Shown: piece by piece, positions 1-64,000 of the stretch | Numbering within the stretch: the stretch's first letter is position 1 | How the letters are laid out: each line of letters starts with the position of its first letter | From: Alphaproteobacteria bacterium GM202ARS2 | GTDB lineage: Bacteria; Pseudomonadota; Alphaproteobacteria; GM7ARS4 | NCBI GenBank assembly: GCA_014323835.1 | Contig: JACONH010000001.1 | Span: 91,009 to 155,008 of the forward strand | Length of the DNA: 64,000 nt | Direction: 5' to 3' | The notes under the pieces: model-generated | The model's database searches: none | What the model saw: only the letters and a program-made list of their open reading frames with translations | What the model was told of the DNA's origin: nothing | Translations under genes and position numbers: made by a program

Positions 1-348
1 TCCTGCTTCGCCTTCCTTACGTAACTGTCCGAGTGTCGGGCTCGATGCGACGAGCAATTGCATGATAATCGATGCCGAAATATACGGGATAATGTTAAGA
101 GCAAAAATCGTCATACGCCCGAGGGCACCGCCAGCAAACATATTGAACATGCCGAGTATACCGCCGGCATTTTGCTGAAAAATTTCCTCAAGAGCCCCAG
201 GATCGATACCCGGAATCGGAATATACGAGCCAATGCGATAAATAATCAGCGCACCAAGCGTAAACCACAAACGCTTCTTGAGCGTTTCCGCTTTTGCTAG
301 CACACCAAAGTTAACATTGGCGGCAAGACGCTCTGCCATAGAAGCCAT
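1..348 (-). CDS. secY: Preprotein translocase SecY, N-terminal part; gene continues beyond the window start
   Basis: Minus-strand translation from the ATG at 346-348 gives [52 protein letters not shown]..., a typical SecY N-terminus. Putative RBS GGGAGC upstream. Sits after rplO as in spc operons. Confidence 0.85.
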
Positions 349-360
349 CGTGCATGCTCC

Positions 361-1047
361 CTAAGATTGATTATCCCCAGAAGGCTTTTCAGTGGACGCA
401 TCAGAAGACGGGTCAGATGGTGTTGGGGCATCTTCTGCCCCACCAGACTCAGATGCCCCAGATGCTTCCGCCTCAAGGGTCTTTTCAGGGGGCTTTTCTG
501 CCGTTGTTCCCGTCTCTTTATCCGTCTCTTGAGTATCTGTTTTTTCTGCCGTTTTTTTCTGCTGTGGGCGTGCTTTCTTTTTTTCGCTTGCCACCCGCAC
601 CGAGACTTTTCCTCCTGCTACTTCGATGGCTTTGACGACCTGACTGCTGGCAGAGGTGATATCGAGGGACAAGGGTGTGTCAATGGCACCACCGCCAATC
701 AAGCGGACACCATCATAGAGACGTTTGATGATGCCACTTTTGATAAGCATGTTCTCATTGATGGTGGTATCGGCTTTGAGTGCGCCTTTTTTGATAGCGT
801 GCGTGAGACGGGCGACTGTCAGCTCGTTATAGCGTTTTGCCCGGGGATTACGGAAGCCTCGTTTGGGCAGACGCATGAACAAAGGCATCTGTCCGCCTTC
901 GAATCCGTTGATGGCGACACCTTTGCGTGATTTTTGTCCTTTGACTCCTCGCCCGCACGTTTTTCCTTTGCCGCTTCCGCTGCCTCGTCCGACTCGCGTA
1001 GCGGCGACATGAGCCCCTCGATTGTCGCGTAGTTGGTTCAGTTTCAT
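361..1047 (-). CDS. rplO: 50S ribosomal protein L15 with ~80-aa acidic/ST-rich C-terminal extension
   Basis: Conserved L15 core (GRGxGSGKGKTxGRGxKGQ) and operon position. The 228-aa ORF is ~80 aa longer than the ~145-aa typical length. Confidence 0.9.
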   Translation of the reverse strand: MKLNQLRDNRGAHVAATRVGRGSGSGKGKTCGRGVKGQKSRKGVAINGFEGGQMPLFMRLPKRGFRNPRAKRYNELTVARLTHAIKKGALKADTTINENMLIKSGIIKRLYDGVRLIGGGAIDTPLSLDITSASSQVVKAIEVAGGKVSVRVASEKKKARPQQKKTAEKTDTQETDKETGTTAEKPPEKTLEAEASGASESGGAEDAPTPSDPSSDASTEKPSGDNQS

Positions 1048-1053
1048 GGCTCG

Positions 1054-1245
1054 TCAGGCGGGGTCTATACGCACGAGGTGGCGCACTTTGTTAATCATGC
1101 CGCGGATGGCGGGGTTGTCTTCATGAATACGACTCTTGCCGATACGAGTCAATCCTAAGCCAATCAACGTTGCTTGTTGGTCTTTGGGTCGGCGAATCGC
1201 ACTACGCACACGGGTTACTTTGATTTTGTCGGTCTTTGCCATCAT
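1054..1245 (-). CDS. rpmD: 50S ribosomal protein L30
   Basis: 63-aa ORF in the position between S5 and L15. Confidence 0.85.
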
Positions 1246-1994
1246 GATGACTTACTCTCTTGAGCCTCTTGCTTTTTTGGTGGACGTTCTGGACGTTTTT
1301 TTTGTGTCGGCGGCGGTGCGAGTCTTTTTATATCGATTTTGCGTCTGGCAGCAACCAGTCTGGGCGAATGAGTCCGCTTGAGGGCTTGGAAGGTTGCTCG
1401 CACCATATTGTGTGGATTGGAAGAGCCTATGGACTTTGCTACGACATCCTCGACTCCCAAGACTTCGAAGACGGCACGCATGGGCCCGCCAGCAATGATG
1501 CCTGTGCCGCTCCGTGCCGAGCGTAACACAACCCGTCCCGAACCAAAGTGTCCGGTCACATCGTGGTAAATCGTCGTGCCATTACGCAAGGGCACATCAA
1601 TCATGCTCTTTTGTGCTTTTGCCAACGCCTTTCGAGTCGCTTCGCTGGTCTCTCGAGCCTTGCCCGTGCCGAAGCCGACTCGTCCGTTGCCGTTGCCTAC
1701 AACCACGAGCGTTGACACGCTGAATCGCCGTCCACCTTTGACCACCTTAGAGACTCGGTTGTTGGAAATTGTCCGCTCGAGGAGTTCGCTTTCTTCTTGT
1801 CCTGTGCTACTACGGCGCGCCCCACGCCGAGAAGCCGACCTGCTACGTCCTTTTCTTTTGTCGTCGCTGGTCGCTTCTGCACCGCGCGAGGCACCGCCAG
1901 CACCAGCCGTGCCACCGTTCCGAGACGTGCTTTTTTGCTCCTCTTGAGGCTGTACCTGTTCGGTCGTTGGGGTTTGTTTATCGTCTTTTGCCAT
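1242..1994 (-). CDS. rpsE: 30S ribosomal protein S5 with N-terminal (~70 aa) and C-terminal low-complexity extensions
   Basis: S5 core [14 protein letters not shown]...[14 protein letters not shown]...[13 protein letters not shown]. The 250-aa ORF is longer than the ~170-aa typical length. Confidence 0.9.
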
Positions 1995-2006
1995 GATTGA
2001 GTATCC

Positions 2007-2393
2007 TTAAAAAGACAAGCCCCCTTCTCGGGCAGCATCAGCAAGAGCCTTGATGCGTCCATGATAGGCAAAACTTCCCCGGTCGAGGATGACGGCTTGT
2101 ATGTTCTTTTCTTTTGCTCGGTTTGCCAGCAATTGTCCCACCTGTTGAGCAGCAGAAATGTTGCTTCCTGATGCTTTTTTGGAGGCTTTCTCGCCCCGTA
2201 GTGTTGTATCTAAACTGGATGCTGCAACGACTGTTTGAGCTTTTTTGTCGTCAATAATCTGTCCGTAAATATGCTGCTGCGAGCGGTGAATACACAGACG
2301 TAGGCGTCCGCTCCGCCGTGCTTGCGCGCGCATACGCTCGTGCTGACGACGTCGGCGGCGATGATCGGCATGTTCGTGAACGGCAAAACTCAT
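2007..2393 (-). CDS. rplR: 50S ribosomal protein L18; start may be an internal Met
   Basis: L18-like core ...[17 protein letters not shown]... and operon position. Confidence 0.8.
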
Positions 2394-2395
2394 GG

Positions 2396-2932
2396 CTATT
2401 TTTTCTTTTTTCCTTCCTTACGGAGAATGACCTCGTCCTGCAAGCGCACCCCCTTCCCTTTATAAGGCTCAGGCGGACGAAACGCACGTATTTCAGCAGC
2501 TACTTGCCCCAGTTTTTGACAGTCGTGCCCCTGCATGACAATTTGTGTTGGTTGCGGACATTTTGCTTGAATCCCTTCAGGTAAGCCATAAACAACTTCA
2601 TGGCTGTAGCCCAGTTGAAGAACAATATCGTTGCCTTTGACCTGTGCTCGATAGCCGACCCCCTCAATGAGCAAGGTTATCTGGAATCCCTCGCTGACAC
2701 CTTTGACCATGTTGGCAATGCGAGAGCGCGCTGTGCCCCATAGAGTGCGTGTTTGCCTCGAACTGTCTTGCGGTTGAATGATAATCTGCTTGTCTTTGTG
2801 CTCGATGGATAAGCCGTCAGGCACGGTAAATTGCATCTCGCCACCTTTGTCGGACACCTTCAGCGTTTTGTTCTGCAGGTCGACTTTTGTCGTGTCTGGG
2901 AGCATGATAGGGGTTTTGCCGATACGTGACAT
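2396..2932 (-). CDS. rplF: 50S ribosomal protein L6
   Basis: Starts MSRIGKTPI at the ATG 2930-2932, which abuts the S8 stop. The upstream part of the listed ORF runs into S8. Confidence 0.85.
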
Positions 2933-2933
2933 G

Positions 2934-3335
2934 TTAGAAGACCTGACAGATAATCTCGCCGCCGACGCCTTTTTTACGAGCATCGTGGTCAGAGAGAATC
3001 CCTTGTGATGTGGAGAGAATAGCAACGCCGAGTCCGCCATAGACTTTGCGCAAATCTTTAATTTTGGCATAGACTCGGCACCCCGGCGTCGATATACGCT
3101 TAATCTCTTGAATAACGCCCTGCTGTTTGTGATAGCGCAACTCTATCACAATCGTAGGTTTTTTAGGGTCGTCCTTCTTGTTGACAGTGTATGAGTCGAT
3201 GTAGCCCTCCTGCTTGAGAACATCGAGAATACGGCAACGCATCGTCGATGACGGGCATGACACGCTCTTTTTGTGAACGGCTTGCCCGTTACGAATACGG
3301 GTGAGCATATCGGCTATAGGATCGCTGATTGTCAT
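2934..3335 (-). CDS. rpsH: 30S ribosomal protein S8
   Basis: Starts MTISDPIADMLTRIRNG (S8 signature) at the ATG 3333-3335. The rest of the listed ORF upstream overlaps S14. Confidence 0.85.
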   Translation of the reverse strand: MTISDPIADMLTRIRNGQAVHKKSVSCPSSTMRCRILDVLKQEGYIDSYTVNKKDDPKKPTIVIELRYHKQQGVIQEIKRISTPGCRVYAKIKDLRKVYGGLGVAILSTSQGILSDHDARKKGVGGEIICQVF

Positions 3336-3339
3336 GATA

Positions 3340-3645
3340 TTACCAACTAGAGCGGACAGTGCCGGGAATTTCGCCAGTCGCAGCCAGCTCACGCAGAATG
3401 ATACGTGAAAGACCAAAATAGCGATAGACGCTACGTCCTCGCCCGGTGACGGCACAACGGTTGTGACAGCGTGTTTTTGACGAATCCCGCGGCAACAAGG
3501 CGAGTTTCTGGGCAATCTCGAAACGTTCCTCGACGCTGAGGGTTTTGTCATGCATTTTCTTTTGTAGAGCGAGGCGGCGTTTGCGATACTGCTTCACCAT
3601 GCGGCGGCGCCGTCGATCTCTTTCTACGATACTTTTCTTTGCCAT
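3340..3645 (-). CDS. rpsN: 30S ribosomal protein S14
   Basis: 101-aa MAKKSIVERD...RGEIPGVxxSSW, a typical S14. Confidence 0.9.
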   Translation of the reverse strand: MAKKSIVERDRRRRRMVKQYRKRRLALQKKMHDKTLSVEERFEIAQKLALLPRDSSKTRCHNRCAVTGRGRSVYRYFGLSRIILRELAATGEIPGTVRSSW

Positions 3646-3657
3646 GATTTGCCTCGT

Positions 3658-4212
3658 CTATTCGTCAAAAGGGAGCATAAATCCAGCCAAAAGAGCCTTA
3701 CTTTCGGCATCAGTGTTGGCTGTCGTAACAATCGTCACATCGAGCCCACGAATCTTGTCGGTCTTATCATAATCGATTTCAGGAAAAATGATATGCTCGC
3801 GTATCCCCAGAGAGTAGTTGCCCCGTCCATCGAATCCTTTGACGGATACGCCATGAAAGTCTCGTACCCGTGGTAAAGCAATGGTAATCAGGCGATCAAG
3901 GAATTCATACATGCGTTTGCCACGTAAGGTGACCTTACAGCCGATAGCCATGCCTTCGCGCAGTTTGAAGCTGGCAACCGACTTGCGTGCCCGTGTTGTT
4001 GCGGCTTTTTGTCCACTGATAGCCGCCAAATCCTTGAGAGCAGACATAATATGTTTTTTGTCGTCTCGCGCTTCGCCAACACCCATGTTCAGGGTTATCT
4101 TGCTCAGGCGCGGGACACTCATGACGTGCCCATACTTGAAGGTGTCCATCATTTGTGGCACCAATTTTTTGCTGTAATGCTCTTGTAAGCGAGGAAGAGT
4201 CGACATAATCAA
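3658..4212 (-). CDS. rplE: 50S ribosomal protein L5
   Basis: 184 aa; L5 motifs and operon position. Confidence 0.9.
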
Positions 4213-4550
4213 TCCATAACCTCCTTCGATGATTTGGCATAGCGCAGTTTTTGCCCCTGCTGGTTAAAACGATAGCCAACGCGAGTCGGCTTGTTGTTTT
4301 TAGGATCAACAAGAGCAATGTTAGAGCGATGAATCGAAGCCTCCTTCTCATCGATGCCCCCCGGCGTGTCAACCGCAGGCTTGTTGTGACGCTTGACCAT
4401 CTGGACTCCCTGCACGAAGACGCGGTTTTCTTTCGGCATGACTCGTAAGACCTCGCCAATTTTGCCACGATCCTTGCCACTGATAACAATGACTCGGTCG
4501 CCCTTTTTAATGGACATTTTGCCACTGGTATGACTCGACAGCTTTGCCAT
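4209..4550 (-). CDS. rplX: 50S ribosomal protein L24
   Basis: KOW-containing 113-aa protein ([17 protein letters not shown]). Confidence 0.9.
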
Positions 4551-4551
4551 A

Positions 4552-4920
4552 TCACAACACCTCAGGGGCTAGGGAAATAATTTTCATATAGTTGCGGGTG
4601 CGTAATTCTCGAGTCACGGGACCAAAAATACGCGTGCCAATGGGCTCGCCCTGATTATTAATCAAGACCGCAGCATTCCTGTCGAATCGAATAGACGTGC
4701 CGTCCATGCGGTGAACCTCTTTTGCGGTGCGGACAATAACAGCTCTGTGGACTTCTCCTTTTTTGACTCGAGCGCGAGGAATGGCACTTTTGACGGAAAC
4801 AATGATGACATCGCCAATATGCGCGCTGCGCCGCTTAGCACCGCCCAGCACCTTAATACATTGAACCAGACGAGCACCCGAATTGTCGGCAACAAAAAGA
4901 TTTGTCTGCATCTGAATCAT
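4552..4920 (-). CDS. rplN: 50S ribosomal protein L14
   Basis: [17 protein letters not shown], a canonical L14 start; 122 aa. Confidence 0.95.
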
Positions 4921-5159
4921 GAGCCCGACACCTTGCTAATAACCTTAAAACGCTTGCTCTTCGACAACGGCGCACATTCACGAATCACAACAACATCACC
5001 AACATGATGCTCGTTGTTCTCGTCATGAGCAGAAAACTTTTTCCGCCTACGTATGTATTTCTTATAAAGCGCGTGCTTGACCTGGCGCTCAATCAACACG
5101 GTAACCGTCTTGTCACAGGAGTCGCTAACAACAGTGCCTTGCATTGTTCTTGCTGGCAT
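4917..5159 (-). CDS. rpsQ: 30S ribosomal protein S17
   Basis: 80 aa; position and sequence. Confidence 0.9.
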
Positions 5160-5162
5160 GGC

Positions 5163-5408
5163 TTAAATCTCCTTTTTTGGGCTATCTGCTGGCGCAGAGG
5201 CAGTTTGTTTGTCTTTGCCCCGTTTGCGCTGATGCAGAATGGTTAGGGCTCTTGCATAAGCGCGCCTGTTTTTGCGCAGCTGAGCGGTATTATCCAGCTG
5301 GGCTGTGGTGCGACTAAACCGCATCGTCAACGTCTCGCTGGCAAGCGTTTTCAACATAGAGACCAGCTCGTCCTGAGTCATGTTTCTCATTTCTTCTGCC
5401 TTTTTCAT
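5163..5408 (-). CDS. rpmC: 50S ribosomal protein L29
   Basis: 81 aa, between L16 and S17. Confidence 0.85.
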
Positions 5409-5830
5409 GAGGAATCTCCTATGCGTTTGACCAGCCGCGCCTTCAAAGGCAGTTTTGCCGTTGCCAACTCAAAGGCGCGTGCCGCCAACGCTTGCGGCAC
5501 ACCATCTAACTCGAACAAAATGCGCCCCGGTTTGACCCGACAAATCCAGTACTCAACGGGGCCCTTACCCTTGCCCTGCCGCGCCTCCGCGGGCTTCTGA
5601 CTAACAGGGACATCCGGAAAAATACGTATCCACATCTTGCCACTACGCTTCAGGTGACGAGTCATCGCACGGCGCGCTGCCTCAATTTGACGAGACGTAA
5701 CCCGAGCAGCATCCAGCGATTTTAAGCCGTAAGCACCAAAATGCAAGCGATAACCACCCTTGCTCTTGCCACGAATACGACCCTTATGAGCCTTACGATA
5801 TTTCGGACGACTAGGTAGTAACATCATCAC
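5405..5830 (-). CDS. rplP: 50S ribosomal protein L16
   Basis: [16 protein letters not shown], a canonical L16 start. Confidence 0.95.
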
Positions 5831-6786
5831 GTCTCCTTCTTAGCTGCTGTGCGAGACTTTTTGCTCGTTGCCTTAGGAGTTCCTTGAGCTGTCGCCTTTT
5901 CGGGGGCTTTTTTACTTGCAGTTTTGCTCTTGGTCGCTTTTTTTGCTTCTGCCTTATCGGCACCGCTGTCCTTGGCCGATGCTGGAGTCGCTTTGCTGTC
6001 GGAGGCTTCGCTATCTGCTGTTTTGCTGTCTTCTGTCTTGCTTGTGGTTTCGTTGCCTTCAGCCCTACTGTCTTCAGCCTTAGAGCTTGTTGTTTCGCTA
6101 TTTGCGGTGCTACTACTTTTTTGGTTACGCATGATTCGTCGTTCTTGTGCCATAGAGTCATGTTCGTAAATGTCGCCATGGTAGACCCAGACTTTGACTC
6201 CGCACGTGCCGTATGTGGTATGGGCGACGGCTGTGCCATAATCGATATCGGCACGCAAGGTATGCAGTGGCACTTGTCCATAGCGGAAGGCTTCGGTGCG
6301 AGCAATTTCTGCCCCGCCCAGTCGTCCGCCAACATGAATACGGATTCCTTTGACGCCCATGCGTTCTGCTGCTTGCATGGCTCTTTTGACAGCACGGCGG
6401 AAGGCAACCCGACGCTCCAGCTGATGGGCTATATTGTCAGCAATCAAGTGCGCATCAATCTCGGGTTTGCGGACATCCTTAATATCTAGGGCAAGATTGC
6501 CTTGTGATATGGCTCGTATGGTTTTGCGCAGCTTCTCGATATCAGCCCCTTTTTTACCAATGACGACCCCAGGGCGCGCCGCAAGAATGGTCACACGCAC
6601 ATCTTCGGCTTTGCGTTCAATCAAAACACGACTTAAGCCCGCTTGCTGCAGACGCTTTTTGAGAAAATGGCGGATTTTAATGTCCTCGCGCAGGAACTGC
6701 GCGTACTTGCGATACGCATACCAGCGAGAATCCCACGTACGGTTGATTCCTAGCCGAAAACCAATCGGGTTAGTTTTTTGTCCCAC
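5827..6786 (-). CDS. rpsC: 30S ribosomal protein S3 with ~90-aa Ser/Thr/Lys/Ala-rich C-terminal tail
   Basis: [13 protein letters not shown] start and KH/S3-C core. 319 aa versus ~230 aa typical. Confidence 0.9.
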
Positions 6787-7201
6787 GACGCGCCTCCGTT
6801 GTCTTTTTGCCTGTCTCCGTCATGCGCTCACGCACGACCACCGATATGTTCGAGAAAAAACGTCTATAACGTCCCAACCGTCCCCGTGCTCGGGCACGCC
6901 ACCGTTTCATAACAATAGACTTGCCCACCTCGACCCGTGCCACATACAACGAATCCACGTCCAACTGGTGATTATTTTCGGCATTAGCAATAGCCGATTC
7001 GAGCACTTTACTGACATCCTGTGCGATGCGACGACGAGAAAACGTAAGCCTCTGTAGCGCGTCATCCACATCGCGCCCCCGTATCAGTTGCGCAACAAGA
7101 GCCAACTTGCGCGGCGAGACCTTCAGCGTCCGAGCCTTAGCCATGGCTTCGCTTTCTTGGCGTAAATCTTTGCGGGGAGAGGGCGTGACTTTTTTACTCA
7201 T
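6770..7201 (-). CDS. rplV: 50S ribosomal protein L22
   Basis: L22 core and position. A possible internal start (MAKARTLK) would shorten the N-terminus. Confidence 0.85.
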
Positions 7202-7213
7202 GATGAAGGTATC

Positions 7214-7486
7214 CTATTTTTTCTTGCCACCAGCATGGCCGTGGAATGTGCGAGTCGGCGAGAACTCTCCCAGTTTATGCCCGACCATGTTTTCGGTTAC
7301 ATTCACCGGGATGTGTTTGCGGCCATTATGGACTCCGAACGTCAAGCCGACAAACGTTGGCAGAATGGTCGAACGGCGAGACCACGTTTTGATAACTGTG
7401 CGTCTTGTGCCTTCTTTGAGGGCTTTGTCTACTTTTTTGAGCAGTTTAGGGTCTACAAAGGGGCCTTTCCATACTGAGCGTGCCAT
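7214..7486 (-). CDS. rpsS: 30S ribosomal protein S19
   Basis: [12 protein letters not shown], canonical. Confidence 0.95.
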
Positions 7487-7488
7487 GT

Positions 7489-8319
7489 TTACGAGCCCTT
7501 CCTGCGTCTGAGGATGAATTTACTCGAGGCTTTATTGCGTCTTGTGCGTTTGCCTTTTGTGGGCTTTCCCCATGGTGTCACCGGGTGTCTTCCGCCTGAG
7601 GTTTTTCCTTCGCCGCCACCGTGGGGGTGGTCTACGGGGTTCATGGCGACTCCTCGGACGACGGGTCGTCTGCCGAGCCATCTTTTTCGTCCTGCTTTGC
7701 CAATTTTAATATTTTTTCTATCGGGATTCGACAAGCTGCCGATGGTCGCCATACAGCGTCCCAAGATAAGGCGCACTTCTCCTGACGGGAGACGTACCAT
7801 GACGTAGCCGGCATCTCGTCCGGTGACCTGTGCGCTGTTGCCTGCGGAGCGCACCAGCTGCCCGCCTTTGCCCGGCTTCATTTCAATATTATGAATGGCT
7901 GTGCCCAAGGGAATCTTCGATAGAGGCATACAGCACCCCGGGGCAATAGGCACATCCTCGTTTCCTGCTCGCACCTTTGCCCCGACTTTAAGGTCGTGGG
8001 GGGCAAGAATATAGGCACGTTGCTCGTCCGCATAACGAATAAGAGCAATAAACGCACTGCGATTGGGGTCATATTCGATACGCTCGACAACCGCATCCTG
8101 ATCGACAATCTGACGCTTAAAGTCAATAAGCCGATAGCGACGCTTATGGCCACCGCCACGATGATACGAGGTAATACGGCCGTTGTTATTACGACCACCA
8201 CTAGACGATGTGCCCCGAGTCAGAGGGCCATGCGGCTTGCCTTTCCACAAAGTGGTGCGGTCAATCGAAACAAGACCACGTAGGGACGGCGTTGTCGGAC
8301 GGTAGGTAATCGTTGCCAT
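7489..8319 (-). CDS. rplB: 50S ribosomal protein L2
   Basis: 276 aa with L2 signature. Confidence 0.95.
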
Positions 8320-8321
8320 GG

Positions 8322-8690
8322 CTATTTCAACTCAATTTTAGCGGTTAAGTCGATGGACTGCCCTTTTTTCAGCGTGACAATCGCTTTTTTGTAATCTGAC
8401 CGCCTGCCCATGATGTTGCGGAAACGCTTACGCTTGCCCTTCATCACCAGCGTATTGACCTTATTGACGGTCACGCCAAACAGCGACTCGACAGCAGCAC
8501 GTATGGCGCGCTTGTTGGCATCCATGGCGACCTTGAAGATGACCTGCCCATGCTCGTTACACGCGGTGGCTTTCTCGGTAATCACCGGCGAACGTATCAC
8601 AGTCGCATAACGCAAAAGAGCAACATCACTTGCTTTCTTTTTCTGCGCTTTGCTTTTGCTTTTTGTTTTTCTACCGCCCAGAAGACTCAT
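8322..8690 (-). CDS. rplW: 50S ribosomal protein L23 with basic N-terminal extension
   Basis: 122 aa with an L23 core. Confidence 0.85.
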
Positions 8691-9307
8691 GTTAACGTTT
8701 CCTCGATGGTTTTGACGCTGTCTTTGATAATGACCAGTGTCTCTCGCCGCATGATATCATAAACGTTGAGCCCTTGCCGAGGCAAGACATCGACGTGCGG
8801 TAAATTGCGTGCTGCTTTTGATACATGGTCATCGATGGTATCGCCGCCGATGATTAACGCCGAGTCAATCTGGCAAGCGCGCAGACGCTGTGCGAGCAAC
8901 GTCGTTTTTGGTTGGTCAAGGGCGAGCGTATCCCAAATAATCATCTTTTTTTCCTGACATCGTAAAGACAGAGCCATTTTCAAGGCGAGTCTACGAAAGC
9001 GTCGTGTCAAATCATGGGCATAAGAACGTGGACGGGGCCCAAAGGCTTTGCTTCCGCCTCGAAAATGCGGCGCATTGATGCTCCCTTGGCGGGCTCTGCC
9101 CGTGCCTTTTTGTCGCCACGGCTTCTTTTTGCCCCCACGTATCTCGCCTCTTGTCTTGGCAAAATGCGTGCCCTGTCGTCTCTTCGCCAACTGCCAGCGC
9201 ACCATACGCGCCAAAACATCACGGCGCGGCTGCAACGCAAATATAGCATCACTGACATCCAGCATGCCAACATCAGTATTCTCCATCGTTTTTATCGGCA
9301 GCTGCAT
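8687..9307 (-). CDS. rplD: 50S ribosomal protein L4
   Basis: Real start is probably MQLPIKT at the ATG 9305-9307, 5 bp downstream of the L3 stop. The listed ORF extends upstream into L3. Confidence 0.85.
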
Positions 9308-9311
9308 CGCC

Positions 9312-10241
<930 letters not shown>

Positions 10242-10252
10242 CGTCTTTCACC

Positions 10253-10561
10253 TTACATTTGAATTTCCACATCGACCCCAGATGCCAAATCTAACTTCAT
10301 AAGGGCATCTGTCGTCTGAGGAGTCGGATCCACAATATCAAGAAGACGCTTATGGGTGCGAATTTCCAACTGGTCTCTCGATTTCTTATGCACGTGCGGC
10401 GAGCGAGTCAAAGTAAACTTGCGGATACGAGTCGGCAACGGAATGGGCCCCCGCACCTTCGCACCCGTTCGGCGAGCCGTCCTGACAATCTCGACGACCG
10501 CACCGTCTAGAGTGCGATGGTCAAAAGACTTCAAGTGAATACGTATATGTTCTCGTTTCAT
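10253..10561 (-). CDS. rpsJ: 30S ribosomal protein S10
   Basis: 102 aa; [14 protein letters not shown] matches the S10 signature. Confidence 0.95.
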
Positions 10562-10576
10562 CGTCCCGTATCCTTA

Positions 10577-12655
10577 TTAACCTGTCGCCTGCTTACAGAT
10601 TTCTTCCGAGACATGTTGCGGCACCGCTTCATAGTTAGAAAAAATCATGCTGTAGCTGGCACGCCCTTGACTCAAGGAGCGTAAATTGTTGACATAGCCG
10701 AACATGCTTGCGAGAGGCACTTTCGCTCGGACGACTTGTGCGACTCCTTGGCTCTCCATGCCGAGAATTTGCCCTCTGCGACTGTTGAGGTCACCAATGA
10801 CATCGCCCATGTATTCTTCTGGGGTTACGACTTCGACGCTCATCAAAGGTTCGAGAAGAGTCGGTGCTGCCGTTTTAATGCCTTCACGGAAAGCCGCCCG
10901 AGCAGCAATCTCAAAAGCCAGAACGCTGGAGTCCACATCGTGGAAGTCGCCATCGGTCAACACAGCCTTGAAGTCAATCATGGGATAGCCTGCGATAACG
11001 CCATTTTCCATAGCAGAGCGCAGACCTTTTTCGACGCCGGGGATATACTCTTTTGGTACGCGTCCTCCGACAATCTTGCTTTCGAAGTGGAATCCTTCTC
11101 CCGGCTCTGTTGGCTCGAAATCGAGAATAATACGAGCATACTGCCCAGCTCCGCCCGTCTGCTTTTTATGCGTGTGGTCGATGGTCGTCTTTTTCGTGAT
11201 GGTCTCTCGATAGGCGACCTGCGGCGCGCCCACGTTGGCTTCCACCTTGAATTCCCGTTTCATGCGGTCAACCAGAATCTCCAGATGTAACTCGCCCATC
11301 CCCTTAATGACGGTTTGTCCGCTCTCGTGGTCACTGGCAACTTGAAAAGAAGGATCTTCTTGTGCCAGACGCTGTAAGGCAAGAGCCATTTTCTCTTGGT
11401 CGCTCTTACTGGCAGGCTCCACCGCCACTTCAATAACCGGGGCAGGAAACTCCATGCGTTCAAGAATAATCGGGCTATCCACCGTGCACAGCGTATCGCC
11501 TGTGGTCAAAGACTTCAAACCCGCCAGTGCAACAATATCGCCGGCATAAGCATCCTTAATATCCTCACGGCTATTGGCGTGCATCTGGAGCATGCGACCA
11601 ATACGCTCCTTCTTGTCCTTCACCGAATTGGTCACCGTCGCCCCGCTCGACAAGCTCCCGCTATAAATACGGCAAAATGTCAATGAGCCAACAAAGGGGT
11701 CAGTGACAATCTTAAAGGCAAGCGCCGAAAAAGGTGCTGTATCCGTGCTTTCTCGCGTGGCTTCTTTTTCATCGCGCGGGGTAATGCCTTTAACGGCAGG
11801 AACATCTTGTGGCGAAGGTAGGTAGTCAATGACCGCATCAAGCATCGGCTGCACCCCCTTATTCTTAAAGGCAGAGCCACACAAAACCGGCACAAATTGC
11901 GATGCCAAAGTGCCTTTGCGGATACATTGCCGTAGGGTGTCGTCATTCGGCATTGTGCCTTCGAAATAGGCTTCCATGGCTTTGTCGTCCTGCTCGACGG
12001 CGGCTTCCACCAGCTGTTCGCGCCATTTTTTGGCTTCATCCATCATCGCCGGGTCAATATCTTTTTCTTCGAAGGATTGTCCGAGGTCGTCTCCTTTCCA
12101 AATAATGGCTTTCATTTTGACGAGGTCCACAATGCCGACAAAGTCGCTTTCTGCCCCAATAGGCAGATGCAGGACAAGAGGGCGCGCACCAAGACGGCTT
12201 TTCATCATGTCGATGCAACGAAAATAGTCCGCGCCTGTTCTATCCATCTTATTGACAAAGCACATGCGCGGCACGTTGTATTTATCGGCTTGTCGCCAGA
12301 CTGTTTCCGATTGCGGCTCGACGCCAGCAACGCTGTCGAACACACAAATAGCCCCATCCAGCACTCGCAAACTGCGTTCTACCTCGATGGTAAAATCAAC
12401 GTGCCCCGGCGTATCAATAATGTTAATACGATGATCGCGCCAAAAACATGTGGTCGCCGCCGACGTTATGGTGATGCCGCGCTCTTGTTCTTGTGCCATC
12501 CAGTCCATTGTCGCCGCCCCATCATGCACTTCGCCTATCTTGTGCGACCGCCCCGTATAGTACAGCACGCGCTCTGTGGTCGTCGTCTTGCCAGCATCGA
12601 TGTGTGCCATAATACCAATGTTACGGTAATGCTTCAGCTCAGTTTTACGTGTCAT
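10577..12655 (-). CDS. fusA: Elongation factor G
   Basis: 692 aa; [23 protein letters not shown] and EF-G domains. Confidence 0.97.
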
Positions 12656-12670
12656 TTTTAACCCCTCCTG

Positions 12671-13144
12671 CTACCAGCGATAATGCGAGAAAGCCCGATT
12701 GGCTTCCGCCATGCGGTGCGTATCTTCTTTTTTCTTTAAGGCATTACCTTTGCCCTGGGACGCATCCAAAAGCTCTCGACTGAGGCGCTTTGCCATGCTC
12801 TTTTCGCTACGTGCTGACGCTGCCGTAATGAGCCAGCGCATCGCTAAAGCTTGGGCACGCTCTTCTCGTACCTCCATGGGAACTTGATAGGTCGCCCCGC
12901 CAACCCGCCGCGAGCGCACCTCAATATCAGGCTGAATGTTCGCAACCGCCTCGTGAAAGACCTCAAGAGCAGATACGCCCTTGTTTGTCCGTTCAATGTC
13001 ATCCAAAGCACCATAAAGAATATGCTCCGCGACCGACTTTTTGCCGTCCTGCATCAACTTGTTCATAAAACGCGAGACAATCTTGTCGCCATAACGGGCA
13101 TCCGCTATCACATCGCGCTTGGTCGCTGCTCTACGTCTGGACAT
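12671..13144 (-). CDS. rpsG: 30S ribosomal protein S7
   Basis: 157 aa S7. Confidence 0.95.
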
Positions 13145-13173
13145 GGTTCATTTCCTCACTCGAGCACAATCAA

Positions 13174-13548
13174 TCACTTAGGACGCTTGACGCCATACTT
13201 AGAACGTCCCTTGTTACGCCCTTTTTGCACCCCTTGCGTATCAAGGGTGCCACGCACAATATGATAGCGCACACCAGGTAAATCCTTCACTCGACCGCCA
13301 CGAATCGTCACAATAGAGTGCTCTTGCAGATTATGCCCTTCGCCCGGGATGTAACTGGTAACCTCGAAGCCGTTGCTGAGCCGCACTCTTGCCACTTTGC
13401 GTAAAGCCGAATTCGGCTTCTTAGGAGTCGTCGTATACACGCGGGTACACACCCCGCGCTTTTGCGGGCAACTTTGCAAGGCAGGCACCTTGTTACGTCT
13501 CATCACCTTACGGCGCGGTTTGCGCACCAACTGGTTGACTGTTGGCAT
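13174..13548 (-). CDS. rpsL: 30S ribosomal protein S12
   Basis: Starts [14 protein letters not shown] at the ATG 13546-13548. The listed ORF has a spurious upstream extension. Confidence 0.93.
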
Positions 13549-13713
13549 CATTCGTCTCCGTGTACGTCTCAAAAACCACAGAAAAAAGCACCACCACGAA
13601 CGCAAGGCATACCCTTACGCCCTTTATGTCCTACCCCTCAACTTTGGTAGAGCCTTCCGTTACTGCAGCACACCTTGTTATAAGCAGGGGAAAGGGGAGT
13701 CGTCAAGAAAAAA

Positions 13714-16700
13714 TCATTCCTCGACTTCTTCGACATTGTCTGCCGTGTCGTCTTTTTTCTCTACGGGTGTTTCTAAAGCCATCGCCTTTTTATTGCGTTT
13801 TTCTGTGTGTTCGATGTCTAAGGCCCGTGCTTGTGCCATGACTCCTTGCACGTAGCGTCCCGTGCCTGCTGGCACAAGACGTCCAACAATGACGTTCTCT
13901 TTTAAGCCTTCCAGCTTATCGATTTTTCCAGACACCGCCGCCTCTGTCAGAACACGAGTCGTTTCTTGGAAAGATGCCGCCGAAATAAACGACTTGGTAT
14001 GTAGAGACGCTTTCGTGATGCCCAAAAGAACAGGATGCGCTCTCGGCAGACGACGTTTTTCACTTTCTAACTTGGCACAGACCCGCTCAAAGTGGTACTT
14101 GTCCGGCTGCTCACCAATCATGAAGGTACTATCGCCGCTCTCGATAACTTCGACTTTCTGCATCATCTGCCGCACGATAACCTCGATGTGTTTGTCGTTA
14201 ATTTTGACACCCTGAGCTCGATAGATGGCTTGCACCTCGGTTATCAGTTCATTTGCCATTTTCTCGACACCCTGAATAGCCAAAATAGCATTCAAAGAGG
14301 GCGTGCCGTCCGTCAACGGATCACCCCTATCAATGGGCGCGCCGTCTTGCACCTCGAGATACTTATCTTTGGCAATAAGAAACTCCTCGAGCATCTTGTC
14401 GTTGTCGTCAACAATAGCGACCTTACGCTTCGATTTATGGTCTTTCGTATCAATTTTGACATGTCCGCTGACGCCAGCAATAATCGCCTCATTTTTGGGC
14501 TTGCGTGCCTCAAAAATTTCGGCAACCCGCGGCAGACCCCCCGTAATATCACGGGTCTTCGTCGGTTCTCGTGCCAGTCGTGCTAAAATGTCGCCGGCTT
14601 TGACGTGCGTGCCCTCCTCCACAGACAGCACAGTGCCCACCATTAAGCCATAAGAGTGCATCTCTTCATCTTTTTTACCGTCTTTCGAGGCACGTATGAC
14701 GATGCTCGGCTTCAATGACGACCCTTTCGTGCCTGCTTTGCTATCAATAATCACTTTGTTGGCAATGCCCGTTATGTCGTCCGTCTCCTCACGAATCGAC
14801 ACACCATCGACAATATCGTGGTAATGGACGTAGCCGTCATACTCGGTAATCACCGGCTGCGTATACGGTGCCCATTCGGCAACCAACGTGTTTTGCTTGA
14901 CCTTAGAGCCGTCTTTGACGAGCAAGCGCGCCCCATAAGGAATACGGTGCTTGACACGTTCCTTGCCGTCCACCTTAAGAACAAGGCGCCCATGGCGTGA
15001 CATGACGACTTGTCGCCCTTTTGAGTCTACGACCAGCCGTGAATCTTGCACTTCCACTGTGCCGTCAATACGAGCATGGATTCCCGATTTTTCCGAGCCG
15101 CGCTGTGCCGCACCACCAATATGGAAGGTGCGCATCGTCAATTGTGTGCCGGGCTCGCCAATCGATTGTGCCGCAATGACTCCAACAGCTTCGCCAATAT
15201 TGACCAACGAGCCACGAGCCAAATCACGACCATAACATTTCGCACAGCAGCCGCGCGGCGATTGACAGAGCAACACCGAACGCACCTTGACGCGTGTCAG
15301 ACTCGCATCCTCAATCTTCCTAAGAAGAGCCTCATCAATCAGGTCATTGCGCTTGGCAATAATCTTGCCACTTTCCGGGTCTTTCAGATCTTCGGCAAGA
15401 CAGCGTCCCAAAATACGGTCGGCTAGGGACTCAATTTCTTGGTCGCCATCCGTTGCTGCCTCTATGACAAGGCCCTCCTCGGTGCCGCAGTCGTCCTCGC
15501 AAACGATACAATCTTGTGCCACGTCCACAAGACGCCGCGTCAAATAGCCCGAATTAGCCGTCTTCAGTGCCGTATCCGCCAATCCTTTGCGCGCACCATG
15601 AGTCGAGTTAAAATACTCGAGAACAGTTAAGCCTTCCTTGAAATTCGAGATAATCGGCGTCTCAATAATTTCACCCGAGGGCTTCGTCATCAAACCACGC
15701 ATGCCTGCCAACTGTTTAATCTGCGTTGGCGACCCACGAGCACCAGAGTGTGCCATCATATAAACCGAATTTGTTTCTGTCGCCGTCGATAAGTCCTCCT
15801 TTTTGGGCGACATCTCTCGCATCATGTGTTCGGCAACTTTCTCGGTGCACCGAGTCCATACATCAACGACTTTGTTGTATTTCTCGCCTTGCGTTATCAA
15901 CCCATCAAGATACTGTTGCTCGTATTCTTTCGCTGCTTTTTGTGCCGATTCAATCAGACGTCCCTTATCCTTCGGGATAATCAAATCATCCTTACCAAAA
16001 GAGATGCCCGAACGACAGGCTTCACGGAAACCAAGTCCCATCAATTTATCTGCCAGCACCACCGTTTCCTTCTGTCCACAATGGCGATACACTGTGTCAA
16101 TAATGTTACTAATCTCCTGCTTGTCTAATACTTTATTAACAAGAGAAAACTTGATACGCGGGTGCCTCGGCAAAACATCGGCAATAATCATACGCCCCGG
16201 GGTTGTCTCCACCGATTGTGCCTGCACTTTGCCTTTCTCATCGACAGTAACGAAGCGGGAGCGAATCGGCGTATGCAGGGAACACGCCCCACAATTCAGT
16301 GCGTGCATAATCTCGCCAATATCAAGCAAAATCGGCTTGTTCGTGTCGCTTTGTTTATGCTCGTCAATCAGGCTTAAATAATACAGGCCCAGAACAATAT
16401 CCTGACTCGCCCCTATGACCGGGTGACCATTGGCGGGCGACAAAATGTTGTTACTGGACATCATCAACACCCGTGCTTCGAGGCGCGCTTCCAGCGATAA
16501 CGGCACATGCACCGCCATCTGGTCGCCATCGAAGTCGGCATTAAACGCCGCACAAACCAGAGGATGCAACTGAATCGCTTTACCTTCAACCAACAAAGGT
16601 TCAAATGCCTGTATGCCAAGACGATGCAACGTTGGTGCCCGATTCAGCAACACCGGGTGCTCACGGATAACCCGCTCGAGAATATCCCACACCTCACGTC

Positions 16701-17922
16701 TTTCCCGCTCCACCATCTTTTTGGCTGCTTTGATGGTCGGTGACGCATGGTGACGCTCCAGCTCAGAGTAAATAAACGGACGGAACAACTCCAATGCCAT
16801 ACGCTTAGGAATACCGCACTGGTGCAACTTCAAGTTGGGCCCGACAACAATGACCGAACGTCCCGAGTAATCGACTCGTTTGCCCAGTAAGTTTTGACGG
16901 AAACGACCTTGCTTGCCCTTCAGCATGTCCGACAAGGATTTCAGCGGCCGACGATTCGAACCGCTAATGACCCGCCCCCGCCGTCCATTATCGAACAGCG
17001 CATCGACCGATTCCTGCAACATACGTTTTTCGTTGCGCACAATAATACCCGGGGCACGTAGTTCCTCCAGACGCTTCAAGCGGTTGTTACGGCTAATGAC
17101 CCGCCGATACAAATCATTCAAATCTGAAGTGGCAAAACGACCGCCCTCCATCGGAACAAGAGGACGCAAGTCCGGCGAAATCACCGGCAAAACATCCATA
17201 ATCATCCACTCAGGACGAGAACCCGAACGGATAAACAGCTCAATGACCTTTAGACGCTTAATGTACTTACGCCGTTTCGTCTCTGATGCCGTCTCATAGA
17301 TGTTTTTACGCAACGTATCTCGTTCTCTTTCTAAATCAATGTCCTGTAGCATCGATTGCAACGCTTCCGCACCAATGGATGCCTTAAAGGCATCGCCGTA
17401 CTGGTCTTTGGCTTCTTCATACTCATTTTCACTGAGGAGGTGCCCGCGATGAAACTCTTTGATGGTGCCCGGCTCGGTCACAACATATTTCTCAAAATAG
17501 AGAATCGACTCAATCGCTCGCAACGTCATATCCACCATCAAGCCAATACGACTCGGCAGAGCCTTCAAAAACCAAATATGAGCCACCGGCGATTGCAAAA
17601 CAATGTGTCCCATACGCTCACGACGCACCTTCGACAACGTCACCTCAACGCCGCACTTCTCGCAAATGAGCCCTCGATGCTTCATGCGGCGATACTTCCC
17701 GCACAGACACTCGTAATCTTTCACCGGACCAAAAATCTTCGCACAAAAAAGACCGCCATTTTCAGGCTTGAATGTCCGATAGTTAATCGTCTCAGGCTTA
17801 ACGACCTCGCCGCGACTCCACGAACGTATGTCCTCAGGGTTAGCAATAGAGATGCTAATTTGATTGAACGGCGACTTGTCCGATGATTGCGGGAATTGCT
17901 GGATAAATCCGTTATCTGTCAT
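13714..17922 (-). CDS. rpoC: DNA-directed RNA polymerase subunit beta' with short acidic C-terminal tail
   Basis: 1402 aa; NADFDGD catalytic motif and zinc-ribbon CxxC motifs. Confidence 0.97.
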
Positions 17923-20900
17923 GACGTTTCTCCTGTGAGCGGGTCGCCTTCTTTCGGGCTTTCTTTCGGGTTGTCCCCCACGTTGTTTTCTGTGTCGTCT
18001 TCTGAGTGTGCTTCTGTCTCCTGAGACTCAGAAGAAGCTGGAGTCTCTGCCTGTGCGTCTGGGGCGGGCGCCGACAGAATCGGCGGGTTGTAACCCTCAA
18101 AGATAAGATCATCGTCATTTGACTCCTCGTCATCTTCGCCATGCTCGAGACGCACATTCAAGCCGAGAGAACGCAGTTCCATAACCAGAACGTTGAATGA
18201 TTCAGGCACGCCCGATTCGAAGTCGTGGCTCCCGCGCACAATTGTCTCGTAGGCTTTCGTGCGTCCAGCAACATCGTCCGACTTAATGGTCAACATTTCC
18301 TGCAACGTATGGGCCGCGCCGTAGGCTTCCAAAGCCCAAACCTCCATTTCGCCAAAACGCTGTCCACCAAACTGCGCCTTACCGCCAAGAGGCTGCTGAG
18401 TCACCAAGCTATACGTGCCAATCGAGCGCGCATGAATCTTATCATCAACAAGATGGTGCAACTTCAACATATAAATATAACCCACCGTGACAGGACGCTC
18501 GAAGATCTCGCCGGTCTGCCCATCAATCAATGTGACCTGCCCGCTACTTTTCAGACCCGCCGTCTTCAACATCGAGACAATATCATCCTCACGGGCACCA
18601 TCAAAAACCGGTGTCGCAAAAGGGATACCCTTCTCGAGAGTCTGTGCCAGTGCAACCATATCTTTGTCTCTCGTAAACCCTGCCTTCTTGAGGGCATCCG
18701 ACGTATAAGTCGACTCAAGAGTCGAGCGAATCGTCTGCAAACTCTTTTCCTGTACGTCTTGTTTCTGTCCCTGTTGCTGATAAGCCGTCACAAGCTCGGC
18801 AATACGTTTGCCGAGTCCCACCGATGCCCAGCCAAGATGAGTCTCTAAAATCTGCCCAACATTCATACGAGACGGCACACCAAGCGGGTTCAAAACAATA
18901 TCCACAGGTGTGCCATCTTGCGTGTACGGCATGTCCTCAATCGGCATAATCTTGGAAATCACGCCTTTGTTGCCGTGTCTGCCCGCGACTTTGTCGCCGG
19001 GTTGAATCTTGCGTTTGACCGCAACAAACACTTTGATTGTCTTGAGAACGCCAGGGGCTAACTCGTCGCCTTCGTGGATACGTTCTTCCTTGTTGCCAAA
19101 GTTTTTATCGTTGCGCGCCGTCTTTTCTTTCAGGTCTTTGCGCACCGCATCGATAGTCGTCATGGCTTCTTCGCTGACAACATCGATTTTCTTCCACAAA
19201 TCGGCATCCAACGTTGCCAGAATCTCTTCCGTCAACACAGTGCCTTTTTTCAAATCGCCCACAGTTTTGCTGACTTTTTGTCCTCGTAACAGCTCCTGCA
19301 TGCGTTGTCGATAGCCGCGCTCGAGAATATGGCGCACATCGTCTCGTTCTTTGACCAGTCGCCTAATATCGCTGTTTTCGCTGGCAACCAACCTGTCGTC
19401 TTTATCGATGCCCGCTCGTGAAAAGACGCGCACCTCAATGACTGTCCCCGATACGCCGGGCGGCAGACGCAACGAGGTATCACGCACGCTCGATGCCTTT
19501 TCGCCAAAAATAGCCCGCAACAGCTTTTCCTCAGGAGTCAAAGGCGTCTCGCCCTTGGGCGTTACCTTGCCCACAAGAATGTCGCCGGGATGCACCTCCG
19601 CACCCACATGAACAATGCCCACTTCATCCAACTGGCTTAAAGCATCCTCGCTGACATTGGGGATATCACGGGTGATTTCCTCGGGGCCCAGCTTGGTATC
19701 TCGCGCGGAGACATCGAATTCCTCAATATGAATCGATGTAAACACATCGTCACGCACGATGCGCTCAGAAATTAAAACCGAATCCTCAAAGTTATAGCCT
19801 TTCCATGGCATGAACGCCGCTAGCAGATTTCGCCCCAAAGCCAGCTCTCCCTTATCCGTAGACGGCCCATCGGCAATAATATCACCTTTGTCGAGTCGGT
19901 CGCCTCTTTTAACCAGTGGACGCTGATTGATACACGTATTTTGATTCGAGCGTTGGAATTTACGCAAGTTATAAATATCCACGCCAAGAGGCGATGACTC
20001 GGATTCACCTGTCGCTCTTATGACGATACGGTTGGCGTCCACTTGGTCTACGATACCGCCGTGGCGCGCCACCAGTGCCGCCGACGAATCGCGAGCAACA
20101 ACGCTCTCCATGCCTGTGCCGACCAGCGGCGCTTCGCTGACAATCAAAGGCACAGCTTGGCGTTGCATATTCGAGCCCATCAACGCACGGTTGGCATCGT
20201 CATTCTCCAAAAAAGGTATCAAAGCCGCCGCAACCGACACCAGCTGGCGCGGCGACACATCCATATAATCCACCTCGTGCGGCGGACACATGACCAACTC
20301 GCCGCCTTCACGGCAGACAATCAAGTCGCCCACCAGACGTCCCTTTTCGTCCACCTCAGCATTCGATTGCGCCACCTTACAACGCGATTCCTTATCGGCA
20401 GACAAATACTCCACGTCATGAAGGGCGCGTCCCTTGTCCACTTTGCGGTAGGGCGTTTCGATAAAGCCGTGATGGTTGACCCGCGCATAGGTCGCCAAAG
20501 AACTAATCAAACCAATGTTGGGCCCCTCAGGGGTCTCCACCGGGCATATCCGTCCGTAGTGCGTGGGATGCACATCGCGCACCTCGAAACCCGCTCGTTC
20601 CCGAGTTAAGCCACCAGGGCCTAGTGCCGACACGCGCCGTTTGTGCGTAATCTCCGACAAAGGATTGGTCTGATCCATGAACTGCGACAGCTGGGACGAG
20701 CCAAAGAACTCTCGTATCGCCGCAACAACAGGCTTGGCATTCATCAGGTCGTTGGGCATCATGCCACTGATATCACCGATAGACCCCATGCGTTCTCGTA
20801 TAGCCCGTTGCATCCGCAACAAGCCTTGTCGATATTGGTTTTCGAGCAACTCGCCCACCGCCCGCACTCGCCGATTACGCAGATTATCGATGTCGTCCAC

Positions 20901-22589
20901 ATCGCCTCGCCCATCTCGTAACGCTGCCAACGTCTCAATGACCTTGCAGATGTCCTCGATTCGCAGGGTTCTTTTCTCGTCGGGACACGTCATATCGAGT
21001 CGCTCGTTCATCTTGAAGCGCCCGACCTCGGACAAGTCATAACGTTCGTCCTCGAAGAGCATTTGCCTCAGCATTGCCCGTGCCGCATCAGGAGTCGGCG
21101 GCTCGCCCGGGCGTAACACCCGATACAGCTCGTTCAAAGCATCCTCAGGAGTCTTGTTTTTATCAACAGCAAGCGTATTGCGGAGCCAAGGGCCAACGCG
21201 CACGCCATCAATATCCAGCATCGCGATGCTCTTGCTTCCTGTCATCACCGCATCAATATCATCCAGATCGAGGGCATGACCCGCCTCAAAATGACGTCCA
21301 AAAGAATAATGAATGACAAAATCATCTTTCTCATTCGAATCAACCTCATGACTGTCGCCAGCAAGAAGAGGCACCAAGCGATTCATGACCTGCGTGCATA
21401 GCTTCAAGCAGTCTGAGTCGCCCTTTTTCATCTTTTTGCAGACGTCTTTTGCCGATACCTCAAGGGCTTTTTTCTTTTGCTTTTGAGCCGTCGCCAACTC
21501 GCCCAAAATGTGTCGGGCGATGTCGATATCTTCACCGTTGCTCTTTTTTGCTGCTGTACCCCCTTTCATCGATTCGAGCACAGCATCAATGTTTATGGGC
21601 TCAACAGGAATGTCAAGACTCGTTGCCAAATAATGCCCGTAAATGGCATCCATAGGCAGAATAACGTTCTTTAAGCCTTCCCCCACCAGCTTTTTGGCTT
21701 GCACCGGCGACAACCTTTTGCCCTTTTTGACCAGAACAGTGCCATTGCGAGCATCCACTAAATCATGAATAAGACGCACGCCAGCATAACGCTCGGCATC
21801 ATAGGGAATTTGCCAGCCCTCCTTCTTTTTCGTCCAGACGACCGTCTTATAGAAACGGCTGAGAATCTCCTGCTGGGTAAAGTGTACAGGTGCGTCCTTT
21901 TTGGACGCATCTTCTAAGTCGACACTCTTATCAAGAGCCATCAATAACGTCGAGACCAGTATTTTACGTTTACGGTCAATGCGCACATAAATCAGGTCTT
22001 TGACGTCAAACTCAAAATCGACCCATGAGCCTCGATAGGGAATGATGCGCGCCTCATACAACAACTTCCCCGACGCATGGGTTCTGCCTTTATCATGGTC
22101 GAAAAAGACCCCCGGGCTGCGGTGCATCTGCGATACCACCACTCGAGTGGTGCCATTGACAATAAACGTACCCTCATCGGTCATGACCGGCATCTCGCCC
22201 ATATAAACCGTCTGATCTTTGAATTCCCGCACCTTACGGGTGCCAGTTTCTTCCTCCGTGTCATAAATGCCCAAACGCAAATGCACCTTGAGCGGCGACG
22301 CATAAGAAATGCCGCGCCGCTGACACTCGGAAACGTCATATTTTGGCTCTTCGAATTCATAAGAGATAAAGTGCAATGTCGCACGCCTAGCGTAATCCTC
22401 AATCGGGAATGTTGACGCAAAAACCGCTTGCAGACCTTTATTGTTGCGTTTCTGCTTGGTAACGCCTTTCTGCAAAAACCGATCATACGACTGCTTTTGC
22501 ATGTCGATTAAATCCGGCATGGCAGCAATAAGAGGCAACCGCCCAAAAGATTTACGTAAAGATTGGCGCGTGAGAACTGTTTTGCTCAT
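17919..22589 (-). CDS. rpoB: DNA-directed RNA polymerase subunit beta. Unusually long at 1556 aa, with an internal lineage-specific insertion and a ~65-aa acidic C-terminal tail
   Basis: Conserved beta blocks ([23 protein letters not shown], rifampicin region). 4-bp overlap with rpoC. Confidence 0.97.
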
Positions 22590-22703
22590 GGACGTTGTGT
22601 TCCTCGATGTGTATCAGAGACGCGCAGGCGCGCGCGTATGCGGGCTTTTAGCCTCTTGTTGCCCCCTCTTGTTCGTTGCCACCCTAGTTTCAAGTTGCCC
22701 TCT

Positions 22704-23081
22704 TTATGTTAGCTCCACAGTCGCACCGACACCTTCCAGTTTCTTCTTAATCTCCTCAGCTTCGGCTTTTGGCACGCCTTCCTTGATAGGCTTGGGTGCT
22801 GCTTCGACAAGATCCTTGGCATCTTTGAGTCCGAGCTCCGTTAAGGCACGCACCTCTTTGATGACATCAATCTTTTTATCGCCCACGGCTTTTAAGACAA
22901 TCGTAAAGGCTTTGTCCTCGTCAGCCGCTTCGGCTTCACCTCCAGCAGCAGGGGCAGCAGCAACAGCGACCGGCGCTGCGGCACTCACCCCCCACTTTTC
23001 TTCCAACAGCTTCGTCAATTCTGCCGCCTCAATGACGGTCAGCTTCGACAGCTGGTCTACGATTTTGTTCAGGTCGGTCAT
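22704..23081 (-). CDS. rplL: 50S ribosomal protein L7/L12
   Basis: 125 aa; Ala-rich hinge and conserved CTD. Confidence 0.95.
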
Positions 23082-23108
23082 TGTTTGTCGTGTCTCCCTT
23101 ACTCGTGG

Positions 23109-23627
23109 TTATTGCGGTTTGCTTGCGGTCATCTGCGCGATTCGCCTGATGGGCTCTCGCATCAGCCTAGCCAAGTTGCCTGCGGGCGTCTGTAGTAAAC
23201 CAATCAGACCCGCCCGCAAAACATCCAAAGACGGCAATGTAGCCAATTGTTTGACCGTTGCCAAGTCGATGATTGTGCCATCACAGACCCCTCCTCGTAT
23301 AGTGATTTTCCCTTCATGGTCTTTGGCAAAGTCATGGACGACTCGAGCCGCACTGATGCCGTCTTCACTGAAAGCAATCGCACTTTGTCCGACAAACATG
23401 CTCAACAACGGGTCCTTCACCTCTTGTTGTGTATCATCGAAACTATGAGTCATCAACCTATTCTTGACTACCTTAAAGCGTCCGCCTTCTTTACGCAACT
23501 GTTTACGTAGCTGCTCTGATTCGGCAACCGACAGCGCGCCGCGCTCGACGACAACCAAAAGAGCCATCTTGCCCGATAAGGCTTTAACATCATCAATCAT
23601 CTGCTGTTTCTGAGCACGTGTCGTCAT
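23109..23627 (-). CDS. rplJ: 50S ribosomal protein L10
   Basis: 172 aa; position between L1 and L7/L12. Confidence 0.9.
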   Translation of the reverse strand: MTTRAQKQQMIDDVKALSGKMALLVVVERGALSVAESEQLRKQLRKEGGRFKVVKNRLMTHSFDDTQQEVKDPLLSMFVGQSAIAFSEDGISAARVVHDFAKDHEGKITIRGGVCDGTIIDLATVKQLATLPSLDVLRAGLIGLLQTPAGNLARLMREPIRRIAQMTASKPQ

Positions 23628-23639
23628 TGTCCATAAGCC

Positions 23640-24335
23640 TCAAGATAGGGTGCTGGGGTTGACAGGAATCCCGACACTCATGGTGGAACTGATGCTGACT
23701 CCCTTAATGTACTGCCCTTTTGTGCTTTGTGGCTTGGCTTGCAGAACGGCAGCCATCAAGGCTTTAATGTTGGCTTGCAAGTCGTCCTCCTGAAAGCTGG
23801 CTCGTCCCACTGACGCTTGCACAATGCCGCCCTTTTCTGCCCGAAACGTGACTTGCCCGCCCTTAATGGCTTTGACAGTTTTACCAATATCATCGGTCAC
23901 CGTGCCTAATTTGGGGTTGGGCATCAAGCCCTTGGGCCCCAGGACACGCCCGAGTTTGCCAACTTCAGGCATCATGTCTGGCGTTGCCAGACACCGCTCG
24001 AATTCTATTGCCTCGCCGCCCATCAGGCGTTCGACCAGTTCCTTGCCGCCGATGACATCTGCCCCTGCGGCTTTGGCTTCTTCGCTCTTTGCCGATGGGC
24101 AGAACACCGCGACCCGCACTTTTTTGCCACTGCCCTTGGGCAAGTCGGCAACACCCCGCACATTCTGGTCGGAATGTTTGGTATCAATGCCGAGTCGCAC
24201 CGCCACATCGATGCTCTCATCGAATTTTGCCGTCGCCATTGCCCGCACCAAAGTAAGCGCCTCCGTCAGCGGATAAATCTTATCTTCTTGGACGTGCTTG
24301 AGCATCGTCTTTTGTCTTTTTGTTGGCTTTGTCAT
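23640..24335 (-). CDS. rplA: 50S ribosomal protein L1
   Basis: 231 aa L1. Confidence 0.93.
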
Positions 24336-24790
24336 GACATCCCCTTTACATCGATGCCCATAGAGCGGGCTGTGCCAGCAATGATACGCATAGCAGCCTC
24401 GACATCATTGGCATTCAAATCTTTCTGCTTGCTTTCGGCAATGGCACGCACAGCCGCCGCATCGAGGGTCGCTGCCGCCGAGCCCCGCCCCGGGGTCGCT
24501 CCACCCTTACTGAGCTGAGCCGCCTTCTTAATCAAATAGGACGCCGGCGGCTCTTTCGTCTCAAAGTCAAAGCTCTTGTCCTTATACACCCGAATTAAGA
24601 CCGGAACAGGCGCACCCGCATCGACCGTCTTCGTCTTGTCATTAAACGCCTTGCAAAACTCCATAATGTTAATGCCTCGCTGACCTAAAGCAGGGCCCAC
24701 CGGCGGAGACGGACTGGCTTGTCCCGCAGGAATATGCAGCCGCAGCGTACCAACGACTTCCTTGCTCCCTTTCTTTTGTGCTTGTGCCAT
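24332..24790 (-). CDS. rplK: 50S ribosomal protein L11; start probably MAQAQKK
   Basis: L11 core [22 protein letters not shown]. Confidence 0.9.
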
Positions 24791-24810
24791 GTTCTCTACC
24801 CTCAAAAGGA

Positions 24811-25386
24811 TTATACCTTCTCCACCTGACCATAATCCAAGTCCACAGGAGTCGACCGACCAAAAATGGAAATGCTTACCTTAACACGAGTCTTTTCTTC
24901 GTCAACCTCTTCTACAACACCATCAAAAGACGTAAAGGGGCCATCACAGACACGGACACTCTCGCCAACGCTGAACGAGACAGTTGTCTTGGGACGCTCC
25001 ACTCCCTCACGCATCTGATAAAGAATACGGTCGGCTTCTTCCTTCGATATCGCCAAAGGCGTGTTCTTGTGGTCACACAAAAATCCCGTGACTTTCGGCA
25101 AATTAACGATGAACTGCTGTGCCCGTGCACTCATTTTCATGCACGTAAGAATGTAACTTGGAAAGAACTTGCGTTTTGACGTGACTTTTTCGCCCTTTTT
25201 GACTTCGACAACCTCCTCGGTCGGCACAATGACGCGCTCGAAGTTGGCTTGTAAGCCCTCCTGCATGCTTCTTTCTTCGATCATCTGTTTGACCTTGTTT
25301 TCGAAACCTGCATAGACATGGAGCACATACCACCTGAAGTCGCCCTGTTGGGGTTGCGTGTCGCTGTCGGCTTTTGTCGTATCCAT
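24811..25386 (-). CDS. nusG: Transcription termination/antitermination factor NusG
   Basis: 191 aa; NGN domain ([14 protein letters not shown]) and KOW domain; position after secE. Confidence 0.93.
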
Positions 25387-25397
25387 GTTAGCCCCCC

Positions 25398-25598
25398 TTA
25401 TTGAACACCGAGAATCGACCGCACCGACTCGCTGATAATATAATCAGCCAGCAAGAAGAACAACGCAGCGATAATAACAAAGATGAAGACAACAACCGTC
25501 GTCATAGACGTCTCCTGTCTGTTAGGCCACGTGACTTTGAGGACTTCTCTTTTGACCTCTTCGAGAAAGCGTATCGGATTAGCCATGTTTTTGTCCAT
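25398..25598 (-). CDS. secE: Preprotein translocase subunit SecE
   Basis: 66 aa, single TM, between tRNA-Trp and nusG. Confidence 0.85.
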   Translation of the reverse strand: MDKNMANPIRFLEEVKREVLKVTWPNRQETSMTTVVVFIFVIIAALFFLLADYIISESVRSILGVQ

Positions 25599-25603
25599 TC
25601 GAG

Positions 25604-25676
25604 CAGGAGTGATAGGGATCGAACCTACAACCCCCGGTTTTGGAGACCGGTGCTCTACCAGTTGAGCTACACTCCT
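25604..25676 (-). tRNA. trnW: tRNA-Trp (anticodon CCA)
   Basis: Reverse complement AGGAGTGTAGCTCAACTGGTAGAGCACCGGTCTCCAAAACCGGGGGTTGTAGGTTCGATCCCTATCACTCCTG folds as a cloverleaf with anticodon loop CTCCAAA. Confidence 0.9.
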
Positions 25677-25762
25677 CTACCTGTGGGTGGCGACTCGCTC
25701 CACCTGTTTGCCTGCTCCCCTTTGTTGCTACCCATTGCCGCATGGTGTGTACGGTGTCGTGG

Positions 25763-26953
25763 TTATTCGATGATGTTAGCGACAACGCCCGCACCCACGG
25801 TGCGTCCGCCTTCACGAATAGCAAAGCGTAACCCTTGATCCATAGCAATGGGTGTCAGCAACTCAACAGTGAGCGTTACGTTATCGCCGGGCATGACCAT
25901 CTCGGTGCCTTTGTCCAACTCGATAGAGCCCGTCACATCCGTCGTGCGGAAGTAAAACTGCGGGCGATAGTTACCAAAGAATGGCGTATGCCGTCCACCT
26001 TCCTCCTTCTTGAGGATATAGGCTTCTGCTTTGAACTTCTTATGAGGCGTAATGCTCCCCGGGGCAGAAAGAACCTGTCCACGTTCGACTTCCTCACGCT
26101 TGGTGCCACGCAACAAGACGCCGACATTGTCGCCAGCCTCGCCTTGGTCAAGCAGCTTACGGAACATTTCGACTCCCGTGCATACGGTTTTCGTGGTGTC
26201 TTTAATGCCGACAATCTCGACTTCATCATTGACTTTAACGATACCACGCTCGACACGACCCGTTACAACCGTGCCACGTCCCGAGATAGAAAAGACATCC
26301 TCGATAGGCATCAAGAAAGGCTTGTCCCGAGGTCTATCCGGCTGCGGGATATATTCATCGACTTTTTCCATCAAAGCCGTAATGGCTTTGACGCCGGTTT
26401 CGTCATCTTTGCCTTCGAGGGCATTCAACGCCGAGCCACGCACAATGGGAATGTCATCGCCGGGAAACTCATAAGAGGTGAGCAACTCACGCAGTTCCAA
26501 CTCGACCAAATCCAACAGCTCAGCGTCATCGATTTGATCCACTTTGTTCAAAAAGACGACCATGGCTGGCACGCCCACCTGACGAGCAAGCAAAATGTGC
26601 TCCCGAGTCTGGGGCATCGCGCCATCGGAAGCGGACACCACCAAAATTGCGCCGTCCATCTGCGCCGCACCCGTAATCATGTTCTTGACATAGTCAGCAT
26701 GCCCCGGGCAGTCCACGTGAGCATAGTGACGCTTTTCAGTCTCGTACTCCACGTGCGACGTCGCAATGGTAATACCACGCTCCTTCTCCTCAGGCGCTTT
26801 GTCGATATCTTCATACTTCATCTCAGAGGCACCGCCCTTCGACGACAACACTTTGGTAATCGCCGCCGTCAACGTCGTCTTACCATGATCCACGTGACCA
26901 ATCGTGCCTATGTTACAGTGCGGTTTTGTCCGCTCAAACTTTTCTTTCGCCAT
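25763..26953 (-). CDS. tuf: Elongation factor Tu (the only copy in this cluster)
   Basis: 396 aa; [21 protein letters not shown]. Confidence 0.98.
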
Positions 26954-27084
26954 AACCCGTCAACTCCTTGTTCGGTTTTTATCCATGCCCTTTTGTTTAT
27001 CCCCATCGTTATTGCCCCACTTTCTTGCCCTCACGCCTTTGCTATAAACGAAGATGCTCCGTCATGTCAAACAATAAACGCACG

Positions 27085-27155
27085 AGCGGGTGATGGGAAT
27101 CGAACCCACGTAACCAGCTTGGAAGGCTGGGGCTTTACCATTAAGCTACACCCGC
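27085..27155 (-). tRNA. trnG: tRNA-Gly (anticodon UCC)
   Basis: Reverse complement GCGGGTGTAGCTTAATGGTAAAGCCCCAGCCTTCCAAGCTGGTTACGTGGGTTCGATTCCCATCACCCGCT. Anticodon loop CTTCCAA; T-loop TTCGATT. Confidence 0.88.
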
Positions 27156-27170
27156 ATCCCTCCCTCACCA

Positions 27171-27188
27171 ATGTTTCACGTGAAACAT
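27171..27188. promoter_or_regulatory. Perfect 18-bp palindrome ATGTTTCACGTGAAACAT (isolated copy 1), followed by TTGACT
   Basis: Read directly from the sequence. Lies 16 bp from the tRNA-Gly 5' end, in the divergent tRNA-Gly/tuf-ybaN intergenic region. Confidence 0.6.
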
Positions 27189-27269
27189 GTTGACTGATTT
27201 ATGTCATTCTACCCGCTGAAACAAGCTTTTTGTCAAAAAAAGCAGTTAGGTGCAAAATCCTAGTATATA

Positions 27270-27287
27270 ATGTTTCACGTGAAACAT
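27270..27287. promoter_or_regulatory. Perfect 18-bp palindrome ATGTTTCACGTGAAACAT (isolated copy 2), preceded by TAGTATATA
   Basis: Read directly from the sequence. Same 18-mer as at 27171 and as in the 60153-60374 array. Confidence 0.6.
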
Positions 27288-27473
27288 TTTGCAAAAACGT
27301 CCACCATAAAACATTTTGTAGTATTTATGTATCACATGAGGTTTTTTTAGTCGAGCAACGTAAGGCGTGTTTGTTGTCAAAAATGTTCTTGCTCATCGTC
27401 TTTGCGTTTCGTATGGGTTTGTGATACAACCACTCCTCTTCTTTCGACACAAACAAGGGAAGGATACCAGTCG

Positions 27474-27743
27474 ATGTGGGTAACGATGATACTGATGAAA
27501 TCTGTGCGTATGACGCGCCGTGGGCTTGTGCGTGCTCGTAACTGGATATTGTTTGGTTTGGGCTGGTGCTTTTTTGGCTTGGGGATGGTCGGCACAGTGG
27601 TGCCGGGCATGCCCACAACCATTTTTTGGATTATTGCCACGTGGTTTTTTACCCATTCGTGTCCGTGGATGACCAAGAAGATTTATGCTATGGGGCCCAT
27701 TGGAGCGATTATCCGCCGTTTTAATCAGCGTATTGGTCTCTAA
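27474..27743 (+). CDS. YbaN-family (DUF454) small inner-membrane protein
   Basis: GMVGTVVPGMPTTIFWIIATWFF matches the YbaN signature. Putative RBS AAGGGAAGG precedes the ATG at 27474. Confidence 0.65.
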   Translation: MWVTMILMKSVRMTRRGLVRARNWILFGLGWCFFGLGMVGTVVPGMPTTIFWIIATWFFTHSCPWMTKKIYAMGPIGAIIRRFNQRIGL

Positions 27744-27771
27744 GAGGGTTATGCGGGGTCGTGTGTGAGCC

Positions 27772-28338
27772 ATGAAGCGTTTAAGTGTTGTTGTTCTGTT
27801 GTCTGTTGTCGCGTCTTGTGCGCATACCGTTGAAGAGCCCGCCTACCGAGTCGTCAAACGTGTGGGGGATTCCATCGAGCTGCGGGTCTATGAGCCTGCC
27901 TTACAGGCTGAAGTGATTGCAACAGGCGACCGTGATAACAGTGCCAACACTGCTTTTCGTATCCTGTTTAACTACATTACGGGCGAGAACCAACGAGCCC
28001 AAGACATTGCTATGACCGCGCCTGTGGCGCAACAGCCGAACAATGCGGATACGTGGCGGGTTGCCTTTTATATGCCTCAGCAGTTTTCTCGGGCGGATGT
28101 GCCGCAGCCAACGGACTCGAGGGTTACCATTAAGCGCGTTCCCTCTCGCAAGGTTGCGGTGTTGCGTTTTTCTGGTCGGCACAGCGATTCGAACTTTAAT
28201 AGCCATGCCGAGCGTCTGCGCGGTTATTTACGCAAAAAGGCTATTGCCTTCCAAGAGCCACCCATATTTGCCTATTATGACCCGCCTTTCCAGCTGTGGT
28301 TCTTGCGCCGCAACGAAGTCATGTATGTTCTGCCCTAA
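27772..28338 (+). CDS. SOUL/HBP-family haem-binding protein (secreted)
   Basis: 188 aa with signal peptide; resembles the SOUL family (…YEPALQAEV…RILFNYITGEN…). Confidence 0.65.
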   Translation: MKRLSVVVLLSVVASCAHTVEEPAYRVVKRVGDSIELRVYEPALQAEVIATGDRDNSANTAFRILFNYITGENQRAQDIAMTAPVAQQPNNADTWRVAFYMPQQFSRADVPQPTDSRVTIKRVPSRKVAVLRFSGRHSDSNFNSHAERLRGYLRKKAIAFQEPPIFAYYDPPFQLWFLRRNEVMYVLP

Positions 28339-28346
28339 GGTGCTTC

Positions 28347-29207
28347 ATGGTTAGGCGTTGTTTATTAGCCGTCTCGATGGTGCTGATGCTGGCAGACGAA
28401 GCCCATTGCTCGCCTGAAGCTGCCTCAGGCGCTAATAGTGAGCTTATAAAACCCTTATGGGAGTGGGGCATTGGCGGCGCGACGGCTTATGTGCCTGATT
28501 ATCCTGCCTCTGATAGCTATCAGCTGCGGGGGCTTGGTATCCCGTATGTGATTTATCGTGGTGACATTGTGCGAGTCGGTGATGGCGGCGTGCGGGCGAT
28601 GGCGGTGGATGACCCCACGTTTGAGTTGGATCTATCGCTGTCGGGGGCGTTGAATGCTGATTCGGACGATAATGAGGCGCGCCGCGGTATGCCAGACCTT
28701 GATTTTCTTGTGGGCTTGGGCCCGCAGCTGTTAATCGATTTGACGGACAAGATGGCGCGTCATCATTGGGATGTGCGGTTTCAGAGTCGGTCGATTTTTG
28801 CGATTAATTTCGATCGGTTTAAGCATCAGGGCTTTATCTTTGAGCCGCGTCTGACGTATCGGGGGCGGGATGTTTTCGCTAAGGGGCATAATGTTGTTGT
28901 GTCGCTGAATGTCGCTTTTGCTACGTCTAAGCTGCATCGTTATTTTTATGAGGTGCCTGAACCTTATGCTTTAGCGACGCGCCCGGCGTATCGGGGTAAA
29001 GGCGGATATTTTGGCACGGGGCTGTTTTTGGGGAACAGCTTGCGCCCGCATCCGCGCTGGCGTTTGTTTGTCGGTGCTCGATTTGGCTACTATGGCCGGG
29101 CTGCCAATAGCGATAGCCCCCTATTCAAAGCACCCTGGACGTATAGCCTGTTCTTCGGCTTGGCTTGGACAATACAGGAAAGCGAAGAGACAGTCATGAG
29201 ACCGTGA
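28347..29207 (+). CDS. mipA: MipA/OmpV-family outer-membrane protein
   Basis: WEWGIGGATAYVPDYPASDSY...GIPYVIYRGD, typical of MipA/OmpV scaffold proteins. Confidence 0.7.
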   Translation: MVRRCLLAVSMVLMLADEAHCSPEAASGANSELIKPLWEWGIGGATAYVPDYPASDSYQLRGLGIPYVIYRGDIVRVGDGGVRAMAVDDPTFELDLSLSGALNADSDDNEARRGMPDLDFLVGLGPQLLIDLTDKMARHHWDVRFQSRSIFAINFDRFKHQGFIFEPRLTYRGRDVFAKGHNVVVSLNVAFATSKLHRYFYEVPEPYALATRPAYRGKGGYFGTGLFLGNSLRPHPRWRLFVGARFGYYGRAANSDSPLFKAPWTYSLFFGLAWTIQESEETVMRP

Positions 29208-29283
29208 TCTATTGACGAGCAATGACTTAAAGGGCTAATAACGATAAACACACAGAAAAACCAACAAATGAGGAGATAGAAAG

Positions 29284-30227
29284 ATGGCAAATTGGTTGCA
29301 TGACGCAGTGTTCGAATATCTTAAGGAAAATTTTGGTACAAAGTTTACGACTCGGGAGGTTGGCATATCGATTCTGCAAAATCCGAAATATGAAAGAATA
29401 CTCGCTGAAAAATGGAAAAAATCTATACAGCCAACTGATACCTTTGGAGAAAAACTTATAATAATCTCAGCTGAGATATCTTCTTGGCACAAGGAATTCA
29501 TCAAAAAAAATCTCCTTATATTAAATCAACTGAGGAACGTCCACGTCGATACCATTACAGTGAATCTAATGATGACGATGAGTCTTCCTCTCTTCAAACA
29601 AAACAAGGTCGTAAAAAAGTAACAGAGCATGACCTTTACCCCAAGCTGACAAAATTTCTATGGAGGGAGTTCGAAATCAACAGCAAACGCATTGATGAAA
29701 GACAATCCAGTAACGTGGGAGGAACTAACGCGAACAAATGGCTTTATCCTGACCTTGTCGGCATAGAAAATCTCAGCCGAGATTGGCGAGATGATATAAA
29801 AAAAGTTGTTGAGGCTCATGAAGATAAAAAAGCCAAGCTCTGGTCTTTTGAAGTCAAACTCAAAATTACCAGCTCGAATGTTCGCGAGTATTTCTTTCAG
29901 GCAGTCAGCAATTCCTCGTGGGCAAACTATGCCTATCTGGTAGCCAGTGAAATATCAACCGCGCACGATGAAAGAGTGATGAAGGAATTACGCATGCTTT
30001 CCAGCCTACACGGTGTTGGCGTTATTTTGTTAAACTATGAAAATCCTGCTGAGAGTATAGTTAAAATACCCGCACAAGAACGCTCCTCTATTGATTGGAA
30101 TGTTGCTAATAGATTGGCGGAGTCCAGTAAAGACTTCGCCAAATATATCGAATCGGTGTTTGCTTTTTATAAGACGGACAAAATACAACCTGCTGATTGG
30201 GATAAAGTAGACCTAGATAGCGAGTAG
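29284..30227 (+). pseudogene. mrr: Mrr-like type IV (modification-dependent) restriction endonuclease, split by a frameshift in an A8 homopolymer (29503-29510). AT-rich relative to its surroundings
   Basis: Two overlapping ORFs, 29284-29622 (frame 1) and 29484-30227 (frame 3), join across the A8 run. The N-terminus resembles the Mrr_N winged helix. The C-terminus has a PD-(D/E)xK signature (YPDLVGIE...FEVKLK...QAVS) resembling Mrr_cat. Putative RBS GAGGAGATAGAAAG precedes the ATG. Confidence 0.6.
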
Positions 30228-30242
30228 TTTTCTGTTATTGGG

Positions 30243-30325
30243 TGGTGGGGGTAGGATTCGAACCTACGTAGACTTACGTCGGCAGGTTTACAGCCTGCTG
30301 CCATTGACCGCTCGGCCACCCCACC
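30243..30325 (-). tRNA. trnY: tRNA-Tyr (anticodon GUA), long variable arm
   Basis: Reverse complement GGTGGGGTGGCCGAGCGGTCAATGGCAGCAGGCTGTAAACCTGCCGACGTAAGTCTACGTAGGTTCGAATCCTACCCCCACCA, close to the E. coli tRNA-Tyr sequence as recalled from memory. Confidence 0.9.
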
Positions 30326-30396
30326 TACCAGCATAAGACTTAACCAGTCATCTATTTCTTGTCAATTGTTCCTGTTATCGTTACGTTGGCGGGATT

Positions 30397-32115
30397 ATGC
30401 GTCACGTTCTTTCTGACATACTGGCTCTGCGTCTGCACATGCGTCACATCATCGCGCCGCCCGATTTTAATCGTTGGCGCGTGCCGCCCGCCTCCATTGC
30501 CATTCATCTGTGCATTGGCTCGGTCTACGCCTGGAGTCTCTTCAATCCGCCCCTCTCCCGCGCCCTCGGCGTCGTTGCCCCTGCTGCCGATGACTGGCCC
30601 CTCGCCCACGTAGTATGGATTTTCTCCGTGGCTATCGTCAGTTTCGGTCTCGCCGCCGCTTTCGCCGGTAAATGGCTCGAAGACGTAGGGCCCCGCATGG
30701 TCGGTGTTGTCGCCGCCTGTCTATGGGGCGGCGGCTTTATCATCGGCGGATTTGGCATCCTCTATCACCAACTCTGGTTGATTTATCTCGGCTACGGCGT
30801 GTGTGGCGGATGCGGACTCGGCTTAGGTTACGTCTCCCCCGTTAGCACCTTGCTCCGTTGGTTCCCCGACAGACGCGGCATGGCAACCGGCATGGCTATC
30901 ATGGGATTCGGCGGCGGGGCTATCATCGGCGCACCCGCCATAGAAGCCCTGCTCGCCTTCTATCAACACATGCCAACCTATCTCGGCACTGCCGACACCC
31001 TAACCCTCAGCACCATCGAAGGCATCCGCTACGCTCAAACTTCCAACGGCACCCTCACAGAAGTCGTTCTCATCGGTGCCAAAGAAGCCGCCCATCTATC
31101 CACTGCCGTTGCTCCTGTTGCTCCCGGGGCGTACGTTGTCGGCACAGGCTCGACCGGGGCAGCAGCAACATTCTTTACCCTCGGAGTCGTCTATTTCTTT
31201 GTTATGGTAATTGCTGCGTTCTCCTACCGCGTGCCCGCGCAAGGATGGCAGCCGAAAAACTGGCAGCCCCCTGACGAAAGTCACGCCAAAAAACGCATGA
31301 TAACCAGCGAGCACGTCCACATCGACCAAGCCCTCAAAACGCCGCAGTTTTATCTGCTGTGGGTTTTGCTGTGCTTTAATGTATCCGCCGGCATCGGCGT
31401 CATAGGTGTCGCCAAAACCATGATGAGCGAAATCTTCGGCACAACCCTGCCCCATATTGTCGATGCTGCCTTCACCGCCCAATACGTCCTGATGATTAGT
31501 GTCTTTAATATGCTCGGACGATTCTTCTGGGCGAGTGCCTCCGACTATATAGGCCGTAAAGTCACGTATATGATTTTTCTTACCCTCGGTATTATCCTCT
31601 ATCTGTCGATTCCTTATACCGCCGAGCAAGTCAGCGTATCGCCCCATATTCAGTGGCTGATGATGTTCTACGCCGCCACAATGATAATCTTTACCATGTA
31701 TGGCGGCGGCTTTGCGACCATCCCCGCCTATCTTGCCGACATTTTCGGCACACGCTACGTAGGGGGCATTCATGGTAGGATACTGACTGCCTTAAGCGTC
31801 GCAAGTGTCCTAGGGCCCGTTGCTATCACCCAGCTGCGTGAACATTCGCGTATTCAAGCCATTGAGTCGCTGGCAACACACATCGACCCACGTCTGTTCT
31901 TACAGACCTTCGGGCAATCTATCGACCATCTAGGGATTCTCATCGAGGCAAAGACTGTCACCATTGCCTCGCTGATGGATATTGCCCCCATCGGCACCAT
32001 TGACCCGTCGCCGACTCTCTATAATACGACCATGTACGTTATGGCGTGTCTGTTGGCACTGGCGTGGCTCGCTAATATGCTGGTGCGCCCCGTGCACGCC
32101 AAGCACCACATGTAA
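30397..32115 (+). CDS. MFS transporter, oxalate/formate antiporter (OFA)-like family, paralogue 1 of 3
   Basis: 572 aa, 12 predicted TM segments. RWFPDRRGMATGMAIMGFGGG matches the OFA family. Confidence 0.8.
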   Translation: MRHVLSDILALRLHMRHIIAPPDFNRWRVPPASIAIHLCIGSVYAWSLFNPPLSRALGVVAPAADDWPLAHVVWIFSVAIVSFGLAAAFAGKWLEDVGPRMVGVVAACLWGGGFIIGGFGILYHQLWLIYLGYGVCGGCGLGLGYVSPVSTLLRWFPDRRGMATGMAIMGFGGGAIIGAPAIEALLAFYQHMPTYLGTADTLTLSTIEGIRYAQTSNGTLTEVVLIGAKEAAHLSTAVAPVAPGAYVVGTGSTGAAATFFTLGVVYFFVMVIAAFSYRVPAQGWQPKNWQPPDESHAKKRMITSEHVHIDQALKTPQFYLLWVLLCFNVSAGIGVIGVAKTMMSEIFGTTLPHIVDAAFTAQYVLMISVFNMLGRFFWASASDYIGRKVTYMIFLTLGIILYLSIPYTAEQVSVSPHIQWLMMFYAATMIIFTMYGGGFATIPAYLADIFGTRYVGGIHGRILTALSVASVLGPVAITQLREHSRIQAIESLATHIDPRLFLQTFGQSIDHLGILIEAKTVTIASLMDIAPIGTIDPSPTLYNTTMYVMACLLALAWLANMLVRPVHAKHHM

Positions 32116-32139
32116 TTTATTTTTTAGTGTTGCCCCATC

Positions 32140-33858
32140 ATGCGTCAGGTTTTTTCTGATATTTTGGCTCTGCGCCTTCATAAGCGTCACATTATTGCGC
32201 CGCCCGACTTTAATCGTTGGTGGGTGCCGCCTGCGTCTATCGCTATTCACCTGTGCATTGGCTCGGTTTATGCCTGGAGTCTGTTTAATCCGCCCCTCGC
32301 CCGTGCCCTTGGCGTTGTTGCCCCCGCCGCTGGCGACTGGGAGCTTGCCAGTATCGTCTGGGTCTTTTCTGTTGCCATCGTCTTTCAAGGTCTCGCGGCT
32401 GCTTGTGTCGGCAAGTGGCTCGAAGACGTGGGGCCCCGTATGGTCGGCGTTGTCGCCGCCTGTCTGTGGGGCGGCGGCTTTATCGTTGGCGGTTTGGGCA
32501 TACTCTATCACCAGCTCTGGCTGGTGTATCTCGGCTATGGCGTTCTAGGCGGGTGCGGAATCGGCTTGGGCTATATCTCGCCCGTCAGTATCTTGCTCCG
32601 TTGGTTCCCCGACAGACGCGGCATGGCTACAGGCATGGCTATCATGGGATTCGGCGGCGGCGCTATCATCGGCGCACCCGCCATAGAAGCCCTGCTCGCC
32701 TTCTATCAACAGATACCCACCTATCTCGGTGCTGCTGACACTCTGACCCTCAGCACGATAGAAGGGGTGCGTTACGTCCAAAACACCAGTGTCACCCTAA
32801 CAGAAGTCGTCCTTATCGGTGCCAAAGAAGCGTCTCAACTAGCAACACCCGCTCAGCCCGTTGCCCCCGGGGTGTATGTTGTCGGCACAGGTTCGACCGG
32901 CACGGCCGCGACATTCTTCACGCTTGGCGTTGTCTATTTCATCGTTATGATTATTGCGGCATTTGCTTACCGTGTGCCCGCTAAGGGCTGGCTGCCGAAA
33001 AACTGGCAGCCCCCTGACGAGAGTCAGGCAAAAAAACGCATGATGACGACACAGCACGTCCACATCGACCAAGCCATGAAAACACAGCAGTTCTATCTGT
33101 TGTGGCTCGTGGTGTGCTTGAATGTCACCGCAGGTATCGGCATTTTGGGCGTCGCTAAAACCATGATGAGCGAAATCTTCGGCACAACCCTGCCCCATAT
33201 TGTCGATGCTGCCTTTACCGCACAGTATGTCCTGATGATTAGCGTCTTTAACATGCTCGGACGATTCTTCTGGGCAAGTGCCTCCGACTATATCGGACGC
33301 AAAATCACCTACACGATTTTCTGTGTGCTCGGTATTTTCCTTTATCTGTCGATTCCTTATACGGCCCAGCACGTCAGCGCATCCCCGCATGTCCAGTGGC
33401 TGGTGATGTTCTATGCGGTAACCATGATGATTTTCACCATGTATGGCGGCAGCTTAGCAGCCATCCCCGCTTATCTTGCTGACATTTTTGGCACACGTTA
33501 CGTGGGGGGCATCCACGGCAGACTGCTCACTGCCCTCAGTGCTGGGGGTGTCTTGGGGCCCGTTGCCATCACCCAGCTGCGCGAATACACCCGTATTCAA
33601 TCTATAGAGTCTCTTGTTGCACGCATCGACCCGCAGCTGTTTCAACAAACATTCGGACAAACCATCGACCAACTGCCTCTTCTTATCGAAGCCCACACTG
33701 TGACCATTGCTGCCCTGATGGACATTGCCCCCATAGGCACCATTGATCCATCGCCGACTCTCTATAATACGACCATGTATGTTATGGCTTGTCTGTTGGC
33801 AGTCGCGTGGCTCGCCAACACGCTGGTGCGCCCTGTTCACACCAAACACCACATGTAA
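32140..33858 (+). CDS. MFS transporter, OFA-like family, paralogue 2 of 3
   Basis: Same length (572 aa) as paralogue 1 and near-identical to it. Confidence 0.8.
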   Translation: MRQVFSDILALRLHKRHIIAPPDFNRWWVPPASIAIHLCIGSVYAWSLFNPPLARALGVVAPAAGDWELASIVWVFSVAIVFQGLAAACVGKWLEDVGPRMVGVVAACLWGGGFIVGGLGILYHQLWLVYLGYGVLGGCGIGLGYISPVSILLRWFPDRRGMATGMAIMGFGGGAIIGAPAIEALLAFYQQIPTYLGAADTLTLSTIEGVRYVQNTSVTLTEVVLIGAKEASQLATPAQPVAPGVYVVGTGSTGTAATFFTLGVVYFIVMIIAAFAYRVPAKGWLPKNWQPPDESQAKKRMMTTQHVHIDQAMKTQQFYLLWLVVCLNVTAGIGILGVAKTMMSEIFGTTLPHIVDAAFTAQYVLMISVFNMLGRFFWASASDYIGRKITYTIFCVLGIFLYLSIPYTAQHVSASPHVQWLVMFYAVTMMIFTMYGGSLAAIPAYLADIFGTRYVGGIHGRLLTALSAGGVLGPVAITQLREYTRIQSIESLVARIDPQLFQQTFGQTIDQLPLLIEAHTVTIAALMDIAPIGTIDPSPTLYNTTMYVMACLLAVAWLANTLVRPVHTKHHM

Positions 33859-33929
33859 TTGACGGATAGCTCTTGTCAATGGGTGTGGTTGTCTTTACAC
33901 TTGCTTTATTTCTTTAGGAGTCCTGCGTT

Positions 33930-35648
33930 ATGCGTCAAATTTTTGCTGATATTTTAGCTCTGCGCCTTCATAAGCGTTATATCGTAGCGCCGCCCGACTT
34001 TAATCGTTGGTGGGTGCCGCCTGCGTCCATTGCCATTCATCTGTGTATTGGCTCGGTTTATGCGTGGAGTCTGTTTAATCCGCCCTTGTCACGTGCCCTC
34101 GGGGTCGTTGCTCCTGCTGCCAGCGATTGGCCCTTGGCGGATGTGGTGTGGATTTTCTCCGTTGCCATTGTGTGTTTGGGCTTTGCTGCTGCGTTTGCCG
34201 GTAAATGGCTCGAAGAAGTGGGGCCCCGTATGGTCGGCGTTGTCGCCGCATGCCTGTGGGGCGGCGGCTTTATTATTGGCGGATTTGGTATCCTCTATCA
34301 CCAGTTGTGGCTGGTGTATCTCGGCTACGGCGTTTTTGGCGGCTGCGGGCTCGGCTTGGGGTACGTCTCCCCTGTCAGCACCCTGATTCGCTGGTTCCCC
34401 GACAGGCGCGGCATGGCAACAGGCATGGCTATCATGGGATTCGGCGGCGGCGCCATGATTGGCGCACCATCCATCGAGGCTCTGCTCGCCTTCTATCAAC
34501 ATATACCCACGTATCTCGGCACAACCGATACCTTGACCCTCAGCACCATCGAAGGAATCCGCTACGCACAAAGTGCGAGTGGCACCCTAACGGAAGTCGT
34601 CCTCATCGGCGCCAAAGAAGCCGCTAACTTGACAACACCCCTTCAAACTGTCGCCCCGGGGGCTTATGTTGTCGGTACAGGCTCTACCGGGGCGGCGGCG
34701 ACATTCTTTACCTTCGGGGTCGTCTATTTCATTATCATGATTATCGCCGCGTTCTCGTATCGTGTGCCAGCAGAAGGCTGGCAGCCGAAAAATTGGCAGC
34801 CCCCTGACGAAAGTCAGGCAAAAAAACGCATGATGACGACACAGCACGTCCACATCGACCAAGCCCTCAAAACGCCGCAGTTCTATCTGTTATGGATTGT
34901 GCTGTGCTTTAACGTATCGGCTGGCATTGGCGTGCTCGGCGTTGCCAAGACCATGATGAGCGAAATCTTCGGCACAACCCTGCCCCATATTGTCGATGCT
35001 GCCTTTACCGCGCAGTATGTTTTGATGATTAGCGTCTTTAATATGGTTGGACGAGTCTTCTGGGCAAGCACCTCCGACTATATCGGACGTAAAGCCACGT
35101 ATATGATTTTCTTTACGCTCGGTATCCTTCTTTATTTGTCGATTCCCTATACGGCACAGCAAGTCAGCGTATCGCCGCATATCCAGTGGTTGGTGATGTT
35201 TTATGCTGCCACCATGATTATTTTTACGATGTATGGCGGTGGTTTTGCGACTATTCCTGCGTATCTTGCCGACATTTTTGGCACCCGTTACGTAGGCGGC
35301 ATCCACGGCAGATTGCTGACAGCGTGGAGCATGGCTGGCGTGCTGGGGCCTGTTGCGATAACGCAACTGCGCGAGCACACCCGTATTCAAGCCATAGAGT
35401 CGCTGGCAGAACGCATCGACCCCCAGCTGTTCTTGCAGACTTTTGGCCAAGCTATCGACCAGCTGCCCATTCTTATTGAGGCAAAAACTGTCACCATTGC
35501 TTCGCTGATGGAGATTGTGCCGATAGGGACGATTGACCCGTCGCCGACTCTCTATAATACGACGATGTATGCGATGGCTGGTTTGCTGGCGTTGGCTTGG
35601 ATAGCGAATGTTCTTGTGCGTCCGGTGCATGCCAAGCACCACATGTAA
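33930..35648 (+). CDS. MFS transporter, OFA-like family, paralogue 3 of 3
   Basis: 572 aa paralogue. Putative RBS TTAGGAG upstream. Confidence 0.8.
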   Translation: MRQIFADILALRLHKRYIVAPPDFNRWWVPPASIAIHLCIGSVYAWSLFNPPLSRALGVVAPAASDWPLADVVWIFSVAIVCLGFAAAFAGKWLEEVGPRMVGVVAACLWGGGFIIGGFGILYHQLWLVYLGYGVFGGCGLGLGYVSPVSTLIRWFPDRRGMATGMAIMGFGGGAMIGAPSIEALLAFYQHIPTYLGTTDTLTLSTIEGIRYAQSASGTLTEVVLIGAKEAANLTTPLQTVAPGAYVVGTGSTGAAATFFTFGVVYFIIMIIAAFSYRVPAEGWQPKNWQPPDESQAKKRMMTTQHVHIDQALKTPQFYLLWIVLCFNVSAGIGVLGVAKTMMSEIFGTTLPHIVDAAFTAQYVLMISVFNMVGRVFWASTSDYIGRKATYMIFFTLGILLYLSIPYTAQQVSVSPHIQWLVMFYAATMIIFTMYGGGFATIPAYLADIFGTRYVGGIHGRLLTAWSMAGVLGPVAITQLREHTRIQAIESLAERIDPQLFLQTFGQAIDQLPILIEAKTVTIASLMEIVPIGTIDPSPTLYNTTMYAMAGLLALAWIANVLVRPVHAKHHM

Positions 35649-36122
35649 TCAGGCGTTTTCTCGTTTCCACTGCTTTTCTTTTTCTTTTTGCCGTTTGTCG
35701 TATTTTTTACGCCCGACTGCGAGAGCCAACGACAGTTTAGCCAGCCCTCGCCGATTAAAGTGAATATTCAAAGGCACGAGGGTATAGCCTTTTTTGCGCA
35801 CCGCACCATAGATATGGCGTTGCTCTTTGGCTGTTACTAGGAGGGCTCTCGTGCGGGTGGGGTCATGGTTGCGCTCGGGCGGCGCGTGGTCGTAGGGCGC
35901 AATGTGCGCATTAATTAAAACAAGCGTGCCTTCTTTGCTGATTTGCGCATAAGACTCGGCAAGACTCACCTGACCCAAGCGCAGTGAACGCACCTCAGTG
36001 CCGCGTAGGACAATGCCCACTTCTAAGGTTTCCTCGATGGTATAATCGTAGCGCGCCTTACGATTGACCGCGACTGTCGATGACGAGTCTTTCTTTGTTT
36101 TCTTTTTAGGGGCAGATGTCAT
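35649..36122 (-). CDS. smpB: SsrA-binding protein SmpB
   Basis: 157 aa; NRKARYDYTIEETLEVGIVLRGTEVRSLR is the SmpB signature. Confidence 0.9.
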   Translation of the reverse strand: MTSAPKKKTKKDSSSTVAVNRKARYDYTIEETLEVGIVLRGTEVRSLRLGQVSLAESYAQISKEGTLVLINAHIAPYDHAPPERNHDPTRTRALLVTAKEQRHIYGAVRKKGYTLVPLNIHFNRRGLAKLSLALAVGRKKYDKRQKEKEKQWKRENA

Positions 36123-37006
36123 GCTTGTAACTTCAGCTGGTGGATGGTGTCCTTGACGTGCTGTTTTGTTTCTTTGCTGGCAGGCACCAGAGGATTACGT
36201 ACATCTTCTTGACAGAGTCCAAGCAGGGATGCGGCGTATTTGACGGGCACGGGGTTGGGCTCGGTAAACAAAACGCTGTGGAGCGGGTAAAGACGCTGAT
36301 TGAGCGTGTCGGCTTTTTTCCAATCGCCCGCCCACCAGGCTTCGTGCAAGTCGGCACAGAGTCTTGGTGCGACATTGGATGATACGGAGATACAGCCGAC
36401 TCCGCCCATGCTCAAAAAAGGCACGACTGTTGCGTCTTCGCCGCTGAGCTGACAGAAGTCTCGCCCTGCCTCCTGTGCGGCTAAGCGCATCGCCAACGGG
36501 CGAGCTAAGTCCTGACTGGCATCCTTGATGCCGGCTATGGTGTCGCAAGCAAACAAACGCACTAGGGTCTCGTCATGAATATCGACGATGCTACGTCCCG
36601 GGATGTTATAGACGAAAAGAGGCAGAGTCGTTGCTGCGGCGACTGCCTTGAAGTGCTGATACAAGCCCTCCTGATTGGGCTTGTTATAGTAGGGGGCAAC
36701 GACCAGAATGCCGTTTGCTCCTGCGGCTTGAGCATGGCGCGCCAGTTCGATGGCTTCTTTCGTGCTGTTCGAGCCGCAGCCCGCCATAACCGGCACACGT
36801 CCTTGTGCTTCCTCGATGCACAAGGCAACCACTCGATTGTGCTCGTCATGAGATAACGTGGGCGACTCGCCAGTCGTCCCACAAGGCACAAAACCATGCG
36901 TGCCCTGCTCAATCTGCCAACGCACAAGACGACAGAATGAATCCTCGTCGACATCAGCACCAGAAAAAGGTGTTATCAGAGCCGTTATAGAACCGCGAAA
37001 AAGCAT
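36119..37006 (-). CDS. dapA: 4-hydroxy-tetrahydrodipicolinate synthase
   Basis: 295 aa; ITALITPF...GTTGESPTLSHDEH is the DapA family pattern. Confidence 0.9.
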   Translation of the reverse strand: MLFRGSITALITPFSGADVDEDSFCRLVRWQIEQGTHGFVPCGTTGESPTLSHDEHNRVVALCIEEAQGRVPVMAGCGSNSTKEAIELARHAQAAGANGILVVAPYYNKPNQEGLYQHFKAVAAATTLPLFVYNIPGRSIVDIHDETLVRLFACDTIAGIKDASQDLARPLAMRLAAQEAGRDFCQLSGEDATVVPFLSMGGVGCISVSSNVAPRLCADLHEAWWAGDWKKADTLNQRLYPLHSVLFTEPNPVPVKYAASLLGLCQEDVRNPLVPASKETKQHVKDTIHQLKLQA

Positions 37007-37121
37007 AAATAAATCTCCTCGTCATAGACGCCCAACCATAACAAAAAAATGCAAAAAATAAAAAAAAATGATACCCTGTTACCTTCAACATATAGACATA
37101 CATCAGGATGGTGGGAGCCTC

Positions 37122-39338
37122 ATGATGCGGATAGGGCCAATACAATCAACAGTTCTTTTATGCCTGCTTGTGCCGTTGCTTGCGGGCTTCAATAACCCTC
37201 TGGGAAGTGGCTTGCGTCCGCTTACGTCCACTGCTGTGACACCCACTTCTGAGGATGACAGCGTTGAGGAGAAGCCTTCTGCTGCGCAACAAGTGGATAA
37301 AGGTATCCCAGCCCGGCGCAAGTTTCGCTATAAGCGTCGCAAATTGCGTGTGCCTCGCTATCGTCCGCGTCCGCAGATTATGGCATCTCCGCTCAAAGCC
37401 CACGTTACCAAGCCAAAGACAATCAGCGGTATACACTATGACGATGTGGTTGCGCTGATGCACGCCGTCAAAAAAGAAGAATACAACGATGCCTATCGCT
37501 TGGCAAAAAAGATTAATGACCCCGTGCTGACCAGCTATGTTTTGTGGAATGGCTATCGCCTCTATTGGCTGAAGCATCCGCTAGACAAGCTGGAAGCGTT
37601 CATCGATGAGCATCGGCACTGGCCTGATATTGATAGGGTCATGATAGCCGCGGAACATGCCCTTGACTTGAAAGAGCATGAAGCCCACGAGGTATTGGCT
37701 TGGTTTTCTCGCTATCCGCCCATAAGTAATCTGGGTCATTTGAAGCGTCTCAATGCTTTGGGAAAAATGGATAAAAAGCAAGCCGAGCTATCTTACGCTC
37801 GCAAAATCTGGCGCGAGTATGACTTGATGCCGCAACACAAGGACTATTTTTTGCGCACGTATGCCCATGCTCTTTCTGATGAGGACTACCTCGTTCGACT
37901 ACAACGGCTGTTAGCCGAGGGGAATGCCCGAGATGTCAAAAACAAGATTAGTCAGATGCGCCCGCGCCTCCGCACCCAGCTCTATCGTCAGTGGCGCGCG
38001 GAACTGCCCCCGTTTGTTATCGGTCGGCTGATTGAGAACATGCCCTCCAGAGTTGTGGCAAAACACCCGCTGAGTGAGGCCCTCTTTGCCTTCCAAAAGA
38101 CCCGTGACTTCGAAGAAAGCTTCGATGCACTACAAGCCCTGCCCCACGCCGCCAACGACCACAAAGCTTGGTGGCAGGCTTATGAGGACTATATTCGTTT
38201 TCTCCTCTATGACGGCTACGTCGAGGAGGCTTATACCCTCGCCAAACAACACCGACAGGTCTGGAAAAAAGGCTTCTCCGAAGGAGAATGGCTCAGCGGA
38301 TGGATTGCTCTAAGCTTTCTCAATGACAGCTTATCGGCTTATCGTCACTTTGCCCACTTGTTTGATGAAGTCCACTCGAGTCTAGAGAAATCTCGAGCCG
38401 CCTATTGGACGTGGCGGTCTGCCCACGTCATGGGCGAGCGAGAGATTGCCCGTGAGTGGCTCAAAAAAGGGGCGCGTTATCCAACGACTCTCTACGGGCA
38501 GCTCTGTCGCGCCCAACTCAGCTGGAGCTACAAAGATATTTTTGTCGCGACCCCTCAGATCTCGCCGTTTGACCACCAGTCTTTCGATGCGGATCTAAAC
38601 GCCTTAAACCATGATGGGCTCCTTACGTTGCTCGGTTTTTTTGCGACCACCGATACTGTCGAGCAAGGGATGCCTTTTTTCCGCCATATGCTCTTTAAGC
38701 GTTCGACCAACGACCGCCAACGTGCCTACATCATTAACATGCTGATGCAGTTCGGTCATAGCGAGTATGCCGTCTATCTCAGCCGCAAGCTGGTCGAGCA
38801 AGGATACCCCGAACCACAAGGCGCGTACCCCATGATTAGCGATGACCACCTGCCCGCCTTAGGCATCGAAAAAGCCCTCGTGCTCAGCGTCATTCGACAA
38901 GAAAGCAACTTCATGGCCGTCGAAGCCGTCAGCCACGCCGGCGCCCTCGGATGGATGCAAGTCATGCCCGCAACCGCCGAATCCGTCACAAAAGACCTCA
39001 ATATTCCCTATTCGCAAACCCGCTTGCTCCACGACTACACCTATAACGTCACAATCGGCAGCTCGTATTTGCGCAGTCTCGCAGCACAATATGACAACTC
39101 TTATCCAATGATTCTTGCTGCCTATAATGCTGGCCCCAGTCGAGTGCGGGTATGGACACGCAAGTTCGGCGACCCCCGCCGCAACAATGTCAACAAAATC
39201 GACTGGATAGAAGCCATCCCCTTCTATGAAACCAGACACTATGTTCTCAAAGTGCTGTCGAACTTACAAGTGTATCGCCGTTTGCTGGCAGATTCGGACA
39301 AAAGCCCCCACCGCTTCAACACGTTTGGGGCCCCCTAA
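37122..39338 (+). CDS. slt: Soluble lytic murein transglycosylase (Slt70 family)
   Basis: The C-terminal SLT domain has the catalytic ES motif (VIRQESNFMAVEAVSHAGALGWMQVMPATA...AAYNAGPSRV) and a superhelical N-terminal region. Putative RBS GGTGGGAG precedes the ATG at 37122. Confidence 0.85.
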   Translation: MMRIGPIQSTVLLCLLVPLLAGFNNPLGSGLRPLTSTAVTPTSEDDSVEEKPSAAQQVDKGIPARRKFRYKRRKLRVPRYRPRPQIMASPLKAHVTKPKTISGIHYDDVVALMHAVKKEEYNDAYRLAKKINDPVLTSYVLWNGYRLYWLKHPLDKLEAFIDEHRHWPDIDRVMIAAEHALDLKEHEAHEVLAWFSRYPPISNLGHLKRLNALGKMDKKQAELSYARKIWREYDLMPQHKDYFLRTYAHALSDEDYLVRLQRLLAEGNARDVKNKISQMRPRLRTQLYRQWRAELPPFVIGRLIENMPSRVVAKHPLSEALFAFQKTRDFEESFDALQALPHAANDHKAWWQAYEDYIRFLLYDGYVEEAYTLAKQHRQVWKKGFSEGEWLSGWIALSFLNDSLSAYRHFAHLFDEVHSSLEKSRAAYWTWRSAHVMGEREIAREWLKKGARYPTTLYGQLCRAQLSWSYKDIFVATPQISPFDHQSFDADLNALNHDGLLTLLGFFATTDTVEQGMPFFRHMLFKRSTNDRQRAYIINMLMQFGHSEYAVYLSRKLVEQGYPEPQGAYPMISDDHLPALGIEKALVLSVIRQESNFMAVEAVSHAGALGWMQVMPATAESVTKDLNIPYSQTRLLHDYTYNVTIGSSYLRSLAAQYDNSYPMILAAYNAGPSRVRVWTRKFGDPRRNNVNKIDWIEAIPFYETRHYVLKVLSNLQVYRRLLADSDKSPHRFNTFGAP

Positions 39339-39387
39339 ACCCACCCTAGCCCCCTAAACCCACCCTAGCCCCCTAAACCCACCCTAG
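39331..39387. repeat. 3 x 19-bp perfect tandem repeat CCCCCTAAACCCACCCTAG. The first copy contains the slt stop codon
   Basis: Direct reading of the sequence. Sits between the convergent slt and TPR-SPOR genes. The minus strand is G-tract rich. Confidence 0.9.
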
Positions 39388-39401
39388 GCCCCCTCATCTT
39401 C

Positions 39402-40835
39402 TTAGGTTTTTTTGATGCGTATTTCGCCAAGAACACCGAGCAAACGATAGACGTCTTCAACAGTTTTGATGGCATCGCTGGTCTTTTGATACGACCCCAC
39501 CCGCAAGACGTGAAAGATACGCCCTCTTTTGTTTTTTTCTTGACTGACTCGTGGGGCATAACCTTCACGTCGGAGACGCTCTGCAGTTGAGTTTGCTCTG
39601 CTTCGAGAGCTATATGTCGCCACCTGCACGGTGTACCGCTGTTTTTCTGCTATCGGCTGTTGCTTGGGCGTGCGCTCTAGCACCCCTTTTGCCACGTTCT
39701 TTGCCTCAGTTGTGCTCTTTTGTTGTGGTTTTTTTTGCGAGGGCAAAGGGGCTGATAAGGGTGCTGAGGAAGGCACACGCTCCTGTTCGGCAAGACGGTC
39801 TAAAGCCGCAATGATGGTCGGCTCAGTGAAAATATCCTGCTGCGGCCTCTTAGTGGGCGGGGTGGGCGGGGCAGACGCATCCGTTGGTGCCGATGCCGAC
39901 ATCTCTGTCGATGGTGGCGGGCGGTTTTGTGCCATAGCCGAGGACGTGGGTTGCCGATGCTCTTGTGGCGGCAGTGCGGTATCTTTAGCACTATCCGCTG
40001 TTCGAGCGGGCGTCCTCGTCATAACCATTTGTGCCATTTGTTTGGCGCGCAATTGACGGAAAAACTCAAGGTTACGCTGGCTGGCTTGGGGGTCAAGGTC
40101 AATACGGCTGATTTGCTCGGCAGCCTTCATATCGCCAAGAAAAGCATAGGCGAAGGCTAAATTTTGTCGGACTTTCGGTGTCGCTTTCTGGTCAAAGCTC
40201 AAGGGCTGCAAGGCATGAACCGCCTCAGCAAAGCGTCCATTCAAAATAAGCGACACACCAAGATTATTGGATAAAGACACGTCCCCCGGGGCATAAGACA
40301 GCCCCTTTCTATAGGTCTTTTGGGCTTCATCGTGGAAGCCTTTGCTATCGTAGGCGACTCCGAGTCCGTTGTAGCCCTCGGGGTTTTCGGGCCACATCTG
40401 CACAATAAGCAAATAGTTTTCTATGGCTTCTTCGATTCGCCCCAAAGCAAGATAGGTTTTCGCCAAACCAAAAAGAGCACGCCCGTTGTCGTAAGGCTGT
40501 TGAGAAAGAGAATGCTCGAAAACGGTAACGGCATCCTGAGGACGCTCGAGAGCCATAAGAGTCTCGCCATAGCCATTCAGTGCCGCCATGCCGTAAAGCT
40601 CGTCATCCTCGCTACTAGCATGATCGATAATTTTCTTATACAAGATAAGAGCATTGTCATAGTCCCGCTTGCCGCTGAGGTTATCGGCAGTCGCCAAGAG
40701 ACGTTGCATGAACGACCCGCCATGCTCATCGATCGCACCGTTGAGCGATGCAGAACATGCGGCAAGAACAGGACATGCCAGCACAAGACAGGCTCTTAGA
40801 ACCCGCAGGTATGTTTTGCTTTTATGCTTTGTCAT
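39402..40835 (-). CDS. TPR-repeat lipoprotein with C-terminal SPOR (peptidoglycan-binding) domain
   Basis: Lipobox LVLACPVLAAC, TPR-like repeats, a Pro-rich linker, and a C-terminal SPOR-like segment (YTVQVATYSSRSRA...RIFHVLRVGSY). Confidence 0.7.
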   Translation of the reverse strand: MTKHKSKTYLRVLRACLVLACPVLAACSASLNGAIDEHGGSFMQRLLATADNLSGKRDYDNALILYKKIIDHASSEDDELYGMAALNGYGETLMALERPQDAVTVFEHSLSQQPYDNGRALFGLAKTYLALGRIEEAIENYLLIVQMWPENPEGYNGLGVAYDSKGFHDEAQKTYRKGLSYAPGDVSLSNNLGVSLILNGRFAEAVHALQPLSFDQKATPKVRQNLAFAYAFLGDMKAAEQISRIDLDPQASQRNLEFFRQLRAKQMAQMVMTRTPARTADSAKDTALPPQEHRQPTSSAMAQNRPPPSTEMSASAPTDASAPPTPPTKRPQQDIFTEPTIIAALDRLAEQERVPSSAPLSAPLPSQKKPQQKSTTEAKNVAKGVLERTPKQQPIAEKQRYTVQVATYSSRSRANSTAERLRREGYAPRVSQEKNKRGRIFHVLRVGSYQKTSDAIKTVEDVYRLLGVLGEIRIKKT

Positions 40836-40963
40836 CGATTATCTCACGTATACCCTCATGTGTGACTCTCGTGTAGCCCTTCCCCGTCGCCCTCACGTCA
40901 TCCTATCAGCCATTATACACCAATTGTATCATTAAACAAACTATAAATTACGATGAGGATAGC

Positions 40964-42304
40964 ATGGCAGAGAATGAACAGATAGATTCGGCATTATTTT
41001 CTCGTTTGATGGGCTCTTTTGCCCCTTTTGAGTCCCGTGCGACAATAGCCGTGGGCGTCTCTGGGGGTATCGATAGTATGGTCTTGATGTTTCTTATGGA
41101 CGAGTGGTGTCGTGCCTGTGACTTTCGTGCTGTGGGTCTTATCGTGGATCATGGTTTGCGTGCCGAGTCGGCACAAGAAGCGCGCTTTGTAGCCAAGGTG
41201 TTACGGGACAGAGGAATTGACGCACATATTTTATCGTGTCCGCCTACGCCAGCAGTAACATCGAACAAACAAGCATGGGCGAGGCACCATCGTTATACGC
41301 TTCTTGACCAGTGGTGCTTAGCCAATGACGTTGCGCATTTAGCGGTGGCACACCATCAAGATGACCAGTTTGAGACATTTTTTTTGCGTCTGGCTCGTGG
41401 TAGCGGCGTTTATGGTCTTTCGGCTATGGCGGCGGAGCGTTTTTTACCCTCGGTACGTTTGTTGCGCCCTCTTTTGTCCATAGAACGGGCGCGCCTTGTC
41501 GCCACAGCTCAGCGTTTGTCTTTAACAGATAGGCTCGTGTGCGACCCATCCAATACCGATGGGCACTATGCCAGAACACGCATACGTCAGCATATCGATG
41601 GTTTGGCACAAGAAGGATTGAGTCCTAAGCGTCTGTCTCGTACCATTTCTGCCTTAGCCCGCGCCCGAGCGACTCTCGAGAAACAGCTGTGCCAATGGAC
41701 AGAGCAATTCGTGCGAGTCTATCCCTCAGGCTACAGTCGCCTCCTGCAAGGGGCTCTCAATAGCGATGACGAGGTACGCCTGCAAGGTCTCGGGCGCGTG
41801 TTACGCATGATAAGTGGCACCCTCTTTATGCCGCGCCTAACACGTCTGCAACGTTTGGACAATACCCTACGAACAAGCCCTACCCTGACAACGCTGACGT
41901 TGCATGGCTGCCTCGTGCGGGGCGATAGCCGTCAAGGATGGCTAGTCATGCGTGAACCCGCACACGCCTACGATTATGCCACCCAACAAACAACCCATAA
42001 CAAAAAGGTGTTGCTGTGGGACGGACGCTTTAAGGTTGTAACGCCACAAGGCGACTCGCCACAGGGCGGACTGGTGTGCCGCGCCCTACAAGAAGAAGGA
42101 CGCTTAATTATACGGAAGAATAAAGCATCAGCTCGCCACCTGAACCCAAACGTGCCCGCTCAGGTCTATCGGTCACACCCTTCGTTGTGGCAGCAAGACC
42201 AGCTAAAAGTGGCTTTTAATGCGGAAGGACAAGGCTTTTATGTCGATGACGGCAAGCCTTGTCAGGCATCCATGACATTCTGCCCTATCTGTTCTATGAC
42301 GTGA
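40964..42304 (+). CDS. tilS: tRNA(Ile)-lysidine synthetase
   Basis: PP-loop VGVSGGIDSMVL; 446 aa. Confidence 0.85.
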   Translation: MAENEQIDSALFSRLMGSFAPFESRATIAVGVSGGIDSMVLMFLMDEWCRACDFRAVGLIVDHGLRAESAQEARFVAKVLRDRGIDAHILSCPPTPAVTSNKQAWARHHRYTLLDQWCLANDVAHLAVAHHQDDQFETFFLRLARGSGVYGLSAMAAERFLPSVRLLRPLLSIERARLVATAQRLSLTDRLVCDPSNTDGHYARTRIRQHIDGLAQEGLSPKRLSRTISALARARATLEKQLCQWTEQFVRVYPSGYSRLLQGALNSDDEVRLQGLGRVLRMISGTLFMPRLTRLQRLDNTLRTSPTLTTLTLHGCLVRGDSRQGWLVMREPAHAYDYATQQTTHNKKVLLWDGRFKVVTPQGDSPQGGLVCRALQEEGRLIIRKNKASARHLNPNVPAQVYRSHPSLWQQDQLKVAFNAEGQGFYVDDGKPCQASMTFCPICSMT

Positions 42305-42346
42305 CCCCTTGCATCGACATAAAAGAACAATTAGTTACAATAGAGA

Positions 42347-44368
42347 GTGTACGGGAAGAACGTTCTGCCGACACAAAAGATGGAGAAAAAAGAGGTTGTC
42401 CTCATGGATAAATTTGTCAGACCTTTCTTGCTGTGGAGCGGCATTTTGCTCGTTATCATCATGGTTTATGGTGCTTTTGGGCCCAATAAAGAGTCGTCGG
42501 TGCAAGAGCTTGCCTATTCTGATTTTTTACACAATGTCGATAATGGCAAGGTGCGTAGCGTTACGATTAAAGGGCAATCGTTGCATGGCGTCTTAAGCGA
42601 TGGTCAGAGTTTTCGGACGGTTCTGCCCTATCATGTAACTCTGTCTGACCGTCTCAGCGAGAGCAACGTGATTGTTCGAGCCAAAGCCGAAAACGAGGAG
42701 GACAAAGGGTTCTTTGGGACGTTCATTTATTGGATACCGATGTTGGTGCTTTTGGGGTTATGGCTGTTTTTCATGCAGAACATGCAGATGGGCGGTGGCG
42801 GACGAGTCATGAATTTTGGTAAATCTCGAGCCCGCCTCCTTGCCGACAAAAGAGAAAAGGTCACGTTCAAAGATGTTGCTGGCGTCGAAGAAGCAAAAGA
42901 AGAGCTGCGCGAGATTGTTGAGTTTTTGCGTTCGCCCTCCAAGTTTCAGCGTTTGGGCGCGAAGATACCCCGTGGGGCGTTGCTGGTTGGGCCGCCGGGC
43001 ACGGGAAAGACGTTGCTTGCTCGGTCGGTTGCCGGCGAAGCCAATGTTCCTTTCTTTACTATTTCTGGCTCTGATTTTGTCGAGATGTTCGTTGGTGTCG
43101 GCGCAAGCCGCGTGCGGGATATGTTCTATCAAGGCAAAAAGAATGCGCCGTGTATCATCTTTATCGATGAAATCGATGCGGTGGGACGCCACCGCGGTGC
43201 CGGTTTAGGTGGCGGCAACGACGAGCGCGAGCAAACCTTGAACCAACTGCTCGTAGAAATGGACGGCTTCGATGTCAACGAGGGCATTATCCTTATTGCT
43301 GCCACCAACCGCCCTGACGTTCTCGATCCTGCTTTGTTGCGTCCTGGACGTTTTGACCGTCAAATTGTCGTAACCAACCCCGATATTGAGGGCCGTGCCC
43401 AGATTCTCGAGGTGCATACCCGCAAGACCAAGCTTGCCCCTGATGTCAAACTAAAAGTCTTGGCGCGGGCAACGCCAGGCTTTTCTGGTGCCGATTTGAG
43501 CAACCTCGTCAATGAAGCAGCTCTGCTCGCCGCGCGCCGCAACCGAGTCATGGTGACGATGGCAGATTTCGAAAGTGCCAAAGACAAAGTCATGATGGGA
43601 GCAGAGCGACGCTCTATGGTTATGACCGAAAAAGAACGCGAACTGACCGCCTATCACGAAGCCGGCCACGCTCTCGTCGGTATCCATGTCGCCGGCAACG
43701 ACCCCCTCCATAAGGTAACCATTATCCCCCGTGGACGTGCCTTAGGCGTTACCATGAATGTGCCAGAAAAAGACCGCTACAGTATGCGCAAAACTGAAGT
43801 CGAAGGACGCATCGCCATGATCTTCGGCGGCAGAGTCGCCGAAGAAATCACGTTCGGTAAAGACAATGTCACCTCAGGGGCTGCCAACGACATTATTCAG
43901 GCGACCCGCATGGCACGCGCGATGGTAACCGAATGGGGCATGAGCGACAAACTTGGCCCATTGCGTTACAGCGAAAATGAAGACGAAATTTTTCTTGGCC
44001 ACTCGGTCACCCAGCGTAAGAACGTCTCGGATGCGACCGCTCGCCTGATTGACGAGGAAATTCACCGCATCATCCGCGAAGGCGAAGAGAAAGCCCGCAA
44101 AACCCTCGTGAGCCACAAAAAACAGCTGACTCTGCTGGCAAAAACCTTGCTGGAATACGAGACCCTCAGCGGCGATGACGTCATGACTCTGTTGCAAAAA
44201 GGCTCGCTACCAAAATTGAGGAGCACCGATGACGACAGCGGGAGCCAGCCGACGCCATCGATGCCGGTGACACATCCGCCAGCGACCCCCTCGCCCGATT
44301 CTCAATCGGTTAAGCCTGCTCGTGGGTCTCGTGGTGGCTCGGCTAAAACCAAGCCTGTGACGTCTTAA
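42347..44368 (+). CDS. ftsH: ATP-dependent zinc metalloprotease FtsH (start codon uncertain)
   Basis: Walker [12 protein letters not shown] motif, HEAGHA zinc site. Confidence 0.95.
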
Positions 44369-44575
44369 AGAGCTTTTTTTCTTTTGTCTCAGGCTCTTTA
44401 TCTTCAGCCTCGCTCTTTATGCTATGGTCTTGTTGCTGACAAAGCTGTTGCGCGCAAAGAGGCGTTACCGCTCGCCCCGCCTAGTCTGTGTGCCTTCAGT
44501 CATTGTGCCCTTATCGTTGCTACAGAGTCGGAACGTCTGGGTGCGCGCGGACGCACCCTCTTAGATGAAGCCCCC

Positions 44576-45496
44576 ATGCTGCCGTGGCAGGAGGTCGCAG
44601 CTTATCTCGGCAAACACCACGGCAAAAGCATGCAACGAGAAGGCGAGCAACAACTCCACGCCCTCGTGCATCCACGTGCCTTATCAGGTTTTTCCGCTTC
44701 GGCTCCCCCTTTCATCATGGGTATCGTCAATGTGACTCCCGACAGTTTTTCCGATGGCGGTCTTTATATGGATGCTGAGCGTGCTGTCGCCCATGCTCTC
44801 CAGTTGCAGCGTGAGGGCGCACATATCATCGATATTGGCGGCGAGTCCACTCGCCCCGGCGCACAGAATGTCCCCAGCGATGACGAACAACAACGCGTGC
44901 TCCCGGTCATTCAAGGGTGTAGCAAACAAGGTGCCGTCATATCCATCGATAGCCGTCATGCAGCAACACAAAAAGCAGCTCTGGCGGCAGGGGCAACCAT
45001 GATGAACGACGTGAGTGCCTTGTCTTACGACAAACAAGCTCTGGAAGTAGCACGCCAACACGAACACGCCCACATTGTTTTGATGCACATGCAGGGAACA
45101 CCCCAAACTATGCAAGATAACCCGTATTATGACTGCGTCGTCTTGGACGTCTATGACTATCTGAAACAGCGCATCGAAGCATGCGTGCGGGCTGGCATCG
45201 ACAAAAAACGGCTATGGATTGATGTCGGCATCGGCTTCGGCAAAACGCTGGCTCATAATCAAGCGTTATTACGTCATGTGGCGTTATTTCATACTTTGGG
45301 CGTGCCGATGATTCTCGGTGCTTCCCGTAAAAGACTCATTAGCGGCTTGGATCAGGATTGCCCCCCCGAAAAAAGAGACGCAGGCTCTATCGCAGCATGC
45401 CTACACGCCGTTAATCATGCCTGCCAGATGGTGCGAGTCCACGATGTCGATAAAACAAGACAAGCCCTTGCCGTCTGGCGCGGCATGCTCACTTAA
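44576..45496 (+). CDS. folP: Dihydropteroate synthase (start uncertain; the ORF is open from 44384)
   Basis: IMGIVNVTPDSFSDGG pterin-binding signature. The ftsH-folP-glmM order is widely conserved. Confidence 0.85.
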   Translation: MLPWQEVAAYLGKHHGKSMQREGEQQLHALVHPRALSGFSASAPPFIMGIVNVTPDSFSDGGLYMDAERAVAHALQLQREGAHIIDIGGESTRPGAQNVPSDDEQQRVLPVIQGCSKQGAVISIDSRHAATQKAALAAGATMMNDVSALSYDKQALEVARQHEHAHIVLMHMQGTPQTMQDNPYYDCVVLDVYDYLKQRIEACVRAGIDKKRLWIDVGIGFGKTLAHNQALLRHVALFHTLGVPMILGASRKRLISGLDQDCPPEKRDAGSIAACLHAVNHACQMVRVHDVDKTRQALAVWRGMLT

Positions 45497-45590
45497 CCCC
45501 TAAAATGTCATGATGACACCCTTTGTGACTTGCAGGATAAAAAGAAACGTCTACACTAACCCCACGTAATTTTATCCTATTTGGTTAACG

Positions 45591-46933
45591 ATGACTAAAC
45601 CTTTATTCGGCACGGACGGCATTCGAGGCGTTGCCAATAGTTCCCCCATCGACCCCTGCACGGTGCTCCATATTGCCATGGCAGCAGGTCACTGCTTCAT
45701 GAGCGGTAAGCACCGCCACCGAGTCATTATTGGCAAAGATACGCGTTTGTCGGGCTATATGCTCGAGCCATCTCTGGTGGCGGGCTTTACCGCAATGGGT
45801 ATGGAAGTCATCCTGGTTGGGCCCATGCCAACGCCGGCTATCAGCATGTTGACGCAAAGCATGCGAGGCGACCTCGGCGTCATGATTTCGGCATCCCATA
45901 ATCCCTATCACGACAATGGAATCAAATTTTTTGATTCGCAGGGCCATAAATTAAGCGATGCCCTACAAAAACGCATCGCCCAGTTGGTCGCCAACCAAGA
46001 CATGATGAGCATGCTTGCTCCGCCCGACCAACTGGGGCAAGCCAAGCGTCTCGAAGACGCCCGTGGACGCTACATCGAGTACGTCAAGTCCACCTTCGAT
46101 TCTGGCTTGAATTTGAGTCAACTCAAAATTGTCGTTGATTGTGCCAACGGTGCGACCTACAAGACCGCTCCGACTATTCTTTGGGAGCTGGGTGCCGATG
46201 TTGTGCCTATCCATCATGCCCCCAACGGCTACAACATTAACCGAGACTGTGGCGCGACCGCCCCCGAGTCCCTTGCCCGCGCCGTCGTCGAGCACAAAGC
46301 CGACCTCGGCATCGCCCTCGACGGCGACGGCGATAGAGTCATTATGACCGACGAAAACGGCACAATCTTCGATGGCGATTACATCCTTGCCCTCATCGCA
46401 CAAGATCTCTATCACAACAAAGCAAAACAAAAAAATGCCAAAAAGCCTTGTGTTGTCGGCACCATCGTCAGCAACGGCGGCTTGCAACGCTATCTCGATA
46501 GCATCGGCGTGCACCTCCAACGAGCCCCCGTAGGCGACCGACACGTCTTCCAAAACATGCAGCGTCACCACGCCGATATCGGCGGAGAAGCCTCCGGGCA
46601 CATTCTCTTTAAGAACTACGGGAGCACCGGCGACGGCATCGTCACCGCATTACAAGTCTGTGCCTCAATCATCCGCAAAAACAAGCCTGCCAGTGCGTGT
46701 TTTGCTCTTTTTGATAAGATTCCCCAAATGAATAAAAATATTCCCCTCAATGGCACGCCCCTCGCCAGCATAGAAAAAGACATCGACCACCTGAGAACAA
46801 CCCTAGGGGACTACGGCTTGCTGGTGGTGCGTCCCTCTGGCACCGAACCCTTTGTGCGCATCACCGCCAGTAGCTTCGATACCCAAGCCATGCAAAATGC
46901 CGTCGATCACATCGCCCAAAGACTCAGCGCACC

Positions 46934-46937
<4 letters not shown>
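45591..46937 (+). CDS. glmM: Phosphoglucosamine mutase
   Basis: MTKPLFGTDGIRGVAN; the active-site serine loop SASHNP is present. Confidence 0.93.
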
Positions 46938-49689
<2,752 letters not shown>

Positions 49690-49752
49690 TTATCTGTTGA
49701 CGGCGACCCCTTTTGTAACTTAAAGTAGGAAAAAAGGAGGCCCTATTCGTAT

Positions 49753-49792
49753 CGAGCCAGCGTCACCCCTAAAAAATGGCGGCGCTGGCTCG
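49753..49792. other. 10-bp perfect inverted repeat (CGAGCCAGCG ... CGCTGGCTCG) with a 20-nt loop, in the intergenic region between the His-rich protein gene and thiC
   Basis: Read directly from the sequence. There is no clear U-tract on either strand, so a terminator function is uncertain. Confidence 0.4.
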
Positions 49793-49830
49793 ATGTATGT
49801 TCACTGTTTGGCACTGTTTATGGTCGCTAC

Positions 49831-51132
49831 CTAGCGTTCATAGTCAAACGTGTATTCTAGGGTGCCACCGATGCGTTTGCTTATCTCGTTCTCGTCATTT
49901 CTGATTTGCTGATAGCCGAGATGTAGACGCACCTGTTTGCCGACCCTATACCCTGCTGACATTCGAAAGGAGCCTTCGTTGTTGCCGCTTTGCCGATTAA
50001 CGTGGGTGTACTGCACCGCATAGAGCCAACGTTTGTCATAAAGCTGCAAAGCAATGGTGGTGAATTTGTGGTCGTTATTCGCCTCACCATCAAGAGAATC
50101 GATGCCAGCATACTCGAACACGATATGTCCTCTCGTTGCCCGAGAAAAACGATGCCCGTAATCTAAGGATAGCGACACGCTGTCCTCATCTTCGGCATCG
50201 GCGTCTTTTTCTGCCTTAGCTTGTTTGCTGTAGCCCAATCGGTAGCCGAGCTTACCAAAGACGTTTTCACCGCCTAGAGACAAAGCAAAAGAGCTCAAAT
50301 CCTCCGTATTGGCGGGTCCCCCATCGTTGAGACTACGATGCCCTCTTCGATAAAAGAGCGACTCACTAAACAAGGTTGTATCCGCAAAAAATGCCGATGC
50401 CTCGATGTCATGGTTGCCGAGATTGCGCGCGCCATCAAAAGACAACTTACCCCCTACGCCAATACGCTCACGGATTTCATATTCATGAACCGGCACATAA
50501 CCCGTAGCACCAACAAAACGATCTGGCGAAAAACCCACCGTCGGCGTAAATTTACCCACATACACCGCATACGTATCGTCATAACTATAAGTCAACCTTA
50601 AAGCCGCCAAAGAAACGGGATGATCTTGGAAAAAACTGTTGCGTGCACGTTCTTCTCCATGCTCGTCCTCATCTTCATGCCCGTGTTCATCGCCGTCTTC
50701 ATCACCATCTTCGTGGTGCTCTTCCTCTTCATGGTCGTTGCCACCACCATGCGCATGATCATGCCCTTGCGCAGCACCATCGAGAAAAATCTCGCCATCG
50801 ATAGACAAACGATGCTTGTTTTTCTCCCATAAACGCGCACCCCAATCCACATGACCATGAAGATAAAAGTCAACAATACGATCCTCTTCATGAGGAGCCG
50901 CCGTCACACCATCAAAGTGACCATTGAAATGACCATGAATAAATACAGCCTCGTCACCATGCCCTCCATGCCCCCCCCCGTGTCCATGGTCATCATGTCC
51001 CCCATGCCCCCCCCCATGGTCATGTCCCCCGTGTCCATGATTATCGTGTCCGCCTCCTGCTAAAACGGGCGTAGCCATAAGCCCCAACGTCACGCCTGCG
51101 AGCATGACAAAGTAACGCACAAAATAGCGCAT
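49831..51132 (-). CDS. Secreted His-rich/acidic metal-binding protein with probable beta-rich C-terminal domain
   Basis: The start MRYFVRYFVMLAGVTLGLMATPVLA (ATG 51130-51132, putative RBS GAGGAG) is a signal peptide. It is followed by HGHGGHDHGGGHGGHDDHGHGGGHGGHG and HEEEEHHEDGDEDGDEHGHEDEDEHGEE tracts. The C-terminal ~250 aa alternate in an OMP-like pattern. Confidence 0.7.
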   Translation of the reverse strand: MRYFVRYFVMLAGVTLGLMATPVLAGGGHDNHGHGGHDHGGGHGGHDDHGHGGGHGGHGDEAVFIHGHFNGHFDGVTAAPHEEDRIVDFYLHGHVDWGARLWEKNKHRLSIDGEIFLDGAAQGHDHAHGGGNDHEEEEHHEDGDEDGDEHGHEDEDEHGEERARNSFFQDHPVSLAALRLTYSYDDTYAVYVGKFTPTVGFSPDRFVGATGYVPVHEYEIRERIGVGGKLSFDGARNLGNHDIEASAFFADTTLFSESLFYRRGHRSLNDGGPANTEDLSSFALSLGGENVFGKLGYRLGYSKQAKAEKDADAEDEDSVSLSLDYGHRFSRATRGHIVFEYAGIDSLDGEANNDHKFTTIALQLYDKRWLYAVQYTHVNRQSGNNEGSFRMSAGYRVGKQVRLHLGYQQIRNDENEISKRIGGTLEYTFDYER

Positions 51133-51224
51133 GAGCGTATCTCCTCTATGTATGTAATAAGCCCCCTCTTCCAATCAATGAGTCTATCACAAATACTACA
51201 TGTATGCAAGTGTTTTTTTTTGAA

Positions 51225-51242
51225 AATACTATATATAGTATT
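51225..51242. promoter_or_regulatory. Perfect 18-bp palindrome AATACTATATATAGTATT, ~95 bp upstream of the His-rich protein start. An additional half-site AATACTA lies at 51192-51198
   Basis: Read directly from the sequence. Candidate operator for a dimeric (possibly metal-responsive) regulator. Confidence 0.55.
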
Positions 51243-51285
51243 GTAAGGTGAACATTCTTTTATTGTGCGTGTCGGTTCTCACGCT

Positions 51286-51471
51286 TTATTCGCCGCCGCC
51301 ACCGCCGTCGCCCCCACCGTCGCCACCGTCGTCGCCATCCCCATCGCCGTTGTGACCGTTATCTCCTCCCCATGCGTTTGCTATGATTTTACGCCCTAAA
51401 GCGAAGCCTAAAATCAGCACCAAAAAAATGAAAAATAATCCATGATTCCATCTCCTCTTTATGGGAATCAA
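51286..51471 (-). CDS. Hypothetical 61-aa single-TM peptide with Gly/Asp-rich tail (GDGDGDDGGDGGGDGGGGGE)
   Basis: ORF with a hydrophobic segment LFFIFLVLILGFALG. The tail is low-complexity (GCC/GTC repeats), so it could be spurious. Confidence 0.3.
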   Translation of the reverse strand: MIPIKRRWNHGLFFIFLVLILGFALGRKIIANAWGGDNGHNGDGDGDDGGDGGGDGGGGGE

Positions 51472-51498
51472 GCCCTCTTCTTAACACAAAAATTCATA

Positions 51499-52125
51499 TC
51501 ATGGGGCAGGATAGATATACAAGTTTTTGTGTTGCAGTTGCCATATTGTTTGTCCTAGGCGTGTTGCCTGCTCTTTGTCGTGTGTGCTGAAGAGGATAGC
51601 ACATCCTTGTGCGTGGCATTGTTGAATCAGGGCTTCTGTTCTTTGTGTGCTTGCTTCATCGAGGTGTGTTGTTGGTTCATCGAGCAACAGCAGCTGGGGC
51701 GAGACCGCCCATGCCCGAGCAATGGCAAGGCGTTGTGCTTGCCCACTCGACAGAACACCAGCGTTTGCCGTCGCATATGATTCGAGCCCAGCGACCGCCA
51801 AAGCGTCATAGGCTCGAGTCTGACGTAAATGGGCAGGATAGTTGCACAGGTGCAAAACAAAAAGAATATTCTGCAACGCCGATATATTCTGTAACAAAGC
51901 GGGCTTGGCAAAAACGAACGTCTGGCGCAGCCCTTTGTCTTTGATAAGGGTGCCACCACTCGGCAGTAACAATCCATAGATAAGCCGTAGCAACAGGGTT
52001 TTTCCAGCCCCATTGGCACCGAGCAACGCCACACAGGCTTTTTTCTCTAGAGTGCCGCACACGCCTTCCAACACCTGCGTGCCACCAACACAGAGAGACA
52101 CATCTTTCAGCGTAACACAAGCCAT
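51499..52125 (-). CDS. tupC: ABC transporter ATP-binding protein (TupC-like)
   Basis: Walker A GANGAGKT, signature LSSGQAQR, Walker B LLLDEPT; 208 aa. Confidence 0.75.
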   Translation of the reverse strand: MACVTLKDVSLCVGGTQVLEGVCGTLEKKACVALLGANGAGKTLLLRLIYGLLLPSGGTLIKDKGLRQTFVFAKPALLQNISALQNILFVLHLCNYPAHLRQTRAYDALAVAGLESYATANAGVLSSGQAQRLAIARAWAVSPQLLLLDEPTTHLDEASTQRTEALIQQCHAQGCAILFSTHDKEQATRLGQTIWQLQHKNLYIYPAP

Positions 52126-52126
52126 A

Positions 52127-52825
52127 CTAACGCCTTTGCAGACGCAACGTGCTTGACGTTATCAGCACCGACAGCAACAGCAACACAAAACCTAAAGAAA
52201 AAGCCACAGGCAAATCGCCTTTGCTGGTTTCAAGAGCAATAGCCGTTGTCATAACTCGAGTAGCATGCTCGATATTGCCGCCAACAATCATGACGCCGCC
52301 GACCTCCGATAGCCCTCGACTGAGTGCCGTCAACAGCGCCGTCAACAAAGCCATCCTCGCATCATAGAGAAAATAACACGCCATCAAAAAAGGCTTGTCG
52401 CCGCCAGGCTTATTACCACCAAAAGACAACCATTGCTCTTGGTCGGTCGCCCAGCGGTCGTATAAGGTCTGTCTCGTCATAATCGTCAATAACGGAGTCA
52501 TAATAACCACCTGCACAATCACCATAGCACTTGGCGTATACAACAGCGATAAAATGCCGAGTATCCCTTGCTTCGATAGTAGCGTATAGATGAGCAACCC
52601 TGCCAAAACCGGGGGCAAGCCGGTCAAGCTCTGCATGAGTATACGTAGAGCCCCTTGCAAAGGAAACGAGCCAATTGCCAGCACCGCCCCCAAAGGCAGA
52701 GCCAGCAAAGCCGACAGCAGAAGCGCGTAGCCGCTGACAAACAGCGACAAACCGATAATCTCAAAAAGCTGGCTATCGAAAGACACCAGTAACACGAAGG
52801 CTTGATAGATGGCGTCCCACCACAT
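52127..52825 (-). CDS. tupB: ABC transporter permease (TupB/ModB-like). Probable start MWWDAIY, overlapping the hisZ-like stop as TAATG
   Basis: Binding-protein-dependent transport permease fold with 6 predicted TM segments. Adjacent to the ABC ATPase. Confidence 0.7.
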   Translation of the reverse strand: MWWDAIYQAFVLLVSFDSQLFEIIGLSLFVSGYALLLSALLALPLGAVLAIGSFPLQGALRILMQSLTGLPPVLAGLLIYTLLSKQGILGILSLLYTPSAMVIVQVVIMTPLLTIMTRQTLYDRWATDQEQWLSFGGNKPGGDKPFLMACYFLYDARMALLTALLTALSRGLSEVGGVMIVGGNIEHATRVMTTAIALETSKGDLPVAFSLGFVLLLLSVLITSSTLRLQRR

Positions 52826-53901
52826 TACAGCACCTTCTCGATGGGCAACGGGCAACTATCGACGAGCGTATCGACGAACAACGAACAGCCCACCGCGGGT
52901 TCGGCATCGAGGGCACCAGCCGAGCGCAGACGCTGCGGCGCACGAGACGTCCGCCGTGTACCCGTCGGCAGACGCTGCACAGACGACGTCGTTGCACTGG
53001 CATTGTATTGTCCGCCACGCCCCAGCTCTCGCCCTTGCACCCGAGTCAGATATGAAAATGTAACACCGCTATGATAGGCAAACCCGTGATTTTCTAAAGG
53101 GTCAAGAACAACAGAGGCATGTTTGATGCTTTTAATGATACGTTCTGCTGTCTCGATGAACTGCTCGAGAGGACGCTTTGCTGGCAACGGCAACGAAAGG
53201 CTCTGCAGGCGAGTCACACTAACCTCGGCATCGCCCGCAGCTTCAATGAGCTGCTGAAAGGTCGGCGCGCCCTTACCGCTGAGTTGAGCAATAGCCGTCT
53301 TATCCTTGCTGTTTAAGGCGTGCCGCAAAGGGACAGCAACGTCGGGAGCAATCTCAAAATGCTCGAAAAGAGCCTGCGTCAACGGCGGCATATTCAAGTC
53401 AAGAGTCATCTCAGGGATCGACAGAGCATGCAAGCCCTCGAGGGCGAGAATCATCACCTCGATGTCGGCATTGGCGTCGTCGTTGCCGAACCGCTCGATA
53501 CCGACTTGCCCATACTGACGTGCGGGATTAAGCACACTGCCGTGGGCACACAAGGCTTCGCCCTGATACGAAAGACGTAAGGGGCGAGGATGATGCGCCA
53601 GAGATGTGCGCGCAATGCGAGCAACCTGCGTGGTAAAGTCATTGCGAATCAGCATCAAATGATTCGACACCGGATCCATCAGCTTGAGGCGGTTATCATC
53701 GCTTCCCCCTGCTGCTCCTGTTGTTTGCACCGCATGATGTGTCTCGAACTCCATCAGCGACGGCTTAACCCGAGCATAGCCTGCCGATTGAAAGTGCTTC
53801 ATCAGGCGCGCCACCACCGCAGCTTCGTAGTCTGCCTGTGGGGGTAATACATCTCGGAATCCCGATGGTAAAATGCCTTCTTTTTTTGTTGCCATCATCA
53901 T
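52825..53901 (-). CDS. hisZ: HisZ/HisS-like class II aaRS paralogue (ATP phosphoribosyltransferase regulatory subunit-like). No hisG is present in the window
   Basis: Start MMMATKKEGILPSGFRDVLP (HisS/HisZ N-terminal motif). The catalytic core lacks an anticodon-binding domain. The long upstream extension of the listed ORF overlaps serC. Confidence 0.55.
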   Translation of the reverse strand: MMMATKKEGILPSGFRDVLPPQADYEAAVVARLMKHFQSAGYARVKPSLMEFETHHAVQTTGAAGGSDDNRLKLMDPVSNHLMLIRNDFTTQVARIARTSLAHHPRPLRLSYQGEALCAHGSVLNPARQYGQVGIERFGNDDANADIEVMILALEGLHALSIPEMTLDLNMPPLTQALFEHFEIAPDVAVPLRHALNSKDKTAIAQLSGKGAPTFQQLIEAAGDAEVSVTRLQSLSLPLPAKRPLEQFIETAERIIKSIKHASVVLDPLENHGFAYHSGVTFSYLTRVQGRELGRGGQYNASATTSSVQRLPTGTRRTSRAPQRLRSAGALDAEPAVGCSLFVDTLVDSCPLPIEKVL

Positions 53902-55031
53902 GCCTGTTTGTTGATTTGCGCATACCCCCACGTCAGCCACTGACAAAGCCTCTGGAGGTCGTCTGTTTCCACGGTGGGCCCTGTCCAGATACGCAATCCG
54001 CACGGTGCCTGAGGGTGCGATTGAATATCGTAAGCTGCCCCCTGCTGTGCCAATAAGGCACACAGTGCCTGCACTCGTGCCTCCGAGTTCTCCTCATCGG
54101 TCAACCGCAACGTCAAAGGTGCCGGCGGACGATGGGCTGCCTCAGGCACAAGAAAGTCAACCCACGGACATGCCGACACCCAATCACACATAAGGCGATG
54201 ATTGTCCCACGCCTTGCTCGCCAGAGAAGCAACCCCGCCCTGCTTTTGTGCCCAGTCCAGACACCAACGTAAATCCTCCAACAGCAACAAGGACGTGGAA
54301 TTGATGGGTTGCATGCGTAACGTAGCATGCTCGTCCGTCAACGACAAAAGGTGCGGAGCCGCCTTTGTCGCTGGTGGGCGCGCCGCCAGACGACGTTGAG
54401 CCTTCTCAGACAAGACCAACCAGCCTAAGAAGGCTTCACAGCCTAACGCTTTTTGCAAGGAAAAAGCAACAACGTCCAGCTGCTCCCACGGCAGAGGGTG
54501 CATGAACACCACTGAGGTCGCATCACAAAACACCAGCCCATCGGCTGGTCGCTCGCCAAAGGGAAGGCTCTGACCTATCCACGCCCCTGCCGTTGTGCCA
54601 TTCCAAGCAAAAAGCACATCCTCCTGCGTCATGTCCTGACAATTCGGCACCTGACCATAATCGGCATGCCGCACCGACAGTTTGTCGCCAACCAGCATGG
54701 CAGCGATGTTCGCCCACAGCTTGCCGAAGTGCTCCCAGACCAAAGCACAGACCCCATAGCGTGGCTCGAGAAGAGCCCATAAAGCCGACTCCATAGCACC
54801 GCTCGCTGAACCAACCATCGGCACTAAACGATGACCGGGCGGTATCATCAGCAATTCACGTAAAAGGGCGCGGGCTGAACGCAAACGAGAAACTGCCTCA
54901 CCCGTGCGATGATAACGCCCCAAAAGCGATACATCCAAAGACGACAAACGCCACGATGACGGCTTCACCGCAGGGCCCGAAGCAAAGGAGGGATGACGAG
55001 GCTTATGCCAAGGACGACCAACCATCACCAA
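53898..55031 (-). CDS. serC: Phosphoserine aminotransferase (class V aminotransferase); start ambiguous
   Basis: HPSFASGPAVKP resembles the SerC N-terminus (FNFSSGPA). PLP-fold blocks present. Confidence 0.7.
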   Translation of the reverse strand: MVMVGRPWHKPRHPSFASGPAVKPSSWRLSSLDVSLLGRYHRTGEAVSRLRSARALLRELLMIPPGHRLVPMVGSASGAMESALWALLEPRYGVCALVWEHFGKLWANIAAMLVGDKLSVRHADYGQVPNCQDMTQEDVLFAWNGTTAGAWIGQSLPFGERPADGLVFCDATSVVFMHPLPWEQLDVVAFSLQKALGCEAFLGWLVLSEKAQRRLAARPPATKAAPHLLSLTDEHATLRMQPINSTSLLLLEDLRWCLDWAQKQGGVASLASKAWDNHRLMCDWVSACPWVDFLVPEAAHRPPAPLTLRLTDEENSEARVQALCALLAQQGAAYDIQSHPQAPCGLRIWTGPTVETDDLQRLCQWLTWGYAQINKQA

Positions 55032-56953
55032 AGATCATAATACCAGGGCACAAATAACGTGAAGGCAACCCAAATCACACCAGCAAGGGGCAGACCCACG
55101 TTGATAAAGTCCTTAAAGCGATAGTGACCAGGCCCCATCACCAACAAATTGGTTTGATAGCCAATCGGCGTAATAAAGCAACAATTGGCAGCAAAAATGA
55201 CCGCAATCGCAAAAACGATTGGATCAACGCCAATGCTGGTGGCAATCTTCACCGCAATAGGCGTGAAAATTAACGCACAAGCATTATTGCTAATCATGTT
55301 GGTCATAACAGCAATGAACAGGAAAAAGACTGATAACAAGCCCACGGGGCCCAGCCACGAAAAGAAATAGACGAGAATATGGGCTAAGTACTCGGCAGCC
55401 CCGGTTTTCTCCAGCATCGTGCCAAGAGCCAACGCCGTCGCGATGAGCAAGATAAGTTTTCTATCCAAAGCACGCATGGCTTGATTGGGACGCACCACCC
55501 TTAAGGCGAGCATCACCACCGCACCCAAGACCGCTGCCGCAACGATAGGCAGAACGTTACTGACAATGAGACCGACTGTTCCTAACATCACCATAAAGGC
55601 GCGCCTTGCCATCATCGGATTAGGCAGTTGAATGGCAGAACGCTCGATGACTAAAAGATCCTGCGGGGCTTTCTGGGGAATACTCCGAATGTTCTGTGTT
55701 CTTGCCATAACCAGCAGAATGTCGCCTGCCTCCAACGGAATTTCGGTTAAACGCTGACTCAAAATACGGGCGCGGCGGCGCAAACCTAAAACGATGCCGC
55801 CAAAACGATAGCGGAAGCCCATCCGCTCGAGAGTCATGCCAATCAATATCGATGCCGGCAAAACCATGACCTCGCTAATCATCCGCCCCGTCTCGTCACC
55901 GTGACCCTCGCCAAAACGAAACGACTCGAGATAGCCCTCGCCCAGAATGACGTTGTCATCGTTGGTCAAATCCGCAAGAGCCTTGTTCGTCGCCGATATC
56001 ACCAAAACATCGCCCGCCTCCAAAGCAAAAGAACGATACGGCGGCACCTCACTATGCTCGCCGCGCAGAATCATACGCACACGCACATCCTTCAAAGACG
56101 CAAATGAACCATCCAACGACGTCTCGCCAATCAACTTCGACTTCGCCGGTATCGTTATCTGAGCCAGAAAAGGCTTGTCATTCTCTTCCCGAAAAAGATC
56201 GGTCGCCATCGTCCCGCGCGCCGTCAACAGACGAGGGGCAACCAAAACAAGATACAAAAAACCCGTGCCAGCAAGAACAATGCCCGGCACCGTAAACTCA
56301 AAGAAGGATAACTCACGCAAACCAAGATTCTGCAATGAACTCGACACTAAAATGTTGGTGCTCGAGCCAATCAACGTGGTCATACCGCCCAAAATCGCCG
56401 CAAAACTCATCGGCATCATCACAAGACTAGGCGACTGATCAAAGCGATTCGCCAAAGCCTGCATAATCGGGATAAAAATAACTACAATGGGCGTGTTATT
56501 CAAAAAACCGCTCATCAACGTTATCGACAACAAGATAAGACCCACCGTTACATGCCAATAACGAGTGCCCAAAGCAAAAAGACGCTGAGCCAGACGATCC
56601 AACGAGCCCGTCTGCATCAACCCCTGGCCAATCACCAAAAACGCCGCTATCGTTATTAACGCAGGACTCGAAAAACCACGCAAAACATCGCTACTGCCCA
56701 GAATAATGCCTTGTGAATCTCGCAACGGAAAAAGACTCAAGAAAATCAACAGCAATGTCAACGTCCACAGAGAAACAACCTCCATCGGAAACGTCTCGCT
56801 CATCGAGTAAAGACCAACAACAACAAACGTAGCCAGCAAAGCCAGAATTATCGGAAGTGTAGGGAGCAAACTATGTTCTACCATCAAGGATAGTCCAGAA
56901 AATACAACAAAAAATAAGGAAACACCCAGAGACACGCCATCGCAAACAAACAT
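55025..56953 (-). CDS. SLC13/DASS-family anion permease with two internal TrkA-C (RCK_C) domains
   Basis: N- and C-terminal transporter halves flank ~200 aa of cytoplasmic TrkA-C-like sequence (...KDVRVRMILRGE..., ...EAGDILLVMART...). Confidence 0.7.
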   Translation of the reverse strand: MFVCDGVSLGVSLFFVVFSGLSLMVEHSLLPTLPIILALLATFVVVGLYSMSETFPMEVVSLWTLTLLLIFLSLFPLRDSQGIILGSSDVLRGFSSPALITIAAFLVIGQGLMQTGSLDRLAQRLFALGTRYWHVTVGLILLSITLMSGFLNNTPIVVIFIPIMQALANRFDQSPSLVMMPMSFAAILGGMTTLIGSSTNILVSSSLQNLGLRELSFFEFTVPGIVLAGTGFLYLVLVAPRLLTARGTMATDLFREENDKPFLAQITIPAKSKLIGETSLDGSFASLKDVRVRMILRGEHSEVPPYRSFALEAGDVLVISATNKALADLTNDDNVILGEGYLESFRFGEGHGDETGRMISEVMVLPASILIGMTLERMGFRYRFGGIVLGLRRRARILSQRLTEIPLEAGDILLVMARTQNIRSIPQKAPQDLLVIERSAIQLPNPMMARRAFMVMLGTVGLIVSNVLPIVAAAVLGAVVMLALRVVRPNQAMRALDRKLILLIATALALGTMLEKTGAAEYLAHILVYFFSWLGPVGLLSVFFLFIAVMTNMISNNACALIFTPIAVKIATSIGVDPIVFAIAVIFAANCCFITPIGYQTNLLVMGPGHYRFKDFINVGLPLAGVIWVAFTLFVPWYYDLW

Positions 56954-57055
56954 CTCGTGCGCATCAAATCTCCGTCCTGTCTAAAGCAAAAAGATGTTTT
57001 TTTCAAGCCGATTCTCTTATGGACGCAGCTTTTGACAAAAAATGACAGTAACCTT

Positions 57056-57898
57056 ATGCCAACACGTATGTTGCGCTTTTTTTTATCTCCTCGTCTTGCC
57101 CCTATCGTGGTGCTGTGCGGTGCCCTCCTTGCGTTTCTGGTGCTGAACCCCTCAACAGAGGAAAACGACTCGCTTATTCTTGTGGCAACCACGTCCACAG
57201 ATAACTCTGGGCTTCTCGAATTTCTTCTGCCCCATTTTGAGGACAAATACGCCATCAACGTGCGTGTGTTGACGACGGGAAGCGGGCAAGCCCTCAACAT
57301 TGGCAGAAATGGCGATGCCGATGTTCTGCTTGTCCATGATCCCCATGCCGAGCAGCAGTTTGTGCGTGCTGGTCATGCTCGTTTTCATCATGCCATCATG
57401 CACAACGACTTTATTCTTGTGGGGCCCCGCCATGACCCCTGTGCCATCAAAGGAGCGAGCAACCTCCGCCAAGCCATGACTCTTTTTCTTGCCTCGTGCG
57501 CGCCCTTCATCTCACGAGGCGATAACAGCGGCACACACACCAAAGAAAAAGAACTCTGGCACAACGCCACTATCACCAACCACGAGGCACAACCATGGTA
57601 CCGCCAAAGCGGAAGCGGTATGGGGGCAACCCTCAACATCGCCGCCAGCTTGGATGCTTACACCTTGTCCGACCGCGCAACATTCACCAGCTTCATGAAC
57701 AAACAAAATCTCGTTGTCCTTTACCAAAAAGACCCGCACCTCGATAACGTCTACAGCCTGATTCTCCCCAAAAAGCATCGCCACAGCACCACCACGCCCG
57801 CTCAACAACTGGCACAATGGCTCACCAGCCCAGAAGGTAAGGATACCATCAATGCCTTCACCATTCATAACCAACAGGTCTTCTTTGCGACGCCATGA
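57056..57898 (+). CDS. tupA: Tungstate/molybdate-type ABC substrate-binding protein (TupA/WtpA-like); start 57056 or 57068
   Basis: LVATTSTDNSGLLEFLLPHFE...LTTGSGQALNIGRNGDADVLLVHDP matches the TupA family pattern. Signal peptide present. Confidence 0.75.
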   Translation: MPTRMLRFFLSPRLAPIVVLCGALLAFLVLNPSTEENDSLILVATTSTDNSGLLEFLLPHFEDKYAINVRVLTTGSGQALNIGRNGDADVLLVHDPHAEQQFVRAGHARFHHAIMHNDFILVGPRHDPCAIKGASNLRQAMTLFLASCAPFISRGDNSGTHTKEKELWHNATITNHEAQPWYRQSGSGMGATLNIAASLDAYTLSDRATFTSFMNKQNLVVLYQKDPHLDNVYSLILPKKHRHSTTTPAQQLAQWLTSPEGKDTINAFTIHNQQVFFATP

Positions 57899-58719
57899 CC
57901 CCAGACTCATTCGATAAACACGCCGTCTACCTCGTTTTAGATGGAGGATTAGGCAATCAAATGTTCCAATATGCTTTTGCCCTTGCCCTCGCTCAGCATA
58001 AAAAAGCACGACTCTATTTGACCCTTTATCGTTTTTATAAAAACAACCGACGAAACTATCTTCTTGGTGGCTTTGACCTAAAAGCGTTCGTTATCTTAGA
58101 AAAATTTTTCTCCCCCTTCCCATACACCTTCGAACCGCACTATCACTATTGGCATGGCTGGCGCGATGTCGCTCTGCCGTGTCGCTTGCTGGGCTACTGG
58201 CAGTCGGAACGCTATTTTCAAGACATCAAAGAGCAAATTCACACTATTTTTGCCCTCAATCGATTCCGCAATCACGAAAACACCGACATCTTCCGCCAAA
58301 TCCAACAAGCCGAACACAGCGTCGGCGTCCATATCCGCCGCGGCGATTATCTGGTGAAAAAACATCTTCAACACCACGGTATCATGTGTGCCGACTATTA
58401 CGAAAAAGCCCGCACCCTCATAGAAGCGCGCTATCCTCAGGCGACCTTTTTTATTTTTTCAGACGAGCCCAAACGAGCCTATCAAGAGCTCGGACACTGG
58501 AGTCGCACGCACTTTGTCGTCCACAACAACAACCCCTACCAAGAGATGATGCTTCTGAGCGCCTGTCACCACCAAATTATCGCCAACAGCTCCTTCAGTT
58601 GGTGGGCGGCTTGGCTGAATCGCTATCCCGATAAAAAAGTGATTGCCCCGCACCAATGGTTTCTTGATAAAACATTGGATACGACAGACCTCATTCCTTC
58701 AGGATGGCTTAAGCTATGA
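57895..58719 (+). CDS. futC: Glycosyltransferase family 11, alpha-1,2-fucosyltransferase-like
   Basis: LDGGLGNQMFQYAFA (GT11 motif I) and HIRRGDYL (motif II). Confidence 0.8.
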   Translation: MTPDSFDKHAVYLVLDGGLGNQMFQYAFALALAQHKKARLYLTLYRFYKNNRRNYLLGGFDLKAFVILEKFFSPFPYTFEPHYHYWHGWRDVALPCRLLGYWQSERYFQDIKEQIHTIFALNRFRNHENTDIFRQIQQAEHSVGVHIRRGDYLVKKHLQHHGIMCADYYEKARTLIEARYPQATFFIFSDEPKRAYQELGHWSRTHFVVHNNNPYQEMMLLSACHHQIIANSSFSWWAAWLNRYPDKKVIAPHQWFLDKTLDTTDLIPSGWLKL

Positions 58720-60149
58720 CAACAGGGACGATTTACCCCGTTATTCTGTGTGGTGGACAAGGCACGCGCCTGTGGCCCCTGTCTCGTTACAATCATCCCA
58801 AGCAGTTCCTTGCTCTGTATACGGACGTAGCCCTGATTGTCGAGACCGCCCGGCGTTTTACCTCCGCGGCTTATGCTCCTTTGACCTTTGTTTGTCACCA
58901 AGAGCACCATGGCTTGCTGATAGCCACGCTCAAAGAGCATCTCACGGGTGCGCGTATCCTTCTCGAGCCTGTCGCTCGCAATACCGCGGCGGCGATTGCC
59001 GTTGCCACCCTTGCTCTTCAGCAAGCCCTTGACCCAAGCGATGACTCGACTCTTGTGTTCATGCCTGCAGACCATGTTTTTCCGCACCCAGCCCCGTTGC
59101 ATGATGCTATCAAAAAAGCCCAAGCCATCGCTGCCCACGACCATATTGTGACCTTTGGTATCACGCCCGATTCACCGCAGACGGGCTATGGTTACATTCA
59201 AAAAGGCACGCCCGTAAACAACCACCCAGCGAGCTATCACATCCAGCAGTTCCATGAGAAGCCGTCTCACGCCCAAGCTGACGCCTATATCGCCAGCCAA
59301 GATTTTTTCTGGAATTCGGGCCTTTTTTGTGCACGCCCCGCCACACTTGTGCGGGAATTCCAGCAGCATGCCCCTGATACGCTACGTCATGCCGAGCAAA
59401 GCCTAAAACAAGCAACGACACACCAAAACACGTATACCCTTGCCAAAGACCCTTACGGCTGTATCTCGCCCCAGCCCTTCGACCAAGCCGTCATGGAAAA
59501 AACCAGCAAGGGAGTCGTCATACCCCTTGACACCCCATGGAGCGACATCGGCGACTGGCAAAGCCTCTGGCAGATGAAACAAAAAGACCCACAGGGTAAC
59601 GTCCTGAAAGGACACACAACCGCCTCTGATACCCAAAACAGCCTCATTTACAGCACAGACAATAAACGCACGGTCGCTATCGGCATCAAAGACACCGTCA
59701 TCGTCAACAGCGACGATGCCGTTCTCGTCGCCAAAACGTCCATGACGCACCACATCAAGCCCCTTCTCGACAGCTTAACCGACAACAAGCAGTCGTACCT
59801 ACAGGCAAAAGAAGACCACAGACCATGGGGGTCGTATCGAATCATCGACCAAGGAGAAGGCTATCTCGTCAAACATATTACAGTCCATCCCAACGGGATT
59901 TTGTCGCTCCAATACCACCACCACCGCAGCGAGCACTGGACCGTCGTGCAAGGCGTTGCCTTCGTCACTCGAGAGGACGAAACCTTCCAACTCCGTGCCA
60001 ATCAATCCACCTATATTCCCCAGAAAGCCAAACATCGACTCGAAAACCGCAGCAAAAAAACCCTCAAACTCATCGAAGTGCAAATCGGCAAACACCTACG
60101 AGAAGATGATATTGTCCGCCTCGATGATGTCTATGGACGAGCAAAATAA
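58716..60149 (+). CDS. manC: Mannose-1-phosphate guanylyltransferase / mannose-6-phosphate isomerase (bifunctional ManC/CpsB type)
   Basis: IYPVILCGGQGTRLWPLSR nucleotidyltransferase N-terminus and C-terminal cupin; 477 aa. Confidence 0.9.
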   Translation: MTTGTIYPVILCGGQGTRLWPLSRYNHPKQFLALYTDVALIVETARRFTSAAYAPLTFVCHQEHHGLLIATLKEHLTGARILLEPVARNTAAAIAVATLALQQALDPSDDSTLVFMPADHVFPHPAPLHDAIKKAQAIAAHDHIVTFGITPDSPQTGYGYIQKGTPVNNHPASYHIQQFHEKPSHAQADAYIASQDFFWNSGLFCARPATLVREFQQHAPDTLRHAEQSLKQATTHQNTYTLAKDPYGCISPQPFDQAVMEKTSKGVVIPLDTPWSDIGDWQSLWQMKQKDPQGNVLKGHTTASDTQNSLIYSTDNKRTVAIGIKDTVIVNSDDAVLVAKTSMTHHIKPLLDSLTDNKQSYLQAKEDHRPWGSYRIIDQGEGYLVKHITVHPNGILSLQYHHHRSEHWTVVQGVAFVTREDETFQLRANQSTYIPQKAKHRLENRSKKTLKLIEVQIGKHLREDDIVRLDDVYGRAK

Positions 60150-60152
60150 AAA

Positions 60153-60374
60153 ATGTTTCACGTGAAACATCGCGCATAAAAAAAATTGTTTCGCGCGAAA
60201 CATCGCGCATAAAAAAAATTGTTTCACGTGAAACATTGTGACAGAAAAAAAATTGTTTCTCGTGAAACATTTTGACAGGACAATAAAAATTGTTTCACGT
60301 GAAACATCGCGCGTAAAAAAAATTGTTTCTCGTGAAACATCGCGCATAAAAAAAAATTGTTTCACGTGAAACAT
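60153..60374. repeat. Seven tandem units (period 33-37 bp) of the 18-bp palindrome [A/T]TGTTTC[A/G/T]CG[T/C]GAAACAT plus an A7-9-containing spacer. They fill the whole manC-fcl intergenic region
   Basis: Unit starts 60153, 60186, 60219, 60253, 60290, 60323, 60357. The palindrome is perfect in copies 1, 3, 5 and 7. Copy 2 has a CGCGCG centre. Copies 4 and 6 have CTCGTG. The spacers are CGCGCAT-A(n)-T or T(G)TGACAG-A(n). Confidence 0.95.
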
Positions 60375-60395
60375 TTTGACGGGAGAAGTTTGGGC

Positions 60396-61355
60396 ATGTC
60401 AGCTGAACCATATAGTCTTGCGGGCAAGCGTCTGTGGGTTGCGGGTCATACCGGCATGGTCGGTGCGTCTCTTGTGCGTCGTTTGCAGCGTGAGGATGTT
60501 GAGATTTTAACGGCGACCCGTCAGCAGTTGGATTTGACGTGCCAGCGTGATGTCGAGCAGTGGATAGGTGACAACAAACCGGATGGTATTTTTCTTGCGG
60601 CGGCGAAGGTTGGTGGTATTCATGCCAACGATACGTTGCCTGCTCAGTTTTTGTATGACAATCTTGCTATTCAGAGTAACGTTATTCATTCTGCTTATCG
60701 TCATGGTGTTGCTCGGTTGCTTTTTCTTGGTTCTTCGTGCATTTATCCTCGTGCTTGTCCGCAACCGATGCGAGAGGAGCATCTTTTAACGGGGCCCCTT
60801 GAGGCGACCAATCAGTGGTATGCCATTGCCAAGATTGCCGGTTTGAAGTTATGTCAAGCGTATAGCAAGCAATATGGCTGTTCTTATATTGCGACGATGC
60901 CGACCAATCTTTATGGGCCTGGTGACAACTATCATCCGTTGCATAGTCATGTGCCGGCGGCGTTGCTTCGGCGGTTCCATGAAGCCAAGCAGGCGCAAGC
61001 GGCGCGGGTTGTCGTCTGGGGTAGCGGCAAGCCCTTACGAGAATTTCTGCATGTGGATGATTTAGCCGAGGCGTGCATCTTTTTGATGAAGCAGACTGCT
61101 CATGCTGAGCCGGTCAACATTGGCACGGGTAAAGAAATATCGATTCGAGCCTTTGCCGAGACAGTGGCGCGTATTGTTGGTTATAGTGGTTCTATCGAGT
61201 TTGATAACACGAAGCCTGATGGCTCGCCGCGCAAGTTACTCGATGTCAGCCGTATGCGCGCCCTCGGCTGGACAAGCACCATAGACCTGCAAGACGGCTT
61301 GCAAAATGCTTATCAGTGGTTCATAGATAATCAAGACACTTTACGTAGCGTATAA
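60396..61355 (+). CDS. fcl: GDP-L-fucose synthase (GDP-4-keto-6-deoxymannose 3,5-epimerase/4-reductase)
   Basis: The start MSAEPYSLAGKRLWVAGHTGMVGAS has putative RBS GGGAGAAG upstream. SDR fold with conserved YxxxK (WYAIAK). The upstream part of the listed ORF (60357-) runs through the repeats. Confidence 0.9.
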   Translation: MSAEPYSLAGKRLWVAGHTGMVGASLVRRLQREDVEILTATRQQLDLTCQRDVEQWIGDNKPDGIFLAAAKVGGIHANDTLPAQFLYDNLAIQSNVIHSAYRHGVARLLFLGSSCIYPRACPQPMREEHLLTGPLEATNQWYAIAKIAGLKLCQAYSKQYGCSYIATMPTNLYGPGDNYHPLHSHVPAALLRRFHEAKQAQAARVVVWGSGKPLREFLHVDDLAEACIFLMKQTAHAEPVNIGTGKEISIRAFAETVARIVGYSGSIEFDNTKPDGSPRKLLDVSRMRALGWTSTIDLQDGLQNAYQWFIDNQDTLRSV

Positions 61356-61358
61356 GCC

Positions 61359-62393
61359 ATGAAAACAGCTCTTATTACCGGCATCACGGGGCAGGATGGT
61401 GCTTATCTTGCCGAGTTTCTTCTGAATAAAAACTATCGAGTCCACGGCATCAAAAGGCGGTCATCTTCGTTCAATACGGGCCGTATCGACCATCTCTATA
61501 AGGATTTACATAACAAAAACGTCGACTTTGTGCTTCACCACGGCGATATGACGGACGCAACCAACCTGATTCGTCTGGTGCAGGAGACTCAACCTGACGA
61601 AATCTATAATCTTGCTGCCCAGAGTCACGTCCACGTCAGCTTCGAGACCCCCGAGTATACGGCTCAAGCGGATGCTTTAGGCACGTTGCGGTTGTTGGAA
61701 GCCGTACGTATTCTCGACAGGACGCAGAATCTGCGGTTCTATCAAGCCTCCACGTCAGAAATGTATGGCAATCCCAGCCAAACGCCACAAAACGAACAAA
61801 CGCCTTTTTATCCGCGCTCGCCTTACGGGGCTGCCAAACTGTATGCTTATTGGATCACCGTCAACTACCGCGAGGCTTACGGCATGCACGCCTCCAATGG
61901 TATTCTCTTTAACCACGAAAGTCCGATTCGAGGCGAGACGTTCGTTACCCGCAAGATTACCCGTGCGGTTGCTTCGATTCACCATAACAAACAAGAGTGT
62001 TTGTGGCTCGGCAACATTGACGCCAAAAGAGATTGGGGACACGCCAAAGAATATGCTGAGGGGATGTGGCTGATGCTCCAGCAGGATACGCCCGACGACT
62101 ATGTTCTTGCCACCGGGCAGATGTATGCCGTCAGGCAGTTCATCGAGTGTGCTTTTGCCGAAATCGGACAAAAAATAACGTGGCAGGGACAAGGCAAAAA
62201 TGAAGTCGGCATCGATACGAACAGCGGCACCACTCGAGTGCGTATCGACCCACGCTATTTTCGCCCGACAGAAATCGATACCCTGTGCGGCGACGCCAGT
62301 AAAGCACGCAAAAAACTCAACTGGCACCCTAAAACCACCTTCGAGCAACTCGTCAAAGAAATGGTGCATGCCGATATAAAAAATCTATCATGA
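61359..62393 (+). CDS. gmd: GDP-mannose 4,6-dehydratase
   Basis: [22 protein letters not shown]...ASTSEMYG...[10 protein letters not shown], a canonical Gmd. Confidence 0.93.
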
Positions 62394-63538
62394 AGGAAGA
62401 CTCACCATCACAGAAGCTCGCTGCCCTCATGTTTTTTCACCGTCAAACGCCCAAAAAGAAAGTTTGCCTTGTGACTGACTCGTATTGTTATGCCTTGCAC
62501 CGACAGACGCCCAACAATGATGGGGTATGGAAGACGATTCGGGTCTCGTTCAATAACGAGAAAGGTTGCTCGTGGCTATGCGTCTATGATACAAACCAAC
62601 CTTCTTACTGGCTCACCACGATCCCGAAGCATCGCCGTATTCTTGTTATCATAGAACCAAAAGAGATTTTTCACTATTCACCCTCTTGTCTGGCTCAATA
62701 CGGCACTGTTATCAGCCCTTACCCTCGCCCCTCTTCTTACAAGGGACAGTGGCTCAATAAGCCCATCTTATTTCCTTGGATCTATGGCTATAAAGAATAT
62801 GAGCCCCTCTCTGAGACGATGCTATGGCAGGGAATCTGCCAAAGCAAACCCCACAAAACAAAAACCCTATCGGTCATATTCTCGAAAAAATCCCATAGCC
62901 CAATGCAAGTCAAACGCACACAATTCATCCAAGCTTTGAAGCAAGAACTCGGCAACCAGCTGGATATATTTGGCAGAAATAACACCTACATCCCTAAAGA
63001 GAAGGGGATTGACCCCTATCGCTATCATCTCGTTATAGAAAATGGAACGGGACCCCATTTTTGGAGCGAAAAACTGGCGGATTGTTATCTTGGCGAAGCT
63101 TATGCCATCCACGCCGGCTGTTCCAACCTACACGATTACTTTCCTCGCGAGGCGTATACGTCCATCGATATTTTTAATGTCCCGTCAGCCATTCAAAAAA
63201 TTAAAGAGGTCATTGCTTCTGACGTGTGGCAAAAAAATCGACCCCATATCCTCGAAGCCAAACGGCGCGTTATGGAAAACAACCAACTCTTTCCTGTGTT
63301 AGAGAGCATTATCCGGTCGGCACCTCAAAGCCCCGAAAGCCCCGACGACCGCCCCCTCCCTCAGCCCGTTGCCCTAGAGACATGTGTCTCGTTACTAAAA
63401 ATGCCTCTATTCTACCCTTCTAAAAAGCCACGCCCTCAAAAATACTTTTCCCTCAGCTATGCGAGACGCAGACTCTCGACCATACGGAACAGCATCACAA
63501 AGCGTCTGCCTTTCTTTAATGGCAAGGACAGCGTGTAA
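62390..63538 (+). CDS. GT10-like alpha-1,3/4-fucosyltransferase-family glycosyltransferase, paralogue A
   Basis: [36 protein letters not shown] resembles the GT10 FucT motif (Y-x-[LV]-x-[FI]-EN-[SG]-x3-[FY]-x-[ST]-EK). ATGA overlap with gmd. Confidence 0.6.
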
Positions 63539-63620
63539 CCCAATAATGAACATCGTTGCCTTTCTCAAAGAAATCGTCTATCACATCCTACCATTGAGGT
63601 ATTGAAAAGTCCAACCCACC

Positions 63621-64000
63621 ATGTCCAAACGCCATCAGCCCAGACGTATCGATGTCTGTCTTGCCTCTTTGTATATCTATGATGCGTGGCACCGCCAAAC
63701 GCCCAACGATGACTATATCTGGGGCTCGACACATTTTTCCTTCAATAACGAGAAAGGGTGTTCGTGGTTGTGTGTTTTTGGCGAGCCCCCCGAGGACTGG
63801 CGCACAATAATTCCTCACCCTCGTCGTATCGCCATCATCGCCGAACCCCCATCGATCGAAACATACGTCGGTGGCTATCTCAACCAATTTGGTATCGTTA
63901 TAAGTCCTTATAAAAAACCTTTATCCTATCGAGGCCAGTGGCACCGCTCGCCACCTTACATATCTTGGTATTACGGCTTGAAGAGGAGCAACCCAGAGAA
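63621..64000 (+). CDS. GT10-like fucosyltransferase-family glycosyltransferase, paralogue B (N-terminal part; continues past the window end)
   Basis: The N-terminal ~125 aa are clearly paralogous to 62390-63538 (HRQTPN[ND]D..W....[13 protein letters not shown]...IP.HRRI.II.EP...GQW). Confidence 0.55.
   Translation, partial: MSKRHQPRRIDVCLASLYIYDAWHRQTPNDDYIWGSTHFSFNNEKGCSWLCVFGEPPEDWRTIIPHPRRIAIIAEPPSIETYVGGYLNQFGIVISPYKKPLSYRGQWHRSPPYISWYYGLKRSNPE

Follow-up and report, generated by a model that had tools for sequence, protein, structure and literature searches.

What does a secreted protein with two histidine-rich tracts do in Alphaproteobacteria bacterium GM202ARS2, and are the tracts part of a working metal channel? 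The whole 64-kb stretch of DNA analyzed around its gene is referred to here as the window. Judged from its predicted fold and the genomic context of its relatives, the protein is fairly probably a Zur-controlled zinc-uptake porin, that is, a passive 16-strand diffusion channel from a clade that resides in zinc loci.

The histidine-rich open reading frame

The gene lies on the minus strand at positions 49831–51132 and encodes 433 amino acids followed by a stop codon, with a GAGGAG Shine-Dalgarno sequence 8 nt ahead of the ATG, as seen on inspection of the sequence. This is the reading frame given in the initial annotation, and the same 433-residue product is found in public gene calls and in two public assemblies, with 100% identity to GDA50_00810, a hypothetical protein of Alphaproteobacteria bacterium GM202ARS2. 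The first 25 residues (51058–51132, minus strand) form the signal peptide that had been proposed for the protein, recognized by inspection and modeled by AlphaFold2 as helical over residues 2–24. Its sequence, MRYFVRYFVMLAGVTLGLMATPVLA followed by GGGHD, has an n-region with two arginines, a hydrophobic core of 14 residues, and a predicted cleavage site between VLA and GGG, with which PVYA followed by AGGHDH is aligned in homologues. The protein contains 36 histidines in 433 residues (8.3%) compared with 2.99% in the 32 other open reading frames of the window (P = 6e-8). Its C terminus, EYTFDYER, continues two residues beyond the aromatic, whereas phenylalanine is the terminal residue in most homologues.

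A predicted porin fold

The AlphaFold2 model of the window porin shows 16 antiparallel strands spanning residues 63–432 with pLDDT values of 80–90 in the barrel, and a znu-linked homologue, P0019, was modeled with 16 strands in the same architecture, both models being built from shallow alignments of 15–16 sequences. Strands 1–3 (residues 63–117; 50782–50946, minus strand), located by the AlphaFold2 strands and residue parity, have alternating polar residues, namely His-66, His-68, Asn-70, His-72, and Asp-74 in strand 1 and His-92, His-94, and Asp-96 in strand 2. Strands 4–16 (residues 173–432; 49837–50616, minus strand) are placed by AlphaFold2, by alignment with homologues, and by a sub-threshold Porin_4 match, and this region includes a loop motif found throughout the family, DGGxxNTE (residues 270–277). 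Comparison of the model with the PDB using Foldseek gave Rhodobacter blasticus porin (5prn, 8prn), OmpU, Omp32, and OmpF as the best matches, with E values of 3e-11 to 1e-9, a probability of 1.00, and target-normalized TM scores of 0.6–0.69. At the sequence level, Pfam Porin_4 scores 23.1 bits over residues 268–414, which is below the cut-off of 27, and is matched by 10 of 16 family members (E ≤ 0.01); OmpK35 and PhoE are matched as well, though weakly. Together, the model and its matches support a secreted β-barrel outer-membrane protein. The β-strands suggested for the C-terminal ~250 residues thus belong to an outer-membrane barrel, but one that is larger than had been proposed, extending over residues 63–432. 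The suggestion that the protein is something other than a simple porin holds in part, as it is a porin by fold and apparently a metal-specialized one.

Two other types of outer-membrane protein were considered and ruled out. A TonB-dependent receptor of the ZnuD type is excluded by the Pfam search, which gave no Plug or TonB_dep_Rec match, and by the presence of 16 rather than 22 strands. A PcoB/CopB protein is excluded by the lack of a match to Pfam CopB at E ≤ 0.1. With neither a TonB box nor a plug domain, transport across the outer membrane would need no energy input.

The histidine-rich tracts and the clade that carries them

The first tract (residues 26–60; 50953–51057, minus strand) forms a disordered tail ahead of strand 1, as located by AlphaFold2 and composition. 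Its 35 residues comprise 11 His, 18 Gly, and 5 Asp (P = 4e-9 for histidine enrichment), and homologues keep a GGHDH-type motif at this position. The Gly/His repeats had been correctly noted behind the signal peptide, although the pure tract is ~35 residues long and not ~90. From porin topology, the tail would be periplasmic. The second tract (residues 121–166; 50635–50772, minus strand), defined by AlphaFold2 and comparison with homologues, corresponds to the His/Asp/Glu block described earlier and is inserted as the long loop L2 between strands 3 and 4. Its 46 residues include 9 His and 20 Asp/Glu, and it opens with a conserved GHDHAHG motif. By the same topology L2 would be extracellular, and in the model of P0019 it is likewise disordered and rich in His and Glu.

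The protein is a member of a large porin family that has no name and comprises 949 clusters at 50% identity (E ≤ 1e-3). With the tracts masked, two-group clustering cleanly separates His-rich from His-poor members, and the window porin is 35% identical to the former and 28% to the latter. Both tracts and the barrel histidines His-66, His-92, His-94, His-124, and His-126 are conserved in the His-rich clade only; His-66, His-92, and His-94 are present in 97–100% of the clade and in 0% of the His-poor paralogues. The clade is carried by many marine Alpha- and Gammaproteobacteria, among them SAR116, Thalassobaculaceae, Nisaea, Sneathiella, and Thiothrix, and cultured carriers include Sneathiella chungangensis (WP_161340352.1) and Endothiovibrio diazotrophicus (WP_459868771.1).

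Both tracts are built from DNA repeats detected with Tandem Repeats Finder: a 36-bp unit present in 2.3 copies at 50955–51036 generates the Gly/His tract, and 18-bp and 12-bp repeats at 50649–50712 make up the His/Asp/Glu tract. Alternatively, the protein could be a common general porin in which the tracts expanded neutrally as low-complexity sequence and play no part in metal handling, as might be argued from their origin in tandem repeats of variable length, their disorder in both models, and the general-porin fold. We regard this as the least probable of the explanations considered. In Alpha- and Gammaproteobacteria alike, relatives at 30–36% identity carry the tracts in the same two places. 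The discrete histidines that lie outside the repeats are 97–100% conserved in the clade and absent from paralogues, and whether a member is His-rich is predictive both of a Zur box and of adjoining znu genes (P < 1e-15). The initial annotation had staked its reading on a membrane fold and on His tracts shared with homologues; the fold is that of a membrane barrel, and a homologue search showed the tracts to be kept in the relevant, His-rich clade.

Two G9 runs fall within the 36-bp repeat (plus-strand C9 at 50971–50979 and 51007–51015) and are the sole G or C homopolymers of at least 8 nt in the whole 64 kb. These runs, together with an A9 run in the promoter region, could make the porin a phase-variable surface protein whose expression is switched by slipped-strand mispairing, a reading that can coexist with a role in zinc uptake. 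GM202ARS2 is a sponge-dwelling bacterium with a reduced 1.83-Mb genome and a type III secretion system (PMC7313196), and such a host-associated life would suit a switched surface protein. However, both G9 runs encode Gly-Gly-Gly within one duplicated 36-bp unit and so count as a single event, and the protein is identical in two public assemblies, and we judge phase variation to be improbable.

Relatives of the porin in zinc-import loci

Genomic context was counted at 82 genome loci, comprising 36 His-rich members and 46 His-poor paralogues. Of the 36 His-rich genes, 33 have an exact Zur box (GTTATNNNATAAC) in the 200 bp upstream, compared with 1 of the 46 His-poor genes (P = 2.5e-18); the box is also written GTTATGTTATAAC. 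Its sequence agrees with Zur sites determined by experiment in Caulobacter, among them GATGTTATATCATAACAAT (PMC4176598). Similarly, znuA, zur, or znuB adjoins the porin gene at 31/36 His-rich and 1/46 His-poor loci (P = 2.9e-16). The gene orders in these relatives place znuA divergently from zur-znuC-znuB-porin, from porin-zur, or from porin-znuCB. The His-rich clade therefore belongs to a Zur-controlled zinc-import locus in other proteobacteria. Metal acquisition had been proposed for the protein, and the genomic context of its relatives points firmly in that direction, and to zinc specifically.

An atypical copy in GM202ARS2

The window copy is atypical in that it has neither nearby znu genes nor a Zur box and has its own palindrome and expanded tracts. 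A tblastn search of the 64-kb window with ZnuA, Zur, ZnuB, and ZnuC queries from locus L001 detected no znuA, zur, or znuB, the sole match being a generic ABC ATPase. A pattern search found no exact Zur box in the 64 kb, and a Zur position weight matrix gave best scores of 7.3 bits in the window and −9.3 bits upstream of the porin gene, compared with 18.4–38 bits for true sites. Because the window copy is without a Zur box, zinc regulation in GM202ARS2 itself is unproven.

Upstream of the gene there is a perfect 18-bp palindrome, AATACTATATATAGTATT, at 51225–51242, with its center ~100 bp from the ATG. It is unique in the window even when up to three mismatches are allowed, and 0.22 perfect 18-bp palindromes are expected per window. 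The palindrome is not a canonical Zur box and is considered a candidate operator. A homopolymer scan located the A9 run (T9 on the plus strand) at 51213–51221, between the palindrome and a putative promoter read by eye as TTGCAT (51204–51209), a 17-nt spacer, and TAGACT (51181–51186). This promoter is a guess, and a consensus promoter scan upstream of the porin gene called none. An Rfam search of 47000–54500 returned no structured RNA and no metal or TPP riboswitch. When metagenomes were scanned with a 16-mer of the palindrome, ATACTATATATAGTAT, the matches listed were in unrelated contigs, and the source sample was not represented among them.

Histidine-rich tracts bind nickel, cobalt, and copper too. 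In GM202ARS2 the protein might act as an envelope metal buffer or a Ni/Co/Cu channel, re-wired from Zur and possibly placed under a CsoR/RcnR-type sensor, which we consider unlikely, though less so than phase variation or neutral tracts. The expanded Gly/His tract looks like nickel-storage proteins, its growth by tandem repeats exceeds that in relatives, and the missing Zur box fits the same idea, as do the palindrome arms, ATAC/GTAT and TACT/AGTA, which resemble FrmR and RcnR operators (PMC5146963). A CsoR/RcnR type I operator, however, has AT-rich inverted arms around a G/C tract of 3–8 bp (PMC5146963), whereas the center of the palindrome is TATATA with no G/C tract, which by this definition rules it out as a CsoR/RcnR/FrmR operator, and no regulator gene was identified. 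Furthermore, all informative relatives are tied to zinc genes, and the window porin has kept the histidines of the barrel that set the zinc-linked clade apart.

Proposed function and comparison with known systems

The zinc-uptake porin that we favor would work as follows. Zinc scarcity would lead to derepression, with the porin being made alongside ZnuABC, a context that is seen in the relatives and from which the function is inferred. The disordered His/Asp/Glu-rich L2 at the cell-surface mouth may capture and concentrate Zn2+. The channel would be lined by the conserved residues His-66, His-72, Asp-74, His-92, His-94, His-124, and His-126 of strands 1 and 2 and the base of L2, and these His and Asp residues could provide a ladder of ligands or a binding site, as suggested by residue parity and clade-specific conservation. 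That the histidines cluster inside the lumen is deduced from strand parity alone. The His-rich N-terminal tail in the periplasm would then take the ion and hand it over to ZnuA, whose high affinity would drive net flux. In the sponge-associated GM202ARS2 the gene would have moved off the znu locus; it has no Zur box and carries a different palindrome as its candidate operator, and its tracts have grown by tandem duplication. A broader proposal, which we offer tentatively and with less confidence than the zinc-porin assignment itself, is that the His-rich clade constitutes a new class of Zur-controlled, zinc-selective passive porins, in which a His/carboxylate ladder and disordered tracts on both membrane faces would give selectivity. 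It would provide marine Alpha- and Gammaproteobacteria with a zinc route that needs no TonB-dependent receptor, the GM202ARS2 copy being re-wired and maybe phase-variable. General porins already let Zn2+ through, and that a dedicated channel is needed is therefore argued here rather than demonstrated.

The window porin shares a signal peptide, a 16-strand barrel, and long loops alternating with short turns with general porins (Rhodobacter blasticus porin, OmpF/OmpC/PhoE, Omp32, OmpU; Porin_4). Unlike these, it adds the N-terminal His-rich tail, the His/acidic L2, and clade-specific barrel histidines, and its relatives are controlled by Zur boxes in znu loci. Zinc is captured in ZnuD by a surface loop rich in His and Asp. 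ZnuD of Neisseria meningitidis is a Zur-regulated outer-membrane zinc receptor serving ZnuABC (PMC2895646; PMC4176598). Both proteins are thus located in the outer membrane, belong to the Zur regulon (through the relatives, in the case of the porin), and would serve ZnuABC. ZnuD is, however, TonB-dependent, with 22 strands and a plug, whereas the His-rich porin has 16 strands and neither plug nor TonB box and so would act by passive diffusion. In OprP an arginine ladder serves phosphate. The principle proposed here is similar, a ladder of ligands along the channel giving selectivity without energy input, except that the substrate would be a cation and its ligands His, Asp, and Glu. PcoB/CopB are also barrels of the outer membrane, and their N-terminal region is disordered and binds metal. 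The combination of barrel and disordered N-terminal region is shared with the His-rich porin, which differs in having no CopB match, a 16-strand porin fold, and a context of zinc import instead of copper resistance. MspD of Mycobacterium smegmatis is a porin that is induced by zinc starvation and by zur deletion and assists ZnuABC, with no mention of histidine in its description (PMC13098993). It is an MspA-family protein of the mycobacterial outer membrane with a different fold and is not homologous to the His-rich porin. Caulobacter zrpW, considered as a "new Zur-regulated transporter," encodes an unrelated six-helix inner-membrane protein (PMC4176598).

Zinc entry across the Gram-negative outer membrane is an acknowledged gap, for which reviews and primary papers name no routes other than non-specific porins and TonB-dependent receptors, of which ZnuD is one (PMC4176598; PMC3323870). 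In the openly searchable literature we found no account of a His-rich porin linked to Zur in Gram-negative bacteria. A porin clade that resides in the znu locus and nearly always has its own Zur box adds a concrete third possibility, of relevance to zinc-poor oceans and host-associated bacteria, and would, if the reading is correct, be a rare example of cation specificity in a porin. The window gene probably encodes such a dedicated, previously undescribed zinc entry channel.

Neighboring genes

Upstream of the porin gene on the minus strand are a mini-ORF (51286–51471) and genes for an ABC ATPase (51499–52125) and a TupB-like permease (52127–52855), all placed as first annotated. The view that they form a module with the porin is not borne out: neither the mini-ORF nor the Tup-like ABC genes occur in any of the 84 related loci, which rules them out as conserved partners. 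Tup-type systems are oxyanion importers. The permease has a score of 131.6 bits with the NCBIfam TupB equivalog (cut-off 320) and of 193 with the generic ABC_perm1, and a binding protein resembling TupA, encoded at a distance of 4 kb, reaches 193 bits against the NCBIfam TupA cut-off of 400. The tupCB label thus stands as Tup-like, while true TupB and TupA are not supported. For the EF-G gene in the left part of the window no entry is on record. The mini-ORF, of 61 residues from a TTG start and 45 in the JGI gene call, is by its alignment a decayed copy of part of the porin gene, namely its leader and 5' end. The duplication covers the leader, the ribosome-binding site, the ATG, the signal peptide, and the Gly-rich tract, with Asp at the positions of the porin histidines. 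The local alignment of the two scores 20, compared with 8.3 ± 1.3 for 2000 shuffles (maximum 16) and a genomic background maximum of 15 in 3162 comparisons.

Predicted fold of the His-rich porin

The ORF at 49831-51132 on the minus strand encodes a protein of 433 aa, identical to a 'hypothetical protein' from the GM202ARS2 MAG, with a GAGGAG ribosome-binding site 8 nt ahead of the ATG. GM202ARS2 is a sponge-associated methylotroph (1.83 Mb) of the proposed order Methylospongiales (PMC7313196). The signal peptide and His-rich tracts described in the initial annotation are present: the N-terminus is a typical signal peptide (MRYFVRYFVMLAGVTLGLMATPVLA, followed by GGG), directly after which lies a Gly/His tract (aa 26-60; 11 His, 18 Gly), and a His/Asp/Glu tract (9 His, 20 Asp/Glu) occupies aa 121-166. 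The His content is 8.3%, compared with 2.99% across a set of 32 further ORFs in the window (P=6e-8); for the Gly/His tract, enrichment against the same ORFs gives P=4e-9. An AlphaFold2 model built on a 16-sequence alignment contains 16 β-strands spanning aa 63-432 with pLDDT values of 80-90, so that the proposed beta-rich C-terminal domain is predicted to be a porin-type barrel. Turns of 2-6 residues alternate with long loops in the style of classical porins, and pLDDT is below 50 for aa 2-59, 121-166, 202-219, and 260-275. When a homologue, P0019, was modelled as well, it again had 16 strands, with both tracts disordered as in the query. The top Foldseek matches in the PDB were the Rhodobacter blasticus porin, OmpU, Omp32, OmpF, and OmpC (E from 3e-11, target-normalised TM 0.6-0.69). 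The sequence evidence for porin identity is weak but in line with the fold: Pfam Porin_4 scores 23.1 bits on the query, below the cut-off of 27, and matches 10 of 16 relatives, and a PDB profile search retrieved OmpK35 and PhoE (E=3e-4). By porin topology, the Gly/His tract would be a tail at the periplasmic side, and the His/Asp/Glu tract would form L2, the extracellular loop joining strands 3 and 4.

A His-rich clade linked to Zur and znu genes

A word-indexed search returned 25 homologues (29-42% identity), nearly all from metagenomes, and a full profile search 949 clusters at E<=1e-3 (421 at E<=1e-30), with public names no more specific than 'hypothetical protein' or 'porin'. The majority of the family is His-poor (1-3% His). 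Once the two tracts are masked, the query shares 35% identity with the His-rich minority and 28% with His-poor members, and average-linkage clustering into two groups separated 34 His-rich members plus the query from 39 His-poor members without error. The His tracts, for which a lineage-specific artefact had been considered initially, are kept in the His-rich clade, which retains a GGHDH-type motif immediately behind the signal peptide and an L2 that opens with GHxHxHG and continues into an acidic/His run. His-66, His-92, His-94, His-124, and His-126 are each shared by 97-100% of the clade but by none of the paralogues. Polar residues alternate in strand 1 (His-66, His-68, Asn-70, His-72, Asp-74) and strand 2 (His-92, His-94, Asp-96) with hydrophobic residues between them, and their side chains should therefore point into the lumen. 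P0022 (L001 10001-11413, a znu-operon member) carries a third His/Asp/Glu insertion of ~100 aa in a later loop, and in several representatives the C-terminal tail is His-rich (HDGHVH, HSGHNH); there are thus multiple sites for His tracts, and these include both predicted barrel faces. The His-poor majority (loci L034-L084, proteins P0036-P0174), hundreds of clusters from Alphaproteobacteria such as Sneathiella and Micavibrio, forms an unnamed porin group sharing a near-invariant loop motif, DGGxSNTE, with Asp-74, Lys-194, Arg-223, and His-241 (query numbering) in common.

On the P0022 contig znuA is divergent from zur-znuC-znuB-porin, and on three P0019 contigs from porin-zur. A scan with one genome per species added 80 further loci, from SAR116, Rhodospirillaceae, Thalassobaculaceae, Nisaea, Sneathiella, gammaproteobacterial MAGs, Thiothrix, and others; two duplicate loci were dropped before comparison. 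An exact GTTATNNNATAAC lies within 200 bp upstream of the porin's own start in 33/36 His-rich but 1/46 His-poor loci (Fisher P=2.5e-18), and znuA, zur, or znuB adjoins the gene in 31/36 and 1/46, respectively (P=2.9e-16). This Zur box stands 32-105 bp ahead of the ATG, mostly 32-65 bp, and is kept where the porin is the last gene, behind znuB, as well as in three Sneathiella loci (L021, L025, L032) with no znu neighbour. Its consensus across relatives, GTAATGTTATAATATAACATTAC, fits Caulobacter Zur sites defined by experiment (PMC4176598). As exceptions, the His-poor paralogue at L083 (Sneathiella sp.) has an exact Zur box upstream, and the borderline member L051 (4.3% His) has neither Zur box nor znu genes.

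The query is probably a Zur-regulon zinc-uptake porin; confidence is moderate because the zinc role of the window copy rests on orthology. The His/acidic loop would concentrate Zn2+ at the cell surface, lumen-facing His and Asp residues would lead it through the channel, and the N-terminal His tail would deliver it to ZnuA, every step being passive. This proposed route would resemble in its logic that of ZnuD, which is TonB-dependent and of a different fold, and that of MspD, a Zur-regulated mycobacterial porin (PMC13098993) whose fold also differs; the selectivity principle would parallel that of OprP. No description of such a Zur-regulon zinc-uptake porin was found in the literature searched for Gram-negative bacteria.

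Upstream region and repeats of the window copy

The 64-kb window contains no znuA, zur, or znuB. It also lacks a Zur box: in a matrix scan the window maximum was 7.3 bits and the top score upstream of the porin -9.3 bits, compared with 18.4-38 for true sites. The 153-bp region upstream of the porin holds a perfect 18-bp palindrome, AATACTATATATAGTATT (51225-51242), single-copy in the window even allowing 3 mismatches (0.22 perfect 18-bp palindromes expected per window). Its half-site ATACTAT resembles the Zur half-site ATGTTAT, with spacing one base shorter; its arms resemble those of FrmR and RcnR operators, but the G/C tract that defines such operators is absent. The Gly/His tract is encoded by a 36-bp tandem repeat (2.3 copies), the acidic tract by 18-bp and 12-bp repeats. 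Two G9 runs within the 36-bp repeat, the window's only G/C homopolymers of >=8 nt, and an A9 run in the promoter region would allow phase variation but do not show it.

Neighbouring genes and other features

The mini-ORF (51286-51471, minus strand), ABC ATPase (51499-52125), and TupB-like permease (52127-52855) lie where first annotated. The genes first named tupCB are a Tup-like ABC pair, scoring below equivalog cut-offs; the proposed metal module joining the pair and mini-ORF to the porin does not hold, since 0/84 related loci carry either. From just past the ATPase stop through the mini-ORF, the DNA can be aligned to the corresponding stretch of the porin itself, which takes in its leader, ribosome-binding site, ATG, the codons of the signal peptide, and the Gly-rich tract (local alignment score 20, versus 8.3 +/- 1.3 for 2000 shuffles, maximum 16, and a maximum of 15 for 3162 real window segments). 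Owing to a 1-nt indel the old ATG is no longer in frame, which leaves 61 aa from an upstream TTG or 45 aa from an internal start (JGI call), with Asp and Gly in place of the porin's His and Gly. Together, these sequence features indicate that the mini-ORF is a decayed partial tandem duplicate of the porin 5' end. A HisZ-like ORF (52825-54063) overlaps the permease ORF start by ~30 bp (52825-52855); JGI calls both genes shorter.

Directly downstream of the porin gene is thiC; the 190 bp ahead of thiC (49642-49830) gave no Rfam match at E<=1, either to a TPP riboswitch or to any other RNA family. Three tandem paralogous genes at 30397-35648 (plus strand), each of exactly 572 aa, match the MFS_1 transporter family. 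Another family of palindromes, (A)TGTTTCACGTGAAACA(T), forms an array at 60150-60375 that separates the mannose-1-phosphate guanylyltransferase gene from its neighbour, with two extra copies (27171-27188 and 27270-27287) upstream of tuf. In each of the array's ~7 tandem units of ~33 bp the palindrome is followed by TCGCGCAT and an A8 run; the family may represent an operator array or an extragenic repeat element.

Follow-up and report, generated by a model that had tools for sequence, protein, structure and literature searches.

The window, that is, the whole stretch of 64,000 nucleotides analysed here, comes from the alphaproteobacterial metagenome-assembled genome GM202ARS2 (Ca. Methylospongiales), whose host is the sponge Lamellodysidea herbacea. 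Toward its end lie contiguous open reading frames on the plus strand for a TupA-like protein, a GT11-family enzyme, ManC, Fcl, Gmd and two GT10-family enzymes. The gene content proposed in the initial annotation is real: the ORFs lie where it had placed them, and the GT11, ManC, Fcl, Gmd and GT10 products all score above the cut-offs of their families. The tupA gene placed upstream of the cluster is there as a TupA-like neighbour (57056..57898, + strand, start as in the JGI gene call), a periplasmic oxyanion-binding protein with 122 bits to PF12849, but its 193 bits to NF041772 (TupA) fall under the equivalog cut-off of 400; the stop codon of this gene overlaps the start of the next one in an ATGA, and a tupA neighbour is also found in the relative L002. 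The GT11-family fucosyltransferase, predicted to be alpha-1,2-specific (57895..58719, +, 274 aa), reaches 94.7 bits with Glyco_transf_11 (PF01531; cut-off 23.9), and contains the motifs GGLGNQMFQYAF (aa 17-28), HIRRGDY (146-152), FIFSDE (186-191) and NSSFSWWAAWL (231-241). It has more than 8000 relatives, and an identical protein has already been named alpha-1,2-fucosyltransferase by NCBI.

The start of manC (58716..60149, +) overlaps the GT11 stop; the product is a bifunctional mannose-1-phosphate guanylyltransferase / mannose-6-phosphate isomerase (TIGR01479, 511 bits vs 373) with the Pfam domains NTP_transferase, MannoseP_isomer and Cupin_2. The gap between manC and fcl is filled by seven tandem copies of a palindrome (60141..60374, without strand), predicted to be ParB-binding parS centromere sites with the core TGTTTCACGTGAAACA. 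Fcl, the GDP-L-fucose synthase (60396..61355, +, 319 aa; NF047922, 512.7 bits vs 500), has its ATG preceded by a GGGAGA ribosome-binding site; a longer, TTG-started ORF from 60357 begins within a parS site and is unlikely to represent the true start. Gmd, the GDP-mannose 4,6-dehydratase (61359..62393, +; TIGR01472, 603.5 bits vs 415; PF16363, 527 bits), follows after 3 nt. By the scores of these curated models, ManC, Gmd and Fcl make up a de novo GDP-L-fucose route, as had been claimed, with the GT11 and GT10 enzymes adjoining. ATGA overlaps occur at the tupA/GT11, GT11/manC and gmd/GT10 junctions. The window contains no phosphomannomutase gene; its sole PGM/PMM-family gene scores as GlmM.

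GT10 paralogue 1 (62390..63538, +) clears the Glyco_transf_10 (PF00852) threshold by just 2 bits (26.0 vs 23.9). Its start is uncertain, since the ORF of 382 aa compares with an NCBI call of 355 aa. Paralogue 2 (63621..64000, +) reaches the window end with its first 126 codons; the full gene (361 aa, L001:11232-12317, ending at window-equivalent 64706) scores 44.4 bits with the same model. When the profile of the family is compared with the PDB, only GT10 structures are retrieved (2nzw at 2.6e-12, 8d0o at 6e-12, also 9s6a and 7yro), and with the AF2 model of paralogue 1 (pLDDT 86.8) the top 12 Foldseek matches in the PDB are all GT10 (12/12). R176, N218 and K228 (paralogue 1 numbering), which are among the positions that do not vary across the 28 aligned family sequences, align with R202, N246 and K256 of FUT9; N218, E227 and K228 align with N240, E249 and K250 of H. 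pylori FucT. By their family assignments, the GT11 and the tandem GT10-family enzymes, the latter predicted to be inverting GT-B enzymes, carry the donor-binding residues of fucosyltransferases. No sequence alignment with H. pylori FucT or FUT9 could be obtained for the N-terminal (acceptor) domain; E89, the candidate catalytic base, does not vary within the family, yet it could not be matched by alignment to Glu95 (H. pylori FucT) or Glu137 (FUT9).

Two statements of the initial annotation about these enzymes are artefacts of the window edge. The two GT10 paralogues had been said to share only their N-terminal ~125 aa, an appearance produced by the cut at residue 126 of paralogue 2: the full-length proteins align end to end with 46% identity, with stronger conservation in the C-terminal donor domain. 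Likewise, the count of three fucosyltransferases is too low because the cluster goes on past the window with at least two further GT10 paralogues and two sulfotransferase-domain genes (in the continuing contig, a sulfotransferase-like gene followed by two more GT10 paralogues). The idea that the paralogues diverged in acceptor specificity survives the loss of its original basis: among the five GT10 paralogues known in GM202ARS2, mean identity is 46% in the N-domain vs 62.5% in the C-domain. With 59-60% identity, the L002 orthologue of paralogue 1 resembles it more than do its paralogues within GM202ARS2 (46-57%), and the duplications are therefore old. The relatives have 6-7 copies, and 78 of 80 other genomes with the same GT10 clade have a single one. 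In other genomes this clade, which is common among bacteria of soil and sediment, has gmd no more than 10 kb away in 17-18/80 loci and a GT11 gene no more than 10 kb away in 18/80, a neighbourhood which, together with the GDP-fucose genes, fits a fucosylated glycan.

The sulfotransferase-like proteins contain an RSGGTLL P-loop and a VRHGADTFKS motif. Profiles of the sulfotransferase domain retrieve only sulfotransferases from the PDB at E < 0.03 (CurM ST at 9e-4, then 5.8e-7; TPST1), and 26/30 of the wider relatives match Pfam Sulfotransfer_3; the proteins themselves score just under that threshold (24.1, 25.7, 22.5 and 19.6 vs 27). Their C-terminal domain of ~250 aa has no detectable family, and the structural model is poor (pLDDT 51). 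Among 5.8 billion proteins, just 10 are related to the full-length form. A C-terminal ...SIKKRLPF tail is common to GT10s and sulfotransferase-like proteins, suggesting a shared localisation.

The GC and GC3 of the cluster are within the range of housekeeping genes, and the order tupA-GT11-manC-fcl-gmd-GT10 is kept in two relatives (L002, L205) at ~60% protein identity; both observations speak against an "island" of foreign origin. Overall, we consider it likely that the locus is an operon-like cluster of the chromosome, passed on by vertical descent, for GDP-fucose synthesis and multiple fucosylation, with a lineage-specific parS insertion. According to the family assignments, the isomerase domain of ManC would supply mannose-6-phosphate and its guanylyltransferase domain GDP-mannose; Gmd would dehydrate GDP-mannose to GDP-4-keto-6-deoxymannose, and Fcl would epimerise and reduce this intermediate to GDP-L-fucose. 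The fucosyltransferases have no signal peptide, and the GT10s have a basic C-terminal tail (...ITKRLPF in paralogue 1); their site of action is probably the inner membrane, on its cytoplasmic side, with a lipid-linked or LPS-linked oligosaccharide as the acceptor. Each of the old, diverged GT10 paralogues probably fucosylates a distinct acceptor position. Sulfation of the product by the adjacent sulfotransferase-domain proteins may follow, and the outcome would be a multiply fucosylated, possibly sulfated cell-surface glycan. The initial annotation had pointed to the sequence beyond 64000 as a place to look for assembly and export genes. Neither the window, nor the continuation, nor the complete clusters of the relatives contain an initiating transferase, a flippase, a polymerase, a ligase or an ABC exporter.

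Several alternatives must be weighed against this reading. One is that the product is a poly-fucosylated, sulfated glycan in which several GT10s act on different positions, perhaps on fucose itself, and the sulfotransferases add sulfate. Such a glycan would be similar to marine sulfated fucans or to the glycans, rich in fucose and sulfate, of the sponge host. The alternation of GT10 and sulfotransferase-domain genes in three related organisms, the common tail, and the maintenance of old paralogues with a more diverged acceptor domain are all consistent with this alternative, and the sulfotransferase assignment is supported transitively, although the proteins on their own remain below the Pfam threshold. 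Sponge aggregation-factor glycans carry, according to two reports (PMC8271808, PMC7828597), a sulfated, fucose-bearing epitope, GlcNAc3S-beta-1,3-Fuc. However, the sulfate could go to a molecule different from the fucosylated glycan, and polymerase or export genes are not found nearby; such a product is possible, if on balance unlikely.

The initial annotation favoured a different product, host-like H/Lewis epitopes on O-antigen, as in Helicobacter pylori, with the GT11 adding alpha-1,2-fucose to galactose and the GT10s alpha-1,3/4-fucose to the GlcNAc of LacNAc. H and Lewis determinants are indeed the work of two families, GT11 and GT10 (PMC12717137), both of them present in the cluster. The same GT10 clade also occurs in a GT10-GT25-GT11 module of Rhizobium sp. 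CF080, and a GT25 gene adjoins the GT10 gene in 9/80 loci. GT25 is the family of the LPS beta-1,4-galactosyltransferases; yet neither GT25 nor any other galactosyl- or GlcNAc-transferase was found in the window or in L001-L003, L002, L084 and L205, which leaves no LacNAc-building enzyme there. Moreover, phase-variation homopolymer tracts like those of the H. pylori fut genes are absent from the neighbourhood, the GT10 acceptor domain is not alignable with that of H. pylori FucT or FUT9, and four to seven GT10 paralogues plus sulfotransferases exceed the needs of a Lewis epitope. Its host is a sponge, and Lewis antigens are not documented for sponges in the literature examined; in the soil and sediment bacteria in which the clade is common, host mimicry is not expected. 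A specific H/Lewis product is thus not supported, and we regard it as doubtful.

The repeat array was rightly recognised, but not as what it is. Instead of an internal separator of a glycan island, its seven copies (at 60154, 60187, 60220, 60254, 60291, 60324 and 60358, spaced 33-37 bp) are tandem parS units, where chance would give 0.01 per window, and their core equals the published parS consensus (PMC7022226, Table 1). Four units match TGTTTCACGTGAAACA perfectly, two have 1 mismatch, and one has 2 symmetric mismatches. The array is absent from the manC-fcl junction of L002 and L205, in which manC overlaps fcl. We therefore read it, from its sequence, as a lineage-specific insertion of tandem parS, predicted to be ParB loading sites, outside the glycan machinery; it breaks the one junction of the cluster without translational coupling. 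It is highly improbable that these units are instead intrinsic terminators, a REP/MITE-like repeat, or an operator array regulating the fucose genes. This possibility is raised by the position of the array between two genes of one pathway, by the build of each unit, a hairpin preceded by an A-rich run (a T run on the minus strand), and by the lack of parA or parB among the window ORFs scanned. Against it, the 16-bp core is identical to a conserved centromere consensus, and the papers found for its 14-bp core GTTTCACGTGAAAC deal with ParB/parS, the paralogue Noc, oriC and chromosome organisation, and not with terminators. The RNA hairpin is weak (just -4.7 to -5.3 kcal/mol) and was not reported by a terminator scan; no Rfam family scores above threshold. 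Conservation between the array units and two distant copies of the palindrome at 27172 and 27271 is limited to the palindrome itself, the flanks being different, and independent tandem parS arrays are present in other metagenomic contigs, those of at least 5 sites in only 4/120 metagenomic loci that have a close pair.

Finally, it is hardly credible that the GT10s act on proteins, either as O-fucosyltransferases like animal FUT10 and FUT11, which modify EMI domains (PMC11949838), or as secreted effectors that fucosylate host molecules: despite this precedent within GT10, the type III secretion system encoded by the organism (PMC7313196) and the lack of adjacent glycan-assembly genes, translational coupling ties the GT10s to genes of nucleotide-sugar synthesis in an operon of housekeeping type, their basic tails are C-terminal and membrane-anchor-like while a type III signal is N-terminal, and in free-living bacteria the clade is widely distributed, with neighbours of the LPS type (GT25, O-acetyltransferases). 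Under the preferred reading, that of a multiple-fucosylation cluster with a parS insertion, the pathway is the ordinary part of the locus, and its interest resides in the expansion of the GT10 paralogues, their sulfotransferase partners, and the insertion.

These features can be compared with known systems. The Lewis system of H. pylori consists of FutA and FutB (GT10), FutC (GT11), a GT25 galactosyltransferase, and a supply of GDP-fucose via Gmd and the Fcl homologue WbcJ. It shares with the present cluster the two fucosyltransferase families, the donor pathway, the GT-B fold, the donor-binding Asn and Glu-Lys residues, and a basic C-terminal tail, which in H. pylori FucT is a membrane anchor. 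However, sequence similarity to FucT is limited to ~75 residues of the donor domain, and while the Lewis genes of H. pylori are scattered, here there is one operon, with 4-7 GT10 paralogues and interleaved sulfotransferase-domain genes, but without a nearby LacNAc-building transferase or phase-variable tracts. Enterobacterial GDP-fucose modules for O-antigen or colanic acid (manC-manB-gmd-fcl-gmm plus a GT11 such as WbsJ or WbwK) have in common with it the ManC, Gmd and Fcl equivalogs and an adjoining GT11 gene of the alpha-1,2-fucosyltransferase type; they differ in that manB, gmm, wzx, wzy and wzz are not found in or beside the cluster, and in that GT10 paralogues are present here. The Rhizobiales GT10-GT25-GT11 module (Rhizobium sp. 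CF080, L039) has a GT10 of the same clade (~33% identity) beside a GT11, but this GT10 is single, and the module includes a GT25 galactosyltransferase-family gene and O-acetyltransferases and no sulfotransferase-domain genes. With PAPS-dependent sulfotransferases (CurM ST, TPST, Sulfotransfer_3) the neighbours share a 5'-PSB-like RSGGTLL loop and a 3'-PB-like R-x7-S motif, while the fused or following family-less domain of ~250 aa and the GT10-type C-terminal tail set them apart.

As for the array, chromosomal parS sites are usually spread over kilobases, whereas here seven lie within 220 bp with a period of 33-37 bp, inside an operon. Multiple sites in one region are nevertheless a feature of chromosomal centromeres, the model chromosomes listed in PMC7022226 having 2-22 of them. 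Chromosomal parS has the consensus TGTTNCACGTGAAACA; the core of 16 bp found here is the same as in the parS of Hyphomonas neptunium, and it matches the B. subtilis and Caulobacter consensus. In its architecture the array is like sopC of the F plasmid, a tandem-repeat plasmid centromere of 12 x 43 bp.

The genes listed by the initial annotation were all found, on the plus strand and where it had placed them: a GT11 gene (57895-58719; PF01531, 94.7 bits against a cut-off of 23.9), manC (58716-60149; TIGR01479, 511 bits against 373), fcl (60396-61355; NF047922, 512.7 bits against 500), gmd (61359-62393; TIGR01472, 603.5 bits against 415) and two GT10-like genes, at 62390-63538 and from 63621 onward, whose products score 26.0 and 44.4 bits with PF00852 (cut-off 23.9), the second being scored on its full length. 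Gmd and Fcl, the two enzymes of the de novo GDP-L-fucose pathway, both exceed their equivalog thresholds. A phosphomannomutase (ManB) was not found in the window, whose sole gene of the PGM/PMM family (45591-46937) scores as GlmM (525 bits). The motifs quoted earlier for the GT11 protein are located at residues 17-28 and 146-152; the latter, HIRRGDY, represents the conserved HxRRxD and is followed by FIFSDE and NSSFSWWAAWL. Comparison with solved structures gave no meaningful match for this protein; based on the family model and the HxRRxD motif it is a predicted alpha-1,2-fucosyltransferase, the name that NCBI already gives it, and it has more than 8000 relatives. ATGA overlaps occur at the tupA/GT11, GT11/manC and gmd/GT10 junctions, fcl and gmd are 3 nt apart, and the only separated junction is that between manC and fcl (246 bp).

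Since the first GT10-like protein is marginal on Pfam, its GT10 assignment was tested further. A database search recovered 39 relatives, of which most carry PF00852; those in the MAG have no annotation beyond hypothetical. A family profile of 28 sequences matches GT10 chains alone in the PDB, with E-values from 2.6e-12 to 1.4e-6; the matches include H. pylori FucT (2.6e-12) and human FUT9 (6.2e-12), and also Arabidopsis FUT11 and mango FUT13. With the AlphaFold2 model of the GT10 protein (pLDDT 86.8, pTM 0.81) the same four enzymes occupy ranks 1 to 12 of the Foldseek search of the PDB (TM ~0.43-0.51), and the other GT-B families among the solved structures rank behind them. R176, E217, N218, E227 and K228 are among the columns invariant in 28/28 aligned sequences of the family. 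HMMER alignments place R176, N218, E227 and K228 on Asn240, Glu249 and Lys250 of H. pylori FucT, which have roles in donor binding, and on Arg202, Asn246 and Lys256 of FUT9. The FUT9 residues contact the donor diphosphate or stabilise the transition state (PMC12717137). A candidate for the catalytic base is the Glu of an invariant Glu89-Pro90 pair that follows a beta-strand of the N-domain; the N-domains of the solved GT10 enzymes (Glu137 in FUT9) did not align by sequence. Overall, membership of the GT10-like genes in the GT10 family is supported by the profile matches in the PDB, by the matches of the predicted structure and by the invariant donor-site residues.

The apparent restriction of similarity between the two paralogues to their N-terminal ~125 residues, from which a divergence of acceptor specificity had been proposed, is an artefact of the window end, which cuts the second gene: its full form, read from the source contig, has 361 residues and is 46% identical to paralogue 1 over 365 columns. 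Mean identity among the five paralogues of GM202ARS2 is 46% in the N-terminal (acceptor) domain, 62.5% in the C-terminal (donor) domain and 24% in the tail. The evidence is thus opposite to the basis originally offered for the divergence of acceptor specificity, although the idea itself agrees with a set of old paralogues having a more diverged N-domain, and differing acceptor specificities would fit the pattern of identities. Paralogue 1 resembles the corresponding protein of a relative (59-60%) more closely than the other paralogues of GM202ARS2, so the duplications are old and have been maintained. The fifth paralogue of the MAG, GDA50_08805, is located away from the cluster.

How common this arrangement is was assessed by a rarity scan, in which 575 relatives of the GT10 clade were confirmed, none above 39% identity, and gene neighborhoods were taken from the 80 best loci. 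The clade is widespread (Rhizobiales, Desulfovibrio, Bacteroidales, Planctomycetes and others). Of the 80 best loci, 17-18 have gmd, and 18 a GT11 gene, at no more than 10 kb from GT10: for this reason the pairing of GT10 with GT11 and GDP-fucose genes is to be considered recurrent and ordinary. A single GT10 copy is found in 78 of these loci and a sulfotransferase-like gene in 0 of 80; the tandem expansion of GT10 with sulfotransferase partners is lineage-specific.

These partners become visible just past window position 64000. On the 3' side of paralogue 2 there is a gene with a sulfotransferase-like N-terminal domain. The JGI metagenome contig that encodes the 382-aa product of 62390-63538 (Ga0189853_1000006, 139,323 bp; a segment of it is referred to here as L001, whose position 11611 equals window position 64000) stops 2.3 kb past the first GT10 gene, inside the sulfotransferase-like gene, where there is an exact repeat of 89 bp; a contig of 3974 bp (L003) shares the 89 bp and carries the remainder of the gene, together with two more copies of GT10 and another sulfotransferase-like gene. 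The repeat is common to both sulfotransferase-like paralogues, and the JGI assembly is broken there. The NCBI locus tags GDA50_00870, 00875, 00880, 00890, 00895 and 00900, all on one contig of 160,805 bp, agree with the joined cluster. In two syntenic loci of related organisms (L002 and L205, from one ENA assembly) the order tupA-GT11-manC-fcl-gmd-GT10 is kept, and 6-7 GT10 copies are interleaved with sulfotransferase-like genes; the hisZ-like, serC-like, DASS symporter and tupA flanks are conserved in L002, and the L205 cluster terminates at a ZnuBC-like transporter. On a 632-kb contig of a related organism from the same sample (L084:1-14072), a sulfotransferase-like gene and a GT10 gene are embedded in a run of eleven or more tandem GT2 paralogues, and massive tandem amplification of glycosyltransferases seems to be a trait of the lineage. 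The term "island" used initially, if taken to mean foreign DNA, does not agree with these data: the cluster genes have GC of 0.47-0.53 and GC3 of 0.50-0.59, inside the range of the housekeeping genes rpoB, rpoC, tuf, fusA, ftsH and thiC, and synteny is kept in two relatives. A foreign origin was therefore rejected.

The sulfotransferase-domain genes (L001:12337-13500; L003:1-692 and 2853-3974) encode proteins in which this domain is fused to a C-terminal domain of ~250 residues. Their own scores with Sulfotransfer_3 (PF13469) are 19.6-25.7, below the cut-off of 27; the motifs include an RSGGTLL loop (5'-PSB) and VRHGADTFKS, of the form R-x7-S (3'-PB). All PDB matches of the family profile with E < 0.03 are sulfotransferases (CurM ST, 9e-4; TPST1, 0.013). 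A full HMMER search against 1.84 billion representative sequences gave 915 relatives, mostly of ~280 residues and covering the sulfotransferase-like domain alone; 26 of the 30 wider relatives sampled match Sulfotransfer_3 (best 5.7e-11), and a profile of these wider relatives matches CurM ST with an E-value of 5.8e-7. The full two-domain architecture was recovered in ten relatives among 5.8 billion proteins; no family match was found for the C-terminal ~250-aa domain, and the AlphaFold2 model of the two-domain protein is poor (pLDDT 51). The GT10 paralogues and the sulfotransferase-like proteins, which belong to unrelated families, end alike in a basic ...W..SIKKRLPF (window 63494-63514; L001:11232-12317; also in L002 and L205). 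The C-terminus of H. pylori FucT anchors to the membrane, and by analogy the shared motif is read as a membrane-association tail; it may be a signal for membrane targeting or for complex assembly. The GT2 paralogues of L084 have a different tail, likewise basic and amphipathic.

Proteins identical or nearly identical to those encoded here are deposited under Alphaproteobacteria bacterium GM202ARS2, a MAG of 1.83 Mb from the sponge Lamellodysidea herbacea, assigned to the new order Ca. Methylospongiales; the paper that describes it makes no mention of fucose, fucosyltransferases or sulfotransferases (PMC7313196). The rest of the window contains ribosomal-protein, rpoBC and tuf operons. The gene upstream of GT11 is TupA-like: it encodes a PBP_like_2 protein that scores 193 with the TupA model, below the cut-off of 400. 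Uptake of sulfate for the sulfotransferases through this protein and the DASS symporter was considered and dropped, because the binding protein matches tungstate TupA best and a TupB-like permease is nearby; tungstate-type uptake fits the metal needs of a methylotroph. Three other features of the window were recorded. Three tandem paralogues of a 572-aa MFS transporter (30397-32115, 32140-33858 and 33930-35648, plus strand; the first two 84% identical) are a further tandem gene amplification within a small genome. On the minus strand, 49831-51174 is an ORF of 447 residues with no Pfam match, strongly enriched in His, Gly, Asp and Glu in its N-terminal third (HGGHDHGGGHGGHDDHGHGG...) and beta-barrel-like in its C-terminal part, with several short tandem repeats in the DNA at 50649-51348; it may encode a metal-binding outer-membrane protein. 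Finally, a 19-bp tandem repeat (GCCCCCTAAACCCACCCTA; 39330-39394, 3.4 copies, 97% identity) is located between the convergent ends of an SLT-domain gene and a TPR/SPOR gene.

What had been described as a palindromic array between manC and fcl (60141-60374) turned out to be a series of seven tandem parS sites. The core TGTTTCACGTGAAACA occurs at 60154, 60187, 60220, 60254, 60291, 60324 and 60358, against a chance expectation of 0.01 per window. It is perfect in four of the units and has a single mismatch in two others, while unit 2 (TGTTTCGCGCGAAACA) shows two symmetric substitutions that keep the palindrome. The sites match the 16-bp parS palindrome TGTTNCACGTGAAACA, which is the form of parS in B. 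subtilis and C. glutamicum, while the alphaproteobacterium Hyphomonas neptunium has exactly TGTTTCACGTGAAACA; chromosomes carry 2-22 parS sites, nearly all in the origin domain (PMC7022226, Table 1). The papers listed by a full-text literature search with the 14-bp core concern ParB/parS, the paralogue Noc, oriC or chromosome organisation. Two more perfect TGTTTCACGTGAAACA sites, 99 bp apart (27172-27187 and 27271-27286), bring the total in the 64-kb window to nine; they are intergenic, directly upstream of the minus-strand tRNA-Gly gene (27084-27155) and of the tuf operon, and have the palindrome alone in common with the array units. TRF detects in the array a higher-order period of 104 bp, equal to three units, in 2.4 copies, which suggests that the array grew by duplication of a three-unit block.

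A role of the array as a terminator or REP element was discarded: the core is that of parS, the RNA hairpin of an array unit is weak (-4.7 to -5.3 kcal/mol), the terminator scan does not flag the array, and terminator and promoter scans yield no more than chance. Rfam has nothing above threshold for the array, the sole match being a sub-threshold miRNA. Genes for ParA and ParB were not found in the window, and the GC skew is negative throughout it, with no switch; a location near the origin and binding by ParB are putative, and we consider it very improbable that the array is something other than a centromere. In both L002 and L205 manC overlaps fcl, and no parS-like sites occur in the ~21 kb of these syntenic relatives: by this comparison the array is an insertion specific to the lineage, placed at the single operon junction that is not coupled. 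In metagenomes, closely spaced parS pairs proved to be common (at least 120 loci) and clusters of five or more sites rare (4/120 among the matches listed); one cluster of at least five sites has a similar period of ~34 bp and unrelated flanks. A tandem seven-site array inside an operon is an uncommon layout for a chromosomal centromere, and provides a natural setting in which to ask whether transcription is disturbed by the loading of ParB.

These results can be combined in the following scheme. Their families identify ManC, Gmd and Fcl as the enzymes that supply GDP-L-fucose; the GT11 and GT10 genes, whose products have intact donor sites, would be co-transcribed with the genes for its synthesis. 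The transferases would modify a lipid-linked or LPS-linked glycan from the cytoplasmic side, with the diverged GT10 paralogues decorating different positions. Sulfation by the sulfotransferase-domain proteins may follow, and the cell would then carry a surface glycan that is multiply fucosylated and possibly sulfated. We regard this general reading of an operon-like fucosylation cluster as probable. Its core, GDP-fucose synthesis with GT11 and GT10, is textbook, and GT11 is already named publicly; the points of note are the lineage-specific expansion of GT10 with sulfotransferase partners, the C-terminal tail common to both families, and the presence of seven tandem parS sites within the operon. 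The context is also noteworthy, because at least five old GT10 paralogues are found in a 1.8-Mb sponge-associated genome, and up to seven in its relatives, as compared to one in other bearers of the clade, and because the sulfotransferase-domain proteins with which they are interleaved scarcely occur outside this lineage.

The sub-case of this general reading in which the product is a sulfated poly-fucosyl glycan is tentative, and on balance rather unlikely. Equally speculative is a broader proposal, to which we give a small chance: a genome-reduced, T3SS-bearing sponge associate would use its enlarged set of diverged GT10 enzymes and its lineage-restricted sulfotransferase fusions to build a poly-fucosylated, sulfated surface glycan similar to marine sulfated fucans or to the sulfated, fucose-rich glycans of the sponge, and the parS array in the operon, as the main ParB loading site of the chromosome, could couple ParB occupancy to the expression of the downstream fucose genes. 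If true, this would be a bacterial route to sulfated fucose-rich glycans and a candidate determinant of host mimicry or recognition. A sulfated, fucose-rich product would bear on the recognition and tolerance of associates by a sponge with sulfated, fucosylated adhesion glycans, and would point to enzymes for fucosylated and sulfated oligosaccharides.

The cluster had initially been proposed to make a glycan resembling H or Lewis antigens. The gene calls and the logic of the pathway hold; the Lewis/H label is speculation. Two features that would favour it, a LacNAc-building GT25 and phase-variable tracts, were sought in the vicinity without success, although enzymes that build the acceptor may be encoded in another part of the genome. 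A module DUF268-GT10-GT25-GT11-acyltransferase, with a member of the GT10 clade, does occur in Rhizobium sp. CF080 (L039:9050-14883), and GT25 adjoins GT10 in 9 of the 80 best loci; by family, the enzymes of this module and of the eight other loci, from soil- or plant-associated Rhizobiales, are those expected for a Lewis-type epitope. The Rhizobium GT25, used as a tblastn query, gave no match in the window, L001-L003 or L084; the Pfam gene tables for L001, L002, L003 and L205 show no GT25 or other non-fucosyl glycosyltransferase in the cluster; and homopolymer runs in the GT11 and GT10 genes stay below 8 bases (A7 at most). A specific Lewis/H product is therefore more doubtful still than a sulfated poly-fucosyl one. 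Fucosylation of proteins or effectors is the least probable reading of all, and hardly credible.

With respect to known systems, the fucosylation cluster of GM202ARS2 is set apart from the H/Lewis system of the H. pylori type, which combines a LacNAc-building enzyme, of a kind not seen near this cluster, with its fucosyltransferases, and whose fut genes have phase-variable homopolymer tracts that the GT11 and GT10 genes of GM202ARS2 lack. Neither the gene tables for L001, L002, L003 and L205 nor the ORFs of 200 aa or longer at 28-57 kb of the window include an initiating transferase, a flippase (Wzx), a polymerase (Wzy), a WaaL ligase or an ABC exporter; in this respect the cluster differs from those for O-antigen and capsule, in which an initiating transferase is accompanied by Wzx/Wzy/WaaL or by an ABC exporter.

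Follow-up and report, generated by a model that had tools for sequence, protein, structure and literature searches.

The 64-kb window (the whole stretch of 64,000 nucleotides that we analyzed) from GM202ARS2 carries an operon for fucosylation in which two genes, manC and fcl, are held apart by 246 bp of repeated palindromes, raising the questions of what these palindromes are, how they came to lie inside an operon, and what they may do there. GM202ARS2 is an alphaproteobacterial metagenome-assembled genome (MAG) of 1.83 Mb and 53% G+C from the sponge Lamellodysidea herbacea and belongs to Ca. Methylospongiales (PMC7313196). The operon runs in the order GT11 fucosyltransferase, manC, fcl, gmd, and GT10-like gene, and all of its junctions other than that between manC and fcl are overlapping or 3 bp apart. 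The window as a whole is core chromosome, containing ribosomal protein operons, fusA, rpoBC, tuf, and the genes for tRNA-Trp, tRNA-Gly, and tRNA-Tyr.

Reading the sequence directly, we found the gap to consist of seven head-to-tail units of 33 to 37 bp (Table 1), with boundaries, the end of the manC open reading frame (ORF) at 60149 and the fcl ATG at 60396, that agree with the JGI gene call on the 139-kb contig Ga0189853_1000006, of which the window is a part. Tandem Repeats Finder reported a period of 33 bp in 6.9 copies with a score of 309, together with an additional higher-order period of 104 bp. A search of the 64-kb window for the 18-mer ATGTTTCACGTGAAACAT at up to 3 mismatches returned exactly nine matches versus 0.02 expected from shuffled sequences, seven of them inside the array and two of them isolated and perfect, at 27171 and 27270. 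When the inner 16-mer TGTTTCACGTGAAACA was used as the query, six of the nine copies were perfect and the other three were off by 1 to 2 bases. The array steps from center to center by 33, 33, 34, 37, 33, and 34 bp, and perfect cores (four of seven; copies 1, 3, 5, and 7) alternate in it with variant ones, the center being CGCGCG in copy 2 and CTCGTG in copies 4 and 6. The copy number comes from one metagenome assembly of the strain. A preliminary description of this DNA had laid out the gap, the seven units, their centers and spacers, and the two isolated copies, and we could confirm every coordinate and sequence in it. Its view of a dispersed-plus-tandem palindrome family that is not CRISPR was likewise upheld, with seven copies in the array and two outside it.

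Table 1. Window coordinates of the palindromes, their relics, and the adjoining genes
Feature	Position	Strand	Basis
parS-a, perfect, 16 bp upstream of tRNA-Gly, no sister counterpart	27171..27188		search and alignment
parS-b, perfect, upstream of ybaN (DUF454), orthologous in three sister contigs	27270..27287		alignment
Decayed parS relic ATGTATCACATGAGGTTT opposite the second sister parS in the alignment (6 mismatches)	27327..27344		alignment
manC, mannose-1-phosphate guanylyltransferase/isomerase; last 16 bp CGAGCAAAATAAAAAA	58716..60149	+	Pfam NTP_transferase and MannoseP_isomer
Whole array, seven units of parS plus 15- to 19-bp spacer	60150..60395		Tandem Repeats Finder and sequence
parS copy 1, perfect 18-mer ATGTTTCACGTGAAACAT (0 mismatches), 16-bp core 60154-60169	60153..60170		equals core of Caulobacter ParB probe
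parS copy 2 (3 mismatches to the 18-mer), core TGTTTCGCGCGAAACA, symmetric A>G / T>C at the parS/NBS specificity base	60186..60203		mismatch search
parS copy 3 (1 mismatch), 16-bp core perfect	60219..60236		mismatch search
parS copy 4 (2 mismatches), core TGTTTCTCGTGAAACA, one half-site altered	60253..60270		mismatch search
Spacer 4, TTTGACAGGACAATAAAAA; aligned 20-mer runs to the T at 60290	60271..60289	+	alignment with sister junction
parS copy 5 (1 mismatch), 16-bp core perfect	60290..60307		mismatch search
parS copy 6 (2 mismatches), core TGTTTCTCGTGAAACA	60323..60340		mismatch search
parS copy 7 (1 mismatch), 16-bp core perfect, 22 bp upstream of fcl ATG	60357..60374		mismatch search
fcl ribosome-binding region TTTGACGGGAGAAGTTTGGGC	60375..60395	+	homologous to sister manC 3' end
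fcl, GDP-L-fucose synthase, first gene downstream of the array, same operon	60396..61355	+	Pfam epimerase-type, gene call

The inner 16 bp of the palindrome are identical to the stated consensus of chromosomal parS, a 16-bp inverted repeat (TGTTNCACGTGAAACA), as in the chromosomal sites of Caulobacter crescentus, Hyphomonas neptunium, and Bacillus subtilis. This near-universal, centromere-like element of bacterial chromosomes is where the partition protein ParB (Spo0J), a dimeric helix-turn-helix CTPase, is loaded. The 18-mer is the parS of the alphaproteobacterium H. neptunium, and it is contained in full in the duplexes used for the CTPase assay and crystallography of Caulobacter ParB (GGATGTTTCACGTGAAACATCC and GATGTTTCACGTGAAACATC). 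A dimeric helix-turn-helix protein almost certainly binds the palindromes, and since their 16-bp core is that of consensus parS, this protein would be ParB rather than a regulator of the lux/tra type. We consider it very probable that all nine are chromosomal parS sites bound by ParB and that the seven-copy array is a lineage-specific amplification made in place. The element is a canonical parS, a known one, in a rare tandem arrangement and not a new kind of system. The preliminary description had proposed an operator array for a dimeric helix-turn-helix regulator of the fucose genes, similar in layout to tra/lux boxes; the dimeric sites stand, but the family and the purpose do not, given that the core is that of parS. 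A lux/tra-box operator was rejected for this identity and because nothing promoter-like was seen at the array on the + strand; the palindrome matches the tra box at about 8 of 18 positions, the likeness being confined to the ATGT/ACAT ends. A CRISPR reading was also dropped, as its defining features were lacking, and in the window and the sister DNA covered a REP or MITE reading is disfavored for want of theirs. Rfam at gathering thresholds gave three tRNAs only in the window and nothing at the array, and a check of the window for the Neisseria DUS gave no match. For annotation, the lesson is to check for TGTTTCACGTGAAACA before inventing new regulators.

Copies 2, 4, and 6 are all altered at position 6 in the numbering of Jalal et al., where parS and the Noc site differ, as they do at one other base (Jalal et al.), and they may bind ParB poorly on account of this altered discriminating base. 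The Noc-binding site NBS of Firmicutes (TATTTCCCGGGAAATA) belongs to a related palindrome family, from which the array variants differ in that they carry G or T, and not the C of NBS, at the one discriminating base that has changed, while keeping G at the other discriminating position. Noc is not known outside Firmicutes.

Parallel evidence on how such sites come and go was obtained from the two isolated copies. A search with EF-Tu identified a sister lineage at 97% identity, represented by three strain contigs from one ENA sample (L204, L205, and L206). Upstream of tuf, each of these contigs has two parS-like sites 57 bp apart, with CACGTG or CATGTG cores, which are flanked by ybaN (DUF454) on one side and a SocA_Panacea gene on the other. 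In the alignment, parS-b lies in a conserved block while the surrounding intergenic DNA has diverged, whereas parS-a aligns with non-parS sequence; parS-b is thus the one site conserved despite diverging flanks, and the array and parS-a are lineage specific. The sister's other site is matched in the window by a degenerate sequence at 27327-27344, which points to the loss of an ancestral centromere site. Taken from these alignments, one site appears to have been kept, one lost, and eight gained within the clade, i.e., parS turnover. No parS was found near tuf in the lineages at 89 to 93% EF-Tu identity. Within the window, parS-like sites occur at three loci only, and the sister DNA (21 kb plus three contigs of 12 to 21 kb) contains the orthologous pair and no other parS. 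The isolated copies had earlier been placed beside tRNA-Gly and tuf, which is correct as a location, but the association with tRNA-Gly is incidental, the conserved neighbor being ybaN. As a separate observation, the SocA_Panacea gene and a 115-aa ORF, which together resemble a toxin-antitoxin pair, are inserted between the parS pair and tuf in the sister contigs (L204 8835-9712, L205, and L206), and this insertion is missing from the window.

The history of the array itself could be read from the corresponding operon of a relative. Among 5.8 billion proteins, ManC had a single close relative (P0002; 71% identity), encoded on a contig (L202) that is syntenic with the window from the CitMHS transporter through the fucosyltransferases. 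In this sister operon, the last 8 bp of manC are shared with fcl, leaving no spacer, and 21 kb of its DNA contained no parS-like site at up to 3 mismatches. The sister manC-fcl junction is GTTTACGGGAGAAGCAAAAATCATG (aligned stretch, TTTACGGGAGAAGCAAAAAT), in which the 3' end of manC doubles as the fcl ribosome-binding site (RBS). The sequence before the fcl ATG in the window, TTTGACGGGAGAAG, is identical to the sister's TTT-ACGGGAGAAG at 13 of 14 positions, a match that none of 2,000 shuffles equaled. Spacer 4 (TTTGACAGGACAATAAAAAT) aligns end to end with the undisrupted sister junction (2 of 2,000 shuffles as good), and the commoner spacers, CGCGCAT-A8-T, match the last 16 bp of manC (26 to 32 of 2,000 shuffles as good). 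Spacer 4 accordingly reads as a relic copy of the ancestral junction between the manC 3' end and the fcl RBS, and every spacer is built from the array's own right and left flanks, the pattern to be expected from unequal crossing-over or slippage between adjacent parS copies. Since the spacers copy these flanks, the array grew by tandem duplication where it stands. The phased A-tracts reproduce the A-rich tail of manC and thus need no function of their own. The overlap of manC and fcl in the sister, free of any spacer, also puts the array outside the ancestral regulation of the fucose genes. A derivation of parS from the manC codons GAAGACGTTTACG was considered and dropped, being not above chance. 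A metagenome scan with Fcl gave 80 loci, all at 66% identity or less and none with parS; fcl is too conserved for such a scan to pull out the close relatives.

We then asked whether the genes of a partition system accompany the array. Searches with phmmer, using two ParB queries and one ParA query, found neither protein in the window or in contigs L202, L203, and L204; a regular-expression search for ParB motifs gave no match, and ParB is not mentioned in the supplement of the source paper (PMC7313196). The array is without parAB within 60 kb on one side and over the 3.3 kb to the contig end on the other. This distance is not exceptional, because about 40% of the close parS clusters among the matches listed in our survey (see below) likewise lack ParA/ParB in the same 8 kb. 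GC skew was negative in nearly every 2-kb bin across the window, so neither an origin nor a terminus is expected inside it; the ribosomal and rpoBC genes lie on the presumed leading (minus) strand, and oriC would be located beyond the high-coordinate end.

To place the arrangement among others, one genome per species was scanned for two parS within 10 to 40 bp, yielding at least 120 loci from many phyla. The maximum number of sites per 400 bp among the 120 loci listed was 2 in 86 loci, 3 in 27, 4 in 3, 5 in 2, 7 in 1, and 8 in 1. Arrays of at least five parS among these matches were found at four loci (L017, L085, L096, and L105), all of them on Clostridia chromosomes (MAGs), each with 5 to 8 canonical parS in one intergenic region at a spacing of 33 to 47 bp. 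All four adjoin rsmG (gidB), and parA-parB was confirmed beside two; three of the four are at the classic origin-proximal partition locus, L096 being confirmed for rsmG only. IMG/VR contigs showed a similar distribution of cluster sizes, with up to five sites. The spacing of close parS pairs at 240 loci was broad, with redundant lineages dominating and no clear helical-phase rule. By these counts, the seven-copy array would sit in the upper tail, rare but not unique, with precedents in sequence data, although our literature search found no description of natural chromosomal tandem parS arrays.

Like chromosomal parS elsewhere, the copies are clustered within tens of kilobases, and the sister lineage has kept at least one of them; unlike the usual chromosomal sites, which are mostly single and dispersed over kilobases, seven of them follow one another directly within 246 bp of a GDP-fucose operon that has no parAB nearby. 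In the sopC centromere of F, a 43-bp unit that includes an inverted repeat bound by SopB is repeated in tandem ten to twelve times, and the units act together as one centromere (PMC7205306). The array shares with it the tandem direct repeats with one ParB-family palindrome apiece, but it is chromosomal, has the universal parS sequence, and does not lie beside a partition operon. Neither an own parA-parB operon nor an extrachromosomal replicon, as would be typical of plasmids, was seen, the genes around the array being core chromosomal ones. In contrast to the Clostridia arrays, the present one lies within an unrelated operon for biosynthesis and has a recent origin that can be traced.

Several other clusters were noted. 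The 404-kb Clostridium perfringens plasmid pJFP838A (L331 5012-5136; NZ_CP013615.1 7546-7681) has four parS-like sites at 34- to 36-bp spacing, much as in the present array, two each of ATGTTTAACGTGAAACAT and ATGTTTCACATGAAACAT, in an unannotated intergenic region beside tmk and a gene for a helix-turn-helix regulator. In many species of Collinsella, a canonical parS triplet has a spacing of exactly 39 bp, with a fourth site 2 to 5 kb off (L024, L029, L037, L040, L041, L045, L050, L053, L059, L075, L079, and others). A contig from a MAG labeled Nitrosopumilus (archaeal) contains four canonical bacterial parS within 300 bp (L062 3246-3548), perhaps because it was misbinned or belongs to a mobile element.

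On the best-supported reading, the array would be a multi-site loading hub for ParB. ParB dimers would nucleate on each 16-bp parS, bind CTP, and close into sliding clamps that spread along the neighboring DNA to form a partition complex, which would be moved by ParA and would load SMC. The first parS would have arisen at the manC-fcl junction of the formerly overlapping operon, and the unit of parS plus about 17 to 20 bp of junction would then have multiplied in place via unequal crossing-over or slippage, retaining the fcl RBS and copying the A-rich manC tail into each spacer. With four perfect cores among its seven adjacent sites, the array would act as a hub of high-rate ParB loading similar to the iterated centromeres of plasmids, and any effect on the transcription of fcl, gmd, and the fucosyltransferase gene would be a by-product of ParB occupancy or mRNA structure. 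In single-molecule experiments in vitro, adding parS copies increased both the loading of ParB clamps and the force of condensation, and a tweezers assay needed 5 to 7 copies (PMC8299390).

The array might instead be a functionless by-product, formed when replication slippage in the small genome of a symbiont multiplied one parS, or a palindrome that resembled parS by chance; it would then be neither useful nor harmful and would leave segregation to the isolated conserved site. We regard this as unlikely, though deserving serious consideration. Its absence from the one close relative means that the clade does not require the array and that it could be a neutral expansion, and the spacers record simple duplication in place. 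Every second copy is mutated at the specificity base, and one parS is enough for segregation in several species (PMC7333895). However, four of the seven 16-mers have stayed perfect even as several spacer positions diverged, and copy 2 is altered symmetrically in both half-sites such that the palindrome is preserved. Moreover, if ParB is present, the array would not be biochemically inert, as ParB would load on it regardless of selection. A regulatory device, in which a roadblock or silencer formed by ParB or another helix-turn-helix protein, or else mRNA structure, tunes fcl, gmd, and the fucosyltransferase gene relative to manC, seems to us distinctly improbable. It would fit with the array interrupting an otherwise tightly overlapping operon (GT11-manC-fcl-gmd-GT10) and with the + strand transcript of the array folding far better than shuffled sequences (z = -6.3). 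Effects of ParB are known in Pseudomonas aeruginosa and for P1. In Streptococcus pneumoniae, ParB spreading from a parS site is reported to affect competence development (PMC4488948). On the other hand, no promoter-like site was found on the + strand in or near the array, none reaching at least 9 of 12 matches in the scan of the array, and a TTGACA in spacer 4, inspected by hand, has no usable -10. The same motif also occurs at an unrelated conserved locus, and the resemblance to lux/tra boxes stops at ATGT...ACAT. Elsewhere, parS sites often lie inside genes without strong polar effects. With neither a promoter-like nor a terminator-like site on the + strand of the array, read-through from manC is expected. 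We find it less likely again that the array is a ParB-occupied regulator within the operon that ties the expression of fucosylated (Lewis-like) glycans to ParB occupancy, the cell cycle, or repeat number; if true, a host-associated bacterium would have recruited a centromere site, placed between manC and the fucose-specific genes, to regulate an operon from within.

Two further readings concern the repeats as such. A slippage-prone phase-variation switch for the fucosylation genes, or a copy number that is an artifact of short-read assembly, is highly improbable in our estimation: tandem 33-bp units and A8-A9 runs are prone to slippage in principle and a single assembly backs the copy number, but neither coding sequence nor a detected promoter contains the repeats, so that a change in length has no obvious on/off consequence, and the units differ in their cores and spacers, which anchors the assembly. 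The preliminary description had also suggested that the minus strand forms seven stacked weak intrinsic terminators, each a 7-bp-stem hairpin followed by U7-9, that would block antisense transcription into manC, and this we hardly credit at all. Every unit does read as a hairpin and then a T-run on that strand, and a weak promoter-like minus-strand site at 60402-60373 points into the array. Nevertheless, the scan of both strands gave nothing terminator-like within the array, and no unit qualified. Folding one minus-strand unit, as had been proposed, gave a stem of 6 bp and -4.7 kcal/mol, no more stable than shuffled sequence (z of about -0.5 to -0.8 for the unit hairpins; 41 to 55 of 200 shuffles at least as stable). 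The T-runs, besides, are accounted for as copies of the A-rich manC tail, and they are missing from the isolated copies and from the arrays of other genomes.

The reasons for the wide range of parS numbers (1 to more than 20) and for the clustering of the sites are open questions of the ParABS field (PMC7333895). The locus is a natural example of the gain of parS sites with the states before and after both visible: the sister presents the undisrupted junction, the spacers the record of local duplication, and the neighboring locus one site kept, one decayed, and one gained. Such keeping, loss, and gain, along with an array whose origin is traceable, suggest that parS sites can turn over quickly, and the traceable array suggests that parS may be amplified into a plasmid-like iterated centromere on a chromosome, even inside an operon.

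Several other features of the window were noted. Three tandem paralogous genes for 572-aa MFS_1 transporters occupy 30397-35648, where two are present in the sister lineage. A variable island beside tRNA-Tyr separates the MFS genes from MipA (window 29484-30227, L204 2491-6816, and L205 4101-6771) and contains a 247-aa ORF without a Pfam match in the window and an SNF2 helicase with NOV_C, or two N6_N4 methyltransferase-HNH genes, in the sister strains; it may be a hot spot for defense genes. The rpoB ORF (17919-22589) is unusually long at 1556 aa, compared with 1538 aa in the sister and 1391 aa in a relative at 89% EF-Tu identity. Ribosomal proteins L15 (228 aa; 361-1047) and S5 (250 aa; 1242-1994) carry long charged low-complexity extensions, S5 being 407 aa in the relative at 89% EF-Tu identity. 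A near-perfect 19-bp tandem repeat, GCCCCCTAAACCCACCCTA, is present in 3.4 copies at 39330-39394, between an SLT-domain gene and a TPR/SPOR gene. Finally, a 36-bp repeat rich in CATG and C-runs at 50955-51036, inside a weakly porin-like ORF (49831-51174, minus strand), would encode a Met/Gly-rich repeat.
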